Positions 1-64,000 of a stretch of DNA of 64,000 bases are shown piece after piece. This DNA is from Candidatus Latescibacterota bacterium. Lineage in GTDB: Bacteria; Latescibacterota; UBA2968; UBA8231. Location: NCBI GenBank assembly GCA_965206595.1, contig OZ242214.1:6989162-7053161 (forward strand). The letters run 5' to 3'. The notes under the pieces are model-generated. The model saw only the letters and a program-made list of their open reading frames with translations, did no database searches and was not told the origin of the DNA. Positions within the stretch are counted from its first letter, which is position 1, and each line of letters opens with the position of its first letter. The position numbers and the translations under genes are program-made.

Positions 1-1118
1 CGGCGCAGACGGGCGATTTCTTCGGTGCCGTGCTGCGGCCGGGCAACGTGCACGCCCATGAGGGTGCCTCAGAGGCTCTCGGCAAGCGCTTGGACTGGAT
101 TCAGTCGCATCTGGCCCGGCGCCTCATCCTGCGCTTCGACGCGGCCTCGGTGAGCGGGTCTTTCCTGAGTGAGCTGGAAGCGCGGGCCGACACCTCGTAC
201 GTGGCGCGCATCAAGAAGAATGCGCGCCTGGAGGAGCTGGCTCGTGCCTGGGTGGAAGGCTATCAGCAGGAGCTGGCGCAGCACCCGGAAGAGCTGCGGG
301 AAGAGGGTTTTCGCTGTCGCGAGCTGCGTTATCAAGCCAGGTCCTGGGCGCAGCCCCGGCGGGTGGTGTTGGTCCTGGTCCCTTCCGAGACGGAAGAGCT
401 GCCCATCGCCCGCCACTTCTTCCTGATCACCGACCAGAGTCCCCAGACGATGAGCGGCCGCGACCTGGTCGCCTTTTATCGTCAGCGCGGCCTTTTCGAG
501 CGCATGCTCGGCGAGTTGAGCTCCACCCTCCAGCCTCAGCTCTCCTCTACCACCCGTCGCAAGCAACACTACCGGGGTCGAGAGCCGCGTCAGCGCACCC
601 CGTCCCGGGATGCCTTCGCTGCCAACCAGGCGCTTCTGACCTTGAACCTGCTGGCCTACAACCTGCTTCACCTGGGCCGCCAGGCCGCCGAACGCGCCGA
701 GGCCCGACGCGGGCGGCCCCGCACATACGGACGCTCGACGACGGCCCTGAGCCTGGACAGTTTTCGACGGCGCTACCTGCGCCTGCCGTCCCGCGTCACC
801 TTGCATGGGCGCAGGGTGGGCGTCATCCTGACCCAAGGGACGGCGGCTGCCTGGGATCGTCTGTGGAGATTTCTGGCCACGCTCAAACCGGTGGACGCGG
901 CGATGGCGTAAGCGCAGGCCGGGTCGGTCGGGATGATGGGCTCGCAAAGGCAAGCGTCTTCGAGAAGGCGCGTACAATTTCAACAAGGTCGGTAGAGATA
1001 AGGAGACGGCTCTACCCAAAAAGCCGACTATAGAAGGGACGCAAGCCTCTGAGGCTAAGCAAAGGGGTCTCGGAAGCGCCTATGTCCGCTTATGCGCGGG
1101 TTGAATGAATAACAAAGG
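1..1118 (+). mobile_element. IS1380-family element, right part (left end outside window)
   Basis: IS1380-type transposase followed by a plausible terminus ...TGAATGAATAACAAAGG (to 1118), after which a truncated unrelated gene resumes. Confidence 0.7.
3..911 (+). CDS. IS1380-family transposase (DDE_Tnp_1_4-like), 5'-partial
   Basis: Frame open from 3; motifs LRPGNVH, LRFDA, YRQRGLFERMLGEL, FAANQA..LAYNL. Confidence 0.85.
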   Translation, partial: AQTGDFFGAVLRPGNVHAHEGASEALGKRLDWIQSHLARRLILRFDAASVSGSFLSELEARADTSYVARIKKNARLEELARAWVEGYQQELAQHPEELREEGFRCRELRYQARSWAQPRRVVLVLVPSETEELPIARHFFLITDQSPQTMSGRDLVAFYRQRGLFERMLGELSSTLQPQLSSTTRRKQHYRGREPRQRTPSRDAFAANQALLTLNLLAYNLLHLGRQAAERAEARRGRPRTYGRSTTALSLDSFRRRYLRLPSRVTLHGRRVGVILTQGTAAAWDRLWRFLATLKPVDAAMA

Positions 1119-1120
1119 AG

Positions 1121-1396
1121 TACAACTACTGGCGCACCACGCCCCCGCAGAGGGACTGGGTGGCGGCGCCGGAGTTCGACTTCCGCAGCGCCTGGTACGG
1201 GGGCCACAACGCCGCCCGCTACGCCGCCCACATGTTCTACTGGCTGTGCGGGAAGGGGGAAGAGTACCGCATCATCGGCGGCCAGGGCTGGCCGTGGCGC
1301 ACCGAGAACCAGATCGGCCCCTCCTGGGGGTACGGCCGGACCGAGGGGTACCTGCCGGACTGGCGCGACGGCAACCGCGACGGGTACTCGCGTTAG
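1121..1396 (+). pseudogene. 3' remnant of a gene cut by the IS1380 (possibly PhyH-like C-terminus)
   Basis: Host-like codon usage YNYWRTTPPQRDWV...GYSR* begins right at the IS end with no start codon. Confidence 0.55.
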
Positions 1397-1426
1397 CCGC
1401 CCCTTGGCCGGGGCGCCGGCTCCCGG

Positions 1427-2179
1427 TCAGCCAGCCGGCTCGACGTTGCGCTTCAGCAGTTGCTGCTCCAGCTCCGGCAAGCTCTCCCAGAACTCCCGGC
1501 GCACCGGGTTGTGGTGCCTCAGGCTGATCAGGCGGTACCAGGAGCGCTCGAAGCCGAGCACCGCAACCGGCCGCGGTGTCGCGGTGCGGTTCGGGGTGCC
1601 GCGGTGAAGGCAGCGGGGGTCGCGGATCAGCACGTCCCCGACCTTCATCGGCAGCTCCCGCCGTGCGAACTCGCCGCGGCCGATACCCTCCAGGGCCTGC
1701 GGCCGCGGCATGCGGTGGCTGCCGTCGGCGACCTCGAAAGGGCCGTTCTCGCGGTCGACGTCGACGAAGGAAAAGTTGACGGCGATGAGGGCCGGCGGCG
1801 TCACCAGGTCCGGCTCCTCCGGAAACAGGGAGGGCACGTCGCCGTGCCAGTCCTGAAAGACGCTGCCTTTCGCCGGGGTATCCGTGGCGTACTGAACCAG
1901 CTCGACGTCCTCGCCGAGGAGCTGCCGAACGACCCCGATGATGTCCGGGTCCCCGTGGATCCGCGACTGGTAGAAGGGGGGCTCGAACGGCAGCTGTATG
2001 TAGTGGCGCATCGGGCCGCGGTTGGGATTGGCGCGGATCTCTTCGAGGTGGTCCTCCCAGACCGGGGCGAACGCCGCGGCGACCTCGGCCACCGCGTCTG
2101 CCGGGATCTGGTCCCGCAGGATGGTGTAGCCGGTGCGGCGCACCTCCGCGGCGCGCTCGGCCAGCTGTTCTTCGGTCAT
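1427..2179 (-). CDS. Phytanoyl-CoA dioxygenase (PhyH) family Fe/2OG dioxygenase
   Basis: MTEEQL...GYTIL; QDWHGD (HxD); NGPFEVADGSH; LHRGTPN. Confidence 0.9.
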   Translation of the reverse strand: MTEEQLAERAAEVRRTGYTILRDQIPADAVAEVAAAFAPVWEDHLEEIRANPNRGPMRHYIQLPFEPPFYQSRIHGDPDIIGVVRQLLGEDVELVQYATDTPAKGSVFQDWHGDVPSLFPEEPDLVTPPALIAVNFSFVDVDRENGPFEVADGSHRMPRPQALEGIGRGEFARRELPMKVGDVLIRDPRCLHRGTPNRTATPRPVAVLGFERSWYRLISLRHHNPVRREFWESLPELEQQLLKRNVEPAG

Positions 2180-2268
2180 CTCCGATATTCCCGGAAGTGG
2201 CCGGACCCGCGGTCCCCTTGGTCCCTGTCGCGATCCCCTGGTCCCCGGAGCTCCCGCCAGCAGCCCGG

Positions 2269-3429
2269 CTACCGCTCGGCGACCACCAGCGACTGGTACT
2301 TCTCCTCGTCCCATTCCGCCCCCCAGCCCGGCAGGTCCGTGGGAGCGAGGCAGCCGTCCTCGACCAGCGGCGCGTTCATCATCCCCCAGGTCTCGCCCTG
2401 TTTTCTCAGGGCGTCCGCGTCGAGGCTCATGTACTCGTAGTAGGTGGTGTTGTCGATGCAGCAGCCCAGGGTCGCGTGGATGTGGCCGTAGACCCCGCCG
2501 GTGGCGTTCATCTCGACGGTGGTGTCGTACATCTCGGCGAAGTGGGCCATCTTGAGCACGAGGGTGGTGCCGTGGCGGGCGTTGGCGCGCAGCAGGTCGG
2601 TTCCCCCCTGGATCAGCCACTGCGTCGAGATCCCTATGTCGTGCATCAGCATCTCCGTCCCCATCACCGGAACCGTCAGCTCGCGGCACAGCTCCTGGTA
2701 CTGGTTGAGCTTCTGCTCGTGGAACGGCTCTTCCAGCCAGATGAAGTCCAGCTCCTCCATGACGTGGCCGACCTCGATCGCCTCGCGCAGGTCGTAGGAG
2801 CAGACCGGGTCGTTGAGCAGCTGGTAGTCCGGTCCGACGGCGTCGCGCACCTCGCGGAAGATCGGTATGTCGTACTTGCCCCCCTTGTAGGTGTGAAACT
2901 TGTAGGCGTCGATGCCGATCTTCCTGCCCGCCTCGATCTGGTGGAAGTATCCCTGCAGGTCCATGTCCCCGCCGGTGAGATAGCAGGGAATGCGCTCCCG
3001 CACCCTGCCGATGAGGGCGTGCACCGGCAACCCCGCGGCCCTGCCGGCGATGTCCCACAGGCAGTTGTCGAAGTCGCCGAACCAGCCCGGTTTCTGGTAC
3101 ACCCAGCGCGTCCCCTTGTGGAACATCTGGTAAAGGCGCTCGCGGTGCAGGGGGTCCTCCCCGAGGGCCATCGAGTTGACGATGCCGAGGTGGTAGCCGT
3201 CCATGGTCGACACCGGCACGCGGCCGGTGATCCCCTCGTCGGTGCGCACCTCGAGGAAGGTCTCGCGCGGCTTCGACGGCGGCGTCTCGACCGGAATCCG
3301 CTCCGGGTCGTGGCCGGCGCGGTACTGGATGCGCCGCAGTCCGGGGACCTGCACGAGCTGCGGCATGCGGCCGGGGCCGCCCCCTTCGGGCAGCTCCAGG
3401 GTGACCATCTTGATCTCGGTGATTTTCAT
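2269..3429 (-). CDS. Enolase superfamily, mandelate racemase/muconate lactonizing-like dehydratase
   Basis: DNCLWDIAGRAAGLPVHALIG, YKFH, LLNDP, WLEEP, PGWG. Confidence 0.9.
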   Translation of the reverse strand: MKITEIKMVTLELPEGGGPGRMPQLVQVPGLRRIQYRAGHDPERIPVETPPSKPRETFLEVRTDEGITGRVPVSTMDGYHLGIVNSMALGEDPLHRERLYQMFHKGTRWVYQKPGWFGDFDNCLWDIAGRAAGLPVHALIGRVRERIPCYLTGGDMDLQGYFHQIEAGRKIGIDAYKFHTYKGGKYDIPIFREVRDAVGPDYQLLNDPVCSYDLREAIEVGHVMEELDFIWLEEPFHEQKLNQYQELCRELTVPVMGTEMLMHDIGISTQWLIQGGTDLLRANARHGTTLVLKMAHFAEMYDTTVEMNATGGVYGHIHATLGCCIDNTTYYEYMSLDADALRKQGETWGMMNAPLVEDGCLAPTDLPGWGAEWDEEKYQSLVVAER

Positions 3430-3533
3430 TGTCTCGTCCTGTGGAAGAAGGGTCGGTTGGGTATATTGAGCATCGCTTCTATCCGCTCGTCAATTTTCCA
3501 CAGCCAGTTCCATGCGATCGACCGGAGAAACCG

Positions 3534-3930
3534 ATGCCCTCAGTGCGCCACATCGCCCTGCGCTGCCGCGACTGCCGAGGTCACGCGGCGCTTCTACGCC
3601 GAAGTGCCGGGCATGCGCTTCGTCGACTACCGGGGCAGCGGCCCGGCCCTCGACATGAGCGATGGCTACTTCAACCTGACCCTGCTGCCCCACGACGGGG
3701 AGCGGCCCCCCGTGGTCGAGGGGGAGGAGTACATCCACTTCGGCCTGGTCGTCGACGACCTGCAGGAAACCTGGCGGCGGGTGCGCGCCTGGGGGGCGGA
3801 TGCACCGAAGACGGTGAAGGGCCGCGTGGCGATCAGCACCGACGAGCCGCCCTCGGTCGCCTTCAAGGCCTGTGATCCCGACGGCAACGTGCTCGACCTA
3901 ACCAGCGACGAAGGGGAGTGGAAGATTTAG
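3534..3930 (+). pseudogene. VOC/glyoxalase family protein, frameshifted
   Basis: RBS GGAG + MPSVRHIALRCRD in one frame continues as AEVTRRFY...IHFGLVVDD...DPDGNVLDL in the next frame (shift ~3572). Confidence 0.75.
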
Positions 3931-4138
3931 CCGACCGCTTCCGGGCAAGGTTCCCCGGTTGAATCCGCGCTGCGGCTGTAGAGGGGGCGCCCCTGCGAAC
4001 GGAAAGGGGTGGTTCCCGGCGGCCGGCCGGTCCTGAGAGCCTGCGCAGGCAGCTCCGCGTGAATTCGGTCGCCGCTGAATCGGCTCCCCGGAGGACGCCC
4101 CTCCGACCCGGCAGGACTGATCCACCGGGCTGACAGGG

Positions 4139-5191
4139 CTACTCCCCGACCTCCACCCCCAGCTTCTTCGCGGTCGCGACCACGCTCTCCCAGACGTCGT
4201 CGGCAACCGGTATCCCGATCCGCTCCCGCTCCGCCTGCGCCCGCGCCTCCGGGTCGCCGGGAGCCAGCACTTCGCTGTGTCCCGGGGCCGGCGCCACCTT
4301 GCGCAGGCGTTCCGCCATCTCCGCGGCGCCCGCCTGAAACTCCTCCAGCGGCCGGAACAGGTCCGCCCTGATCGCCAGGATGGTGGTGCCGTGATGGCGC
4401 AAGATGTCGGTGCTGCGGTGGTCCTCGGCGTACGTGTCGCTGCCGGTCAGGATGCGGCCGAGGTACTCGACCGCGACGTTCAGCGCGTACCCCTTGTGCC
4501 CGGCGAACGGCAGCTGGGCGCCCCCTTCCTCGAAAGCCCGGGGATCGGTGGTCGGCCGGCCCTCCCGGTCGACCATGCACCCGGGCGGCAGCTGCTCCCC
4601 GCGGCGGCTCGCGTTCAAAACCTTCACCCCCGATATCGCCGTCGTCGCGAAGTCGAACATCACCGGATCCGCGTCTTCCCCCGCGGGGAAGCCCATGGCG
4701 ACCGGGTTGGTGCTCAGCACCCGCTCGCGCCCGCCGAAGGGGGCGGCCACCGGCACGATCTCGGAAAACCCTCCGGCGACGACGATGCCGACGCATCCCT
4801 TCGCCGCGGCCATCTCGACGAAGTGGCCGACGCGCCCGATGTGATTGCAGCGCACCGTGCCGACGGCCGCCATTCCCTGGCCGAGGGCCTTCTCCACGGC
4901 GATTTCCGTGGCGACCATGGCGGTGGTCTGCCCGAAGGTCCAGTTGCCGTCGACGAGCGCGGAGACCGCGGTCTCGCGGATGACCTCCGGCCAGTTCGCC
5001 GGCAGCAGCTGCTCCGCGAGGATCTGATCGACGTAGAGCGGCAGGTGCCAGATGCCGTGGGTGTCGACGCCGCGCAGGTTGGACCGCACCTGGTGGTCGG
5101 CGAGACAGGAGGCGTTGCGCCCGTCCGCCCCGGCGGCGATGCAGATATCGAAAACCAGCTTGTGCAGCTTGTCAGCGGCTATGACGTGCAT
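4139..5191 (-). CDS. Ldh_2 family (malate/L-lactate/ureidoglycolate-type) oxidoreductase
   Basis: RGVDTHG, VDGNWTFGQ, NHIGR, STNPVAMGFP, DFATT, GHKGYAL. Confidence 0.9.
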   Translation of the reverse strand: MHVIAADKLHKLVFDICIAAGADGRNASCLADHQVRSNLRGVDTHGIWHLPLYVDQILAEQLLPANWPEVIRETAVSALVDGNWTFGQTTAMVATEIAVEKALGQGMAAVGTVRCNHIGRVGHFVEMAAAKGCVGIVVAGGFSEIVPVAAPFGGRERVLSTNPVAMGFPAGEDADPVMFDFATTAISGVKVLNASRRGEQLPPGCMVDREGRPTTDPRAFEEGGAQLPFAGHKGYALNVAVEYLGRILTGSDTYAEDHRSTDILRHHGTTILAIRADLFRPLEEFQAGAAEMAERLRKVAPAPGHSEVLAPGDPEARAQAERERIGIPVADDVWESVVATAKKLGVEVGE

Positions 5192-5481
5192 CCGGTGTCT
5201 CTCTCTTTCTTTCAGGGGGGCGTGCAGAAGGGAACCGGGTGGTTTCACCGGAGGGGCTCAGCGGATTCGATGCGAGGCCGGCGCGGCCTCATGGCGAACT
5301 CCCTTCTGCCGCCTCACCTCCGCATTGACGCCGCCCGGGGTCATCCTATGTTCGACCCGGCTCCGGCCCGTTGAAGGCCTCCCCGGTTTCTTCAACATGC
5401 CCCGACGCGTTTTCGCAAAAGTCCATCCGGGCTGCGGCCTCCTGCAGATCAACTTTATCGACGCTGGCAAGGAGTGAAGGC

Positions 5482-6510
5482 ATGAAACTCAACGAGCGGC
5501 AAGCGATCGGCAAACTCGGCCTGGAGGTGACCCGCATGGGGTTCGGCGGGGCCCCCTTCGGCAACCTCTTCAACCCGATTTCCGAGGAGGACGTCGCCGA
5601 CTGCCTCGAGGCGGCGTACGGCGCCGGTGTCCGCTACTTCGACACCGCTCCCCTCTACGGCTTCGGGCTCAGCGAGAGCCGTTACGGCACCCACCTGGCC
5701 CGCCGCCGGGAGGAGATCGTCCTTTCGACCAAGGTCGGCTACTCCCTTGTGCCGCGACAAAGCGGCGATCCCGAGGACGGCTTCTTCGTCGACCACCCGC
5801 CGCTGAAATCGGTTTTCGACTACTCCGCCGAGGCCGTCAAGCGCTCCCTCGGAGAAAGCCTCGAGCGCCTCCGCACCGACCGCATCGACATCGTCTTCAT
5901 CCACGACCCGGACGAAGGGATCAGCCTGCAGCCCGGCTTCGATCCCTACGCCGTCAGCCACTTCCGGGAGGCGATGGAGGAGACCTACCCGGTGCTCGAC
6001 GAGCTGCGCTCCCAGGGGGTGATCAAGGCGGTCGGCGCCGGCATGAACCAGTGGCAGGTCCTGGCCGACTTCGCGCGCGCCGGCGATTTCGACTGCTTCC
6101 TGCTCGCCGGGCGCTACACCCTGCTGGAGCAGACGTCGCTGGAGGGGCTGCTGCCGCTCTGCGAGGAGAAAGGGGTGCGCATCGTCATCGGCGGCCCCTA
6201 CAACTCGGGGGTCCTCGCTACCGGCGTGGTCGAAGGGGCGTACTACAACTACGCTCCCGCCCCGCTCCACATCCTCGGCCTCGTCGCCCGCATCGAGGCG
6301 GTCTGCGCACGGCACGGGGTGCGGCTGCCCGCCGCGGCCCTGCAGTTCCCGCTGGCGCACCCGGCCGTCGCCTGCGTCATCCCCGGCGGGCGCACCCGCG
6401 CCGAAACCGAGGCCAACGCCGCCCTGCTCGAGGAGGAGATCCCGGCGGCGTTCTGGTCCGAGCTGCAGGAGCGGGGACTGGTGGACCCGGCCGCGCCGCT
6501 GCCCTCCTGA
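5482..6510 (+). CDS. Aldo/keto reductase (D-threo-aldose 1-dehydrogenase-like)
   Basis: GFGGAPFGNL, FDTAPLYGFGLSE, STKVG, IHDPD, LLAGRYTLLEQ. Confidence 0.9.
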   Translation: MKLNERQAIGKLGLEVTRMGFGGAPFGNLFNPISEEDVADCLEAAYGAGVRYFDTAPLYGFGLSESRYGTHLARRREEIVLSTKVGYSLVPRQSGDPEDGFFVDHPPLKSVFDYSAEAVKRSLGESLERLRTDRIDIVFIHDPDEGISLQPGFDPYAVSHFREAMEETYPVLDELRSQGVIKAVGAGMNQWQVLADFARAGDFDCFLLAGRYTLLEQTSLEGLLPLCEEKGVRIVIGGPYNSGVLATGVVEGAYYNYAPAPLHILGLVARIEAVCARHGVRLPAAALQFPLAHPAVACVIPGGRTRAETEANAALLEEEIPAAFWSELQERGLVDPAAPLPS

Positions 6511-6817
6511 GCGGAGGAGGGCCGCCGCCCCGGAAAAACCCCTTCCCCTCGCCGCAGAGGCCGTCAGCAGGCCCGGTGAAGCCGCGGCGCCGATCAGGCG
6601 GAGGACCCGTCGAGAGAAACCGAATCGCGCGCCCCGCGGCCGGCCCGGTGGAAGTGAGTGCGGCGATCCGGCCGGAGACCCGGAGGAAAGCACGGGATCA
6701 CGTTCCGCCGGGGGGCCGCATACGACCTTCTGCCGCTGCCGCTGCAAAACCGCGTTATCTTTCCACCGACGCTGCCCGAACCTGACACAACCGCACGACC
6801 AACCCACGGAAGCCGCC

Positions 6818-8137
6818 ATGACCGTCGAAGCCCTCAAGAGCCTTGATCTCCGCCGGGAGGCCGCCCGCTACATGCCGGGCGGCGTCGGCGCCGCCGGCCG
6901 CATCAACTCCTGCCTCGGCTACGCCCTGCACATCCAGTCCGCCGAAGGCTGCCGCATCCGCGACGTCGACGGCGACGAGTACATCGACTTCAACCTCGCC
7001 CACGGCGCCGCCTTCCTGGGATACAACCACCCGGCGACGAAACAGGCGATGGAGTCGGTTCTCGAAGCCGGCATCCTGTGCGGGTACGAAACCGAGGCCC
7101 ACGTAGAGCTGGCCCGCCGCATCACCGAGATCATCCCCTGCGCCGAGGCGGTTCGCTACGGCAACACCGGCTCCGAGGGAACGATGATCTGCGTGCGCCT
7201 GGCCCGCGCCCACACCGGCAGACCGAAGATCCTGAAGTTCTGGGGGCACTTTCACGGGCTCTACGACTACGTGATGTACAACTCCCACTCGCCGCTCACC
7301 CCCGTAGAGCCCGGCAGCATCATACCGCCGCAGCGGGAATCGGCCGGCATGCCGGAGGTGCTCGACGACCTCGTCGTCGTCGTCCCGTGGAAGGACGAGG
7401 CCGCTCTCGAGCGCGCCATGGAGAAGCACGGGGACGAGATCGGCGGCATCATCATGGAGCCCATCAACTACAACCAGGGCTGCATCACCGCCGATGCCGG
7501 GTACATGCGCTTCGTCCGCGAGCGGGCAACGGCCAGCGGCAGTGTCCTCATCTACGACGAGACCCTGTCGGCCTTCCGCACCGGACCGGGCTGCGCCCAG
7601 GGGTACTACGGCGTCACCCCCGACCTCTGCGTGCTCGGCAAGGCGGTCGCCAACGGCGGCGCCGTGGTCGTAGTCGCAGGCAAGGCCGAGATAATGAACC
7701 AGGTGAATCCGCACGGGGAGGTTTGCCAGAGCGGGACCTTCACCGGCAACCCGCCGGCGATCAACTGCGCCCTCGCTTCCGTGAACGAGATCACCAGCTT
7801 CGGTTTTTACGACCACATCGAAATGACCTCGCAACGGTTGTATACAGGGATGACGGAGATCTTCGACCGTGCAGGGGTTCCCGCCCGCGTGCAGGGCCTG
7901 GGCGCCCGCTTCGGAATCTTCTTCGGATTCACCGATCCGGTGGAACGCTTCGACGACACCCTGAAGCGGGACCGCGAAACGGGCACGCGTTTCATCCGCG
8001 CCTGCGCCGACAGCGGCGTCTACTTCCACGACTACGGCGACCTGGTCGCCGGGCATCACGGCGTTTCGGCCTCGCACTCCCTCGCCGACATCGACGAAGC
8101 CCTCAACCGCATCGAGAGCGCCGTCGCCATCATGTAG
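6818..8137 (+). CDS. Class III PLP aminotransferase (GSA aminomutase-like)
   Basis: DVDGDEYIDF, NTGSEGT, FHG, IMEP, LIYDE, GKAVANG, SGTFTGNP. Confidence 0.88.
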   Translation: MTVEALKSLDLRREAARYMPGGVGAAGRINSCLGYALHIQSAEGCRIRDVDGDEYIDFNLAHGAAFLGYNHPATKQAMESVLEAGILCGYETEAHVELARRITEIIPCAEAVRYGNTGSEGTMICVRLARAHTGRPKILKFWGHFHGLYDYVMYNSHSPLTPVEPGSIIPPQRESAGMPEVLDDLVVVVPWKDEAALERAMEKHGDEIGGIIMEPINYNQGCITADAGYMRFVRERATASGSVLIYDETLSAFRTGPGCAQGYYGVTPDLCVLGKAVANGGAVVVVAGKAEIMNQVNPHGEVCQSGTFTGNPPAINCALASVNEITSFGFYDHIEMTSQRLYTGMTEIFDRAGVPARVQGLGARFGIFFGFTDPVERFDDTLKRDRETGTRFIRACADSGVYFHDYGDLVAGHHGVSASHSLADIDEALNRIESAVAIM

Positions 8138-8387
8138 GACAACCGCTCCGGATCGCCCGATCCGTGGGCAGCGGTACTTCCGGTCGCTCTCCTTCCACCT
8201 GCCGGGGCATTCCCGGGGTTTCACGGTGGAAAACATGGCCCCATTGTTTCCATGGGTGCCGAATTCGCCGTTCCTACTTATATTTCCAAAATCAGCCGCT
8301 TTTGTGTGCCGGATTGGCCTACGCTTATGTGTTTGTCAAATTCGCCATTAAACCAACTGCAAACTCTTAATTTAAGGAAGGAGCTTC

Positions 8388-8819
8388 ATGCCTGACCTAG
8401 GTAGAACACTCAGGGAAGAAATGTCGCGGGTGGCCGCCAGAGAACTGCGAGCCGCCCTGAACCCGTTGAACGAACAAATCCGCAGCCTGGAGCGGGAAGT
8501 GTCCGCGCTCAGCTCGCAGATTGCCGGCACGCGGAAGCCGGCCCCCAAACCTTCCGGGAACTCCCCCGGGGACGCCAAGCCCGCCGCCAAGAACGAGACC
8601 GCCGCGGTCAGGGTTACCCCGGCATCGATCAAGAAGCATCGCAAGCGGCTGCGCCTGTCCCAGGCCCAGATGGGCAAGCTGCTCGGAGTCAGTGCCATAA
8701 CGATATTGAACTGGGAGCAGGGCAAGTCGAAACCGCGCGCGGCCAACAGGGATGCGATCGCCGAGCTGCGCACCATGAAACTGAAAGACGCCGAGCTGAT
8801 GCTCGAGAGCATGGGCTAA
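8388..8819 (+). CDS. XRE-family helix-turn-helix protein with N-terminal coiled coil
   Basis: RBS AAGGAG; IKKHRKRLRLSQAQMGKLLGVSAITILNWEQGKSKP. Confidence 0.85.
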   Translation: MPDLGRTLREEMSRVAARELRAALNPLNEQIRSLEREVSALSSQIAGTRKPAPKPSGNSPGDAKPAAKNETAAVRVTPASIKKHRKRLRLSQAQMGKLLGVSAITILNWEQGKSKPRAANRDAIAELRTMKLKDAELMLESMG

Positions 8820-8874
8820 AGGCGCTGCACGCCGACAAACAGAAACACCGCGCGGCTGACTCTTCAGGTGTTCT

Positions 8875-8917
8875 GTAGTGAAGTCGGGTGGTGGCCGAGG
8901 CCCCACCCGACTTCACT
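8875..8917. repeat. 15-bp perfect inverted repeat starting within GTAG (REP-like / bidirectional terminator)
   Basis: AGTGAAGTCGGGTGG (8877-8891) and CCACCCGACTTCACT (8903-8917) between convergent genes. Confidence 0.6.
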
Positions 8918-9008
8918 CCTCGTTCTGCCGGACCCGGAAGTGTCCTCGCTCAGCCCCCCTCGCTTCAGCCCTGCACAACCGCGGAACCCCCAGCGGCGCA
9001 ACAGTCCT

Positions 9009-10670
9009 TCACTCTTCCCCTTTGCGAATCTGCAAGCTCGCCGCTACCTGCCTTATACGTTCGTCGCGCCATTCGACCCCGCTCCGGTAGCGGTGGCGCA
9101 GCCCCTCGACGTACTTCTCGAACGCCTTCCTGTTCCTGGCCTGCCTGACCTGGTGCCGCAGAATCGGGGTCAGTTCCTCGAACGCGCGCGGCCTCCGGGG
9201 CAGCCGCTCTTCGACGCGCACGACCGCGAACCCGCCTTCGATTTCAAGCGGACCCAGCAGCGCTCCCTCTGGCGCTTCCCGGACGAGATCGAAGAGCCGT
9301 TCCCGTTTTTCCCCTTCCCCGTCTTTCAGGTGTAAATGCCCGCCGGTTCCGTCGGCCCCCGGACGGATGCTGTGGTCCCGGGCCAGCTTCTCCATGTCCG
9401 CGCCCGACTCGATCCGCCGCCGCAGCGCGGCCGCGGCGGCCCGTGACTCGACGAAGATCTCTACCGCCTCCACCGACGCCGGCAGCATGAACTCTCCCTT
9501 GACTTCCTCGTACCGGTGACGCAGCTCCTCCTCCGTGGGGGCGCCGACCTGATCGATAACCTCCCGGCGCCGCAGCCGATCGAGGAGCAGCCTCTTCAGC
9601 TCCCGCTCCATCGCCGACGCGAACTCATCGGTTTCGTGAAGGACGCGGCGCTCCGCTTCCAGCACCGCCAGGGTGTCGGCCATCACCCAGTGGCGGAGAG
9701 CCCAGGCGACTGAGGCGCTGTCCTTCAGGGCAGGGGGTTTCATCCCCCTTCTAACCAGGATTCGTCCGGCCTCCTGCGCGGAGATCTTTCTGTCGCCCGC
9801 CCAGGCAAGGGCGGGGTCGTCCTGGTGTGCCTCGGTCCCGGGATCCCGCTGCGCCGCCCCAACCATGGCGACCACCGCTTCGGGCCGGTAGGCGACCTCG
9901 AATTTGCGTGCCAGCGTGTCGAAAAAGGCCTCGCGGAGGGTTGCGGCTTTGCGGCGCTTCAGGGCCGCGGCGACCGCCGGCCCAGCCTCCTCGATGGGGA
10001 CCGGGACGGCATCGAGAACCTTGAGCAGCTCGAAACCGCTTCCCGCGGGCAGCGGTCCGGCGACTTCGCCCGGGGACACCCCGCGCACCGCCATCCAGAG
10101 CTCACGCGGCAGCTCGCCGGCCCCGAGATAGCCGCCCAGGTCCCCGCCCCGTTCGGCGTCGGGCGCGGCCGAGCGCCTCCTGGCCAGCTCGGCGAAGTCC
10201 GCCCCCTCCTTCAGGGCGCGGCCGACCTCTTCCGCTTCCGCCTTCGTAGCGCAGGAGATATGGGCGATCCGCACCTTCGCGTCCCATCCGTCCCGCCGGT
10301 ACGCCGCCTCGATCTCCTCCTCTCCGACGGAGACGGAATCACCCAGGGCCTCGGCGAGGACCCGATCCCTGAGCCGCTTCACGTAGGTTTTGCGGAGCGG
10401 CCTGACGATCTCGGGTCTTTCAGGGTATCCGAGGGCCCTCGCCTCGGCGAGCATCAGCTCGCGGTCGACGAGACTCTGGAGCATATCGCGGACCGTCCCC
10501 TCCCGCGATTCGGACGCGGCCGGATCCGGCCTCAGGCCGTCCGGCAGCCTCGACACATACTCGGCAAGCTCCCCTTCCCGGATGGGGACGTCCAGCACCC
10601 GCACGAGGGGTTCGTCGGCGGGCACGCCGCAGCCGATCAGGAGGAGGAGCGCCGGCGCCGCCCGGTTCAC
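9009..10670 (-). CDS. Parvulin (PpiC/SurA-like) peptidyl-prolyl isomerase, two rotamase domains, probable lipoprotein
   Basis: GTG overlaps upstream TGA; lipobox-like LLLIGC; GADFAELARRRS..GGDLG and GADMEKLARDHS..GGHL. Confidence 0.85.
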   Translation of the reverse strand: MNRAAPALLLLIGCGVPADEPLVRVLDVPIREGELAEYVSRLPDGLRPDPAASESREGTVRDMLQSLVDRELMLAEARALGYPERPEIVRPLRKTYVKRLRDRVLAEALGDSVSVGEEEIEAAYRRDGWDAKVRIAHISCATKAEAEEVGRALKEGADFAELARRRSAAPDAERGGDLGGYLGAGELPRELWMAVRGVSPGEVAGPLPAGSGFELLKVLDAVPVPIEEAGPAVAAALKRRKAATLREAFFDTLARKFEVAYRPEAVVAMVGAAQRDPGTEAHQDDPALAWAGDRKISAQEAGRILVRRGMKPPALKDSASVAWALRHWVMADTLAVLEAERRVLHETDEFASAMERELKRLLLDRLRRREVIDQVGAPTEEELRHRYEEVKGEFMLPASVEAVEIFVESRAAAAALRRRIESGADMEKLARDHSIRPGADGTGGHLHLKDGEGEKRERLFDLVREAPEGALLGPLEIEGGFAVVRVEERLPRRPRAFEELTPILRHQVRQARNRKAFEKYVEGLRHRYRSGVEWRDERIRQVAASLQIRKGEE

Positions 10671-13309
10671 AGCTGAACTCCTGCGTAGATGGTGATGAAG
10701 CTTCGCGTCGTCACCTCCGGCCTCAGACCCTCCGGGTCCGTGCGCACCAGCTCGAAACCGAAGGTCGTCATCAGGTCGTACCCCATGTACGCGGAGGCGT
10801 TGCGCAGCTGTACCGCGGTCGTCAGCCCGGTCGAGCTGTCCTCGCTGTCGGGCGGAGGCGGGTCCCGCAGCTGCCTGAAGATCTCGTACTCCATCCCCAG
10901 CTCGACGAAGCTCTTCCGCATCACCGGAAAGCGCAGCATCGCCATGAACAGCTCGGTCAGCTCGCGGCGCTTGAATTCGTCGGCGAACACCGGCACCTGG
11001 CGCCGGTACTCGCTCTTCCAGCGCGGCACCAGGGTCCACTTGCCGAGCTCGAGGGTGTACTCCGCCTTGTTGATAATGCCCAGGAAGGAGCCGTCCCGGC
11101 GCGTCCCGTGCCGGCGCAGCTCGAGGTCCTCGTCGAGCTGGTGGTAGCGCTGCCATTTGAGCTTGTGGGTCAGACTGATCCCGGCCGGAACCCGGTGATG
11201 CAGCCCCAGCCAGGTGGTGTTGATCCAAGTGTTCCTCGCCGGCCTCCGGTCCTCGACCAGCTGCAGCGCCCCGCGGGTGCCCGCGGGCTGGCGCCACTGC
11301 AGGAGATCGTCGGCGATCGTGTCCCTGACCCGGCGAAAATCCTGGAAAACCAGGAGGCGGCCCCAGCGCGGGTGGTCGCGCTCGCCGACCAGGGTGACGT
11401 AGGACGCCTCGGTGACGCGGTCGTCGGTCTGCTGGTCCATCTGCAGGCGCCCCACCATGAGGCGGGAGTCCGGGCCGAGGTTGGCGCCGCCGAACAGGTT
11501 GAAACCCTCCCGGTCCCGCTTGTACGGGTAGTCCGGCTCCTCGTCGTTCTCGAAGCGGTCTACGACGGCGTTGTGGTTCATGTCGACGCCGTAGAGGAAC
11601 TCCGGCCGGTCGGCGTGGAAACGCAGGAACGGCTCCTCGTAGTCGGGGATCAGGTTGGGGCGGTCCTCGTTGTCGTTCTGGTTGAAATCGGAGATGAAAT
11701 CGTTGTTCTCGTCCCAGCCGGGGAACACCTCGTCGTCGCCGGCCCCCCAGCCCTTGCGCCGCCAGTCCGGCCGCTGGTCCTGGTCGTCGTTGTCCTCGAC
11801 CATCTCGTAGAGCTCGAAATCGTTCCCGAAGTCGAGCACCCCGGTCTCGTTCGAGGTGACAAACGAGGTCGAGTAGCGCGGCGAAACGCTGAACAGCTCG
11901 ACGAAACCGAACCAGGGAAGGGCCGTCTTCGACAGGTTGGCCATCCAGGCCAGCGCCTGGCTGCTCGCGGAGTGGTGGCTCTTCAGTCCGGGGTTGGGGT
12001 ACTGGCGGAACTGGTGGTTGACGTCGATCTCGGCGTACCCCTTGAACCCGTGCAGTTCGGCGACCTCGAGGGTGAACCCGGCGATCTGGTTGGCCGTCGG
12101 CAGGCCGTAGTCGAGCGCCAGCACGCGCTGGTTGGAGCCGTCCTTGACGTTGCCCGAGGCCTGCGCCGCCGGCAGGAAGACCCGCTGGTCCCTGCCGTTG
12201 TACTGGCGGTCGGAAGACATCTCGACCAGGTAGTCGTTGGCGACCACCAGTTCCACCTGGACCTGCTCGATGTCGGTGGTGCTCGGACCGATGTAGCTGA
12301 CGTCGGTGAAGTCGTAGCGCAGCTGGATCTCCTCGGTGCCGTCGGCGGAGAGATAGCCGCGGCGCTCGAAGCCGCCGTCGACGAAGGGACGGAACCCGAT
12401 CTCGCTGCCGCGCACCTCGTTCCCCTCTACGTCGCGGATGAGGATGTCGCTGGAGAAGAAGGCGCCGCCCCCTTCGTTGTCCCCGGGTGAGTCGTCCTTG
12501 ATCGCCACGGCGATCTCCGTCACCGCGGCGAAGTTCATCGCCTCGGTCAGCTGCCCCTGGAAGATGTCGCCGTTGACCGCCTCGAGCTGGGACTGCGAGT
12601 GGTGGGTGTTTACATAGGTGCCGCCGATGCGGGCGAAGTCGCCGACCTGGGCGACCACCCTTCCCCCGAAGAGGTTGGTGTTGTTGGTCCGCGCCTCCCC
12701 GGCGAACCCGGACGAGTTGGGGGCGCTCACCCGCGACATCAGCACCGTAGCCTCGTACTTGTCGGAGGAGAAATCCCACTGGACGCCGTTGAACAGCGGC
12801 TTGGAGAAGGTCATCGGCGTCAGGGTGGTGCGGATCCGGCTGCCCACGGTGATCGCGTAGTGGTACTGCCCCTTGTGGTCGGCGGCGACGACGAGGTTGT
12901 TGAACCAGGCATTGAACTGGCCCGTCTTCTCGAGGGTGCTGCCGAAAGGCTGCGGGTTCCGCTGCCGCCAGTCGTAGATCAGCCAGCCCCGCGTCAGGTA
13001 GTTCCCGTATACGTCGTAGAAATACTCCCCCTCGAGGGCGGTTCTGACGTAGCGCTGGTACTGGCGCCTCGAGTAGTTCGAGTACTCCCGCTGGCGCCAC
13101 TGGTACTCGATGTAGAGCTCCTGGGGCACGTACCACTTGTGCACCGCCGGATCGAGGGCGTCGGTGAGAATCCCCGGGCCGGTCGGCTCGAAGGTCACCC
13201 GTCCCCCTCGCGTCACCGTTCCCAGGCGGGCGCCGAACTCCTGGGCTTCGAGGGCGGTTGCGGCCAGCAGCAGGGCGGCCGCGATAGTGAGAATCGGAGG
13301 TGTCATCAC
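10667..13309 (-). CDS. Secreted ~880-aa hypothetical protein, predicted outer-membrane beta-barrel with Asp/Asn-rich insert
   Basis: Signal peptide; amphipathic aromatic strands; C-terminus SFITIYAGVQL; paralog of 15210-17885. Confidence 0.75.
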   Translation of the reverse strand: MMTPPILTIAAALLLAATALEAQEFGARLGTVTRGGRVTFEPTGPGILTDALDPAVHKWYVPQELYIEYQWRQREYSNYSRRQYQRYVRTALEGEYFYDVYGNYLTRGWLIYDWRQRNPQPFGSTLEKTGQFNAWFNNLVVAADHKGQYHYAITVGSRIRTTLTPMTFSKPLFNGVQWDFSSDKYEATVLMSRVSAPNSSGFAGEARTNNTNLFGGRVVAQVGDFARIGGTYVNTHHSQSQLEAVNGDIFQGQLTEAMNFAAVTEIAVAIKDDSPGDNEGGGAFFSSDILIRDVEGNEVRGSEIGFRPFVDGGFERRGYLSADGTEEIQLRYDFTDVSYIGPSTTDIEQVQVELVVANDYLVEMSSDRQYNGRDQRVFLPAAQASGNVKDGSNQRVLALDYGLPTANQIAGFTLEVAELHGFKGYAEIDVNHQFRQYPNPGLKSHHSASSQALAWMANLSKTALPWFGFVELFSVSPRYSTSFVTSNETGVLDFGNDFELYEMVEDNDDQDQRPDWRRKGWGAGDDEVFPGWDENNDFISDFNQNDNEDRPNLIPDYEEPFLRFHADRPEFLYGVDMNHNAVVDRFENDEEPDYPYKRDREGFNLFGGANLGPDSRLMVGRLQMDQQTDDRVTEASYVTLVGERDHPRWGRLLVFQDFRRVRDTIADDLLQWRQPAGTRGALQLVEDRRPARNTWINTTWLGLHHRVPAGISLTHKLKWQRYHQLDEDLELRRHGTRRDGSFLGIINKAEYTLELGKWTLVPRWKSEYRRQVPVFADEFKRRELTELFMAMLRFPVMRKSFVELGMEYEIFRQLRDPPPPDSEDSSTGLTTAVQLRNASAYMGYDLMTTFGFELVRTDPEGLRPEVTTRSFITIYAGVQL

Positions 13310-15210
13310 CAGGCCACCGCCAGGACGCCGGAGTGGGTCTCCTCGAATGCATCCGCGGCGACCCGGAGCACCCAGACGTAGGTCCCGGGAAGCGCCCTGC
13401 GGCCCTCGGCCGTGCGCCCGTCCCAGGTGAAGGCGGCCGGCCCCAGGCCCCGCTCCGCCTGCAGCGAGGCGATGGAGCGGCCAGACAGATCGTACAGCTC
13501 CAGGGATACCGGCACCGCCCGGACCACCTGCAGCAGGTTGAAACGGACCCGCAGCTCGTCGTTGGCGCCGTCCCCGTTCGGGGTGACGACGCGGCTGTCG
13601 AGGGCGATCTCCCCGACCAGCCGGCCGATCTGATCCTTGGGGATCTCGACGGTGAGGTTGGACAGCTCGTCGACGTCGTCCGGCCCGAAGTCGACGGCGT
13701 TGCCCGGCTCGAGCCGCTGCGGCACGGTAGGGAAGCGGCTGTCGAACACCCTCCCTGTGAAGGTCGTGCCGAAGCGGAAGATCGGGATGTCGAAGGTCAG
13801 CTCGAGGACGGAGCCGTCGCGGTCGATCCTCGGCAGGCTGATGCGGAAGCCGTCCCGGGTCGAGGACTCGATCTCGAACTCGACCGGGACGCCGTCGACC
13901 TGGACGTTGCCGATCCCCTCGACCGGGGCGTTGCTGTCGATCTCGAGGCGGTCGTACCCGTGGATCTCGCCCCCGCGGCGCAGGAGCACGGCGTAGCGGA
14001 AGGTCGCCGGCTCCTCCGCCCTGGCCAGCCGCGGGTACACCTCGGCGCGCAGGGTGTCGGCGATCGGAGGCTGCAGGTAGTCGAACTCGATCCTCTCGAG
14101 GAGCCGCGTGTCGAAGAGGCCGCCGGCGAACTCCATGCGGAAGCGGAGGAATCGCCGCGGCGCCGGCGCCGGGTTGAGGCCGCGGTTCTCCACCGTCTTC
14201 CAGGGGCTCCAGTTTTCCAGGTCTTCCTGGAGCGTCACCTGCTCGGACCGGGGCAGGGCCCAGTACTCCTCTCCCGTCACCTCGTCGAGGCGGACGAACA
14301 TAAACTCCTGAATCCGCTGCAGGAACAGGATCGGCGTATCGTCGAGGCCGGAGCGCATGCCGACGGTCAGGTTGGAGAAGAGCTCCTCCCCCACGACCTG
14401 CTCGCGCCAGCGGATCGACCCGATGGTAGCCGGCGCCCCCAGGTCGATCAGGTCCGACAGGAAGGTGCCCCGGGGCAGGTACCCGGACCCGTACACCTCG
14501 ATCTCGTCGACCTCGAACGGCAGCTCGGTCAGGGAACGCAGCTTGATGAGGCGGACGTACTGCGGGGTCAGCGGCACGTCGACCACCGGCTCCTCGTTGT
14601 CGTGCTCCCGCACCGCGAGGCGGTCGGGGGCTCCCTCGATCGTGCTGGTCAGCTGCTCGTTCAGCCAGACCTCGTAGCCGCGCAGGAAGTCGTTGTGGAA
14701 GGGATGGTCGGGACTGGCGGCCACGGTGTTGCGCGGGTAGAAGCGGATGCGCTCGACCCCGACCCGCTGACCGAAGTCGAGGATGATCCAGATGCCGAAC
14801 GCCGGCACCACCGGGTTGAACGGCACCGGCTTGCGCTCGAAGGCGACCTCGTGATCGCCGTTGACCGTGCCCTCGAGCTGCGTTCGGCGCAGCACCGTCG
14901 CCGAGGTCGAGGAGTTGGGCGCCGTGATCGAGCCCTCCCCCTCGAGCACCAGCGCTGCGATGTTACGGCTGCCGTCGAAGAAAGTCGGGCTGACCCAGCC
15001 GCGCCGGGCAGCGAACTCGATGTCGTTGTCCGGGGTGTTGGTCGTGTCGAGGGTGGGGCTGAAGCGGCTGCCGGCAAGGATCACCGGATCGGTGCCGTCG
15101 CCGCCTCCCTCCCAGGGATGCTCGCTGCCCCCGAGAACGAAGGTCCGCATCTCTGCGGCCGCCGCGGACAGCGCCAGCAGAACCAGGGCGGCCGCCAGGG
15201 TCGGCGCCAT
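13306..15210 (-). CDS. Secreted protein with discoidin/F5-8C-like domain and C-terminal TPNGDG + FlgD-Ig domain
   Basis: MAPTLAAALVLLALSAAAA; ILDFGQRVGVERIRFYPR...EVDEIEVYG; VTPNGDGANDE...WDGRTAEGRRALPGTYVW. Confidence 0.8.
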   Translation of the reverse strand: MAPTLAAALVLLALSAAAAEMRTFVLGGSEHPWEGGGDGTDPVILAGSRFSPTLDTTNTPDNDIEFAARRGWVSPTFFDGSRNIAALVLEGEGSITAPNSSTSATVLRRTQLEGTVNGDHEVAFERKPVPFNPVVPAFGIWIILDFGQRVGVERIRFYPRNTVAASPDHPFHNDFLRGYEVWLNEQLTSTIEGAPDRLAVREHDNEEPVVDVPLTPQYVRLIKLRSLTELPFEVDEIEVYGSGYLPRGTFLSDLIDLGAPATIGSIRWREQVVGEELFSNLTVGMRSGLDDTPILFLQRIQEFMFVRLDEVTGEEYWALPRSEQVTLQEDLENWSPWKTVENRGLNPAPAPRRFLRFRMEFAGGLFDTRLLERIEFDYLQPPIADTLRAEVYPRLARAEEPATFRYAVLLRRGGEIHGYDRLEIDSNAPVEGIGNVQVDGVPVEFEIESSTRDGFRISLPRIDRDGSVLELTFDIPIFRFGTTFTGRVFDSRFPTVPQRLEPGNAVDFGPDDVDELSNLTVEIPKDQIGRLVGEIALDSRVVTPNGDGANDELRVRFNLLQVVRAVPVSLELYDLSGRSIASLQAERGLGPAAFTWDGRTAEGRRALPGTYVWVLRVAADAFEETHSGVLAVAW

Positions 15211-17885
15211 CACTCCAGCCCCGCGTTCACGGTGAAGAACATCAGGTTCGCCCGCTCGCGGCGCCCGAACTCGAAGGCCCGCCGCGTCCACTGCATTCCG
15301 GTGCGCGTGACGATCCGGTACCCCTGGTAGGCGACCTGATTGGTCAGCTGCACGACCACCGTCCAGGAGCGCAGGTCCTGGTCGATTTCCGCCCGCCTCC
15401 CCTTCAGCATCCACAGCTTCGACAGCTCGAGGCCGACCCGCAGCTCGGTGTCGAAGATCTGCCTGCCGTATCTGGCGAAGTACGAGGCCCGCGTCTGCTC
15501 GGCCAGCAGCGGCTGCGACCAGGTCAGGAAAACCGTCTCCTCGACGCTGGCCGCCTTCTCCCGGCGGCTCCGGTAGGGGCGGTCGAAGCGCACCTCGCTC
15601 TTCCAGCGCGGCTGGAAGAACCCGAGGCCGACCGGCAGCGACCACTCCGCCTTGTCGATGAGGCCGACGAACCCGGACCGCTTGCGCGCCAGCCTGCGCG
15701 CCACGGTCTCGTCGCCGTCGCGCTGGAGGGCGATGTCCCACTTGAAGCGGTGCAGCAGGCGCAGGTCCTCGACGAGGCGGTGGCTGAGGTCGGCGTAGAA
15801 GGAGTTCTTCCAGGTGTTGCGCGCCGCCAGCGGGTCCTCGAGGTCGCGCATGCGCCCGATGGCGCCGACCGGCTGCACCCACTGCTGCAGGTCGTCGGGG
15901 ACGTCGTCCCTGACCAGGGCGCCGAAGTCGAAGACCCGCACCTTCCCGAACCCGGACAGCTCCCGCTTCCAGGCCGCCATCCCGTACACCGCCCGGGTGT
16001 GCCCGTCGCCGGAGATCAGGCCGCTGTTCTGGCGGCCGGCGAGGAGACTGCCGCCCCCTCCGGCCTGCACTTTCAGGTAGAGGTTGTAGCCGCGCTGATC
16101 CCTTCGGTACGGATAGTCCGGGAGGCGGTCGTTCTCGAACCGGTCGATGGTGCCGTTGTGGTTCATGTCGGTGCCGAAGAGGAACTCCGGGCGGTCCGAG
16201 CGGTAGCGCAGGAACGGCTCGTCGTAGTCGGGGAACAGGTTGAGGTTCTGGTTGTGGTCGTGGATGAAGTCGCCGTTCTCGTCGTACCCCGGCCAGGCGA
16301 CTTCCCGCGTCGAGGGCTGGAACGGCCGCTCCCATTCCGGGACGGCGTTGAAGTCGTCGTCGTCGACGACGAACTCGTAGAGGTCGGCTATGCGCGCCTT
16401 GAAGCGGATGGTGCCGTCCGATTGCGTCAACCAGTAGGCGGTCGCGTAGGCGTCGTCGATGGAGAACAGCTCGGCGTACAGCTTCCACGGGAAGCGCTGG
16501 TACGCGGCCTGGGCGTAGCCGGCGCGGGCGTTGCGGGTCGCGTGGTGCTGGAGCCCCTCCTCGAGGTTGGGGTACTTGCCGTGGCGCCGGTTGAGCACCG
16601 CCTCCCCCTGCAGCGACAGGCCGCCGGCGTCGACGACGTTGAAGTCGACGCCGATCAGCTCGTTCCCGGTCGGCAGCAGGTAGTCGAGCTTCAGCACCCT
16701 GCTGTTGCTGTTGTCGCTGACGTTGCCGCGGGCGCGGGCGACGGTGGTGAAGACCGGCTCGGCGTTGCGGACCTCGCCGTCGGTCTGCAGGTCGGAGGCC
16801 ATCTCGACCCGGTAGTCGTCGGCCACCGCCAGCTCGAAGCTGAGGCGCTGCAGGTCGAGCGACTCCATCCCCTGCTCCTCGCCGAGGGAGGCGAGGTCGT
16901 ACTCGAGCACCGCGGCCTCGCTGCCGTCGGCGGCGATCGCCCCTTCGCGCAGCACCCCGCCCCGTATCGTCGGCACCAGGCCGATGTCGCGGCCCCGGTG
17001 CACGCGCCCCGACTGGTCGACGAGGATGATCTCGTGGCGGAACAGCGCGGCCCCGCCGACACCGTCTTCCGGGGAGTCGTCGCGCAGGCGCACCCACACC
17101 TTCTTCAGCGGCTGGTTCTGCTTGGTCGTCAGCGCCCCGTGCAGCGGGTTGCCGACGTTGAAGTCGACCTGCGTCTGCGCGTTGTGGGCGTTTACATAGG
17201 TAGCCCCCATGGCGACCGCGTCGAGGACGCGGAACGAGGTGTGGCCGCCGAACAGGTGGGTCGAGTTGCTGCGCCGCGCCTGATCCGGGCTGCTGGGCCG
17301 CGAAAGCAGCAGCGACGACTGGTGGCGGTCGGAGGCGATCTCGAGACGCAGGCCGTTGAAGCGGGGCTTGTTGAAGGTGAGCGGCGTCAGGTGGGTGGAG
17401 ATCTGGTCGCCGATCATCAGACGGAACTGGTGGTCCCAGTGCCCGTCCGAGGCGATGACGAGGTTCTGGAAGATGCTGCCGTAGAAATCGGTGGCGGCCG
17501 GGTCGGCCGGCCTCTTGCGCAGGAAGCTGCCGTTGCGCAGCGACTGCCGCTGTTCCCAGGAGTAGACCAGCCAGCCGCGGCCGAGATGGTTGCCGAAGGA
17601 GTCGTACCACTCGTCCCCTTCGAGCTGGCGGTCCAGGTAGCGCTTGTAGAATTGGGTCGAGTAGCCGGTGTCGGTGGCGAACCAGGGATAGCGGTGGTAC
17701 TCCGGCAGGTGGATGGGGACGTAGTTCTTGTGCACCTCGGGAACGACGTCCTCCATGCCGAAGGAGGGAGCGAGCCTGACTGGCAGGGCCGACGGCGTCG
17801 CCCCGGGAACGGCGCCCGGGTACTGGGCCCAGCACAGCTGCGCCGCGGCCCCCGCGACGGCCAGGGATGTCAGCAGCCTTCCCAT
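15210..17885 (-). CDS. Secreted 891-aa hypothetical protein, predicted outer-membrane beta-barrel with Asp/Asn-rich insert
   Basis: Signal peptide; shared blocks with 10667-13309 (LTPxTFxKPxFNG, PGxDENxDFIxDxNQN, DRPEFLxGxDMNHNxxxDRFEND); C-terminus MFFTVNAGLE. Confidence 0.75.
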   Translation of the reverse strand: MGRLLTSLAVAGAAAQLCWAQYPGAVPGATPSALPVRLAPSFGMEDVVPEVHKNYVPIHLPEYHRYPWFATDTGYSTQFYKRYLDRQLEGDEWYDSFGNHLGRGWLVYSWEQRQSLRNGSFLRKRPADPAATDFYGSIFQNLVIASDGHWDHQFRLMIGDQISTHLTPLTFNKPRFNGLRLEIASDRHQSSLLLSRPSSPDQARRSNSTHLFGGHTSFRVLDAVAMGATYVNAHNAQTQVDFNVGNPLHGALTTKQNQPLKKVWVRLRDDSPEDGVGGAALFRHEIILVDQSGRVHRGRDIGLVPTIRGGVLREGAIAADGSEAAVLEYDLASLGEEQGMESLDLQRLSFELAVADDYRVEMASDLQTDGEVRNAEPVFTTVARARGNVSDNSNSRVLKLDYLLPTGNELIGVDFNVVDAGGLSLQGEAVLNRRHGKYPNLEEGLQHHATRNARAGYAQAAYQRFPWKLYAELFSIDDAYATAYWLTQSDGTIRFKARIADLYEFVVDDDDFNAVPEWERPFQPSTREVAWPGYDENGDFIHDHNQNLNLFPDYDEPFLRYRSDRPEFLFGTDMNHNGTIDRFENDRLPDYPYRRDQRGYNLYLKVQAGGGGSLLAGRQNSGLISGDGHTRAVYGMAAWKRELSGFGKVRVFDFGALVRDDVPDDLQQWVQPVGAIGRMRDLEDPLAARNTWKNSFYADLSHRLVEDLRLLHRFKWDIALQRDGDETVARRLARKRSGFVGLIDKAEWSLPVGLGFFQPRWKSEVRFDRPYRSRREKAASVEETVFLTWSQPLLAEQTRASYFARYGRQIFDTELRVGLELSKLWMLKGRRAEIDQDLRSWTVVVQLTNQVAYQGYRIVTRTGMQWTRRAFEFGRRERANLMFFTVNAGLE

Positions 17886-20521
17886 CAGTACACCACCCCG
17901 ACCGCGGCCAGCGCCGATCCTGCGGCATCGGCATCGGTAGGTACCGAGACGCGCACGAGGTACAGGCCCGGACCGACCCGCCGGCCCTCGTCGTCGCGGC
18001 CGTCCCAGGGAACCGCGTGCTGTCCGCTGGGAATCTCCCGCACCCCCCCGAGGTCGCGCACCTTGCGGCCCGACAGGTCGTACACCCCCACCCGCAGGTC
18101 GCGCTCCCCCTTGATGCGGAACACGGAGAAGCGGATCCGGGTGGCCTCGTTGACGCCGTCGCCGTTGGGCGTGAACAAGGCCGGCTCGGCCCGCACGTTT
18201 TCGAGAATGGGGGCGTCCTCGACATCGGCGACCACCACCATCGACTCGCTGCGCACATCGCTGCTCGCGTCCCCTTCGGTGAAGGCCTGCACCACCCCGG
18301 GCCGCTGCGAGTTCAGCAGCTCCACCGTGAACGTGGTCCCGCTCAGGAACACCTGCGTCCGTATCTCCGCCCTGTAGAGCAGGGAACCGCCCGAAACCCG
18401 CTGCGGCAGCTCGACGACGACCCCGCCTTCCTCAAGGGCTTCGATGCGGGCGCCGCCGGGCCACAGGCTCCTGCCGCGGCCGCCGCGCAGCTGCGCCTCG
18501 CTCCCCGACTGCAGCGACACCAGCTCGATCGGGGCCGCCGAGGAGGAGCGCAGGCGCATGCGGTCGAACCCGGAATCGCCGCTCTGGAACTCCGGCCGCA
18601 TCCAGATGGCGAACTCCTCCTCCCTTCCGGGGCGCACCCCCTGGTTCGGCCAGATCTCGGCGAAGGTCTGTTCGACCAGCGGCGCCTCCAGCCCCAGCTC
18701 GATGCCCCGGATGCTCGCCGCGCGCAGCGGGTCGGCCGTCGACAGGCGCACCTGCAGCATCAGCATGCGCCGCGGACCGGGAGACCTGAACGGTTCCCCC
18801 TGCTCCCGGTACGGCTCGCTCCAGGCGCTCCAGCCTTCCCCGGGGAACTCCTCCGAGGTGGTGAACCCCCGGTTGCGCTCCGCGGTCGCATCCCACTGCT
18901 GCTCGCTGATCTCGCGCCCGAACAGGTCGTAGTACCTCTTGACCTCCAGCAGGTCGTCGCCGCTGCGGCTGCGCACCTCGAGGCGGGTGCCCTCCGGCGC
19001 CTCCCCGTCCCAGGAGACCCCGGTGAAGATGCGCGAGGTCCCCAGCTTGATGATCGGGGACTCCAGGACGACCTCGGAGACGAACCCCTCGCCGTACGCC
19101 TGCAGCTCGCTCAGGCTGCGGTTGATCTCGCTCCGCGCCCCGGAGAGCTCGAGACGGCGCAGCTCGATCAGGCGCACCTCTCGCGCCGGGAAGCGCTCCT
19201 CGAGCTGCAGGAACGCCTCCCTGTTATGGCGCTCCTCGAAATCCTCCCAGACCCGGTTGCCGTTGGGGTCGACCGAGCCGTCCGAAACGCGCAGCTGGTA
19301 GGCGGTGAGGGCGTCCTGGGCGCTGAGCAGCCGGAGGCGGTCGATCCAGAACTTTGCCCCCAGGTCGACGAGAAGCTGGTTGCGGTTGCGCAGCGGGTCG
19401 TACAGCCGCATCGGGTAGAAGGAGGAGTAGAGACCGTCTGTCGAGACCGTCAGGACGATGTCCTCGAACAGGTCGGTGGCGCGGTTGCGCAGGCGCTGCG
19501 TCAGCCCGACTGCGTTGTCGCCGAGGGTGATGACCTCGAGCTCGGCGACGCGGGGGCGCTCGTGCCGGTAGTAGCGGACCGGGCCCTGCTCCTCGTCGGG
19601 CAGTTCCCCCCAGGTCTCCTCATCGACCAGAATCTCGCGGCCGGCTACGGTCTGGCGGAAATGCTCGACTGCCCCCCGGTCGTGGTCGGACAGCAGGGCG
19701 TACTCCTCCCCGGTGACCTCCTCGCCGCGCGGACCGTCGGTGTCGAGCGCCTCGAGGCGGACGATCTGCGCCACTTCGCCGGCGACCCCGGGGGGCAGCG
19801 GCCGCTGCAGCGGCACCTCGAACTCGAACTCCCGCTGCTCCTTGTTGCGGCGGGTCACCTGGGCGACGCGGTAGAACTCGGCGTCGTAGCGGCTCGCGGT
19901 GTTGACGGAGGCGCGCCCGTTGGACATCAGCACGCGGAACTTCAGGAAGGGGTCCCCCGCCCCTTCATCGGCGAACTGCACCCGCACCCGGTCGGCGATC
20001 ACGGCGCGCCCGAGGTCCACCTCGATAAACCAGTTTTGCAGCGAGTCGGGGTCGACGGGCTCCCAGTAGGTCAGGGGGTCGCCGTCCATGACCAGGGCCG
20101 CGGTCTCCCGGCCGGTGCCGACCTGCCGCACTCCCCCGATGATGGTATCCCCACTGGCGATCACCTCGAAGTCGGTGGCGTTCAGCATGGCGTTGATGCC
20201 GCGCCGCAGGTATCTCGGCCTCACTTCCCCCTCCTCGACCAGGTAACCGCCCACGGCCCCCAGCCAGTCCCGCCAGTGGCCGTCCCCGCTCACGGTGAGG
20301 CGGTTCCCGGCGACGGTGTAGCCGTCCTGGGCGTTCCCCGCCGCGGTGCCGAGCAGGACCACGGACAGCAGGACCAAGTGACGGTGCCGCGTGAGGAGGT
20401 TCGGGGAAGGCTGCGCGGCTTGGAACGACCGACAACAATCAGGGTGAGGCCCTGTTCCCGTCGCGATCCGTCCGGCTCGTTTCGCCGGGGAGGTTGCCCC
20501 GCAGGTCGACAGGCCACGCAT
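17885..20521 (-). CDS. Secreted protein with two discoidin-like domains and C-terminal TPNGDG + FlgD-Ig domain
   Basis: TAATG coupling; hydrophobic stretch LVLLSVVLLGTAAG; DGDPLTYW..IEVDLGR; VDLGAKFWIDRLRL; FTPNGDGVNE...WDGRDDEGRRVGPGLYLV. Confidence 0.8.
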   Translation of the reverse strand: MRGLSTCGATSPAKRAGRIATGTGPHPDCCRSFQAAQPSPNLLTRHRHLVLLSVVLLGTAAGNAQDGYTVAGNRLTVSGDGHWRDWLGAVGGYLVEEGEVRPRYLRRGINAMLNATDFEVIASGDTIIGGVRQVGTGRETAALVMDGDPLTYWEPVDPDSLQNWFIEVDLGRAVIADRVRVQFADEGAGDPFLKFRVLMSNGRASVNTASRYDAEFYRVAQVTRRNKEQREFEFEVPLQRPLPPGVAGEVAQIVRLEALDTDGPRGEEVTGEEYALLSDHDRGAVEHFRQTVAGREILVDEETWGELPDEEQGPVRYYRHERPRVAELEVITLGDNAVGLTQRLRNRATDLFEDIVLTVSTDGLYSSFYPMRLYDPLRNRNQLLVDLGAKFWIDRLRLLSAQDALTAYQLRVSDGSVDPNGNRVWEDFEERHNREAFLQLEERFPAREVRLIELRRLELSGARSEINRSLSELQAYGEGFVSEVVLESPIIKLGTSRIFTGVSWDGEAPEGTRLEVRSRSGDDLLEVKRYYDLFGREISEQQWDATAERNRGFTTSEEFPGEGWSAWSEPYREQGEPFRSPGPRRMLMLQVRLSTADPLRAASIRGIELGLEAPLVEQTFAEIWPNQGVRPGREEEFAIWMRPEFQSGDSGFDRMRLRSSSAAPIELVSLQSGSEAQLRGGRGRSLWPGGARIEALEEGGVVVELPQRVSGGSLLYRAEIRTQVFLSGTTFTVELLNSQRPGVVQAFTEGDASSDVRSESMVVVADVEDAPILENVRAEPALFTPNGDGVNEATRIRFSVFRIKGERDLRVGVYDLSGRKVRDLGGVREIPSGQHAVPWDGRDDEGRRVGPGLYLVRVSVPTDADAAGSALAAVGVVY

Positions 20522-22452
20522 TAGTACACCACCGCCACGATTCCCTGCCGCACCTCGGGATCGCCGTCGCCGCGCACCCTGAGCCGGTAGATGTAGGTTC
20601 CCGGGGGTACGAGGGCGCCGTCGCTGCGGCGGCCGTCCCATACCTGCCGGTGGTTGCCGACCGGCTGCACCGCCTCGACCGCCGCCACCCGGCGCCCCCC
20701 GAGATCGAACAACAACAGCTCCACCGGAGAAGGCCGCGTCACCGTAAGCAGGGAGTAACCGATCTTCAACTCGTCGTTGATCCCGTCCCCGTTCGGGGTC
20801 AGCACCGGGTGTTGGAGCTCGAAGTTGGCCAGCAGCGGGGCGCGTTCCCCCTGTTTCTCCAGGGAGACGACCAGGCCCTGCGCCGCGGTTTCCGAATCGG
20901 CGTCTCCCGGGACCGCGAAGTGATACCCCGTCTCCTCGACATCGACCGTCCCTTCAGAGGTCCGCCTGCCTACGACGCGGTCGTCGAGGACGCGGACCCG
21001 GAACGCGGTCTTGTCGCGGTACACCGTGCCCAGAAAGATCACCTGGATGAACGACCCGTCCTGCTCAACCTGCCGCCGCAGGTCGACGTACACGCCGTCC
21101 GGGTGCCGCCGGGAGATGAAAGCCACAGCGCGGTCGTCGATGCGGACCTGCCGCACCCGCCCGATGTCAGCATCGGTCTCTATCAGGATGCGTTGGAAAC
21201 CGGTATCGCTGCGTCCGACCCGGCTTCCGGAAGTGGCAATCTTCATGTGGGCCAGCATCGCCAGGGAGAACTCCGTCTCCACCCCCGCGGCCACCGTGTC
21301 GGGGCTCACCTCCGCGACCACGCCTTGCACCAGCGGCGGGAAGATGGTCTCGAACACCAGACGGTCGAGGCGCACCCCGGGGGTGAACAGGCGCACCCGG
21401 AACTGCATGTACGTCTCGAGATTCCGGGAACGCACTACCCCCTGCGACACCGGCTCCCAGCTGCTCCAGTTCGGGTTCGGGCGGATCGGTCCCCGCAGGT
21501 GAGGTTTCGCGGCCGTGTACTCGGCCCGGTCCTTGGCCCTGACGATCTCGTCCCCATCCTCCTCGCGAAGGAAGTACCACTCCGCCTCCTTGTCGGGTCC
21601 CACCCGGGTATGGATCAGCACGGGGGAGGAATCGACCCCCCGACCCTCGAAGCGGACCAGGCCGAACACCCTCAACCCCAACCGCATCGACTTCGAGCGG
21701 AACTCACCCGTCGGCAGCGAGCCGTCCCCGTAGACCTCCAGCTCGGCGATCTCCCAGGGCCGCTGCGAGGTCGGGGCGATGCGGACGTAGCGGACGTCCC
21801 GGGATTCGAACCGCTTCTCGACCACCGGCTGGAAGTTGGGAAGGGCGGGGTAGAAGGAGAACAGCTCCTCGAAGTCGCCGAGGACGCCCGAAGGGTGGGT
21901 GGCGACGGAGAACTCCTGCAGAAAGCGGCGCTGGTTGCGCGGGTCGAGGCGGGGAAACAACCGAATCCGGTTGACGCGGAAGGTTGCCCCGAGGTCGAGG
22001 TGGATGGCGGTGGTCCGCCCGAGCCCCGGCCTCCGGGCCTGCTGTGAGATCACGTCGGCGTCGTAGTAGGTAACGGGGTCGCCGTCGGAGAGCACCTCGG
22101 CGCCGGCTATCTCTACTGGAACCGGCCCTAAAAATCCCGGTACGATCCGGAGAATCCGGCCATTCCGCTGACCCATGGTCAGGGACAGGTTGGCGTCCGG
22201 CTCGACGCCCCACATCCAGATCGAGTCGGGCCCGACTCCCATGAACCGGGAGGCCTCCCGGAGCTCATTCCAGCCGCCCTGCCGGGAGTTAAGGCCGACG
22301 ACGAGGGAGTCGACGGCGGCGGCGGATTCGACCAGAACGAGAAGAGAAAGGAGAATGGAGGCGGGAACAGCGGGGGCGAACTTCGAGGCAGGAAGGGGAA
22401 ATCGCCCTGTAATCGCATCGCACCTCTTTCCAAGCGCTGTGCTCATTCCCAT
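20521..22452 (-). CDS. Secreted protein with discoidin-like domain and C-terminal TPNGDG + FlgD-Ig domain
   Basis: Start ATG 22452 or 22446 after GGAGGG; DGDPVTY, HLDLGATFRVNRIRLFPR, WEIAELEVYG; LTPNGDGINDE...WDGRRSDGALVPPGTYIY. Confidence 0.8.
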   Translation of the reverse strand: MGMSTALGKRCDAITGRFPLPASKFAPAVPASILLSLLVLVESAAAVDSLVVGLNSRQGGWNELREASRFMGVGPDSIWMWGVEPDANLSLTMGQRNGRILRIVPGFLGPVPVEIAGAEVLSDGDPVTYYDADVISQQARRPGLGRTTAIHLDLGATFRVNRIRLFPRLDPRNQRRFLQEFSVATHPSGVLGDFEELFSFYPALPNFQPVVEKRFESRDVRYVRIAPTSQRPWEIAELEVYGDGSLPTGEFRSKSMRLGLRVFGLVRFEGRGVDSSPVLIHTRVGPDKEAEWYFLREEDGDEIVRAKDRAEYTAAKPHLRGPIRPNPNWSSWEPVSQGVVRSRNLETYMQFRVRLFTPGVRLDRLVFETIFPPLVQGVVAEVSPDTVAAGVETEFSLAMLAHMKIATSGSRVGRSDTGFQRILIETDADIGRVRQVRIDDRAVAFISRRHPDGVYVDLRRQVEQDGSFIQVIFLGTVYRDKTAFRVRVLDDRVVGRRTSEGTVDVEETGYHFAVPGDADSETAAQGLVVSLEKQGERAPLLANFELQHPVLTPNGDGINDELKIGYSLLTVTRPSPVELLLFDLGGRRVAAVEAVQPVGNHRQVWDGRRSDGALVPPGTYIYRLRVRGDGDPEVRQGIVAVVY

Positions 22453-22790
22453 TTCCCTCCGCGGAGCGGGCCGAAAGGGGCCGGCTCCAACCCAAAGGTT
22501 CACCTAAAAAGTTGCGGGCAATGTAGCTGAAACGAATACGCACACCAACTTTAAAATTAAATTTCCCGAGGACGGGATGTTCAGGACGTATTCTTTGCAA
22601 AAACGGCTCATAGGTTCGACGTCCGGCTCCAGTGCAATTCAGGATTGGTCGATAGCTTCTTCCCGCGGACCGTTGGATACCCCCGCACCTCCGCTGTGAT
22701 CTCCGTTTCCGGCGAGGGACGACCAATCGGGACAGAGGCAGATGCCGCAATCCGGGGGCGAGGTGGGGGTTTGGCATGATCCCAGCCTTG

Positions 22791-23243
22791 TTACGAGGTC
22801 CGGCTCCCTCCTTCGATGTCGTCCAGTCCGTCGATCTCCGGGCGGAAATACCGCTTGCCCGCGGCAATGCTTTGGATCGCCGGGACCAGGTCACGAGCTA
22901 TCGAATTCTTGACGACGTACCCCGAAGCGCCCGCATCGAGCATCGCCTGGACGTAGATCCTTTCGCAGTGAATGGAAAGGGCCACCACCCGCACCTCAGG
23001 CAGTTCGGCGCCGATCTGCCGGGTGGCGCTGATGCCGCCGCCCCCCGGCATGCTGATGTCCATGACGACGACGTCCGGTTGCAGCAGGCGCGCCTGTTCC
23101 AGGGCGGATTCCCCGTCGACCGCCTCGCCGACCACCTCCATGCCGTCCTGCCCGACAAGAAGCGCCTTGACCTCTTCTCTCAGCATTTCGTGGTCGTCTG
23201 CCAGAACTATCCTGATGGTCATGATACTTTCACACTTTCTCAC
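22791..23243 (-). CDS. NarL-type response regulator receiver domain without DNA-binding domain
   Basis: IVLADDH, PDVVVMDISMP, GASGYVVK; ends before any LuxR HTH. Confidence 0.85.
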   Translation of the reverse strand: MRKCESIMTIRIVLADDHEMLREEVKALLVGQDGMEVVGEAVDGESALEQARLLQPDVVVMDISMPGGGGISATRQIGAELPEVRVVALSIHCERIYVQAMLDAGASGYVVKNSIARDLVPAIQSIAAGKRYFRPEIDGLDDIEGGSRTS

Positions 23244-23261
23244 GCGTTGCGCGCGTAGCTG

Positions 23262-23482
23262 GCCGCTGCTTCATGATGCAGATCTGGTTGTCCCCGTAGC
23301 GAGAGGAAACGAACGAGATCTCATTGGCTTGCGGCGAAGGTGACCTCACGTCGGGATGCCAGAACAGGCCTGCCGTGAAACCGGACAGCCGGCGAATCTC
23401 ACCGTCCCGAGAGCGGTATGCGCTCCCATCCAGATCGTGCGCATTCGCCTGAGCGGACAGGAGTATGAGGATGATGAAGGTC
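23262..23482 (-). pseudogene. TolB/PD40-like secreted protein remnant, 5' cut by IS5
   Basis: Manual translation FIILILLSAQANAHDLDGSAY...EISFVSSRYGDNQICIM; similar to 27110-27534. Confidence 0.5.
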
Positions 23483-24337
23483 GAACCTATCTCAAAATTG
23501 AAATTGTTTAAGTAAAATCAAAATGGATGCAAGTTGGACGAAGCCAAGAAAATTCTCCGGATACAATTCCCAGCGAGTGATCACTCGACGCTGCCATTGA
23601 AGCCAAGCAAAGAATCTCTCAACCATCCAAGGCCGCACATAACGCCGCAATCGCCGTCCGTCCTGAGTCTTTTTCTTGGTCCGATTCTGGCGATGCGGGG
23701 CGATCATCTCGATCCCGTCTTTCTTAAGCTCTTCATCCAACGAATCGCTGTCGTACGCCTTGTCGCCGATCAAGTTGTCAGGTTGGTCTTCGATCAGGTA
23801 AAAGTCAAAGGTCAACTGAACCAGCGTCACTTCATGATGGTTCGCTGCATGCGTGCTCACCGACAAGGGAAGCCCATTGCCGTCCACGATCCCCATGACC
23901 CGCACCCCCTTACCTCGCTTGGTGTGGCCGATATCGGCACCTCCACCCTTGGCCGCCGAGAACAGGCCGTCGATGAAAGCCTCCGATTCGTCCAGGTCCC
24001 CTTGCTCGTGAAGGGTCTGGGCCAGGTCCATGAGAACATCGCGCAGCACCTCGTTGCGACACCAATTTTGAAAGCGACGATGCACCGTTTTGTAGTTCGG
24101 ATAGCCCTGCGGCAGCATGTGCCATTGGGCACCGGTATTGAGAATCCAAAGGACGGCTTCAAGAACCTCACGTGTGGCAACTGGTTTGCGGCCCGGATGG
24201 CTTTTGGGACGATTTTCTTCAGGAAAGTGATGACGGATTCGCTCCCATTGCTTGTCGGTCAAAGTAACCATATAAATAATGATACATTATCATCAATCAG
24301 AACCCAAGATTAAATTTTGTGATTTTGAGATAGGTTC
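23483..24337 (-). mobile_element. IS5-family element copy 1 (mosaic)
   Basis: Terminal IRs GAACCTATCTCAAAA / TTTTGAGATAGGTTC. Confidence 0.9.
23492..24271 (-). CDS. IS5-family transposase
   Basis: LTDKQW, TGAQW, YKTVHRRF, GDKAYDSD, VERFFAWL. Confidence 0.92.
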   Translation of the reverse strand: MVTLTDKQWERIRHHFPEENRPKSHPGRKPVATREVLEAVLWILNTGAQWHMLPQGYPNYKTVHRRFQNWCRNEVLRDVLMDLAQTLHEQGDLDESEAFIDGLFSAAKGGGADIGHTKRGKGVRVMGIVDGNGLPLSVSTHAANHHEVTLVQLTFDFYLIEDQPDNLIGDKAYDSDSLDEELKKDGIEMIAPHRQNRTKKKTQDGRRLRRYVRPWMVERFFAWLQWQRRVITRWELYPENFLGFVQLASILILLKQFQF

Positions 24338-24422
24338 ATGTCGGTCAGGTTGACCATACACCAATGGTACATCACTGTCATTTCGAAAACAAGTTTAAGT
24401 TTGCCTATTTTGAGATAGATTC
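24338..24422 (-). mobile_element. Orphan left end of the IS5 isoform of copies 2/3 (IR + first 7 codons)
   Basis: Near-identical to 25619-25703, with a slightly degenerate IR TTTTGAGATAGATTC. Confidence 0.8.
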
Positions 24423-24849
24423 TTGTCAAGAGGTGAACCGCTTCCATTCACCGCTGAAATCGTTGGTGACGATAGAGAAGGTATGGGAAAGATCCTTTCC
24501 CATACCAGGGATACTATCCGAACTTGTGGCGTAGCCACGTTCAGTACCACCCCATATGAGATCCTCATGTGGTCTCATTATGCCGACCACCATAAAGGAT
24601 TTTGTATCGAATTTGAGCGTAATTCCACGAATATGTTGAGAGGAGATGGAGGCAAAACTGTAAACTATCAAGATCGGCGTCCAATAATCGATGGGCTGGA
24701 CTTTTTCAGGGATCCTGAAGGTGTCCTTAACGACATCCTATACACCAAAGCTCCTTGTTGGTGCTACGAATTTGAGTGGCGGCTAGTTTACTTTTCAGAA
24801 ACTCCCGGAAGTCTTGTCCGGGAAAAGCCGATGGATGCAAGAATGAAGT
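24423..24849 (+). pseudogene. DUF2971-family protein fragment
   Basis: LMWSHYADHHKGFCIEF and TKAPCWCYEFEWR; low GC; both ends abut IS5 termini. Confidence 0.75.
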
Positions 24850-25703
24850 GAACCTATCTCAAAATTGAAATTGTTTAAGTAAAATCAAAATGGATGCAAG
24901 TTGGACGAAGCCAAGAAAATTCTCCGGATACAATTCCCAGCGAGTGATCACTCGACGCTGCCATTGAAGCCAAGCAAAGAATCTCTCAACCATCCAACGC
25001 CGCACATAACGCCGCAATCGCCGTCCGTCCTGAGTCTTTTTCTTGGTCCGATTCTGGCGATGCGGGGCGATCATCTCGATCCCGTCTTTCTTACGTTCTT
25101 CATCCAACGAATCGCTGTCGTACGCTTTGTCGCCGATCAAGTTGTCAGGTTGGTCTTCGATGAGGTAAAAGTCAAAGGTCAACTGAACCAGCGTCACTTC
25201 ATGATGGTTCGCTGCATGCGTGCTCACCGACAAGGGAAGCCCATTGCCGTCCACGATCCCCATGACCCGCACCCCCTTACCTCGCTTGGTGTGGCCGATA
25301 TCGGCACCTCCACCCTTGGCCGCCGAGAACATGCCGTCGATGAAAGCCTCCGATTCGTCCAGGCCCCCTTGCTCGTGAAGGGTCTGGGCCAGGTCCATGA
25401 GAACTTCGCGTACCACCCCTTGACGACACCCGTTTTGAAAACGGCGATGAACGGTTTTGTAGTTCGGATAGCACGGCGGCAACATAGGCCATTGAGCCCC
25501 GGTGTTTAGAATCCAAAGGACGGCTTCAAAAACATCACGGGTGCAAACCGGTTTGCGACCCGGATGGCTCTTGGGACGAAGTTCTTCAGGAAAGTGATGG
25601 CGGATTCGTTGCCATTGCATGTCGGTCAGGTTGACCATACACCAATGGTACATCACTGTCATTTCGAAAACAAGTTTAAGTTTGCCTGTTTTGAGATAGG
25701 TTC
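24850..25703 (-). mobile_element. IS5-family element copy 2 (transposase 24859 to ~25638)
   Basis: Same IRs; transposase MVNLTDMQW...LKQFQF. Confidence 0.9.
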
Positions 25704-25706
25704 TCA

Positions 25707-26553
25707 TTACCGCAGCGATGCCTTGATACGTCCCCAGGTGACGGACTCGACGGCTGTATCCTGAGCGCGAAGCAGCACCCCGTCCAGGAAGCCATTAGCC
25801 TTGCCATTAAGAAGATCAAGATCATCTATGCGTTCAGCGTATATATCTACCGGAAGCCAGAATGGACCCATTCCGCGCTCTCTTCCGTCAGTATCGTTAA
25901 CTATAATGGAAAAACCTATTACCTGGTGTGCAGACAGTTCGCTGAATTCGGTTTGGTCTACCTCATCCCACGCCCCCCACCAGTTATATGGTGTGACATA
26001 CATCTCGATCACGCTGACGGTAGGATTTTCTCCGGCTGCTGTTCCCCCCGCATCCCCATAGGGAGGATAAACCTTCCACGAGTTAGGTAGCCCGCGGTCA
26101 TACCAAATTGGGGAATGGCCCACTCTGATTTGGTTGTCCAACGTAGGGCCGCTTACTGTTTGAGCTATGACTGTGATCTGCATCAATATTGAAAAGTACA
26201 CTGTCAAACAGAAGCACAGACGCGTTATTGTCCTCAGTATAGTTATGTGTGTTGTTGTATTCGTCGTCTATAATGATGAAGGCCGCATAAATGCGATTCG
26301 ACTCGTCATGCCAAGCCAGCCAAATGCGAAAATCCAGGTTGGATGGTTCGGGCGGGATCAGATTGCCCAAAGTCTGGAAATCCAGGAGGGTCATACTGGG
26401 CTCGCCGATCTCGTACCATTCGTCAATCAGCCCGTCATGCAAGTCGATCGTTCCCAGCATCTCATCCGTAAGCTCGTAGATGGGATACAGGCGATCCCCG
26501 CTGTGAGCTGAGGCCACGGCGGTCCATATGAGCAGTGCGATCAGTTGTTTCAT
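25707..26553 (-). pseudogene. Secreted CBM9/DOMON-like protein with C-terminal TAVESVTWGRIK tail, frameshifted
   Basis: MKQLIALLIWTAVASA signal; IDLHDGLIDEW, WLAWHDESNRIY; C-half in another frame (shift ~26160-26190). Confidence 0.65.
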
Positions 26554-26806
26554 TTTTGGTTTCCTTTCAAAAAACAAGTGGATGGCGTTCTCAAAGAGCT
26601 TCATCCACTTGTTGATAACCGCCACGAGAACCTGACCTCCATTTCCGTGAAACCATGGGGCCTTTCGTTCGTCCTGGATTGAAAGATCGCAACAGACAGG
26701 CGGCTCCGGTATCACCCGATCGGGTGAATCTGCGGAAAAATGGCCGGTTTTTTTCCGAAACCGGCGCCGCCGGCGCAGGACTGTTTGCGGAATGGGTGCT
26801 GAAACC

Positions 26807-26825
26807 GGGGGGGGGGGGGGGGGGG
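26807..26825. repeat. Homopolymer G19
   Basis: 19 consecutive G in an intergenic region. Confidence 0.9.
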
Positions 26826-26857
26826 ATATAAGGGAGTGACTGCCGCGACGAGGGCAG

Positions 26858-27100
26858 CTACAGCGAAGTGAGCCCTGTGCTGACCGCGTACTTGGTCAAG
26901 GCCGCTATGCCGTGCCGGTCGAGCTTCTTCACGATGTGCTTCCGGTGCGTGTGGACGGTGTGCTCGCTCAGGTTCAGTTGCCTGGCAATTTGCGGCGTCG
27001 TCAGGTCCTCGCTGATGAGCCGAACCACCTCGCGCTCGCGCGGGCTCAGCTCCGGATGGGCGACAAGGGCCTGCACCTGGTCCAGGGCCGCCCAGCCCGT
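26858..27100 (-). pseudogene. LuxR-type HTH C-terminal fragment of a response regulator
   Basis: LSPREREVVRLISEDLTTPQIARQLNLSEHTVHTHRKHIVKKL; no receiver domain upstream. Confidence 0.75.
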
Positions 27101-27109
27101 CGCATCCTT

Positions 27110-27534
27110 TTAATCCAACAAACCCATCAGCCAATGGAAGAAAGGTTCCGGCCGGCTGGAGACAAAACAGAGGCTTCTACCATCGGGCGACCAGGACAGC
27201 TGCCAGTCACCTTCCCGGACCTGGGGAAGGCGCCTTATACCGGTTCCATCAGCCGCCATGCCGTAAATCCCGCTGATTCCTTCCCGATCGGACACGAAGG
27301 CGATTTCTCTCGTGGAGGACCAGGCCGGGTTCCAGTCCTTTCTTCCGGGGTTGTGTGCTGGGCCCACAGGATGCGCCGGCCATCCGGCGACCACCGCGGC
27401 GAGGCCGCCCCGTATTCAGACAACCGCCGGACTTGGGTACCGTCCAGAGAGGCGAGGTATACGCTGCCGCTAAGATCGTGCGCAGGGACACCGCCCGACC
27501 ACAGAGGCAGCAGAACGAGCAAGCATCTTTTCAT
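27110..27534 (-). pseudogene. TolB/PD40-repeat secreted protein, frameshifted and truncated
   Basis: Signal peptide; SPRWSPDGRRI; NPAWS..EIAFVSDREG; LSWSPDGRSLCFVS across two frames. Confidence 0.7.
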
Positions 27535-27740
27535 TTCGACAACGATGCCTTTATGCGGCCCCAGGTATCGGATTCAACCGTGGCTTCCGACGAGTCAGCA
27601 GGTAAAAGCAGACCGTCCAGGAAAAAATCTGCCCGCCTATGATTCAAGTCTATTATGGGATCTTCGGTTTGAATTGCTTCCGGGGTCAGGTATCTGACCT
27701 GGAAATCGTCAATGTCATACACCGCAATCCCGAACCCGAT
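27531..27740 (-). pseudogene. 3' remnant of a paralog of 25707-26553 (TVESDTWGRIK tail), cut by IS256
   Basis: IGFGIAVYDID...FFLDGLLL...ATVESDTWGRIKASLSK. Confidence 0.7.
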
Positions 27741-29052
27741 GGGAGCTACCTTCAAAAGGTGTGGAAAAAGAGAAAAGGCGACCCTAACCTTCCATTTTAC
27801 AGTTCCAACCAAAACCGCCCGGTAGCCTCCGGGCACGGAAGGAGAGAGTCGCCATGAGAGAATCTACGCTGGAATCTGTAGCCCCGGCCATGCCCACGTT
27901 CGCCACGTTGGAGACCTGGGCCCGATCCTCGATCCAGGATCTGTTGCAACGGGTTCCGGAGGAGGAGGTGACGGAGTTTCTGGGACGGACGCGCTACCGG
28001 CGACGGTCCGCCGTAGACGGCACTCCCGGCTCCCGCAACGGGCACGGCAAACCGCGACAGGTGTCGTTGATGTCGGGCACCATCGAGGTGAGACGGCCGC
28101 GCGTTCGGGGATTGGAAGAGCGCTTCGAGAGTCGTATTCTGCCGCTGTTCATGCGCCGTACCCACGAGGTGACCCGGATGCTGCCCGAGCTCTACCTGCA
28201 CGGGCTGTCTCAGGGTGACTTCGAACGGGCTTTGCGGGGGCTTTTGGGCAACGGCGCTCCCCTGTCGGCTTCGTCCATTGGCCGGCTGCGGGCGCAGTGG
28301 GAGGAGGAGCTGGAGACTTGGCGAGAGCGACGTCTCGACGACCGCGAACTGGTGTATGCGTGGGCGGATGGCATCTACGTCAAGGCCGGGTTGGAGAAGG
28401 ACAAGGCGGCCCTGCTGGTCGTCATCGGCGCCCTGAGTGATGGCCGGAAAGAGGTACTGGCCGTGTGGCCCGGCCACCGCGAGTCGACGGAGTCCTGGCT
28501 GAAGGTCCTGCGCGACCTGCGCGATCGGGGTCTGCGGGCCCCGCTGCTGTTGATGGCCGACGGGGGCCTCCCAATTTGGAGCGCCACCGAACAGGTGTGG
28601 CCGCAGGCATCGCACCAGCGCTGCTGGAATCACAAGATCCTCAACGTGCTCGATGACCTGCCGAAGCGGGTTCAGGGAAAAGCGCGGGCGTTGTTGACGC
28701 AGATCCCTTCGGCGGAGACGCGCCAGGAGGCCGAGAACCGACGTAGCACGTTTGCCCGCCGCTACCGCGACCGGTATCCGCAGGCGGTAGCCACCCTCGA
28801 ACGCGACTGGAAGCGCATGGTCACCTTCTACGACTTTCCCAGGGAGCACTGGAAACACCTGCGCACAACCAATCCGGTCGAGAGCCCCTTTGCGTCGCTA
28901 CGCTTGAGGACCAATGCCGGAAAACGTTACAAACGCGTCCAGGGAGCAACCGCTCTGATTTGGCGCGTGTTGATGGTGGCAGAAAAACGCTTTCGAAAAC
29001 TCAATGCGCCCGAATTACTGCCCCTCGTCTACGCCGGACAACAATACCAGGT
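27741..29052 (+). mobile_element. IS256-family element, right end removed by ISKra4
   Basis: Probable left end GGGAGCTACCTTCAAAAGGTGTGG; transposase runs into the ISKra4 IR. Confidence 0.75.
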
Positions 29053-29113
29053 GGGCGTCTTAAGTAATTGTCATAGCGCAATTCAGGTGGCGTATGTGTA
29101 TATTTTACAGTAA
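27854..29113 (+). CDS. IS256-family (Mutator) transposase; last ~20 aa derive from ISKra4
   Basis: RNG.GKPR, LYLHGLSQGDF, WADGIY, QRCWNHK, LRTTNPVESPF. Confidence 0.9.
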   Translation: MRESTLESVAPAMPTFATLETWARSSIQDLLQRVPEEEVTEFLGRTRYRRRSAVDGTPGSRNGHGKPRQVSLMSGTIEVRRPRVRGLEERFESRILPLFMRRTHEVTRMLPELYLHGLSQGDFERALRGLLGNGAPLSASSIGRLRAQWEEELETWRERRLDDRELVYAWADGIYVKAGLEKDKAALLVVIGALSDGRKEVLAVWPGHRESTESWLKVLRDLRDRGLRAPLLLMADGGLPIWSATEQVWPQASHQRCWNHKILNVLDDLPKRVQGKARALLTQIPSAETRQEAENRRSTFARRYRDRYPQAVATLERDWKRMVTFYDFPREHWKHLRTTNPVESPFASLRLRTNAGKRYKRVQGATALIWRVLMVAEKRFRKLNAPELLPLVYAGQQYQVGVLSNCHSAIQVAYVYILQ

Positions 29114-30630
29114 GTTGCTTTCTTTTGCCGCATCCCCTGCGGCGCGCTCCCCTGATTTCAGAAAGAAGGGGAGCGATGAGTGCGATTCTCTCTCTGGAAG
29201 TTTTTCAGGAGCGGCAGAGTCAGGACCGCTTTCGAAGCCGGGCGCATGAAGCCTTGGACCAATGGCTGGATCGGGTGGAGGCGCAAATGAGCGCGCGCGG
29301 ATCTTGTGCGCCGACGTTGATGGAGATCACCGCGGCGATGTCTCAAGAGCGCTCCGGGCTCCCCGCGGCCTTGGTGGAAGCCTTCGTCGAACGCCGCCAC
29401 GGCCATTTCCTGGCCCAGGAAGAGGCGGCCTGCCCCAAGTGCAAAGGCCTGCTGCGAGCGCGCCCGTCTCGCTCGCGCACGCAGGAGACGCTGCTCGGGC
29501 CGGTGACCTTGGAGCGTCCCTATTTCTACTGCGTTGGCTGTCAGTACGGGTTCTATCCGCTGGACGAAGCTCTCGGTCTGTCGGCGCAGCGCAAGCAGTG
29601 GGACGTGCAGCAGGCCGGGGTCAAGCTGGGGCTGGAGATGCCCCACCGGCGCGCCGCCGAACTGTTGGACGAGCTCACCGACGCGTCGATGAGCGATTGT
29701 GTGATTCACGAGGTGCTGCAACAGACCGGGTCGTTGGACGTGCTGCAGGTGTGTCCGGACGCGGCCGACATCCAGGATCGCATTGCGCACGCCGCCGCCG
29801 GTCGCAAGTGGCGGCCCATCGTGGTGTTGGCCATCGACTAAGGCCGACGTGCCCCGTCGTCCCCAGACCGCCAAAGGCACCCGTCCCGGACGCAAGAAGA
29901 GCCGGTCTCGGCGAAGGCGTTGGCAGGGGGAATACCACGAAGCCAAGGGCTTTCGCTTCTACCTGATAGACGATGAGCGCATCGAGCAGCTGATCTCCTG
30001 GCACCAGATGGGCAACGAACAGGCCTTCGGCGCGGCCTTGCGCCAGGTCAAGGAGGCGGGGCTGATCCCGGAGGATCAGGTGCGCTTGTGTGCCATCGGA
30101 GATGGCGCTCCGTGGATCTGGAAGGGGGTGGAAGAGCTGTTCCCCGGCGCCCGTCAGATCCTCGACTACTCCCATTGCAGCCGCTACCTGCACGCGGTGG
30201 CCGAGGCCCAATACGGCGCCGATGCGGCGCGTGCTGCCCATTGGCTGGAAGCGACCTTGGCTTTGCCTGTTCTGCGGCGAGGGCACCGGCGTGGTCTGGG
30301 GGCTGCAGCGCATGCAGCCGCTCTCGGAAGAGGCCGGAGAGGCCATCGGCACGGCCTTGACCTACCTGCAAAAGCGACTGCACCAAGTCGATTTCGGCAG
30401 CCATCGCAAGGGGGGATACCCGATCGGGTCGGGGGCGATCGAATCGGCGCATCGCTTCATCGGCCATGTTCGTCTGAAACGGTCGGGCGCTTGGTGGTAT
30501 AAGGAAAACAGCAACGCCATTCTGGCCCTGCGCTGCGCCTTGTACAATGGAACGCTTGACCGGGTCTTTCAGCAGTACCGAGAAAACCTGAAAACAACCA
30601 CCGAAACCGTAACAATCAGCTAAGACACCC
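29053..30630 (+). mobile_element. ISKra4-family element
   Basis: Imperfect IRs GGGCGTCTTAAGTAATTGT / ACAATCAGCTAAGACACCC; no TSD. Confidence 0.8.
29176..30623 (+). pseudogene. ISKra4-family transposase with two frame disruptions (~29840, ~30262)
   Basis: CPKC..YFYC..C zinc motif, IGDGAPWIW, ILDYSH, GYPIGSGAIESA over three frames. Confidence 0.85.
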
Positions 30631-31639
30631 GGATCGAACCATCGTCGATACCGCCCCTCCGACCGCAGAACAAATGAAGTTCCCTGGAACCACTGATAAC
30701 CCAAACCGAACCCGGCGGAGTAATTGGAATAGCCGATATCGAGAGGAGCACCAGAATGAGCCGTGACTGCCCAAGCGCCTAGTCCTAGCATGTAAGGGCC
30801 AGGCATCGAGTTGCTTTTCGGAAAGAACGCACTCCGACATCCCAGATAGAAGGTGGTGTCGGACAAATCGTAATCATCATCGTCATCATACCCATAATCT
30901 ATTGAAATTCGCCCAAAACTGAACTCGGGTCCGAGAGTTACTTTCTCACTCGGAAACCACGAAACCGACAGCGATGGAACAATGGAGGGGAAATAGATAA
31001 TTGGTGGAACTGGCACTCCGATCATCGTGACACTTCCGCCGTCAGAAGAAAGGCGGGAGAGCCCGAACAGGGTTCCGATCTCAACCTCTTGAGTCGGTGC
31101 TTTCCTGTCACTGTCAGTGTCCAAGCGCTGTTCCCTGGTGCCCAATCCAAAGATAAGGGAGAAATCATGAACCTCTCCCTCAAACTGCCGTCGATACTGT
31201 CCTTCCAGCCGCAGCGAAAAAGCAGGCCCCTGCCGCCACTGATTGCCTAGGCCGAATCCGGCGATAAACTCAGTATGGGATCTTTCACCATGTTTTGTGA
31301 CTCCTATAGCCCCCAGTCCCAGAATGTAGAGACCGGACATTGAGCTGCCTTGCGGGAAAAATGCTCCCCGACCGGCAAGGTAGCTATAAGAAGCAACTTC
31401 ACTATTTGAACTTCGTCCAATAGCGACTTCCGGGCCAAGTGCCAGCTGTTCAATGGGAGACCACGAAAGGTAAAGCGAAGAAATAGAAATATTGAGGCCA
31501 CGGTAACCTGGACTCGGTACCCCGAGCACATTGGCGCTCCAGCCAATATCATGGGAAAGGTGGGAGAACCCGAACAGCGTTCCAACCTCAATTTTCGGAG
31601 AAAGACCAACCGGGACCTGACTATAGCCCCGCTGCGCTA

Positions 31640-32805
31640 GTGTCCTGTCGTGTAATTAACTGTACAAACAATTGAAGGTGCCGTAGGTTTCTCTTATCCC
31701 CTTTCTGAAAGGAGAGACCTATGGTGACGGGGCGTCCATTACCGCCGTTAGAGCTGAGTCCGTCGGACCGGGAACGATTGGAATCGATGGCCAAATCCCG
31801 GAGCCTTTCCCACGGGTTGGTGCGGCGAGCCGAGATTAGTCTGCTGGCCGCAGAAGGCTGGCCCAATGAAGCCGTCGCCGCCGCCGTGGGTGTGACGCGT
31901 GCTACGGTCGGCAAGTGGCGCCGGCGCTTTCTCGAAAACGGGCTCCAGGGCTTGCATGATGAGCTGCGCTCAGGGGCGCCACGATCGAGTACGGATGAAC
32001 AGGTAGCCGAGGTGGTATACAAGACCCTGAAGACCAAGCCCAAAGACGAAACACAGTGGTCGGTGCGCTCCATGGGCGAAGAAACCGGCTTGACCAAGGA
32101 CGCGGTTCATCGCATTTGGCGCACGTATGGTTTGCAGCCCCATCGACACAAGCACTTCACGCTTTCCACCGATCCTTTCTTTGTCGACAAAGTACGGGAT
32201 ATCGTCGGCTTGTACCTGAATCCCCCCGAGCACGCCCTGGTGCTGTGCGTCGACGAGAAGAGCCGGATCCAGGCGTTGGAACGAAGTCAGCCCATGCTGC
32301 CCCTGGGACTGGGATACGTGGAAGGGATTACGCACGATTACAAGCGCCATGGCACCACCACCCTGTTCGCCGCCTTGGACGTAGCCACCGGGGAAGTGAT
32401 GACCCAGTGCAAGCCCCGTCATCGTCACCAGGAGTTCCTTCAGTTCCTGCGCCACATCGAGGCCCACGTCCCCGCTGACCTCGATATTCATCTCGTCGTC
32501 GACAACTACGCCACGCATAAGCAGGCCAAGGTCAAGCGATGGCTGGCACGGCGTCCCCGATTTCACGTTCACTACACCCCCACCTATGCTTCGTGGCTCA
32601 ATCAGGTGGAGATCTGGTTCAATATCCTTACCCGCCAGGCGGTTCGGCGCGATTCGTTCCGCAAGGTGTCGGAGCTCATCGAGCGCATCGAACGCTACAC
32701 GGCAAATGGAACGCCAACGCACACCCTTTCGTGTGGACGGCTACGGCCGATTCCATCCTCGCGAAAATCAAGAGACTTTGCGAACGAATCTCTGCGACAC
32801 AACAC
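31640..32805 (+). mobile_element. IS630-family element with TA target duplication
   Basis: TA|GTGTCCTGTCG ... CGACACAACAC|TA. Confidence 0.9.
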
Positions 32806-32808
32806 TAG
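31721..32808 (+). pseudogene. IS630 transposase with frameshift near C-terminus (~32700)
   Basis: [39 protein letters not shown]; canonical tail [12 protein letters not shown] in another frame. Confidence 0.85.
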
Positions 32809-33431
32809 CCCGGAATCTGCTTTCGAACTGTGAAGGGCGGATCCAGGGGCAGGTGCATCGTCAGCCGCTTCGACCTCCCTGTCCTCGGTGGCACTGTCGC
32901 GATTCTCCGGTCCCTCGGTTGATGATTGCTCCTCGCGGAAAATCCTTTCGGTCGTGGGAATACCGATCCCCTCCACCTCCCTGCTGGAGCGCGATCCTAC
33001 CAGGACCAGTGTTAGAATGCGGTCCAGCGCAATCTGCTCCCTCGGACCATCTCGTCCCCGGGAAAGGGTTAATGTCTCCGAGCCGCAGGCTTGAATGTAG
33101 CCTCGCGTGGTAAGCAGCTGTTCCCAATCCCCGGTGACAGGATTCGGCTCCCCCCGCCCATGGATGACCACTGCAAAGGCACCCACTTCAACCGTGCTGC
33201 CGTCGATCTCGCCGGCTTCCAGAATCGTCCCCGCCTGTACCCTCTCGGCTGGATCACCGGCCGAATCCGCGTGCCCACGGTCTGCCGAGGCCGACAGAAC
33301 TGCTGCGAGCAGGAAGCGGATCACTGTTTCGCGCAACGTCATCTCCACCCTGACCCTTGCATGAGACGAGATGAGAGAAATAAACCGGTTTCGAAAGTCC
33401 CGCCTCAGATGTCCCGGTGATGCCCTGGGGC

Positions 33432-35141
33432 TCAGGCGAAGTCGGATCGCCAGAGATGAACCGCCCGCGCAGCAAGGCGACTTTGACGCTCGTTCAGCAG
33501 CTCCGGGGTCCATTCCTCGGGGGCCATCTGCTGGATCTGCCGGGTGAGGGCATAGGTACTTCCCCCGTAGGCCTCCAGCTTGTCGCGATACCCGGCGTTG
33601 CCGACGCGCCGGTTAAGGGCCGACTCGAGCAGGGCAAGGTTTCCGAGCCGGTACGCCGAGGCTTCCCACATCGCGGGATCGAAGACCTTTCCCCATGCAT
33701 CCGAGGGATTTTCCGGAAGGACGTGCTCGATGGTGCCGGGGTCGGTATCGGGATCGCAAGCTTTACCTGCCGCGTCCTGTTCAAGTCGAGCGAGGATATA
33801 CCTGGCCAACTTCCTCTGCCTGCCGCTGGTCCCGACGGCCAGGCCGGCAAAATCCTGCCGCATCTTCTCATCCGCCACGTAGATCGGTCTCAGGCGCTCG
33901 AACACTTCGGCGGGAGTGGTCGCCGCTCCATCCTTGACAGGCTTTGCCGCCTCATGGAACGCGGCTTCCAGGGCGCTCGGGTTGAGGCCGCTGACCACCG
34001 TGTATCGAAATGACACCACGCTGACGACCCGCAATACGCGGACGAAGTCCCCGGGTGAGAACGATTCCCAGGCAGTAAACAACAGCGGCATCATCTGGCG
34101 TACGCGGAACAGGCTGAGCTCGCGGATGTAGGGCTTGGCGTCCGGCAGCTCCACCCAATAGGCATGGTTCGGATCGGAGACCGCAACGAACAGCTCGGCG
34201 CGCCTCTCGAGCTCCTCGAGCAGCTCGAATACGTCGTCAGGAGTCGTAGTCCGGTCTCGCACCAGCTTGAACAGCCGTTGGCTGCGCACCCTCGGCAGCT
34301 CACAGAGCAGGTGGTATCGAAGCAGCTCCGGGAACCGCTCCTGCTCCACGGTGTCGACGAGCCAGCGCCAGCGGCGCTGGAGCGCCTCGAGGTCGGCGGC
34401 GACGCGAACCCGCGAGAACAGATAGTTCTTCAGCAGGTCGGTGGTGGTCAGCTCCAGGCCGCGGGCATTGAGCGTCTCGAACACCGTGTAGGCGTTCAGT
34501 TCATCGTCGACCGTGATCAGTATGAACAGCAGTTGCCGCGCTATGGTTTCGGAGAGCAGACTCGCCAGGGCTCTCCCGTCCCGCTCCAGATCAGGCAGCT
34601 TTTGAAGGCGGTTCTTGAAGGTGCGAAAGCACTGCCACAGGAGCCGGTTCGATTTCGGCAAGCCCCTCGGGTTTCGCGGCTCCCTGATCTGTACCAGGTA
34701 TTCCTGATAGAAGTCGTTGTCGGTCTCGTTCAGGTACAGCCGGCCGCTCTCGATGAGCGACGCCGGATCCTTTTCTCCGATAAATCGGTTGCGCAGCTCC
34801 TGCGCTCGTTCGCTGTTGGGGCTGGCATCGATCCCCCCGTCCGCCATGGTGCGCAGCTGGGCGATCACTGCCAGGGCCAGCACGCTTAGAGTGGCGAGCC
34901 GCTGCTGGCCGTCGATGATCAGGAACTCCCGGTCACCCCTCTCCTCCACCACCAGGGCGCCGAGATAGTGGCGTTCGTCCGGATCCTTGCGCAGATCCAT
35001 CAGGTCGTTCCACAGGTCCTCCCATTGCTCCTCCGACCAGGAGTAGTCGCGCTGGTACGGAGGCACGCGATACTGTTTGCCGTTGCCGATCAACTCCAAG
35101 TAGTTGATCGTCCGCGTGTTCAATACGTTGCTTCTCGCCAT
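33432..35141 (-). CDS. GmrSD-like DUF262/DUF1524 modification-dependent (type IV) restriction protein
   Basis: PPYQRDYSW, IIDGQQRL, FETLNARG, IEHVLP...RLGNLALL..LN. Confidence 0.88.
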   Translation of the reverse strand: MARSNVLNTRTINYLELIGNGKQYRVPPYQRDYSWSEEQWEDLWNDLMDLRKDPDERHYLGALVVEERGDREFLIIDGQQRLATLSVLALAVIAQLRTMADGGIDASPNSERAQELRNRFIGEKDPASLIESGRLYLNETDNDFYQEYLVQIREPRNPRGLPKSNRLLWQCFRTFKNRLQKLPDLERDGRALASLLSETIARQLLFILITVDDELNAYTVFETLNARGLELTTTDLLKNYLFSRVRVAADLEALQRRWRWLVDTVEQERFPELLRYHLLCELPRVRSQRLFKLVRDRTTTPDDVFELLEELERRAELFVAVSDPNHAYWVELPDAKPYIRELSLFRVRQMMPLLFTAWESFSPGDFVRVLRVVSVVSFRYTVVSGLNPSALEAAFHEAAKPVKDGAATTPAEVFERLRPIYVADEKMRQDFAGLAVGTSGRQRKLARYILARLEQDAAGKACDPDTDPGTIEHVLPENPSDAWGKVFDPAMWEASAYRLGNLALLESALNRRVGNAGYRDKLEAYGGSTYALTRQIQQMAPEEWTPELLNERQSRLAARAVHLWRSDFA

Positions 35142-35239
35142 CGCTGGTTTGGGAGGGCCTTGGGTGTCAGGATGTATCAGGAAAGATAAGGCACTTTTTG
35201 GAGCCTCTTTCTAAGGAACCCGGGGCAAGGGCCAGGGCA

Positions 35240-35526
35240 GCCGTCGGCAACATCAAGGTGCTGATCATGAGCCGCGCCACCTACGACTGGTCCGACGAGC
35301 AGTTCCGCGCCGTCGGCATCGACCCGGCCGCGGCGAAGTTCATCGTCGCCAAAAACCCGATGAACTACCGCCTCGCCTACGGGGGGATCGCCAGGGGAAT
35401 GATCGTTCTCGACACCCGGGGCCGACTCCGGCGACCCTCAGGCACGTGCGGTTCAGGAAATTGAAGCGCCCTTACTTCCCCGCGGACCCCGAGGCGCCTG
35501 GGATGGAGCCCACAATTCTCAGCTGA
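35240..35526 (+). pseudogene. MlrC/M81 metallopeptidase C-terminal remnant
   Basis: FRAVGIDPAAAKFIVAK...LDT then shifted frame PTPATL..LKRPYFP. Confidence 0.6.
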
Positions 35527-35789
35527 GAAGGGTCTGCGTCAGGTATTGCGGAGGGTAACTGGTGGAGAGCAACGCCGGTTTCACAGGGGGCATCCGTTAA
35601 GGCGCTGCAAGGAAGCGCTTCGGGCAGAGTGGCCGGCCGGGGAGAACTCGAGGCGGCGACCTCCTGCCCTGTTGGGACGCCGCAACTTCGGATGTCAGGA
35701 TAAAATCAGGCCCAGTTTCGGCCATCGGTTCGGTTACATCGGCACGACCGGAGCCGTGCGTCTGGGTATCCGTTTCTGAAAATGAACGC

Positions 35790-35829
35790 AAAAAAACGCC
35801 GGTACCTGCCCGGAGGGGCAAGTACCGGC
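35790..35829 (-). terminator. Intrinsic terminator of 35883-36524
   Basis: Stem GCCGGTACCTGCCC/GGGCAAGTACCGGC with an A-run on + (U-run on - strand). Confidence 0.65.
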
Positions 35830-35882
35830 TGAAGCGATCGCGAAGGTAGTCCCGGATCAATCCGGCGGAGCCGGAAGCATGC

Positions 35883-36524
35883 TCACTGACGCCAATTCGC
35901 TTTCAGACCCCCCCAGGTCGTCCCGGCCACGGCAGTGTCGGCGTCGACGCGCTGGAATTGCATGGTCTCTTCTCCCCCGTCCTCCGTGGGAGAGGTGATG
36001 GACAGGGTGTCACCCTCGATGGCGTAGGTCACGTCCTGCTCGGAAAATCCGGCGAGGAACTGGTCCTCGTCCATCCCGGCGAGGAACTCGTCGACAAAGT
36101 TCTGCTCGAAGGCCGGGTAGTCCTCCTCGGAGACTCCGGCAAAGTCCGCTGCAAAACGGGCCAGGGCGCGGGCGACCTCGGCGAGGACCTCGAAGAAGTC
36201 CCGGTCGCCGACGCGTATTTCCACCTCGGTGATGTCGACCGAGAGCTTGTCGCCGTCGACCTCGTAGGTGCCGATGCCCTGGATGGTGACCTCCTCCACG
36301 GGTATTTCCGTGTTTTCGACAACGGACTGGAAGTCTTCTCCCAGCTCGACGACCTGGTTGAGCTCGAAGGCGCCATCCTCCTCAAAGGACAGGCGCATGG
36401 TGATCGCGTTGCCTTCCTCGTCCACGAAGCTCCCCTCCCAGGTGCCCTGGAGGGCCTCTTCCTGGGCGGAGAGGGGTAGGACGAGAAGGCCGAGGAAAAC
36501 GAGTGATGACAGGATCCGGCGCAT
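35883..36524 (-). CDS. Secreted acidic lipocalin-like hypothetical protein with TAVAGTTWGGLK tail
   Basis: RBS AGGAGG; signal MRRILSSLVFLGLLVLPLSA; LQGTW...F.EDG.F...GTYEVDGDKL. Confidence 0.75.
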   Translation of the reverse strand: MRRILSSLVFLGLLVLPLSAQEEALQGTWEGSFVDEEGNAITMRLSFEEDGAFELNQVVELGEDFQSVVENTEIPVEEVTIQGIGTYEVDGDKLSVDITEVEIRVGDRDFFEVLAEVARALARFAADFAGVSEEDYPAFEQNFVDEFLAGMDEDQFLAGFSEQDVTYAIEGDTLSITSPTEDGGEETMQFQRVDADTAVAGTTWGGLKANWRQ

Positions 36525-36772
36525 GAGGCACCTCCTGGTTTGTTGGTGAATGAAAAGGGCAATGTCGGCGAACTGCATTTCACTTCCGCGATTTTCAACC
36601 GTCGGACCTTATAAATCTACGACGTATCCATCGGTTATGGGTTCCTCGGTCATTCGCCGAACGCGGTTGAGCCCTTGGGCGGCGGCAACCACGGATTCAT
36701 GCGGCTTTGTCTCAGTCGTGAGCTTCCTTGTCGCGTCCGATACATGGCGGACATGATTCTGCGCGCCGGCTC

Positions 36773-37948
36773 CTACGAGTGGTCGAGCTCCCAGATCGGG
36801 AAGTGGAAGGGAAACAGCCTGCCCAACAGGGCGGCGGCTCCCGCGGGCAGGTCCAGCGGGTCGCAGGAGGGATGGCCGCCGAAGATCAGCTGCACCATCT
36901 GCCGCGCGTTCAGGGCCACCCTGTCGGAAGCCGTACCGGAATCGAAGCGCACCTCGCCGTCGCGGAACCCAAGGGTAACCGCCTCGCCGGTGTCCGTGCA
37001 CTCCAGCGACACCGCCCCGGAGAGCCCCGCCGACCGTGAGCGCAGGTGGCTCTCGATGCTCCTCAGCAGCAGGCCCAGGCTGTTGATCCGCATCATCTGG
37101 GGGCCGACACCAGCGGCAAGCTCGACCGGCTTCCGCGAAAATCCCACATGGGTAGCGAGGAAGTCGTCCAGCACTGAGGGGGTCAGGTTCGTTATGGCCT
37201 GGACCGGGCCGTGGGTCCTCGCCGCCTCCGCCACCAGGGCTTCCACCGCGGCGGGGCTTCCGCCCGCCTCGATCAGGCCCGGTTTGTTCGTTCCCGACCC
37301 CACGCACAGATAGCCTGCCACCTCGCCGCCGGCCAGGGCCAGCCTCGTTTCGATCTTCGGCAGCGTCAGCAGGGCGGCGTACTCCTCCCTGGTGCGGGCG
37401 ACGCGGAAGGTTTCGGCGTCGTGGAAGCCGATGATGGCGTCGAGGTGTCCGGGACGGGCCGGATCGAAGGAGAGGATCTCGAAGCCGCCCCGGTCGAACA
37501 ACACCGCGTCGCCGGGCGCGAGGATGTACATCCACCCCTGGTTGTCCACCGCCTCCCACCCGGAGTGATGGTAGAAGGGGAAGGTGGCGTGCTGCGTCCA
37601 CAGCACCGACACGGGCCAGCCGTTCTCCTCCATGATGCGGACGCAGTCCCGAAGGCAGCGGGTGGCGTACCCCTTGTGGCGGTGGCTGGGATGGGTGACG
37701 GTGGGGCTGATGATGCCGGCGGTGAAGGAGTCCCCGCCTGCGACGATCCGGCGCGGGGCCACCGGGACGTGGGCGACCACTTGGCCGGCGACCTTGAGGA
37801 TGCGCATGTAGCCGAGCCCCTGCTGGTTGAAGATCAGGGGGTAGTCGGTGCGGATGTTCTGGTCCGAGTCGGGGCGGAAGGTGGCGTTGATCAGGGCGAT
37901 GGTCTCGTCGAACTCTTCCGGTCTGCAGGCGCGGGGTCCCTCGATCAT
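36773..37948 (-). CDS. GNAT-family N-acetyltransferase (Eis-like length)
   Basis: RBS GGAG + MIEGPRAC; VTHPSHRHKGYA; FYHHSGWE. Confidence 0.85.
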   Translation of the reverse strand: MIEGPRACRPEEFDETIALINATFRPDSDQNIRTDYPLIFNQQGLGYMRILKVAGQVVAHVPVAPRRIVAGGDSFTAGIISPTVTHPSHRHKGYATRCLRDCVRIMEENGWPVSVLWTQHATFPFYHHSGWEAVDNQGWMYILAPGDAVLFDRGGFEILSFDPARPGHLDAIIGFHDAETFRVARTREEYAALLTLPKIETRLALAGGEVAGYLCVGSGTNKPGLIEAGGSPAAVEALVAEAARTHGPVQAITNLTPSVLDDFLATHVGFSRKPVELAAGVGPQMMRINSLGLLLRSIESHLRSRSAGLSGAVSLECTDTGEAVTLGFRDGEVRFDSGTASDRVALNARQMVQLIFGGHPSCDPLDLPAGAAALLGRLFPFHFPIWELDHS

Positions 37949-38018
37949 GGGTTCTCCTTCTGGTTTCGATTGCGCCATCCGCAGTGGGGTCCACCGGGCC
38001 TGGTGCCGCGTGCGGGCA

Positions 38019-39578
38019 CTATCCTCCCGCCCCTGCCCACTCCGGCAGCACCCCGGGTTCGATCCCGAACAGGAGCGGGCCCATGGCGCGGAAAACCAGG
38101 GTGATGACGACGGCGCCGACAAGGTTGAGGACGATGCCGACCCGCGCCATCTCCGCGACCTTGACGCGGTCGCTGCCGAAGACCACGGCGTTGGGGGGCG
38201 TGGCCACCGGCATCATGAAGGCGCACGAGGCGGACAGCGTCGCCGGGATCATCAGCAGCAGCGGGTGAACGCCGGCGGACACGGAGACGGCCGCGAAGAT
38301 GGGGAGCACCATCTCGGTGGTGGCCGTGTTCGAGGTGAGCTCCGTGAGGAAGGTGATCGTCAGGCAGATGACGAAGATGAGGACCAAAGGCGGAACCGAG
38401 CCGAGCCCGCTGAAGCCGTCGCCGATGAAGCGGGCGAGTCCGGTGGTCTGGAAGCCGTGGGCGAGGGCGAAGCCTCCCCCGAACAGCAGCACGATGTTCC
38501 AGGGCAGCCCGCGCACCACGTCCGGCCCCATCACCATCCGGGACTTCGCGCCGGGAGACCGGGCCGGAACCAGGAAGAGGAGACTGGCCATGGCGATCGC
38601 CACGGTGCCGTCGTCGATGAGGTTGCCGTAGGGCAAGAGGGTGGACCAGCCGGGTATCGTCAGCCCTCCGATCTCGATCGGCGCGCGGAAGACCCAGAGC
38701 AGGGCGGTCGCGGCGAACACCGCGAGGATCACCCGTTCCTCGAAGGAGATGGGGCCGAGCTTCCGGGTCTCCGACTCGAGGACCTCCCGGTCGACGGCGA
38801 CCTCGGCCGGTATGCGGAAGAAAACCTGCGTGATCAGCAGCCAGGCGGAGGCGAGCATGAGCAAGGAGATGGGGGCGGCCATGACGAACCACACCCCGAA
38901 CGATAGGTGCGGCGCCTCCGGGAAAGTGATCTGGAAGATCCGCTCCAGGGAGAGGTTCGGCGGCGTGCCCACCAGGGTGGCGATGCCCCCGGCGGAGCAG
39001 GCGTAGGCGATCCCGAGCATGACGGCCACGGAGAAGGCGCGCGTCCGCTCCCGCCCGAACTGCTCCTCCATTCTCAGGATCACCGCGAGGCCGACCGGAA
39101 TCATCATGATCGCCGTGGCCGTGTTCGAGATCCACATCGACAGGAAGGCCGCGGCGAGCATGAACCCGAGCACGATCCGCGCCGGCCCCCCGCCCACCGA
39201 GCGGATGACCCAGAGGGCGATGCGGCGGTGGACGTCCCACTTCTCCATGGTCAGGGCGACCATGAAGCCGCCGAGGAAGAGGACGATGGTGCTGTTGAAG
39301 TAGACCGGCGCCGTGGCGCGGGTCTGCTCGATCCCGAGAAGCGGATACAGGAGCAGCGGCAGCAGCGCGGTCGCGAACAGCGGGATGGCGTCGGTGATCC
39401 ACCAGGTGGCCATGAGCAGGGCCACCGCGGCCATGCGCGTGATCTCCGGCCTGCCGGGCTCGAGGTCGAGCAGCAGGGTGAGCGCGAACAGCAGGGGGCC
39501 AAGCCACAGGCCGATGCGCTGGCCGCGCGACCGGGTTTCGGCGGTGGGCGGAGTGGTGTGATCGGGTGGAGTGGTCAT
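38019..39578 (-). CDS. SLC13/DASS sodium:dicarboxylate/sulfate symporter
   Basis: SMWISNTAT, GTPPN, LTSNTAT, AFMMPVATPPNA; many TM helices. Confidence 0.92.
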   Translation of the reverse strand: MTTPPDHTTPPTAETRSRGQRIGLWLGPLLFALTLLLDLEPGRPEITRMAAVALLMATWWITDAIPLFATALLPLLLYPLLGIEQTRATAPVYFNSTIVLFLGGFMVALTMEKWDVHRRIALWVIRSVGGGPARIVLGFMLAAAFLSMWISNTATAIMMIPVGLAVILRMEEQFGRERTRAFSVAVMLGIAYACSAGGIATLVGTPPNLSLERIFQITFPEAPHLSFGVWFVMAAPISLLMLASAWLLITQVFFRIPAEVAVDREVLESETRKLGPISFEERVILAVFAATALLWVFRAPIEIGGLTIPGWSTLLPYGNLIDDGTVAIAMASLLFLVPARSPGAKSRMVMGPDVVRGLPWNIVLLFGGGFALAHGFQTTGLARFIGDGFSGLGSVPPLVLIFVICLTITFLTELTSNTATTEMVLPIFAAVSVSAGVHPLLLMIPATLSASCAFMMPVATPPNAVVFGSDRVKVAEMARVGIVLNLVGAVVITLVFRAMGPLLFGIEPGVLPEWAGAGG

Positions 39579-39659
39579 GGGGCCGCCGCCTGAAGTAGAT
39601 CTTTTCCCAGGATCGGTTCCAATGCGATCCGGTTCGGCTTCACCTCGAGTTCCGTTGTG

Positions 39660-39843
39660 AGAATGTTTTTCGATGTTTGAACCCTCAAGGTCGGATCGCT
39701 GAATCCAGCCGAGGTCTCTCTCCTCAGTCCAGTATATCCCCCCGGGGTCCGGCTGACCGTGGCTGGCTCCCTGTGGGCCAAGGACCAAGAACGCCGCTGC
39801 TAAATGGGAAGCGTGGCCTTTGGGGTGCGATTCGGTTATTCAT
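39660..39843 (-). pseudogene. Remnant of a secreted LDL-receptor class B (YWTD-like) repeat protein
   Basis: GGIYWTE...IQRSDLEGSNIE preceded by a frameshifted signal-like segment. Confidence 0.45.
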
Positions 39844-40779
39844 CAGGTGCACCACCTCACCGGAATGGCTACTTGAGGTAGAGCAGCCGCCGTGTCTCCG
39901 CACCCCCGCGATAGTTAAGGCGAGCCAGATAAACGCCGGCCGACACTACGGCGCCCTCCTGGTCGCGGGCGTCCCAGAGAACCTGGAAAAAACCGGCGGG
40001 TTGGGCTTCGTCTACCAGCGTCCGCACCCGCTGGCCGAGGGTATTGTAGATCTCCAGACGCACCGGGCCGGGGGTGGCCATACGGTAGGAAATCCGAGTG
40101 GTGGTGTTGAAGGGATTGGGCGCAATCGCATCCAGGCCGCTGACGAAAGGCACCGCTGGTTCTACGGCAGATACGACCGTAACATCAGAAGGATCCGTGA
40201 TGAAGGGCGACATGTCCCACAAACGGATGCCATCGTTACTCGCACTGGCTAGAAAAGTCCCGTCCGGTGAAAACGCTATCGAATGGATATTACTCTCAGT
40301 CAGAGAGTCCTCCAGGGTGGCCTTGTGTTGACCGGTTTCCGCATCCCACAAGCGGATTATCGTGTTCCCCGGGGGCGGATCAGGGATGTTAGTAATACTT
40401 TCGTACCCTATGACCAATCGCCAAGGTGAGGCCATCCGGAGAGAAGGCCACGTGCCCCGTCTCCCGAAGGGTGATCTGCTGGTCACTGTCCCGATCCCAC
40501 AACCGGGTTCCGTAGTCCAATTCCAATCCCCAGGCGAACTTGCTGCCATCCAGAGAAAACGAGACGGTACCGACCCCTATGGGGATTTCAATGATTGACT
40601 CCCTCGTAGAAACCCGGTTTCCGCGGGTAAGAATTGGCACCCAAAGCTAAAGTTTTCAACTATGAAACGAATCCGGAATGCGCTGCCATGAAGCTGCCTT
40701 CGGGCGCTATCGGCGCAGGGGCTCGATCCAAGACTTCAAGGGCCTTTTTCGGCGCCGAAAGGGACCTCTGCCCCCCTTT

Positions 40780-42414
40780 TCAGCCCATCGCCGGACTCAT
40801 GGCTCCGGGTTTGGGCGCAAGCGCCCGCAGCATTCTCTTGATATTGCAGGCCAGGGCTTTCAGGTAGACGGCCAGCTCCACGCGCCAGCGTCCGCGCACA
40901 CGCAGGGCGCCCAGCCCGTGTCTTCGTTTCAGTTCCGAGACCGTGGCCTCGATGCCGGCGCGAATGCGATAGCGCTCCCGGAAGGCGCCGCTGGCGATGG
41001 CGCGACGGCGACGTTCGAGGTTGACGGCTTTCAGGTCCACGGTCACGGCGTAGCCGTCCCGGGTCCTGTTCCGTTTCACCGGACAGACGGAAAGCAGGGC
41101 GCAGGTCTCACAGCCCTCGCGCTCGAAGGTCAGGGCCACATGATGGGACTTCTTCTCACACGGCGTTTGCTCTCTAGCCAAGTGTCCGGCCGGGCAGATG
41201 GCCGGATCCCGGAGACGGGCCTCGACGAGGAAGTCGGCCTCGGTCACCGTTTCGGGCCGCTCCTCGACGTCCACCTGCGGGCCTTTGACCGGGCTGACCA
41301 ACTCGGTGCCGAGGCGTTCGGCGTGGATGGCATGGTCGCCGGAGCCGAAGGCGGTGTCGGCGACCAGCTCGTCGGGTCGTTGCCCGCGCTCTTCGAGGGC
41401 CTCCAGCACCGGCATCGTCGCGTGCTCGTCACTGGCGCAGGCAGCGGTCACCGCTACGTGGGTGATCCTGTTCACGGTGTCAGTCTGGTCGTCGTCGGCC
41501 TGGTCGTCGTCGGCCTGGTCGTCGTCGGCCTCGACGCAGGTCTCGGCGATCTGCACCTCATACCCTTTGCCCTTGCGGGCGTTGTAGGTGGCCTCGGCAT
41601 CATGAGGGCTTTGCAGCGAGTCGCTGCCGACGTGCTCAGGCGCCTTCAGCGCCACCGGCACGCCGCCTTCGCCGGCGTCGTCGTCCTCGGTCGAGGGGCG
41701 TTGCTTGTCCGCGATCACCTCACACTGCTCCCACAGCAGGCGCTGCAGCAGCGCGTAGGATGCCAGGCCCTCGGCCGCGGTGCCCGCACACAGCTGATGG
41801 AGACGATACAGATCGCGCGCGCACACCGGCAGCCGCCTCTTGCCCGTGCCGGAGGGCGCGTCCTGGTAGGCCGTGGCGCTGCCGTCCTCCTTCAGGTAGC
41901 GCTCGCGCAGGCGCTTCGGCACCCGCCCGTACAGGCGTGGATGCTCCGCGGCCAGGGTTTTCAGAAAGTGACGGAGGGTCTCACACAACAGCCCCAGACG
42001 CGACAACACCGCGATGTTGCTGAGCACATGGGTGGAGTCCAGACGTTGCCGGGTGACCTTCGTACCCAGCGCTTGGAGAATGCGATCCGTGGTCGCCTCG
42101 AAGGCCTGCCGGCCGCGGTCATGGGCCAGCAAGCCAGCGCGGAAGTTGTGCAGCGTCAGCAAGACCGTCGCCACCGGCTGGTTGGGACGACCGTTGTCGT
42201 CGCAATACAAGGACGCAAACTGCGCTTCATCGATCAGCGGCAAGGCACGCGTGCGAAAGGTCTCCGCCCAGCTCGCCTGCAGGCGCCGCCGCTTGGCCGC
42301 AGGCACCAGGTTGCGGCTCTCGAACAGGGTGCGTTGCGAATCCTTCTTACGAAACATCAGCCCCATCCAGTAAAGAGGAAGTGTGTGACGGATTGGTATA
42401 ACCCAATATACCAA
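40780..42414 (-). CDS. Transposase (DUF772/DDE_Tnp_1_6-like), possibly with an internal N-terminal deletion
   Basis: GRPN, RLDSTH, QSPHDAEATY, ADTAFG, YRIRAGIEATVSELKR. Confidence 0.8.
   Translation of the reverse strand: MVYWVIPIRHTLPLYWMGLMFRKKDSQRTLFESRNLVPAAKRRRLQASWAETFRTRALPLIDEAQFASLYCDDNGRPNQPVATVLLTLHNFRAGLLAHDRGRQAFEATTDRILQALGTKVTRQRLDSTHVLSNIAVLSRLGLLCETLRHFLKTLAAEHPRLYGRVPKRLRERYLKEDGSATAYQDAPSGTGKRRLPVCARDLYRLHQLCAGTAAEGLASYALLQRLLWEQCEVIADKQRPSTEDDDAGEGGVPVALKAPEHVGSDSLQSPHDAEATYNARKGKGYEVQIAETCVEADDDQADDDQADDDQTDTVNRITHVAVTAACASDEHATMPVLEALEERGQRPDELVADTAFGSGDHAIHAERLGTELVSPVKGPQVDVEERPETVTEADFLVEARLRDPAICPAGHLAREQTPCEKKSHHVALTFEREGCETCALLSVCPVKRNRTRDGYAVTVDLKAVNLERRRRAIASGAFRERYRIRAGIEATVSELKRRHGLGALRVRGRWRVELAVYLKALACNIKRMLRALAPKPGAMSPAMG
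41486..41530. repeat. 15-bp tandem repeat x3 (encodes ADDDQ) in transposase
   Basis: CTGGTCGTCGTCGGC repeated. Confidence 0.8.
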
Positions 42415-43350
42415 GAATCCCTGATTATCGGGGCTGTGAGAGGGGGGTTTTTACGAGAGAATCAATGATTGGTTCAATGTCCGTCCTCTTCGGTGCACCG
42501 CCATCCGGTACAAGATTCCCATCCGGGACCCTTTGGAGCCCCTCAGGGCCAATTTCATAAAGGCGAAGCCCACCTCCGTTAATCCCACAGGCCAGTGTTT
42601 TGCCATCCGGAGAAAACGCCAGGGAACTGCAACCCCTACCGTGGAAATCAACGCTGGTTTCGAGTTGGCCCGTTCCCACATCCCACAGCCCAATCTTGCC
42701 GTGAAAAGTTCCACTGGCCAAGGTGCGGCCATCCTGGGAAAACGCCAGGGAGATGATCCAATAAGAAATATCAACATGATGAAGTGTAAGGCGGGTTCCG
42801 GGTTGGCCCGTTCTCATATCCCACAGCCGAATCGTGTCGTCGTTACTTCCACTGGCCAGGGTATGGCCATCCGGAGAAAAGGCCACCGCACCGACCCCAC
42901 CCGTATGGCCTTCCAGGGTGGCCTGGAGGGTGCCGGTGCGGACATCCCATAGCCGAACTGTGCTGTCCGCACCGCTACTGGCCAGGGTGTTCCCATCCGG
43001 TGAAAACGTCAGGAACCAAACGAAACGTGACAGCTCACCGATGCGCCTCCAGGATGTCCACTTGACAACCGAATCGTCGTCCATCTCCTGGCAAGGACAG
43101 GGAGGCGGGTCGGGTAGGGTGGGCGTCCAGGGCCCTGGAGAGAACACGTCATAGTCGACCGGTTCCAGAAGAAAGTCCGAAATCGAGGCCGAAGTTTTCC
43201 ACTGATCGTATTCCTCGCTCTCGCTGCAATAAAACCAGTTCGTTAACCCCTTATCGTCATCGTTGACGTATATCCATCCCAGGCCGATGATGTGGCCCTC
43301 TTCGAGATCGGTTTGAACGGAGGCGTCCGGGTCGTTCCAGATAAAATCGT

Positions 43351-44204
43351 GAACCTATCTCAAAACAGGCAAACTTAAACTTGTTTTCGAAATGACAGTG
43401 ATGTACCATTGGTGTATGGTCAACCTGACCGACATGCAATGGCAACGAATCCGGCATCACTTTCCTGAAGAACTTCGTCCCAAGAGCCATCCGGGTCGCA
43501 AACCGGTTTGCACCCGTGATGTTTTTGAAGCCGTCCTTTGGATTCTAAACACCGGGGCTCAATGGCCTATGTTGCCGCCGTGCTATCCGAACTACAAAAC
43601 CGTGCATCGCCGTTTTCAAAACGGGTGTCGTCAAGGGGTGGTACGCGAAGTTCTCATGGACCTGGCCCAGACCCTTCACGAGCAAGGGGGCCTGGACGAA
43701 TCGGAGGCTTTCATCGACGGCCTGTTCTCGGCGGCCAAGGGTGGAGGTGCCGATATCGGCCACACCAAGCGAGGTAAGGGGGTGCGGGTCATGGGGATCG
43801 TCGACGGCAATGGGCTTCCCTTGTCGGTGAGCACGCATGCAGCGAACCATCATGAAGTGACGCTGGTTCAGTTGACCTTTGACTTTTACCTGATCGAAGA
43901 CCAACCTGACAACTTGATCGGCGACAAAGCGTACGACAGCGATTCGTTGGATGAAGAACGTAAGAAAGACGGGATCGAGATGATCGCCCCGCATCGCCAG
44001 AATCGGACCAAGAAAAAGACTCAGGACGGACGGCGATTGCGGCGTTATGTGCGGCGTTGGATGGTTGAGAGATTCTTTGCTTGGCTTCAATGGCAGCGTC
44101 GAGTGATCACTCGCTGGGAATTGTATCCGGAGAATTTTCTTGGCTTCGTCCAACTTGCATCCATTTTGATTTTACTTAAACAATTTCAATTTTGAGATAG
44201 GTTC
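43351..44204 (+). mobile_element. IS5-family element copy 3 (transposase ~43416-44195)
   Basis: Same IRs; near-identical to copy 2, inverted. Confidence 0.9.
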
Positions 44205-44247
44205 GTGGCAGATTGGGGCCGGGGGCGGAATGGTAGCAGGTTAAGTT

Positions 44248-45740
44248 TTACGAAGGGTGGGGTGGGTTGGAGGCAGCAGCGAGGGCGCCGGCTGTTGCGG
44301 CACCGCAGCCTGACAGGCCCCCCTGAGATAGTCGAGGACGTTGCGCTGTTGCTGGCGCAGGGTATCGCGCACCGTGAGCAGACGCTCTACAAAACGGCTG
44401 CCTCCGGCACTGTGGGTGCCGATTGGGGGTAAAAAAGCACTCCATTATGGATTCCGGTATCCGTGCTTTTTTACCCCCAAAAGCTGGTGTGACGCCACAG
44501 CACGCCATGACGAAGGGCTCGTTCGGCTTCGTTGTTGGTCGGCTCGACGCCTTGTGTGCGCACGAAGGTCCACCGGGCCGGCCCGAGGTCTCGGAGGTTG
44601 GCGCAGGTGGCCGCCGTCTTGGCGTCGGCGAACTGCTGACCATACCCCAAGTAGTTTATGAAACCGCCCACGCAAGCCGCTGACGTAGACCTGGAAGCCG
44701 GACCGTTGCAAGGTGCCGTCGCGGACGCGGTGCCACCAGCCAAACACCTGGTCGCTGGAATCCAACAGCCGTTGCCCGACCCAGGCGGCCTCTCCTCCCC
44801 GGGCCACGAACTCCTCGAAGGTGCGCCGCAGATGCGCCCAGCAGACGTGCCGGCGTCGAAGCGGCAGATGCCCATAGGCCGAATAGCGATCGGAGCCGAC
44901 CACCGCCCGGGTATCGGCCCCCAGCACCTCATCGACCCCGTCCCGTCCCCGGCCTTTTCGAATGGCGAACACGGTGACGCCCTCCGTCACTGCGGTCCAC
45001 AACCAGGCCTTGGCGCGGCGCTGCCGCCAGCCGGTCTCGTCGACGTTGACTATGGGCTGTCGGCGAACAAAGGCGCGCGCCTCCTCGACCGCACCCGCCA
45101 GGGCCGCGGCCACCTCCTGTTGCAGTCGGCTGACCGTGCCCAGCGACACCTCAAGCCCGAAGGCGTCGGACAACAGCGACTGAATGTTGCGCTTGCTCAT
45201 CCGGTAGGCCCCGGCCAACAGGCCGACCCAGGCCTGCACGCTGGGGCCGAAGGTGTGCCGCGACACGCCCTCGGGCCAACCGGCTTCGGTCAGGCGGTCG
45301 CAGTGAGCGCAGCGCAGGGTGTGCAACTGATACTCGATGACCTCGGCGCGCAGCGCAGGGAGGACGACTTCCTGGTGACGCTGCGGATGAGGATCGTCTC
45401 CCGTCAACGGGTGCCCGCATCCGTGGCACTGGCTGGGCTTGACCGGGATCCGTTCGTCCACCTGCTCGACGGTTACCCACGAGCGGCCGGGTCCTTCGTG
45501 CCCGGGCTGTGCGCCCGGCGAGCGCCCCGAGGATCGGCGTCGCGAGGCATCGGTGCGCGGCGAAGAGGAAGCGCCCGATTCCGAGGAGGCGGCTCCCCGG
45601 CGGGATCGTCCCTTGCGGCGGGCCAATTCCTGCTCCAGCTCGGCGAGGCGCGCCGTCAGTTGTTCCACGATCTGCTCGAGCTGGGCAATACGCTTGCGCA
45701 AGTCGCTTGCGGAAATCGCACTCTCAGGAGGTCTTTTCAT
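44248..45740 (-). pseudogene. IS66 transposase with frameshift (~44647) and hairpin insertion
   Basis: Coiled coil, PGAQPGHEG, C..CG, VDETGW, VCWAHL.R, PTNNEAERALR, GSRFVERLLTV. Confidence 0.85.
44423..44480. mobile_element. 58-bp insertion with perfect 18-bp terminal inverted repeats (micro-MITE-like)
   Basis: TTGGGGGTAAAAAAGCAC-22 nt-GTGCTTTTTTACCCCCAA interrupting ...RHTSF|GTHS... Confidence 0.75.
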
Positions 45741-45894
45741 GGGGGTCGCCGTATCCGGAAAAATCAAAAACACACACCCAATCCCGAAGATACCGACGGA
45801 CCTGAAAACACGCTAGGTATTTTTTTAGATGCTCAAACTACAACCGCAGGGGACTGAACGGTTACGTTCGCCAGAAGTGAAGCTACCCCCGATT

Positions 45895-45966
45895 TCAATG
45901 TCCGCGCTTCACCGCGTCGCTTCACCGCGTCAATGTCCGCGCTTCACCGCGTCGCTTCACCGCGTC
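45895..45966. repeat. 35-bp tandem duplication with internal CGCTTCACCGCGT sub-repeats
   Basis: TCAATGTCCGCGCTTCACCGCGTCGCTTCACCGCG x2. Confidence 0.8.
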
Positions 45967-46672
45967 CATGAGCGCCCGTATGTAGCCCATGGCGTAGGAG
46001 CGGGTGCGGAACTGACGGGTGTCGTCTTCCTTCAGGCGGGGAACGTGGTCTTCGACGATCGGGGCGTCGACACCCGACTCGTGGAACGCCTTCATCGCTT
46101 CCATCATGTCGAGGTGGCCCTCGCCGATGAAGGTTTCCGAGAACTTCGGGACCGGGCCGGTCACGCTCCGGAAGTGGATGTGGAAGATCTTGCCGCGGCT
46201 GCCGAAGTAGCGGATGGCGTCGAGCACGTTCTCCGGCATGGCGCCGAACGTCCCGGTGCAGAAGGTCAGGCCGTTGCAGTCGCTCGGCACGATCTCGATG
46301 AACCGCCGCAACGCCGCGTGGCTGCGGAAGACCCTGGCGACCCCGGCGATGGGCGAGATAGGAGGGTCGTCCGGATGCAGCCATCCTGCCAGCCTCCCCC
46401 ATGTTGCGGATCGTCCTGCACCAGTTTTCGATCTGCTCTTCCCTGCCCGGCAGCCCGAGCTTGATTTTGAAGGTCAGCTCCTCGGGCAGCCCGCTGATGA
46501 CCGACAGTTTCAGGCCCGCCTCCTCGACCCTTTCGCGAAGACGCGCGAGGTCTTCCAGGGTGTAGTAGCCCTTGTCCGCCGGCAGGGTGCCGCCGCCGAC
46601 CGCGTCGGTGGCCCCCACCTGATGGGCGAGCCGGAAGCCCTCGTCGGTCGTGCCGGAAATCGCCAGTCTCAA
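45922..46672 (-). pseudogene. uxuA: Mannonate dehydratase (UxuA family) with internal deletion/frameshift at ~46385
   Basis: IKLGLPGREEQIE..IRNMGEAG joined directly to LHPDDPP; NGLTFCTG; HFRSV; EDHVP. Confidence 0.75.
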
Positions 46673-46810
46673 TTCCAGGCTCCTTTTTGGTTCAAGGATT
46701 GGGTTGGCAGGCCCTATTTTTGACCTGACTTTCGCAACAACAAAGGCAATCGGCAGATGGGGCACTAATCGTCGACATTGACGAGAGGGAGCAGGTTAAC
46801 AGGCGATACG

Positions 46811-47578
46811 ATGGGACTTTCACAGGCACAGATAGAGCAGTTCCGGGAGGATGGGGTTCTCGTCGTCGAAGGTTTGCTGGACGAGGATGAGGTCGCCGTC
46901 CTCAGGGAACGCGCCGAGTGGGTGGCGCGCGGGGAGGCCTCCCACATATCAGACCAGCATATCCAGGTCGAGCCGGCGGTAGCGGCTTGCGAAGCAGAGG
47001 CGGACAGCCGCGCCGGGTCGCTGCGCAAGCTCATGCACCTCGCCTTCGTCGACGAGGTCTTCGAGGCGCACGCACGCAACCCCGGGATTCTCGACTGCAT
47101 CGAGGGGCTGCTCGGTCCCGAGGTCAAGCTGTACCAGGACCAGCTGTTCATGAAGCCGGCCCGGATCGGGTCGAGGCAGCCGTACCACCAGGACCAGCCG
47201 CTCGGGTTCCACATCGAGCCGGCTTCCGAGCTGGTCGCCTGCTGGGCCGCCCTCGACGATTCCACCGTCGACAACGGCTGTCTCTGGGTCGTGCCGAGCA
47301 CCCACAAACGGGGTGTGCTCGAAGACCGGGAGCGCGCCGAAATCGAAGCGCAGTCCCTGGCCGGCAAGCTGCCCCGGGAGCGCCCGATCGAGCTCGAACC
47401 GGGCGATTGCAGCTTCCACCACGGCCACGTCCTCCACTCGAGTCGGGCCAATGTCAGCGGCCGGCGCCGGCGCGGCTACGCCACGCATTACGTGAGCGCT
47501 CATTGCCGCTACACGGGTCCCGAAGGAAAGAACGACGCCCTGCTGGTGCGGGGCCAGTCGATTCCGGGCTGTATCTGA
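46811..47578 (+). CDS. PhyH family Fe/2OG dioxygenase
   Basis: QFREDG, PYHQD, ALDDSTVDNGCLWVVPSTH, LHSSRAN. Confidence 0.9.
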   Translation: MGLSQAQIEQFREDGVLVVEGLLDEDEVAVLRERAEWVARGEASHISDQHIQVEPAVAACEAEADSRAGSLRKLMHLAFVDEVFEAHARNPGILDCIEGLLGPEVKLYQDQLFMKPARIGSRQPYHQDQPLGFHIEPASELVACWAALDDSTVDNGCLWVVPSTHKRGVLEDRERAEIEAQSLAGKLPRERPIELEPGDCSFHHGHVLHSSRANVSGRRRRGYATHYVSAHCRYTGPEGKNDALLVRGQSIPGCI

Positions 47579-47679
47579 GGGCGGCGTTCATGCGCCAGGG
47601 ACGGGATCGCCGGGTGCGGACATCATGCGGCCGGCCATCACATCGCCCTGTTCCCCAGGGCATCGCACCCATCCTCAGA

Positions 47680-47870
47680 TCCATGTTCGTCGCCAACTCT
47701 CCCGGGGCCACGGCGTGGATGCGAATGTTGAGGGGCGAAGTTGCTCGCGGGCGACCAGGACCAGCCCTCGGACCCCCCCTTTACTAGATCCGTACGGAAG
47801 GGAAGTACTGCCGCCCAAAACTCCCGCGCCGGAGTGATCGTGACTTTCGTCTTGCGCGCGGGGCGCTCCG
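47680..47870 (-). pseudogene. Degenerate copy of SDR segment (52757-52909) fused to cupin 3' end (53392-53425)
   Basis: Direct nucleotide similarity, many synonymous changes plus indels. Confidence 0.75.
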
Positions 47871-47909
47871 CCTTGAGGTGTATCCCGTCAACTGGACACA
47901 AATTGGGCT

Positions 47910-48015
47910 TGCATATGCTACAAGGGCGCCAAGGACCACTCCTGCCGCGGCGGGCTAAGCTGGCCCGCGAGCTGCGCGCCACCCTCGGCGACGACTTCAT
48001 CCTCCTGCACGACCA
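47910..48015 (+). pseudogene. Possible short enolase-superfamily remnant
   Basis: CYKGAKD..LARELRATLGDDFILLHD resembles TYKGGKYD..REVRDAVGPDYQLLND of 2269-3429. Confidence 0.35.
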
Positions 48016-48106
48016 GATGGAGCGGGATGCGGTGGTGGTGGCGGTGTGAGGGAGGGCGCCAGGTGGGACCACCATACGGCCCTGCGCCAGGCGCCCCGGC
48101 TCCTGC

Positions 48107-51100
48107 CTACCGCAGCAGGGTCAGCTTGCGCGTCTGCACGCCGTCGCCCGTGACCAGGCGGTACACGTAGACCCCGCTGGCCAGGGGGTGACCCAGGTCG
48201 CTCCGGCCCTCCCAATGCAGGCGGTGGAGGCCGGCCTTCTCTACACCCTCGTGCAACAGTGCCACCCGCTGCCCCGTCAGCGAAAACACCTCCAACCGGG
48301 CCAGACCCGGACGCAGCAAGAAGTAGGACAGGACCGTCTGGCTGTTGAACGGATTGGGGGTGTTCTGCTGCAACTGCGGGCCATCGGGCAGGCCAATGCG
48401 CTCTCGGGCCAGTGCCATCAGTTTGGCACGCGCTGGCTGGCCGAAGTGATCGGCGAGGAGGAAGAAGTCGCCGAAGCCGACCTGACCATCGCCGTCGAGG
48501 TCGAAGTGGGGTTCGCTGGTGCCGAAGTAGTCGACGAACAGGAAGAAGTCGCCAAAGCCGACCTGGCCATCGCCGTCGAAGTCGGGGGAGGCCTGCCCGA
48601 CGGCGGTGAAAATCACCGGCTCCAACCCTTCTACGGTTACCTCTACGCTGATGCCCTCCCCCACCTCCCCGAGGGTCAGCGTGGCGGCAGCGCGGCCTTG
48701 GGCATCGGTAGTGGCGGTTTCTACAGACAGCGTGCCGTCGCCAGCGGTGATCGCGAAGGCGACTTGAACCCCTTCGAGCACATTGCCATTCTGATCCACC
48801 ACCTCCACGACCAACGGCTCGGCCAACGCCGCGCTGCCCCGTCCCCGCTGCTCATCTCCGGAGAGCTTGGTCAGCATCTTGGGGATCAGGTGCCCGCCGG
48901 CAGTGAAGATCACCGGCTCCAACCCCTCCACGGTCACCTCTACGCTGACGGTCCCCGCCATCAACGGCGTCAGCGTGGTGGCTGCGCGGCCTCGGGCGTC
49001 GGTAGTGGCGGTCTCGACAGACAGCGCCCCCTCCCCCCTGATAACCGCAAATGTAACGGCTGATCCGGGCAGGCCCACACCGTTCTGGTCCCGCACCTCG
49101 ACGATCAGGGGGTCCTCGACTGGAGTGCCCGACGGGGCCTGCTGGCCGTCGCCCGAGAGCTTGGCCAAGGCCTGGGGGCTCCGCGGGAACAGGACCCCCA
49201 CACCCCTGGCTTCCAGGGCCGGCAGGTGGGTGTTGGCGGCTAACGAATTCAGGGGATTGCCCTCGAGATTCAGGTGGGTCAGTTGCGTCGCCCACTCGAG
49301 ACCGGTCAGATCGCGGATCTCCCGGTTCCTCACGTCAAGGGTGGTCAAGCGCTCCATGTCGTCCCTGGTGAGAGGTCCGTAGCCGGATTTGCCCAGGGCT
49401 TCCCGAATGGCCGCTTTCAGGTTGAAGTCGGCCACATGTACCACGGGGGTTACGTAAGGAGACAGGTCCCACAAGACGATGGTGTAGTCCCCCCCTCTTT
49501 CATAACCGCTGCCTAATGATGTGGCAAAAGTTGTGCCATCCGGGGAAAATGTTGCACGCGCACCAAGCAGTTGGTCGCCACTGTTGCCTTGAAGTCTCGC
49601 GATGCGTCTGTATGCTTTCGCATCCAGATCCACCTCCCAGATCTTGATGTCTCCATCCTGTGAAGCGGTGACGATTCTGCCGCCATCCAGGGTAAATGAC
49701 GCATAGCGGAGAAGATTGACCGACCTTACCAGAAACTGATCCTTGAAGGCTCTCTTGCCCACGTCCCAAAAAGCGACCTTGCCATTGAATGCACTCGAAA
49801 CGAGTGTTTTCCCATCCGGTGAGAACGACACGGAAGTGACCGAGTCCTCATAGGGAATCTTGGCAATCTCGGTCTTTGTCGCCACGTCCCATAGCCTGAT
49901 CGTGCTATCAAAAGAACCCGAAGCCAGGGTCTTTCCATCCGGTGAAAAGGTCACGCTCTGGACACCATGTGTATGGCCTGCAAGAGGGGGGAGTTGGGTT
50001 TTTGTCTCCATGTCCCATAGCCTGATTATGCTTGGGCCGGTCCAATCATCCGTTATTCCTGAGGCGAGGATTTCTCCATCGGGCGAAAAGGCCAAAGACA
50101 TGATCCGACTGCGATAAGCACTAAGCGTGAAGGTGGTTATCTCCGTCCTCGTTGCCACGTCCCACAGCTTGATGCTGCCATGCCATGTTCCCGTGGCGAG
50201 GATTTTCCCATCGGGCGAAAAGGCCAAAGAAAAGACCTGGTGAACACGCCCCCGATAAGGGTCATATCCCTCAAGGGTGGCGATGTGTGCGCCGGTCTCT
50301 GCGTTCCACAGTTCAACAGTTAGATTCTCTGACGCTGCGGCGAGGATTTTCCCATCGGGCGAAAAGGCCACACCATTGGCTCCATTCCCCTTCTGTCGGT
50401 CCAGGGGGATGATGAGTTTGTGGGTCGACTCATGCAGCAGCGAAAGACCTATTGTGCGGATATTCCCGCGTAGATCCACAACCTCGATCGCCATCTTGTG
50501 AGTGAGGAGGGTGGAGAGACTCGCGGCACCGGGGTCCGATGGGGGAATGCCGTCATACTGGAGGTCGACAGCCGCATTCGTCACACCTCCCAATAGACGA
50601 CCTGTCTTCAACTCTGGAGAGCCTGCAGAAAAGTGCGTTTCTGGTGTTGTGACAAATAGAGATACTTGCTGAAGACCGTCAGGGTCGCTGAGTTCCAGTT
50701 GGATAGGGACGCTTGTTGCTCCTGTCCGATATGAACGCGATGAAAGGATCTCACACGTTGGCAAATCCAGCACATACTCCTGATACGTTGAGCTATCGGA
50801 ATTGAAATGGGGGTGTACGGCCAAATGCCCGGCGCTCAACTCGGAGAAACTGCCTTGCCCCGGGCCATAGGACATGATGTAGGCCCCATCGTTGAAGTTG
50901 TGCCACAATCCGAAAGCGTGTCCCAGTTCATGGGCTGCTCTGGTGACGAAGTTCGGGTCGAAATATTGGGTCAACATCGCCCATCCACTATTTCTCGACG
51001 TCTGGAGACCAAGCCCCAATACATTTCGAAATTGAATGTCTTCCTCGTTGCCCAGGACGATGAAGTAGATGTTTGAACCGAGATCGTATCCATATTCCCC

Positions 51101-51511
51101 TTGAATCCTGCCAAGCGCATCCGCATAGTGGTAATTGCCTCCGGTACCATACACGACATGCACCATGGGTTCACCTTGTGCATCTGTTTCATAACGGAAG
51201 GTTGTCTCGCCGAATCCGTGCGCTCTTATCTGGTCGGCATAGATCCGCTGTACTTCCCGAACGGTCGTCTTCATCTTGTCGACCACTTCCTGCCTGAACC
51301 TCTGCGGGTCGGACAGGAAGTAGATCATCCGCACGGTGCGCGGCTCTCCCGCATTCAGGAGGGCGACCCGCTTGCCCGCAGGGCGTTGCAGATGCCGCTC
51401 GAGCATCTCCGGGTCGACAGGCAGGCAGAAATGCGTGCCCTCGGCCGAGGAGGACACGGGATTGCCCATGGTGGAGAGCAGGACGGGTAGAATGGAAATG
51501 AGTCTTCTCAT
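48107..51511 (-). CDS. Secreted multidomain protein: metzincin peptidase, WD40 propeller, LRR, two Big_1-like Ig domains, EF-hand/dockerin-like pair, FlgD/T9SS-A-like CTD
   Basis: HELGHAFGLWH + IMSY; FSPDG repeats; IRDLTGLEWATQLTHLNL; KLSGD.Q..TTDA.GRA x2; DFDGDGQVGFGDF x2; QNTPNPFNSQT. Confidence 0.88.
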   Translation of the reverse strand: MRRLISILPVLLSTMGNPVSSSAEGTHFCLPVDPEMLERHLQRPAGKRVALLNAGEPRTVRMIYFLSDPQRFRQEVVDKMKTTVREVQRIYADQIRAHGFGETTFRYETDAQGEPMVHVVYGTGGNYHYADALGRIQGEYGYDLGSNIYFIVLGNEEDIQFRNVLGLGLQTSRNSGWAMLTQYFDPNFVTRAAHELGHAFGLWHNFNDGAYIMSYGPGQGSFSELSAGHLAVHPHFNSDSSTYQEYVLDLPTCEILSSRSYRTGATSVPIQLELSDPDGLQQVSLFVTTPETHFSAGSPELKTGRLLGGVTNAAVDLQYDGIPPSDPGAASLSTLLTHKMAIEVVDLRGNIRTIGLSLLHESTHKLIIPLDRQKGNGANGVAFSPDGKILAAASENLTVELWNAETGAHIATLEGYDPYRGRVHQVFSLAFSPDGKILATGTWHGSIKLWDVATRTEITTFTLSAYRSRIMSLAFSPDGEILASGITDDWTGPSIIRLWDMETKTQLPPLAGHTHGVQSVTFSPDGKTLASGSFDSTIRLWDVATKTEIAKIPYEDSVTSVSFSPDGKTLVSSAFNGKVAFWDVGKRAFKDQFLVRSVNLLRYASFTLDGGRIVTASQDGDIKIWEVDLDAKAYRRIARLQGNSGDQLLGARATFSPDGTTFATSLGSGYERGGDYTIVLWDLSPYVTPVVHVADFNLKAAIREALGKSGYGPLTRDDMERLTTLDVRNREIRDLTGLEWATQLTHLNLEGNPLNSLAANTHLPALEARGVGVLFPRSPQALAKLSGDGQQAPSGTPVEDPLIVEVRDQNGVGLPGSAVTFAVIRGEGALSVETATTDARGRAATTLTPLMAGTVSVEVTVEGLEPVIFTAGGHLIPKMLTKLSGDEQRGRGSAALAEPLVVEVVDQNGNVLEGVQVAFAITAGDGTLSVETATTDAQGRAAATLTLGEVGEGISVEVTVEGLEPVIFTAVGQASPDFDGDGQVGFGDFFLFVDYFGTSEPHFDLDGDGQVGFGDFFLLADHFGQPARAKLMALARERIGLPDGPQLQQNTPNPFNSQTVLSYFLLRPGLARLEVFSLTGQRVALLHEGVEKAGLHRLHWEGRSDLGHPLASGVYVYRLVTGDGVQTRKLTLLR

Positions 51512-51859
51512 GGTTCAGGTCCTCTGTTCTGGGGTGGGGGACGCGGCGCCTCAACCTGCCCAGCGGCGCGTACCTCGCAGGGGATCCACCAGCAACGGGC
51601 AGGGAAATATGGGTGGGAGGGGGAAGGATGCCGGGGTCCGCGGTCAGGGCCGCCGGACTCGGGTGCCGGGATGTCAACCCGCGGGAGGACGCCACGGCAG
51701 CGCTGGAGCTCTGGGCTCGCATGAACCATAGGTCCGGATATCAACCACGAAATTTCGTGGAAAATAGAGACTCCCGGGTCCTTGACAAGCGTGTGCCGGT
51801 CCCCGCCATGCGGAGATGCAATGGAGGGCCCCATCAGGAACCTGCCGCCCGACAGCCCG

Positions 51860-52231
51860 GCGAGGGGGAGCAGCAGCATGCCCGACTGCTCGTCGACGCC
51901 GGTCGACCCCAGGTGGACAGTGGAGACTACCTCCTCGGGGGCGAGGGCCGAGGACCATGCTTGCCAGGGAGAGGACGTAGATGCCGATGTCGAACAGGGC
52001 CCCGCCCCCGAGGTCGGGGTTGACGTCGGCGCGGAAGCCCAAGTCGGCCTGCACCATGCGGAGTTCGCCCACCGCGCTCTGGCGATCAGCTCGCGGGCGC
52101 GGGCAACGGCGGGGACGAAGCGCGCCGACATGGCCTCCATGTGGAACAGCTCCCGCCGGCGCGCCGCCTCGATCACCCGCCGCGCCTCGGCGGCGTTGAT
52201 GGTGAAGGGTTGTCTCGCACAGGACCGCCTT
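51860..52231 (-). pseudogene. Gfo/Idh/MocA oxidoreductase remnant
   Basis: VLCE, PFTINAAEARRVIEAARRRELFHMEAM, DLGGGALFDIGIY across frames. Confidence 0.7.
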
Positions 52232-52411
52232 CCGGGCGATTGCAGCTTTCACCACGGCCACGTCCTCCACTCGAGTCGGGCCAACGTCAGCGGCCGGCGC
52301 CGGCGCGGCTACGCCACGCACTACGTGAGCGCCCATTGCCGGTACACCGGTCCCGAAGGCGAGAACGACGCCATGCCGGTGCGGGGCCGGTCGATTCCGG
52401 GCTGTATCTGA
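52232..52411 (+). pseudogene. Second copy of the PhyH 3' end (47399-47578)
   Basis: 180-bp ungapped match with 11 substitutions by manual alignment. Confidence 0.85.
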
Positions 52412-52528
52412 GGGACTCGGTTCAGGCGCCAGGCCGAGGAGCCCCCGGCGCTGCCTGCTCACCAAGGTTCAAGGCCGGGCGGACCCGCATGGCGACCCCT
52501 GCAAAGGTCGCAGCGCCCCGGAGCGGCC

Positions 52529-53335
52529 CTACTCCAGCCTGCGGCCGGGTGGGGTCCTCAGGGAGTGGGTCTCGATGTCCCAGTCGCCCTGGAAGATGGT
52601 CACGGCATCGCCGGCGGCCGCCCCGGCGTCGGAGGCGAGGTCGATGATCCTGGCGGCCGAATCCTTGGGCGGGGACAGGCCCGGCCGCACCTCCCGCTCC
52701 GCTTCGTCGGCGGAGCGGCCCGCCTTTTCCGCCATCTCGCGGATGGCGCCGACCTTCATGTTCGTCGCCATCTCCCCCGGGGCCACGGCGTGGATACGAA
52801 TGTTGAGGGGGCGAAGCTGCTCCCGGGCGACCAGGACCAGCCCCCGGACCCCCCCTTTGCTCGATCCGTACGGCAGGGAGGAGCTGCCCCCTATCACTCC
52901 GGCCCCGGATATGACGAACAGCACAACCCCACCCCCAGCCTTCTCCATCAGGGGAACGGCGTACTTCAACAGCAGAAAGCTGCCGGTGAGGTTGACGTCG
53001 ATCACCCGCCGCCAGGTTTCCTCCGAGTACTCGTCGACTCGCGTCCCCGGATCGAGGAGGATGGCCGCCGGATTGATCAGGATGTCGAGATGTCCGAAGC
53101 GCTCGCCCGCGGTCTCCATCAACTGGCGGACGTCCGCGGACCGGCCGAGATCGGTGTGCACGAAGTGGGCCGTGCCCCCTTCTTCGCAGATCTGCCGGGC
53201 CGTCGCTTCCCCGCCGGCCTCGTCGATGTCCGCCAGGACGAGCCGCGCCCCTTCGCGGGCGGCGCATATGGCGGTGGCGCGGCCGAGGCCGGTGGCGGCG
53301 CCGGTGACGACTGCTGTCTTGTCTTCAAGTTTCAC
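52529..53335 (-). CDS. Short-chain dehydrogenase/reductase (SDR)
   Basis: VVTGAATGLG, DVNLTG, YGSSKG (YxxxK), VAPG. Confidence 0.9.
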   Translation of the reverse strand: MKLEDKTAVVTGAATGLGRATAICAAREGARLVLADIDEAGGEATARQICEEGGTAHFVHTDLGRSADVRQLMETAGERFGHLDILINPAAILLDPGTRVDEYSEETWRRVIDVNLTGSFLLLKYAVPLMEKAGGGVVLFVISGAGVIGGSSSLPYGSSKGGVRGLVLVAREQLRPLNIRIHAVAPGEMATNMKVGAIREMAEKAGRSADEAEREVRPGLSPPKDSAARIIDLASDAGAAAGDAVTIFQGDWDIETHSLRTPPGRRLE

Positions 53336-53382
53336 GCGCCCGCTCCGAAGTCGGGTCCCCTTCGCCGGGACCGCGCTGAGGG

Positions 53383-53796
53383 TCAGTTCTCAATAGTGAC
53401 CTTCGCCTTGCGCGCGGGGCGCTCGTGGAGGTGCCCGCCCGTGCCGGGCAGGGACACTCCCAGGCGGATCGTCGTCTCCCCCGCCTTCGGGAAGATGTGG
53501 TGGTAGGTCATGGCCGGGACGTAGATGAAGTCCCCTTCCCTGGCGTGAACGGGGTCGTCTTCGCGGCCCTCGATGATCCAGTCGATCTCCCCTTCGAGCA
53601 CGATCCACCACTCGTCGTAGTTGTGGCAGTGCCAGTCGTTCTGTTCGAATCCGGGGGGCTGGCAGATGACGTTGGCGGCGAGGTGGTCGGACACCACGAC
53701 CCGGCGCGACCACGGAGGCGGGCCGAACTCCTGTTTCAGCTCGTCGAGATTGACCTGATTCAAGGTGCTGCTCAGAACCGGATTACCCAGCGGCAT
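53383..53796 (-). CDS. Cupin domain protein
   Basis: WHCHNYDEWWIVLEG; GDFIYVPAMTYH. Confidence 0.88.
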   Translation of the reverse strand: MPLGNPVLSSTLNQVNLDELKQEFGPPPWSRRVVVSDHLAANVICQPPGFEQNDWHCHNYDEWWIVLEGEIDWIIEGREDDPVHAREGDFIYVPAMTYHHIFPKAGETTIRLGVSLPGTGGHLHERPARKAKVTIEN

Positions 53797-53848
53797 GACG
53801 ATCTCCCTTTTCTGGTGGATGCTGTTTCTGGTGGATGCTGTTCCTGCG

Positions 53849-55006
53849 TCAGTGCACTTCCGCGATCAGCGACTGGAACTTCTCCTCGTCGTACTCGGCG
53901 CCCCACCCCGGCAGGTCGTTGGGGGCGATGTGGCCGTCGACGATGAGGGGGGCGTTGGTCACTCCCCATTGCTCCCCCCACCGGCGCAGCCCGTCGCCGC
54001 CCTGATGGAAGTACTCGTAGTAGTCGTTGTTTTCGATGCAGCAGCCGAGGTGGGCGTGGACGTGGCCGAAGAGCCCGCCGGGGCCGGCGATCTCGACCTG
54101 GGCGCCGTGCATCTCGGCGAGGTGGGCGAGCTTGAGCACCGAGGTGACGCCCGCGGCGATGGCGTCGGCGCGCACGTAGTCGGTCGCCCCCTGCTTGAGC
54201 CACTCGGCGGTGATGCCGACGTCGTGCATGAGGTTTTCGGTCGACATCACCGGCATTTCGAGGGCGTCGCACAGCTTCTGGTAGGAGCTCATCTTCGCCT
54301 CGTGCATCGGCTCCTCGAGCCAGATGAAGTCGAGCCGCTCCATCAAGCGGCCGACCTCGATGGCCTCGCGCAGGTCGTAGGAGCAGACCGGATCGTTGAT
54401 GAGGTCGTAGTCCGGCCCGACCGCCTCGCGGGTCTTCTCGAGGATCGGCATGTCGGCCCGGCCCCCCTTGTAGGTGTGGAACTTGTAGGCGTTGACGCCG
54501 AACTCCCTGCCGTGCTCGATGGTGCCGAGGTAATCCTCCAGGGAGGGGCCCGAGCTCGTCAGGTACACGGGGAAGCGCTCGCGCACCTTCCCGATCAGGG
54601 CGTGCACCGGAAGGCCCGCGGCCTTGCCGGCCAGGTCCCACAGGCAGGTGTCGAGGTCGCCGTGCCAGCCCTGTCTCTGGCGCAGCCAGCGCGTCCCCTT
54701 GAACAGCATCTGCCAGATGTGCTCGCGGTGCATCGGGTCCTCGCCGACAACGTGGGCGCGCAGCAGGTCCATCTGGTCCGGGCGCATGGTCGAGGTGCAG
54801 CGGCCGCTGAGTCCTTCGGTATGGACTTCGAGGAAATTGTGGCGCGGCCTCGACGGGGGACCGTGGGCGGCTTTCTTGTTGGGCACCGGTCCCGACGACC
54901 ACTGGATGCGGCGCAGGTTGGGAACCTGCCCCAGCCGGGGAATGCCCGCCGGTTTGGGCTCTCCGGGTTGTTCGAGAACGAGCAGCCTGACATCGGTGAT
55001 TTTCAT
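53849..55006 (-). CDS. Enolase superfamily mandelate racemase-like dehydratase (paralog of 2269-3429)
   Basis: Same motifs incl. YKFHTYKGG, NDPVCSYDLREAIEVG, WLEEP. Confidence 0.9.
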   Translation of the reverse strand: MKITDVRLLVLEQPGEPKPAGIPRLGQVPNLRRIQWSSGPVPNKKAAHGPPSRPRHNFLEVHTEGLSGRCTSTMRPDQMDLLRAHVVGEDPMHREHIWQMLFKGTRWLRQRQGWHGDLDTCLWDLAGKAAGLPVHALIGKVRERFPVYLTSSGPSLEDYLGTIEHGREFGVNAYKFHTYKGGRADMPILEKTREAVGPDYDLINDPVCSYDLREAIEVGRLMERLDFIWLEEPMHEAKMSSYQKLCDALEMPVMSTENLMHDVGITAEWLKQGATDYVRADAIAAGVTSVLKLAHLAEMHGAQVEIAGPGGLFGHVHAHLGCCIENNDYYEYFHQGGDGLRRWGEQWGVTNAPLIVDGHIAPNDLPGWGAEYDEEKFQSLIAEVH

Positions 55007-55141
55007 TTTCGCGCCGACCTCCCCAAGGATGCCCGTACTAAGGGTTCCCCCGGGGGCGGGGTCAAGGAAGGCCGGGCCACCCGGCGGACCTCAGGGCCCG
55101 GTGGCGCGTGAGCCGGTGAAGCGAAAACAGGAGGCGGCAGC

Positions 55142-56449
55142 ATGAAACCGAAACCGTATGTCAGCGTCACCCTCGAAGGCCCGGACGACGGCGGCGACTT
55201 CGGCCGCAACACCCCCGGCACCAGGACGGGCGGCATCCAGGAAGCCCTCGACTACGCCCACGCCCACTCGCGGGACGTGTGGATCTGGGGCGGACGCGGC
55301 GGCGTTCACGACGGCGTGGGATCCCCCCACAACATCTTCACCCTCCAGGAGACCCTGCGCGTCCCCTGGAGCCAGGACTTCCGCCTCGACGGGGGCAACT
55401 ACCTGCTGTCCTACACCGGGGAGAGCGGCCACGCCATCCATTTCGACAGCCAGATGAACTGCCGCTACAAGTTCGGCCTCGTCAGCTCCGGCTCCCCCGA
55501 CGCGGTGGTGGCGATCCGGCCGGAGACCCCCGGTCCCGACGACTTCACCTGCGTCACCGCCTCGGTCTTCGACTTCGCCTGCGCCGTCTCCAGCCACCCC
55601 CAGGGAACCGGCATCCTCCTCGACTCGTCGCATGGCCCCATCGTCAACAGCAAGCTGTTCGCCGAGGAGACGAACACGCGCGGCACCGGCCTGCATCTCA
55701 GCGACGGCAACGGCAGCGGCCACAACCTCGGCAACAACAGCATCGAGATCCTCTACGGAAACCAGTACCACGCGACCGGGGACTGCGCCGGCCTGCGCCT
55801 CGGCGACCCCGAGTCGGACAAGATCCGGCACAACAGACTCGCGCTCTCCTTCCACGCGCCGCGGGCGGCGTACTTCGACGAGGAGACGCGCCGCTATGTA
55901 ACCGTGGAGGACTTCGTCGCCGACGACGCCTTCGGCGCGGTGATCAGCGCCCAGCGCAACCTGCTGACCCTGTCCTGCTTCGGCCCCCGCCGGCCCGGGT
56001 GCGACGTCGTCTTCGAGAAGGGGGCGCGGGACAACACCGTCGTCGCCCTCAGCCTGCCCAACGGGGTCACCAACAGGGCGGAGGTCCCCTCGAACCGGAT
56101 CCTCTGCAACTGGCCGGCCGGGTTCTCCGTCGAGACGCCGGCGGTTCCGGCTTCGGGCGTTCCCGCGGTCAACAGGAGTTCGCTTCCGGTGCAGGCCCTC
56201 ATCGTCGAGCCGGGAGAGGTGCGTTCCTGGACGATCACAGACTGCGGCAGCACGGCGCCGCTGGCCCCCTTCAACCTGAGTCTCGCCGACAGCCACGGAC
56301 CGCGGTCGACCGAGCCGGGGCCGGAGCGGGAAGCGGGGTCACAGACGATTTGCGGTCCACTGTACGCGGGGCAGACCATCCTGCTGGAGCCGGGGGACGC
56401 GGTTTCCTTCGACTACGATGTGCCGCCCGTATGGAGGTGGAAGGGCTAA
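55142..56449 (+). CDS. Hypothetical protein, possibly parallel beta-helix
   Basis: RBS GGAGG; host codon usage; TGGIQEALDYA resembles beta-helix N-cap; Gly/Asn-rich strands. Confidence 0.7.
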   Translation: MKPKPYVSVTLEGPDDGGDFGRNTPGTRTGGIQEALDYAHAHSRDVWIWGGRGGVHDGVGSPHNIFTLQETLRVPWSQDFRLDGGNYLLSYTGESGHAIHFDSQMNCRYKFGLVSSGSPDAVVAIRPETPGPDDFTCVTASVFDFACAVSSHPQGTGILLDSSHGPIVNSKLFAEETNTRGTGLHLSDGNGSGHNLGNNSIEILYGNQYHATGDCAGLRLGDPESDKIRHNRLALSFHAPRAAYFDEETRRYVTVEDFVADDAFGAVISAQRNLLTLSCFGPRRPGCDVVFEKGARDNTVVALSLPNGVTNRAEVPSNRILCNWPAGFSVETPAVPASGVPAVNRSSLPVQALIVEPGEVRSWTITDCGSTAPLAPFNLSLADSHGPRSTEPGPEREAGSQTICGPLYAGQTILLEPGDAVSFDYDVPPVWRWKG

Positions 56450-56550
56450 GCAGGCCGGAGTGAAGAAACGCTCGGCGTCGCCTGAGACCCTTCGCCGATA
56501 GCTCTACCTGACTTGATGAACCTTCAAAAACGAGCTTCTTCTATTCCAAC

Positions 56551-56739
56551 ATGGACAGCCGGACAGTTTTGAAACGACTGAGGGAGGACGGTTGGGAAAC
56601 AGACCGTATTCGCGGATCGCATTACCATTTGAAACACCCGGAAAAAGAGGGCCGGGTGACAGTTCCGCATCCGCGACGCGACCTGCCTCCCGGTACACTC
56701 CGGAGCATTGAAAGACAATCCGGGCTAAGACTACGATAG
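56551..56739 (+). CDS. hicA: HicA family toxin
   Basis: L..DGW...RIRGSHYHLKHP...VTVPHP..DLPPGTLRSI..QSG. Confidence 0.9.
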   Translation: MDSRTVLKRLREDGWETDRIRGSHYHLKHPEKEGRVTVPHPRRDLPPGTLRSIERQSGLRLR

Positions 56740-56749
56740 GAGGACCACC

Positions 56750-57043
56750 GTGAAGCGGACCTACATCGGCTTGGTTCACAAGGAGCCGGAGAGCGATTAC
56801 GGGGTGAGCTTTCCCGATTTACCGGGATGTGTTACCGCTGGCCACACCTTTGAGGAAGCCAAAAAACTGGCTGCAGAGGCTCTTACCCTTCATCTCGAAG
56901 GTTTGGGCAGCTCGGGCAATGAGATTCCCGAACCCAGCTCCGCCGACGCAGTTGTTGCGCATCCGGATGCCTGCGACGCCATAGCCTTGCTTGTTGTCGA
57001 AGCTATTCCTGAGCAAGCCGAGATTCAGGTTTCGAGCAGTTAG
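56750..57043 (+). CDS. hicB: HicB family antitoxin
   Basis: YGVSFPDLPGCVTAGHTFEEA...EAL; RBS AGGAGG. Confidence 0.9.
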   Translation: MKRTYIGLVHKEPESDYGVSFPDLPGCVTAGHTFEEAKKLAAEALTLHLEGLGSSGNEIPEPSSADAVVAHPDACDAIALLVVEAIPEQAEIQVSSS

Positions 57044-57180
57044 GGCAAGCCTTCCGGCACCCGAAATACCGCACCACGCTTCGCTTCGGTGGGTTCGGAG
57101 TCCGCGAGAACGTTATCAGACATGACCGTTTTGTGAATTTGTGAAGATTACCGGTGTATCAGAATGACAGGGGAGGCCAA

Positions 57181-57369
57181 GTGAAGTACCGAGTCTTGGT
57201 AGAAGTAGATGAAGATGGGGTTTTCGTCGCCGAGGTTCCCTCCCTTCCCGGTTGCGTTTCTCAGGGCGGCTCCCGTGACGAAGCGCTCACCAACGTCCGA
57301 GAGGCCATTTCCCTCTACATTGAAAGTCTCGAAGAGCGAGGCGAGCCAATTCCGCACGGACCCGCCTGA
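57181..57369 (+). CDS. Solo HicB-like (UPF0150) protein
   Basis: RBS GGGAGG + GTG; FVAEVPSLPGCVSQGGSRDEALTNVREAI. Confidence 0.85.
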   Translation: MKYRVLVEVDEDGVFVAEVPSLPGCVSQGGSRDEALTNVREAISLYIESLEERGEPIPHGPA

Positions 57370-57397
57370 TAACTCAGGATATACGCCGCTTCGCTAA

Positions 57398-57428
57398 AAC
57401 GCCCTGCCGACATCGCAGGGCGTTCTTC
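57398..57428. terminator. Stem-loop terminator between convergent genes
   Basis: AACGCCCTGC-CGACATC-GCAGGGCGTT followed by CTT. Confidence 0.55.
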
Positions 57429-57551
57429 GTTTACGCGCGCCCCTGTTGGGCGGTGCGGATGAGCGCGCTCACCCTCCTCGATCAGCTAGTCGTCGATTAA
57501 CACGTGGGTGCCGAGGCCAGATCGATTCGGCTGACCCGGCAGCCCGGGGGT

Positions 57552-58457
57552 TCAGGCCCCCTCGACCATCCCGAGCTGCTGCGCCAGCTCGCGCAGTTCC
57601 CGCTGCAGCCAGGTCGGGGCGTTTGCGTAGGGCGGCCCAACCAGTGGTGAATCGATCAGGCCCTTCCAGTGCAGGATGTGCTTGCACACCGAGAAGGCGT
57701 AGGGGTCCGGGGTGCAGTAGGCGATCATGGGCAGCATGCGGTGGTAGAACAGGTGCCGGGCGTCGTCCCAGGAGCCGGCCTGCGCAAGCCGGTGCAGTTC
57801 CACCTCGCGATCCGGCATGACCGCGGCGCTGCCGGCAACCACGCCGTCGGCGCCGGATACGTAGGCGGGCAGCGAGAAGGTGTCCCAGCCGCAGATGTAC
57901 GCCGCTTGCGGGGCGGCGCCCTTGAGCCGGTCGAAGGAGTACACGTTGCCGCTCACCTTGACGGTCATGATCCGCTCGATGGCGGCTACCAGCGGCAGCA
58001 CTTCGCCGTCCACGTCGAGGGTGCCTTCGTTGGTCTGGTCGTAGAGCATCACGGGGATCCGTTCCGCGATCCGGCTGAAGAAGCCGTACAGGTCCGCCCT
58101 GGTCAGCTTCTTGGTCATGGCGAAGTCGGCGCCGCACCGGGCCGCGAGCTCCGCCGCGGGCAGCCCGCGGTCTTCCTCCACGCTGATGATGCCCATGCCC
58201 ACGGGGACGCGGCCGTTCACGTGCTCCAGCACCGTGGTAAGGACCTCCTCGATTTCCTCGAGACTCTGCCCCTCGAACTCCCCCGCCTTGCCGCAGGCGA
58301 CCACCGCCGAGACCCCCGACTCCAGAACGAAGTCCAGCTGTCGTCGCATGCTGGCGGCGTCGAAACGGGTTCCGTCGTCGCTGAACGGGGTGAACAGGAG
58401 CGCCACCACCCCCTTGATCACCTCCCCGCTATCTGGGGCATCCTTGTTCGCTGTCAT
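57552..58457 (-). CDS. Dihydrodipicolinate synthase/N-acetylneuraminate lyase family aldolase
   Basis: LFTPF, CGKAGEF, GRVPVGMG, PVMLYD, VKVS, GADGVVAG. Confidence 0.85.
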   Translation of the reverse strand: MTANKDAPDSGEVIKGVVALLFTPFSDDGTRFDAASMRRQLDFVLESGVSAVVACGKAGEFEGQSLEEIEEVLTTVLEHVNGRVPVGMGIISVEEDRGLPAAELAARCGADFAMTKKLTRADLYGFFSRIAERIPVMLYDQTNEGTLDVDGEVLPLVAAIERIMTVKVSGNVYSFDRLKGAAPQAAYICGWDTFSLPAYVSGADGVVAGSAAVMPDREVELHRLAQAGSWDDARHLFYHRMLPMIAYCTPDPYAFSVCKHILHWKGLIDSPLVGPPYANAPTWLQRELRELAQQLGMVEGA

Positions 58458-58842
58458 TCCTTCGATCTCTCTCCGGTCAACCCCGGCGCGCCCGAAAAGT
58501 GATCTGACGTTGCCCGTTCATACCCCAGATGTCGGCTTGGCGGCTCCGCGTACCCGACGAGGAGCCGGTCATCATTCCTTTTCATACACTCCATACTCCC
58601 AACTTTTGAGATTTCTACTCTAGAATAATTCGTCTATACTGGGTCTTGACAGATATGTCCATAGGGATGCACTTTTTTGCCTAGTCCGGTAGTCATATCG
58701 GTCCACCAAAGAACAGCCAGAGCAAAATAACCTAAGTACCAGCAGATTCAGAGATATAAGCAGCACCGATGTCCCCGGAACCATTGCAGGCTTCGAGCAC
58801 CACCGGTAATTTGCCTGAACCTGAGGAGATAGGATGAAACAC

Positions 58843-59229
58843 ATGCAAAAAAGAGAAAAGAAGGACATTGATCGTTCCGTCTCCGATCGGTGGACAAAGA
58901 CTCTGACAGAAGATGGTTTCGTGCCCGTTGTCAACTTTTTCCTCGAGCACTATCACGAGCTGAAACCTTACGATCTCACACACGGCGAAGCGATGTTCGT
59001 GATCCATCTAATGAGCTACAAGTGGACCAAAGACGCCCCTTACCCAGCGTTTAAGAGCTTGGCGAAGTTGATGGGCGTAACTGACAAACAGGCTCGTCGA
59101 TACGCTCAAAGCCTCGAAGAGAAGAGCCTGCTTCGGCGAGAGTTCCGCACTGGCTTGCCGAACAAGTTTGATCTGAATCCACTATTCAAGGCATTGGAAA
59201 AGCATAGGGCACAAAAGTCAAAGAAATAG
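58843..59229 (+). CDS. Helix-turn-helix protein (replication-initiator/DnaD-N-like), low GC
   Basis: GFVPV.N, LT..E..F.IHL..YKW...PYP..K.LA..MG.T..Q..R...LEEK. Confidence 0.7.
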   Translation: MQKREKKDIDRSVSDRWTKTLTEDGFVPVVNFFLEHYHELKPYDLTHGEAMFVIHLMSYKWTKDAPYPAFKSLAKLMGVTDKQARRYAQSLEEKSLLRREFRTGLPNKFDLNPLFKALEKHRAQKSKK

Positions 59230-59373
59230 GCGTGCTAGTGGCCGGATGGTGGCCGCGGAGCGGAAAAACCGGTCGGGGCCCAAACTCGGGTGGTTCGCAT
59301 AAGCGGTCATTGATCGGGGTCCAAACTCGGTCAGGCCGGTCACTAGCATCCAAATACCTCGGCTCGAAGAGTT

Positions 59374-59745
59374 CGTTTTATCGCACGCCTAGTGGGCGGT
59401 GCAGGTGGGGCCCCTCGATCATGTAGTCGTCGATTTTCCGGTGGGTGCCGAGGCCAGATCAATCGGCTGTCCCGGCAGCCACTCCTTCAGGCGCCGTCGA
59501 GCAGCCCAAGCTGCTGCGCCAGCTCGCACAATTCCCACTGCAGCCATGTGGGAACGTTAGCCAGACATCGTCCCAGGCGCCGTCCTGCACCAGCCGGTGC
59601 AGTTCCACCTCGCGATCCGGCATGACGGCCGCGCTGCCGGCGACCACGCCGTCGGCCCCGGAGACGTAGGCGGGCAAGGAGAAGGCCTCCCAGCCGCAGA
59701 TGTAGGACGCTTGCAGGGCGGCGCCCTTTAGCCGGTCGAAAGAGG
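59374..59745 (-). pseudogene. Degenerate second copy of the DHDPS-family 3' end and downstream intergenic DNA (57428-57938)
   Basis: SFDRLKGAA..YICGW..FSLPAYVSGADGVVAGSAAVMPDREVELHRL with internal deletion. Confidence 0.85.
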
Positions 59746-59903
59746 TCCACTGGACGATCCGAGCAGTCATCGCAGTCCTTCAAGACCACTGGTTTGCCGC
59801 CCGCACCGGGCAGCGGCATCTTGATAAATGAAGGATCCGAGAGAGGTGGAGATTTGTGTATCGTGATTTCGTTGCGGACAAAGCCCGGGTTGCAGGTGAA
59901 GCG

Positions 59904-62780
59904 ATGACACCGGGTGAATTCATCTCCAAGTGGCGGGCTTCGGAGCTGAAGGAACGCTCGGCATCGCAGGAGCACTTCATCGACCTGTGCCGGCTCCTCG
60001 GAGAGCCGACGCCGGCCGAGGCCGACCCGACCGGGGAGACCTACTGCTTCGAGAAGGGCGCGCGCAAGGAGACCGGTGGCGACGGCTGGGCCGACGTGTG
60101 GAAGCGCCACTGCTTCGCCTGGGAGTACAAGGGCCGGCTCGCCAACCTCGACACCGCCTTCAACCAGCTCAGGCAGTACGCCCTGGCCCTGGAGAACCCG
60201 CCGCTTCTGATCGTCTCCGACATGCGGCGATTCCGCATCCGCACCAACTGGACCAACAGCGTCAGCGAAACCCTCGAGTTCGCCATCGACGACCTCGCCG
60301 ACGCCGCGGTCCGCGACAAGCTCAAGTGGGCGCTCTCCGATCCCGAGCGCCTGCGTCCGGGGGAGACCCGCCAGACGCTCACCGAGCGCGCGGCCACCGC
60401 TTTCGCCTCGCTTGCGCAGTCGCTCCGGGGGCGCGGCCACGACCCGCAGGCGGTGGCGCATTTTATCAATCGCCTGGTCTTCTGCATGTTCGCCGAGGAC
60501 GTGGGCCTGCTGCCGGGCGACATGTTCACGCGCATGCTGCAACAGGCGCGCATGCAACCGGAGGAGTTCGCCGGCATGGCCCGCGATCTGTTCGCGGCGA
60601 TGTCCAACGGGGGCCGCGTCGGGTTCGAGACGGTGGCGTGGTTCAACGGCGGGCTGTTCGACGACGATGCCGCCCTGTCCCTCGAGAAGGCGGAGATCGA
60701 GACGGCGCTCGAAGCCGCGTCGCTCGACTGGGCCGAGATCGACCCGTCCATCCTCGGCACCCTGTTCGAGCGCGGTCTCGACCCGGACAAGCGTTCGCAG
60801 CTCGGGGCGCACTACACCGACCGGGACAAGATCATGCGCATCGTCGAGCCCGCAGTCGTCCGTCCCCTGCTGGCGGAATGGGAGAGCGTGAAGGCGGAGA
60901 TCGCAGCCGCTCTCGATCGCGCCGGCGTAACCAGGTCGAGGGCCGCAGGGACACGGCAGCGGGGACAGGCTGAACGGCTGCTGCGCGGCTATCTCGAACG
61001 CCTGCGCGGCTTCACGGTGCTCGATCCCGCCTGCGGTTCCGGAAACTTCCTCTACCTGGCGCTGCACGCGCTCAAGGACCTGGAGCACCGGGTGCAGCTG
61101 GAGGCCGACGCCATGGGCCTCCAGCGCGAATTCCCCCGGGTCGGCCCGGCCAACGTCAGGGGAATCGAGATCAACCCCTACGCCGCGGAACTTGCCCGTG
61201 TGTCGGTCTGGATCGGCGAGATCCAGTGGATGCGGCGCAACGGATTCGGCGAGATGCGCGATCCTATCCTCAAGCCGCTCGAAACCATCGAGTGCCGCGA
61301 CGCGATCCTGTCGCCGGAGGGAAGCGAGCCGGAGTGGCCGCAGGCCGACGTGGTGATCGGCAACCCGCCGTTTCTGGGCGGCAAGCTCCTCAACGCCCAC
61401 CTCGGGGAGGAGTACGTTGGGAGCATTTTCCGTTTGTATGAAGGCCGCGTGCCGGCCGAGGCCGATCTCGTCTGCTACTGGTTCGTGAAGGCCGGCGATC
61501 ACCTCGCAACGGGCAGGGCGAAACGAGCTGGCCTCGTCTCGACCAATTCAATTAGAGGCGGTGCCAACCGGAGGGCCTTGCAGGCGGCGATCGACGGCCG
61601 TCCGATCTTCGAGGCCTGGAGCGACGAGCCGTGGGTGATCGACGGCGCCGCGGTACGCGTTTCCATGGTCTGCTTCTCGGGGCCGGATGACGAACCGGTC
61701 CCGGAACGGAGACTCGACGGCCAACTTGTCGATGAGGTTCACGCCGACCTGACCGCGAAGCGCGGCGGGGCCGGCATCGATCTGACGGAGGCTCGGCGTC
61801 TTCACAGGAACATGGGCGTCGCCTTCATGGGGGACACGAAGGGCGGCCCCTTCGACGTCCCGGGAGAGCAGGCCCGGGAATGGCTGCGGGAGCCGGCCAA
61901 CCCGAACGGGAGACCCAACTCCGATGTCCTGGGACCATGGATGAACGGCATGGACGTCACGCGGCGCCCGGCGGACAAATGGATCGTCGATTTCGGATCG
62001 AGCATGGTGCGGGAGGAGGCGGCGCTCTACGAGGCCCCGTTTCGACACGCAATGGAGCACGTCTATCCGAAGCGGCAAGGGAACCGGCGAGAAGCCTACC
62101 GCACCAATTGGTGGCGCCATGTCGAGCCGAGGCCTGGGATGTGGGATGCGCTGGAAGGTCTGTCCCGGTACATCGTAACTCCGCGCGTTGCCAAGCACCG
62201 CCTGTTCGCTTGGCTCGACTCCCGCGTTTGCCCTGACAGCGCTCTGATCGCCATTTCGCGGGACGACAACACCACCTTGGGCATTCTGCACAGCCGCTTT
62301 CACGAGGCGTGGTCGCTGCGGCTTTGCACTTGGCTCGGCAAGGGGAACGACCCGCGCTACACCCCGACAACCACCTTCGAGACCTATCCATTCCCGGAGG
62401 GGCTGTCCCCCGACGTTCCCGCGGCCGACTATGCAGACGATCCGCGTGCCATCGCCATAACCGAGGCAGCACGTCGGCTGGTCGAATTGCGCGACCGCTG
62501 GCTGAATCCGCCCGAATGGGTGGATTGGGTGGAGGAGCCGGTTGCTGGGTATCCCAAGCGCCCGGTACCCCGAGACGAAGAAGCGGAGAAGGAGCTCAAG
62601 AAGCGTACGCTGACCAACCTCTACAACGCCCGCCCGCAGTGGCTCGTCGACGCGCACGCCGCTCTCGATGCAGCTGTTGGTGCGGCGTATGGCTGGAACG
62701 CGGGGATTTCGGAGGACGAGGCGCTGCGGGAATTGTTTTCCATGAACTTTGCCAGCGGGGAACCGCCCAACTCGGCCTGA
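59904..62780 (+). CDS. MmeI/YeeA-like type IIL restriction-modification enzyme (N6-adenine MTase with N-terminal nuclease motif)
   Basis: ADVWKRHCFAWEYK; GAHYT; VLDPACGSGNFL; GNPPF; TNSIRGG; RTLTNLYN. Confidence 0.9.
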   Translation: MTPGEFISKWRASELKERSASQEHFIDLCRLLGEPTPAEADPTGETYCFEKGARKETGGDGWADVWKRHCFAWEYKGRLANLDTAFNQLRQYALALENPPLLIVSDMRRFRIRTNWTNSVSETLEFAIDDLADAAVRDKLKWALSDPERLRPGETRQTLTERAATAFASLAQSLRGRGHDPQAVAHFINRLVFCMFAEDVGLLPGDMFTRMLQQARMQPEEFAGMARDLFAAMSNGGRVGFETVAWFNGGLFDDDAALSLEKAEIETALEAASLDWAEIDPSILGTLFERGLDPDKRSQLGAHYTDRDKIMRIVEPAVVRPLLAEWESVKAEIAAALDRAGVTRSRAAGTRQRGQAERLLRGYLERLRGFTVLDPACGSGNFLYLALHALKDLEHRVQLEADAMGLQREFPRVGPANVRGIEINPYAAELARVSVWIGEIQWMRRNGFGEMRDPILKPLETIECRDAILSPEGSEPEWPQADVVIGNPPFLGGKLLNAHLGEEYVGSIFRLYEGRVPAEADLVCYWFVKAGDHLATGRAKRAGLVSTNSIRGGANRRALQAAIDGRPIFEAWSDEPWVIDGAAVRVSMVCFSGPDDEPVPERRLDGQLVDEVHADLTAKRGGAGIDLTEARRLHRNMGVAFMGDTKGGPFDVPGEQAREWLREPANPNGRPNSDVLGPWMNGMDVTRRPADKWIVDFGSSMVREEAALYEAPFRHAMEHVYPKRQGNRREAYRTNWWRHVEPRPGMWDALEGLSRYIVTPRVAKHRLFAWLDSRVCPDSALIAISRDDNTTLGILHSRFHEAWSLRLCTWLGKGNDPRYTPTTTFETYPFPEGLSPDVPAADYADDPRAIAITEAARRLVELRDRWLNPPEWVDWVEEPVAGYPKRPVPRDEEAEKELKKRTLTNLYNARPQWLVDAHAALDAAVGAAYGWNAGISEDEALRELFSMNFASGEPPNSA

Positions 62781-62808
62781 CGCTGCACAGGAATTACATG
62801 AAAAAAGG

Positions 62809-63804
62809 ATGGCACCGGCGAATTGTCCTGTCTGTCAGAATAAAGATGGTGGTCGGTGCTGGCGATACCCGCCGGATGGCCTCGACGGCTCCAAGTTCAA
62901 ATGCACGACCTGTGGGAAGTACGCAATAAGCAGGACGGCATTATGCGGCCAGTTAGATCAACAGGCTGATGCGCTGACAGCAGCTCAACGCGCATGCCTG
63001 AGTCACGCACTACGCACGAAACATGAGAACAAACAATCCATTATGGTAGACTCAAAATTCCTAGGTGAATTCCTATCGGATTGTCGACTTCCCACTCCGC
63101 ATGAACGGGCTGCAAACTTGATCCGGTACATAGGCGATCAGGTTTCCCAAACTGGGGAAAGCTTGCCCCTTGCACCAGATCATCTCCATGCGATTATTGG
63201 GGCGACCAACCGCGAGGCCACCATTCGACTGACGAAGGAATTAGTTGAGCGAAATACACTAATTGCCGACCCATTTGGTACTGCTGTCGGGAAAGATCCG
63301 GTTACAGGACGCCCCATCTCTTTGTTTACCAACATCGATCTCAGTCTGGACGGATGGAAGCAGTATGAAGTGGAAAAGCAAGGGACGTTCGCTGGAAACT
63401 ACGGTTTCCTCGCCATGCAGTTCGAAGATCCTAAACTTGAAGCCTTTGTTCAGAAGATCTTGAAACCTGCTGTAAGAGATGACCTTGGCTATGATCTCGT
63501 TGACATGCGGGATGTCGCGAAGGCGGGTATCATTGAAGTTAACATGTGCGATAAAATCAGGAATGCCAAGTTTGTCATTGTTGACCTCACGCACGACAAC
63601 CATGGCGCATATTGGGAAGCTGGTTACGCGCAAGCTCTGGGCAAGCCTGTAATTTACATCTGCGAAAAGGAAAAATTCAAGGCGCAAAAAACCCACTTCG
63701 ATACGAACCACTACCTGACCGTTCCCTGGTCCAGGGATGATGACGAGGGATTCCGCGAAAGATTGGTCGCGGCCCTTCGACGGTCGCTCGATCAGTCTTC
63801 GTGA
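62809..63804 (+). CDS. Zn-finger + winged-helix + nucleoside 2-deoxyribosyltransferase-like domain protein
   Basis: CPVC...CTTCGKY; GFLAMQF; IRNAKFVIVDLTHDNHGAYWEAGYAQALGKPVIY; HFDTNH. Confidence 0.75.
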   Translation: MAPANCPVCQNKDGGRCWRYPPDGLDGSKFKCTTCGKYAISRTALCGQLDQQADALTAAQRACLSHALRTKHENKQSIMVDSKFLGEFLSDCRLPTPHERAANLIRYIGDQVSQTGESLPLAPDHLHAIIGATNREATIRLTKELVERNTLIADPFGTAVGKDPVTGRPISLFTNIDLSLDGWKQYEVEKQGTFAGNYGFLAMQFEDPKLEAFVQKILKPAVRDDLGYDLVDMRDVAKAGIIEVNMCDKIRNAKFVIVDLTHDNHGAYWEAGYAQALGKPVIYICEKEKFKAQKTHFDTNHYLTVPWSRDDDEGFRERLVAALRRSLDQSS

Positions 63805-63836
63805 GTTTCCGGAGCGCTTGCCTATTGGAAACCACC

Positions 63837-63960
63837 GTGAAACGAACCTACATCGGCTTGGTTCACAAGGAACGGGAGAGCGACTACGGGATGGGTTTCC
63901 CCGTTTTGCTCGGACATGCAGGGCCGAAAACACCTTTGGAGAAAGCGGAAAACCTCGGGG
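63837..63960 (+). pseudogene. Degenerate copy of the hicB 5' end (56750 onward)
   Basis: ACCACCGTGAA.CG.ACCTACATCGGCTTGGTTCACAAGGA shared with 56744-56783, then diverging. Confidence 0.75.
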
Positions 63961-64000
63961 AAAAACCTCTGTTACCCTTTGTTATTCATTCAACCCGCGC

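Follow-up and report, generated by a model that had tools for sequence, protein, structure and literature searches.

What does the six-gene operon at positions 9009 to 22452 build at the cell surface, and is it related to known export or uptake systems? The operon lies on the minus strand of the window analyzed here, a 64,000-nt stretch from a Candidatus Latescibacterota bacterium, and encodes three lectin-like cargo proteins (A1 to A3), two predicted giant outer-membrane barrels (B1 and B2), and a parvulin lipoprotein (P) (Table 1). The operon represents a previously undescribed module that recurs many times in uncultured Latescibacterota, and the B barrels probably hold the A proteins on the cell surface.

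Table 1 Features of the operon and its surroundings (positions within the window)
Feature	Position	Strand	Description
A1	20521..22452	-	643 aa, exported beta-sandwich protein; discoidin-like region and C-terminal CHU_C/FlgD_ig domain
A2	17885..20521	-	878 aa, exported paralog; discoidin domain and C-terminal FlgD_ig/CHU_C-like domain
B1	15210..17885	-	891 aa, outer-membrane beta-barrel by model
A3	13306..15210 (ATG) or ..15213 (GTG)	-	634 aa, exported
B2	10667..13306 (ATG) or ..13309 (GTG)	-	879 aa, B1 paralog
P	9009..10670 (GTG)	-	553 aa, lipoprotein-like, two parvulin (PPIC-type) domains
Response-regulator receiver gene	22791..23222	-	143 aa, stand-alone, no output domain; Pfam Response_reg 86 bits
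Upstream intergenic region	22453..22790	-	relatively AT-rich
Transposase ORF	23492-24271
Transposase ORF	24859-25707
Transposase ORF	27788-29113
Transposase ORF	40780-42450
Transposase ORF	44445-45812
UxuA fragment	45922-46473

ORF listing and translation gave six intact genes, with stop and start codons overlapping at all five junctions (in order from A1/A2 to B2/P: TAATG, TGATG, GTGATG, GTGATG, and GTGA). This agrees with an earlier sequence-only reading of the region, the gene labels of which also match the domain calls; its description of a neighborhood shredded by IS elements held in part, as transposase ORFs and a UxuA fragment were found. The order of B1-like, A3-like, and B2-like genes recurred at 20/20 orthologous loci from other metagenome-assembled genomes (MAGs), and this conservation indicates a real operon rather than a chance arrangement. 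In A2, translation from the ATG at 20521 would place 48 residues ahead of the hydrophobic signal-peptide core, and the sole start closer to that core is TTG at codon 49; if that codon is used, A1 and A2 are separated by a 144-nt spacer and do not overlap. The A1 stop is immediately followed by the A2 start in more distant orthologs. Read by eye, the N termini of A1, A2, A3, B1, and B2 carry a hydrophobic core and then an Ala-rich cleavage-like site, and that of P the lipobox-like string LLLLIGC.

The A proteins are paralogs (A1 and A3, 30% identity over 535 columns; A2 and A3, 29%). [quoted passage not shown] The first of these is predicted to share the fold of galactose-, GalNAc-, and fucose-binding CBM32 modules (Z up to 15.3, root mean square deviation [rmsd] 2.1 Å over 123 residues). 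In Pfam searches, discoidin-type domains scored over the cut-off in A2 (F5_F8_type_C_2, 33.9 bits, together with FlgD_ig, 29.2 bits) and under it in A1 (F5/8 type C), and CHU_C exceeded its cut-off of 27 bits in A1 (37.4) and A3 (33.6) and fell under it in A2 (20.2). The tails read LTPNGDGINDE, FTPNGDGVNEA, and VTPNGDGANDE. All A proteins of the operon were under the TIGR04131 cut-off (A1, 19.3 versus 35). Of 34 members of the A family, 33 gave a match to CHU_C and 19 to TIGR04131 (type B) at E ≤ 0.001, and 1 gave a match to TIGR04183 (type A). Judged from these profiles, the T9SS signal that the C-terminal domain of A1 to A3 most resembles appears to be that of type B (CHU_C), and the earlier proposal of type-B-like tails gains support from the CHU_C and TIGR04131 matches of the family. 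Residues 528 to 634 of the A3 model superposed on the PorU C-terminal domain (6za2_B, 1054 to 1157; Z 13.0, rmsd 2.3 Å over 99 residues, 19% identity), and since the PorU tail itself is usually classed with type A, this marks the A3 tail as T9SS-type, not specifically type B.

B1 and B2 share 37% identity over 866 columns (E 2e-178) and belong to a previously undescribed family of 904 clusters at 50% identity, without a Pfam or NCBIfam match; for whole B1 and B2 the threshold was E ≤ 0.01, and a profile search of PDB sequences gave nothing under E 0.67. Between residues 142 and 890, the AlphaFold2 model of B1 (pLDDT 73.7, pTM 0.74) consists almost entirely of long strands, approximately 26 by our own count from the DSSP string; B1 also has an invariant Asp-rich insert (approximately residues 504 to 596) and a conserved N-terminal region (approximately 40 to 125). 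Membrane barrels made up all 50 rows listed by VIA-align and 49 of the 50 listed by Foldseek, the exception being a mosquito salivary protein at rank 46 (probability 0.03). The best Foldseek matches were SlpA (8ae1 and 7zgx), MtrB (6r2q), LptD (5iv9), SprA (8gl8), and the ushers PapC and FimD, with E from 2.5e-7 to 1e-4, TM 0.13 to 0.27, and identity 6 to 8%; small generic barrels stood equally high in VIA-align (Z 12 to 13.7). By signal peptide and predicted fold class, B is thus assigned to the outer-membrane beta-barrels, and its likeness to these proteins, which extends to size class and all-beta transmembrane fold, appears generic only: sequence-level matches were absent, and no SLH, POTRA, LptD N-terminal domain, or usher plug was detected.

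Membership in known families was rejected case by case. For TonB-dependent receptors, including SusC, no Plug or receptor match was obtained, the 104 N-terminal residues tested had no Pfam match at E ≤ 10, and such receptors occurred only among generic barrels (Z 9 to 12). SprA/Sov proteins have approximately 2,000 aa or more, compared to 879 to 891 aa in B, which had no NCBIfam match including TIGR04189; the fold match to 8gl8_A had TM 0.23, and the SprA of this genome is encoded elsewhere. Omp85/BamA, LptD, ushers, and SlpA_C gave no family domain or sequence match and fold TM values of at most 0.27, and neither PF11751 nor TIGR03519 (PorP/SprF) matched B1 or B2. The sequence-only reading had predicted barrels much larger than PorP/SprF, and the B1 model supports this, while the family searches placed B in no known family. 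B turned out not to be a soluble enzyme, nor to match TonB receptors, BamA, or SprA over its full length.

In P, Rotamase_2 (79.5 bits), Rotamase (73.5 bits), and Rotamase_3 (53.2 bits) were all over their Pfam cut-offs, with two stretches each, and the parvulin regions span residues 141 to 219 and 378 to 499. The closest solved relatives are the parvulin domains of PrsA and SurA. P resembles SurA, PrsA, and PpiD in its two PPIC-type domains and differs in that no SurA N-terminal chaperone domain was detected, in its lipoprotein-like signal, in being encoded within a cargo/barrel operon, and in being replaced by a leucine-rich repeat (LRR) lipoprotein in orthologs. A SurA equivalog was rejected (NF008038, cut-off 394 bits; the match scored 37.7 bits and spanned the parvulin part alone). 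A parvulin was present in 18 of 43 related loci from other MAGs, and an LRR lipoprotein occupied the position of P in 4/4 tested orthologous operons; the parvulin is therefore an optional component of the module rather than the private chaperone suggested earlier.

The operon is not singular, being one of 19 runs that hold the 32 B genes of this genome. B genes often stand in tandem runs of two to four behind a single A gene, and an A gene heads 15 of the 19 runs. In 43 loci from other MAGs, with three B genes at locus edges left out, an A gene was found within 400 nt upstream of 61 of 75 evaluable B genes, another B gene in 11 cases, and neither in 3. The predicted synteny is thus strongly conserved for A and B, and only in part for the peptidyl-prolyl isomerase. 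Conversely, 45 of the 60 A-like genes in this genome have no B gene directly downstream.

Core T9SS genes were found in part. SprA (TIGR04189, 488 plus 116 bits) and PorU (NF033707, 617.6 bits) scored over the cut-off, and a PorV-like gene right after PorU scored under it (141 against 250 bits). GldL, GldM, and GldN were not found in this genome, with models that also matched 0/14 control genomes, none of them a known carrier. PorP/SprF (TIGR03519 or PF11751) was not matched in the whole genome or in 63/63 genomes of its family; in the phylum, weak PF11751 matches (23 to 28 bits) occurred in 17 of 151 genomes. SprA was present in 146 of the 151 sampled genomes, including families without B, and PorU likewise in 146/151. 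B occurred in 94 and CHU_C in 102 of them. CHU_C tails accompanied B in 94/94 genomes, compared to 8/57 genomes without B (one or two weak matches each), a pattern that is partly built in since A genes adjoin B genes, and that comes from about 10 families carrying B and 4 lacking it, related genomes not being independent. Contrary to the original proposal, the system is probably not self-contained: with SprA, PorU, and a PorV-like gene in the genome, the general T9SS is the more likely export route of the A proteins.

The explanation we favor, tentatively and at slightly less than an even chance, is that B is a non-homologous stand-in for the PorP/SprF anchors and the operon a copy of a "lectin-like cargo plus giant barrel" module. 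The analysis itself established the gene structure, the domains and folds, the synteny, the T9SS parts, and the co-occurrence; how the A proteins are exported, that they touch B, that they are displayed, and that they bind glycans we infer, as follows. A1, A2, and A3 would cross the inner membrane via Sec, and their type-B-like C-terminal domain would direct them across the outer membrane through SprA, the general type IX translocon. Each would then be taken over and held at the surface by the downstream barrel, B1 for A1 and A2 and B2 for A3, with B playing the part of the small PorP/SprF barrels for type-B cargo in Bacteroidota. The displayed CBM32-like domains would bind glycans, and the parvulin lipoprotein, where present, could serve as a periplasmic foldase or holdase for very large barrels or cargo.

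Tail type, the T9SS parts, A-then-B order, the lack of PorP/SprF matches here, CHU_C co-occurrence, and the barrel fold of B all favor the stand-in role. According to PMC12618676, type-B cargo has its cognate porP/sprF-like gene directly 3′ of the cargo gene, and the starts of B1 and B2 overlap the preceding A stop. According to PMC9143113, type-B cargo is bound by barrels of the PorP kind, which also anchor it (PorP with PG1035, SprF with SprB). SprB-SprF of F. johnsoniae (Fjoh_3952-Fjoh_3951) and PG1035-PorP-PorE of P. gingivalis resemble the module in a CHU_C/TIGR04131-like cargo end and in many paralogous pairs with orphan cargo per genome (PMC12618676 and PMC9143113). SprA and PorU in the genome are a further likeness. 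In contrast to PorP/SprF, B has approximately 26 strands, 880 to 890 aa, and an invariant acidic insert; its genes often stand in tandem, the accessory lipoprotein is a parvulin or LRR protein and not PorE, and the host phylum is Latescibacterota. Several points weigh against the anchor role: B is about three times larger than PorP and shows no detectable sequence or specific fold similarity to PorP/SprF; the T9SS may be incomplete or powered otherwise than in Bacteroidota, as GldL, GldM, and GldN were not found; the operon A proteins are under the TIGR04131 cut-off and A2 is under that of CHU_C; most A-like genes have no B directly downstream; multiple B genes per A depart from a simple one-cargo-one-anchor rule; and the co-occurrence carries the dependence described above.

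To our knowledge, almost all that is known of type IX secretion and of the rules by which it sorts cargo comes from Bacteroidota. Latescibacterota, a sister candidate phylum, have kept SprA and PorU, with PorP/SprF not detected in this genome, and in each genome pair dozens of genes for type-B-like cargo with a large barrel family that lacks annotation. If B is an anchor or shuttle, two unrelated kinds of barrel have come to sort T9SS cargo, and B offers a way to study surface building in these uncultured bacteria; should B be a translocon or importer, it represents a new outer-membrane transport system.

The latter case, on the whole unlikely, would make B the core of a new Latescibacterota outer-membrane machine with wide calcium-braced pores rather than passive anchors downstream of SprA, either secreting its partner A or importing glycans with A as a lid or binder, SusCD-like and of independent origin. 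Nutrient import, with A as surface glycan binders and B as a wide channel for oligomers into the periplasm, we consider rather improbable by itself. It shares with SusC/SusD of Bacteroidota adjacent, much multiplied binder and barrel genes and a binder with a carbohydrate-binding-module fold, as modeled in A3, and the family expansion (up to 171 first-look B candidates in one relative) is what nutrient-uptake loci tend to show. The flanks of 10 other A/B clusters in this genome (20 stretches, 77 ORFs) encode FG-GAP/UnbV_ASPIC proteins in six stretches, two GHL10 proteins, one BNR_2 protein, and sugar-acid enzymes, whereas neither these flanks nor those of the operon contained TonB/ExbBD genes, and the operon itself has no glycoside hydrolase. 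Unlike SusC, B lacks both the Plug and the TonB-dependent receptor domain, and A is not a SusD-like TPR lipoprotein, comes first in the module, and carries a secretion tail; import alone leaves the strict link to T9SS tails unexplained. Import and the preferred anchor role would be compatible in a barrel that holds A and also passes solutes.

Still less probable is autonomous two-partner or usher-like secretion, in which B would be a SprA-independent translocon passing the folded beta-sandwich domains of the upstream A protein serially. The strict A-then-B order, a strand number that puts B in one size class with ushers and LptD (both among the fold matches), the missing canonical motor and ring genes GldL, GldM, and GldN, and the periplasmic foldase often encoded alongside are consistent with it, but the A proteins end in a T9SS-type tail whose predicted fold resembles that of the PorU C-terminal domain, SprA and PorU are nearly universal in the sampled phylum, and the A-like genes without an adjacent B carry the same kind of tail and so need another export route. 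A coat module, with B as an anchoring barrel like Deinococcus SlpA and A as a surface layer or host-adhesion coat of a sponge-associated bacterium, is very unlikely. In its favor, Foldseek ranked SlpA first (8ae1, E 2.5e-7), orthologous operons have LRR lipoproteins in place of the parvulin, and fragments approximately 93% identical occurred in contigs of two runs labeled sponge metatranscriptome. Against it, the likeness to SlpA is weak (TM 0.26), with MtrB and LptD matching at least as well, no SLH or SlpA_C match was obtained, and 19 divergent B runs per genome better fit a diversified specificity set than a single structural layer. By the labels of these two RNA runs, some of these bacteria appear to be sponge-associated.

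The response-regulator gene lies 338 nt upstream of A1 and possibly regulates the operon; its membership in the unit is uncertain. It is kept directly upstream of A1 in relative L037 (89% amino acid identity) and was not found in relative L015. The intergenic region between them presumably contains the promoter and 5′ leader; a scan for the sigma-70 consensus gave no match in it, and its last approximately 200 nt are 90% conserved in L015. One DNA run showed a 21-nt insertion at position 22554.

The six minus-strand genes of the operon were all intact in the ORF listing and on translation, and their coordinates, taken from both, are given in the table together with those of the other features described here. 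They encode three exported lectin-like cargo proteins (A1, A2, and A3), two large outer-membrane barrel paralogs (B1 and B2), and a double-parvulin lipoprotein (P). Stop and start codons overlap at each of the five junctions (TAATG, TGATG, GTGATG, GTGATG, and GTGA), and the GC content is approximately 68% across the operon region, the window being GC-rich. Export signals were assigned by visual inspection of the translations; for A2, 48 residues separate the listed ATG at 20521 from the signal peptide's hydrophobic core, and the sole start nearer to this core is a TTG at codon 49. The N terminus of P contains the lipobox-like LLLLIGC.

Coordinates of the operon genes and of further features in the window, the host genome (G000, contig C1), and more distant orthologous loci (L017, L018, L019, and L021)
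Feature	Sequence	Coordinates	Strand	Remark
A1	window	20521-22452	-	
A2	window	17885-20521	-	
B1	window	15210-17885	-	
A3	window	13306-15210 (ATG) or 15213 (GTG)	-	
B2	window	10667-13306 (ATG) or 13309 (GTG)	-	
P	window	9009-10670 (GTG)	-	
Response-regulator receiver	window	22791-23222	-	stand-alone, NarL-like, no output domain; 338 nt upstream of A1
Small hairpin	window	22564-22577		upstream intergenic region
GmrSD-type restriction endonuclease	window	33432-35210	-	GmrSD_N + GmrSD_C
UxuA-matching ORF	window	45922-46473	-	183 aa
PorU and PorV-like genes	G000:C1	138567-142999		
A/B/P cluster	G000:C1	4996353-5011758		
Second PorU-like gene	G000:C1	5014598-5018758		L073:3141-7301
SprA gene	G000:C1	6657307-6662565		
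B-B-A-A cluster	G000:C1	6667529-6678225		
LRR lipoprotein	L017	17452-19011		after B2
LRR lipoprotein	L018	10188-11744		after B2
LRR lipoprotein	L019	17305-18846		after B2
LRR lipoprotein	L021	18199-19752		after B2

The pairing of A and B genes recurs throughout the host genome, a single contig of 7.05 Mb with the operon window at its end. An ORF-level tblastn census, with minimum lengths of 600 aa for B and 400 aa for A-like genes, yielded 32 B genes in 19 runs of one to four genes. An A-like gene heads 15 of the 19 runs (within 400 nt, same strand), and in three of the other four an A gene lies directly downstream. A-like genes are 60 in number, with B directly downstream in 15. Scanning one genome per species gave 43 loci in other genomes and, with three genes at locus edges left out, 75 evaluable B genes; directly upstream was an A gene in 61, another B in 11, and neither in 3, with a median A-B gap of 18 nt, a value that depends on our own choice of start codons. 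B1 identity was 90 to 94% in two and 48 to 55% in 18 of the 20 orthologous loci. The order B1-like, A3-like, B2-like was kept in all 20, and an A gene preceded the B1-like gene in 18 of the 19 extending far enough. First-look B-family candidates numbered 114 to 171 in each of three further genomes of the phylum sample (G085, G060, and G129), which suggests expansions even larger than the 32 genes of the host.

A1 to A3 are paralogs (30% identity between A1 and A3, 29% between A2 and A3) with a CHU_C/FlgD_ig C-terminal domain, over the Pfam cut-off as CHU_C in A1 and A3 and as FlgD_ig in A2; Pfam also placed an F5/8 type C (discoidin) domain in A1 and A2. The structure model of A3, built on an alignment of 34 relatives, was confident (pLDDT, 88.2). 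In it, residues 79 to 245 fold like the CBM32 modules that bind galactose, GalNAc, and fucose (rmsd, 2.1 Å over 123 residues at the best Z of 15.3), and the last 107 residues match the PorU C-terminal domain (rmsd, 2.3 Å over 99 residues; Z, 13.0). Among the tails of 34 A-family members, CHU_C was matched by 33, TIGR04131 (type B) by 19, and TIGR04183 (type A) by one; the tails resemble the type-B CTD, but with scores near or under the curated cut-offs. No enzymatic domain or match was found in the A proteins.

B1 and B2 share 37% identity across 866 columns and matched no Pfam or NCBIfam family; their acidic inserts and the N-terminal region of B1 had no Pfam match even at E ≤ 10, and a profile of the B alignment found nothing meaningful among PDB sequences (best E, 0.67). 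In the B1 model (alignment of 51 relatives; pLDDT, 73.7; pTM, 0.74), residues 142 to 890 form long beta strands almost throughout, and the conserved N-terminal segment 40 to 125 was poorly modeled. The best Foldseek matches were the very large outer-membrane barrels SlpA, MtrB, LptD, SprA, and ushers, at TM scores of at most 0.27 and 6 to 8% identity, and the matches listed by VIA-align were membrane barrels only (Z, 9 to 13.7) with no family prominent. By our own count from the DSSP string only, there are approximately 26 strands, 13 on each side of a 120-residue insert (477 to 596), a parity that would make the insert extracellular in the modeled barrel. Most of the family-invariant residues, mainly Asp, Asn, and Glu, are located in this insert, which contains DMNHNGTIDRFE, a sequence compatible with the EF-hand calcium-loop pattern. 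Every sequence test of B as PorP/SprF, TonB receptor, SprA, Omp85, LptD, usher, or SlpA_C failed, and outer-membrane beta-barrel is the only class to which B can safely be assigned.

The B family comprises 904 representatives (E ≤ 0.001, library clustered at 50% identity), and the closest homologs, named hypothetical protein at source, come from Latescibacterota, "Gemmatimonadetes", and Handelsmanbacteria MAGs. In the ESM Atlas, all 30 nearest clusters were unnamed, with no Pfam family in common; among named clusters, DUF6029 came closest, its score of 0.89 being under the level for more than a lead. Literature searches on Latescibacteria or Latescibacter, covering type IX secretion, sponges, and the outer membrane, gave no description of the B barrels, and one on type IX secretion in Gemmatimonadota and Fibrobacter gave nothing on them; in passages of PMC4454575, the outer-membrane proteins mentioned are only nonspecific porins and TonB receptors.

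The host genome encodes SprA, and a PorU gene over the cut-off is directly followed by a PorV-like gene (141 bits, under the cut-off), likely the sortase-shuttle pair of its type IX secretion system. More than 50 host ORFs carry a C-terminal domain like the PorU tail. A second PorU-like C25 peptidase (Peptidase_C25, 246.8 bits; NF033707, 254 bits, under the cut-off), encoded approximately 3 kb from an A/B/P cluster, may be specialized in processing the A-type cargo class. Elsewhere, the SprA gene and a B-B-A-A cluster are approximately 5 kb apart, with LptF/LptG genes on the other strand between them. The GldL, GldM, and GldN models were silent in the host genome and equally so in 14 control genomes with no known carrier among them, so that, for want of a positive control, absence of these components is not established. 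For PorP/SprF, TIGR03519 matched neither the host nor the control genomes, and PF11751 had no match in the host and weak ones elsewhere in the phylum.

Across 151 Latescibacterota genomes, B was present in 94, including all 63 of the host's own family and none of the 30 and 19 members of two same-class families; SprA was present in 146, both B-free families included. CHU_C occurred in 102 genomes, namely 94 of 94 with B versus 8 of 57 without it (one or two weak matches each), and PF11751 at 23 to 28 bits in 17 (13 of the 57 B-free and 4 of the 94 B-bearing genomes, none of them among the 63 own-family members). Since the sampled genomes are related, this co-occurrence pattern rests on roughly ten families versus four.

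The reading we tentatively prefer, at somewhat under even odds, is that A proteins are exported via Sec and SprA and then held at the surface by the downstream-encoded B. The type-B-like tail would direct passage through SprA after Sec export, and the barrel encoded just downstream would capture and hold the cargo, so displaying the CBM32-like domains; B would thereby take the role and genomic position of the PorP/SprF-like barrels of Bacteroidota, with the parvulin as an optional helper. According to PMC12618676, Bacteroidota type-B cargo requires a shuttle encoded directly downstream and orphan cargo shares a shuttle, and PorP and SprF are described in PMC9143113 as bound to their own cargo. 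An uncontrolled complex prediction for full-length B2 with the A3 tail (530 to 634) scored 0.11 and 0.00 (mark, 0.32) and is neutral as to contact between them. An importer working like SusCD appears unlikely. The 77 ORFs flanking 10 other A/B clusters of the host genome included no TonB system and no consistent enzyme set. Recurrent in these flanks were FG-GAP/UnbV_ASPIC proteins, some TPR-fused (six stretches; L060, L061, L067, L070, L071, and L072), large DUF6785/DUF6784 proteins (three; L061, L062, and L067), TPR and PMT_2-TPR proteins, and a few GHL10/BNR proteins. An autonomous usher-like translocon is rated slightly less probable than the importer, and a structural coat is improbable.

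Pfam assigned two parvulin domains to P, with PrsA and SurA as the nearest solved relatives; P is a parvulin but fails as a SurA equivalog. Among orthologous loci, the two close relatives alone have a parvulin after B2, and an LRR lipoprotein of approximately 520 aa takes its place in all four more distant loci tested (of 18 at approximately 48 to 55% identity). Among the "eukaryote-like" proteins of host-associated bacteria, LRR proteins are typical. A P-like gene is present in 18 of the 43 loci overall; the host genome holds 11 P-like units, 9 of them inside or beside A/B clusters, and one further parvulin detected via Pfam.

Contigs of two runs labeled sponge metatranscriptome contained fragments of A2, B1, A3, and B2 at approximately 93% identity, suggesting at most that the operon of a relative is transcribed; as they stem from a relative, with DNA carry-over possible, they are no proof of operon expression, nor can a single transcript be demonstrated from them. 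A sigma-70 consensus scan found no sites, and terminator-like sites were about as many as expected by chance (8 versus 6.7); neither a promoter nor a terminator is assigned. In the presumed promoter or leader upstream of A1, strains vary by a 21-nt insertion at window position 22554, present in DNA run X4 beside the small hairpin. The receiver gene, just downstream of an IS element, occupies the same place in the close relative L037, and no counterpart was detected in the other, L015. Transposase genes occupy much of 23.5 to 46 kb of the window, and the GmrSD-type gene lies amid IS elements. The UxuA-matching ORF adjoins an IS66 transposase and, aligning only to the C-terminal part of D-mannonate dehydratase (profile positions 204 to 351 of 352), is probably a truncated gene.
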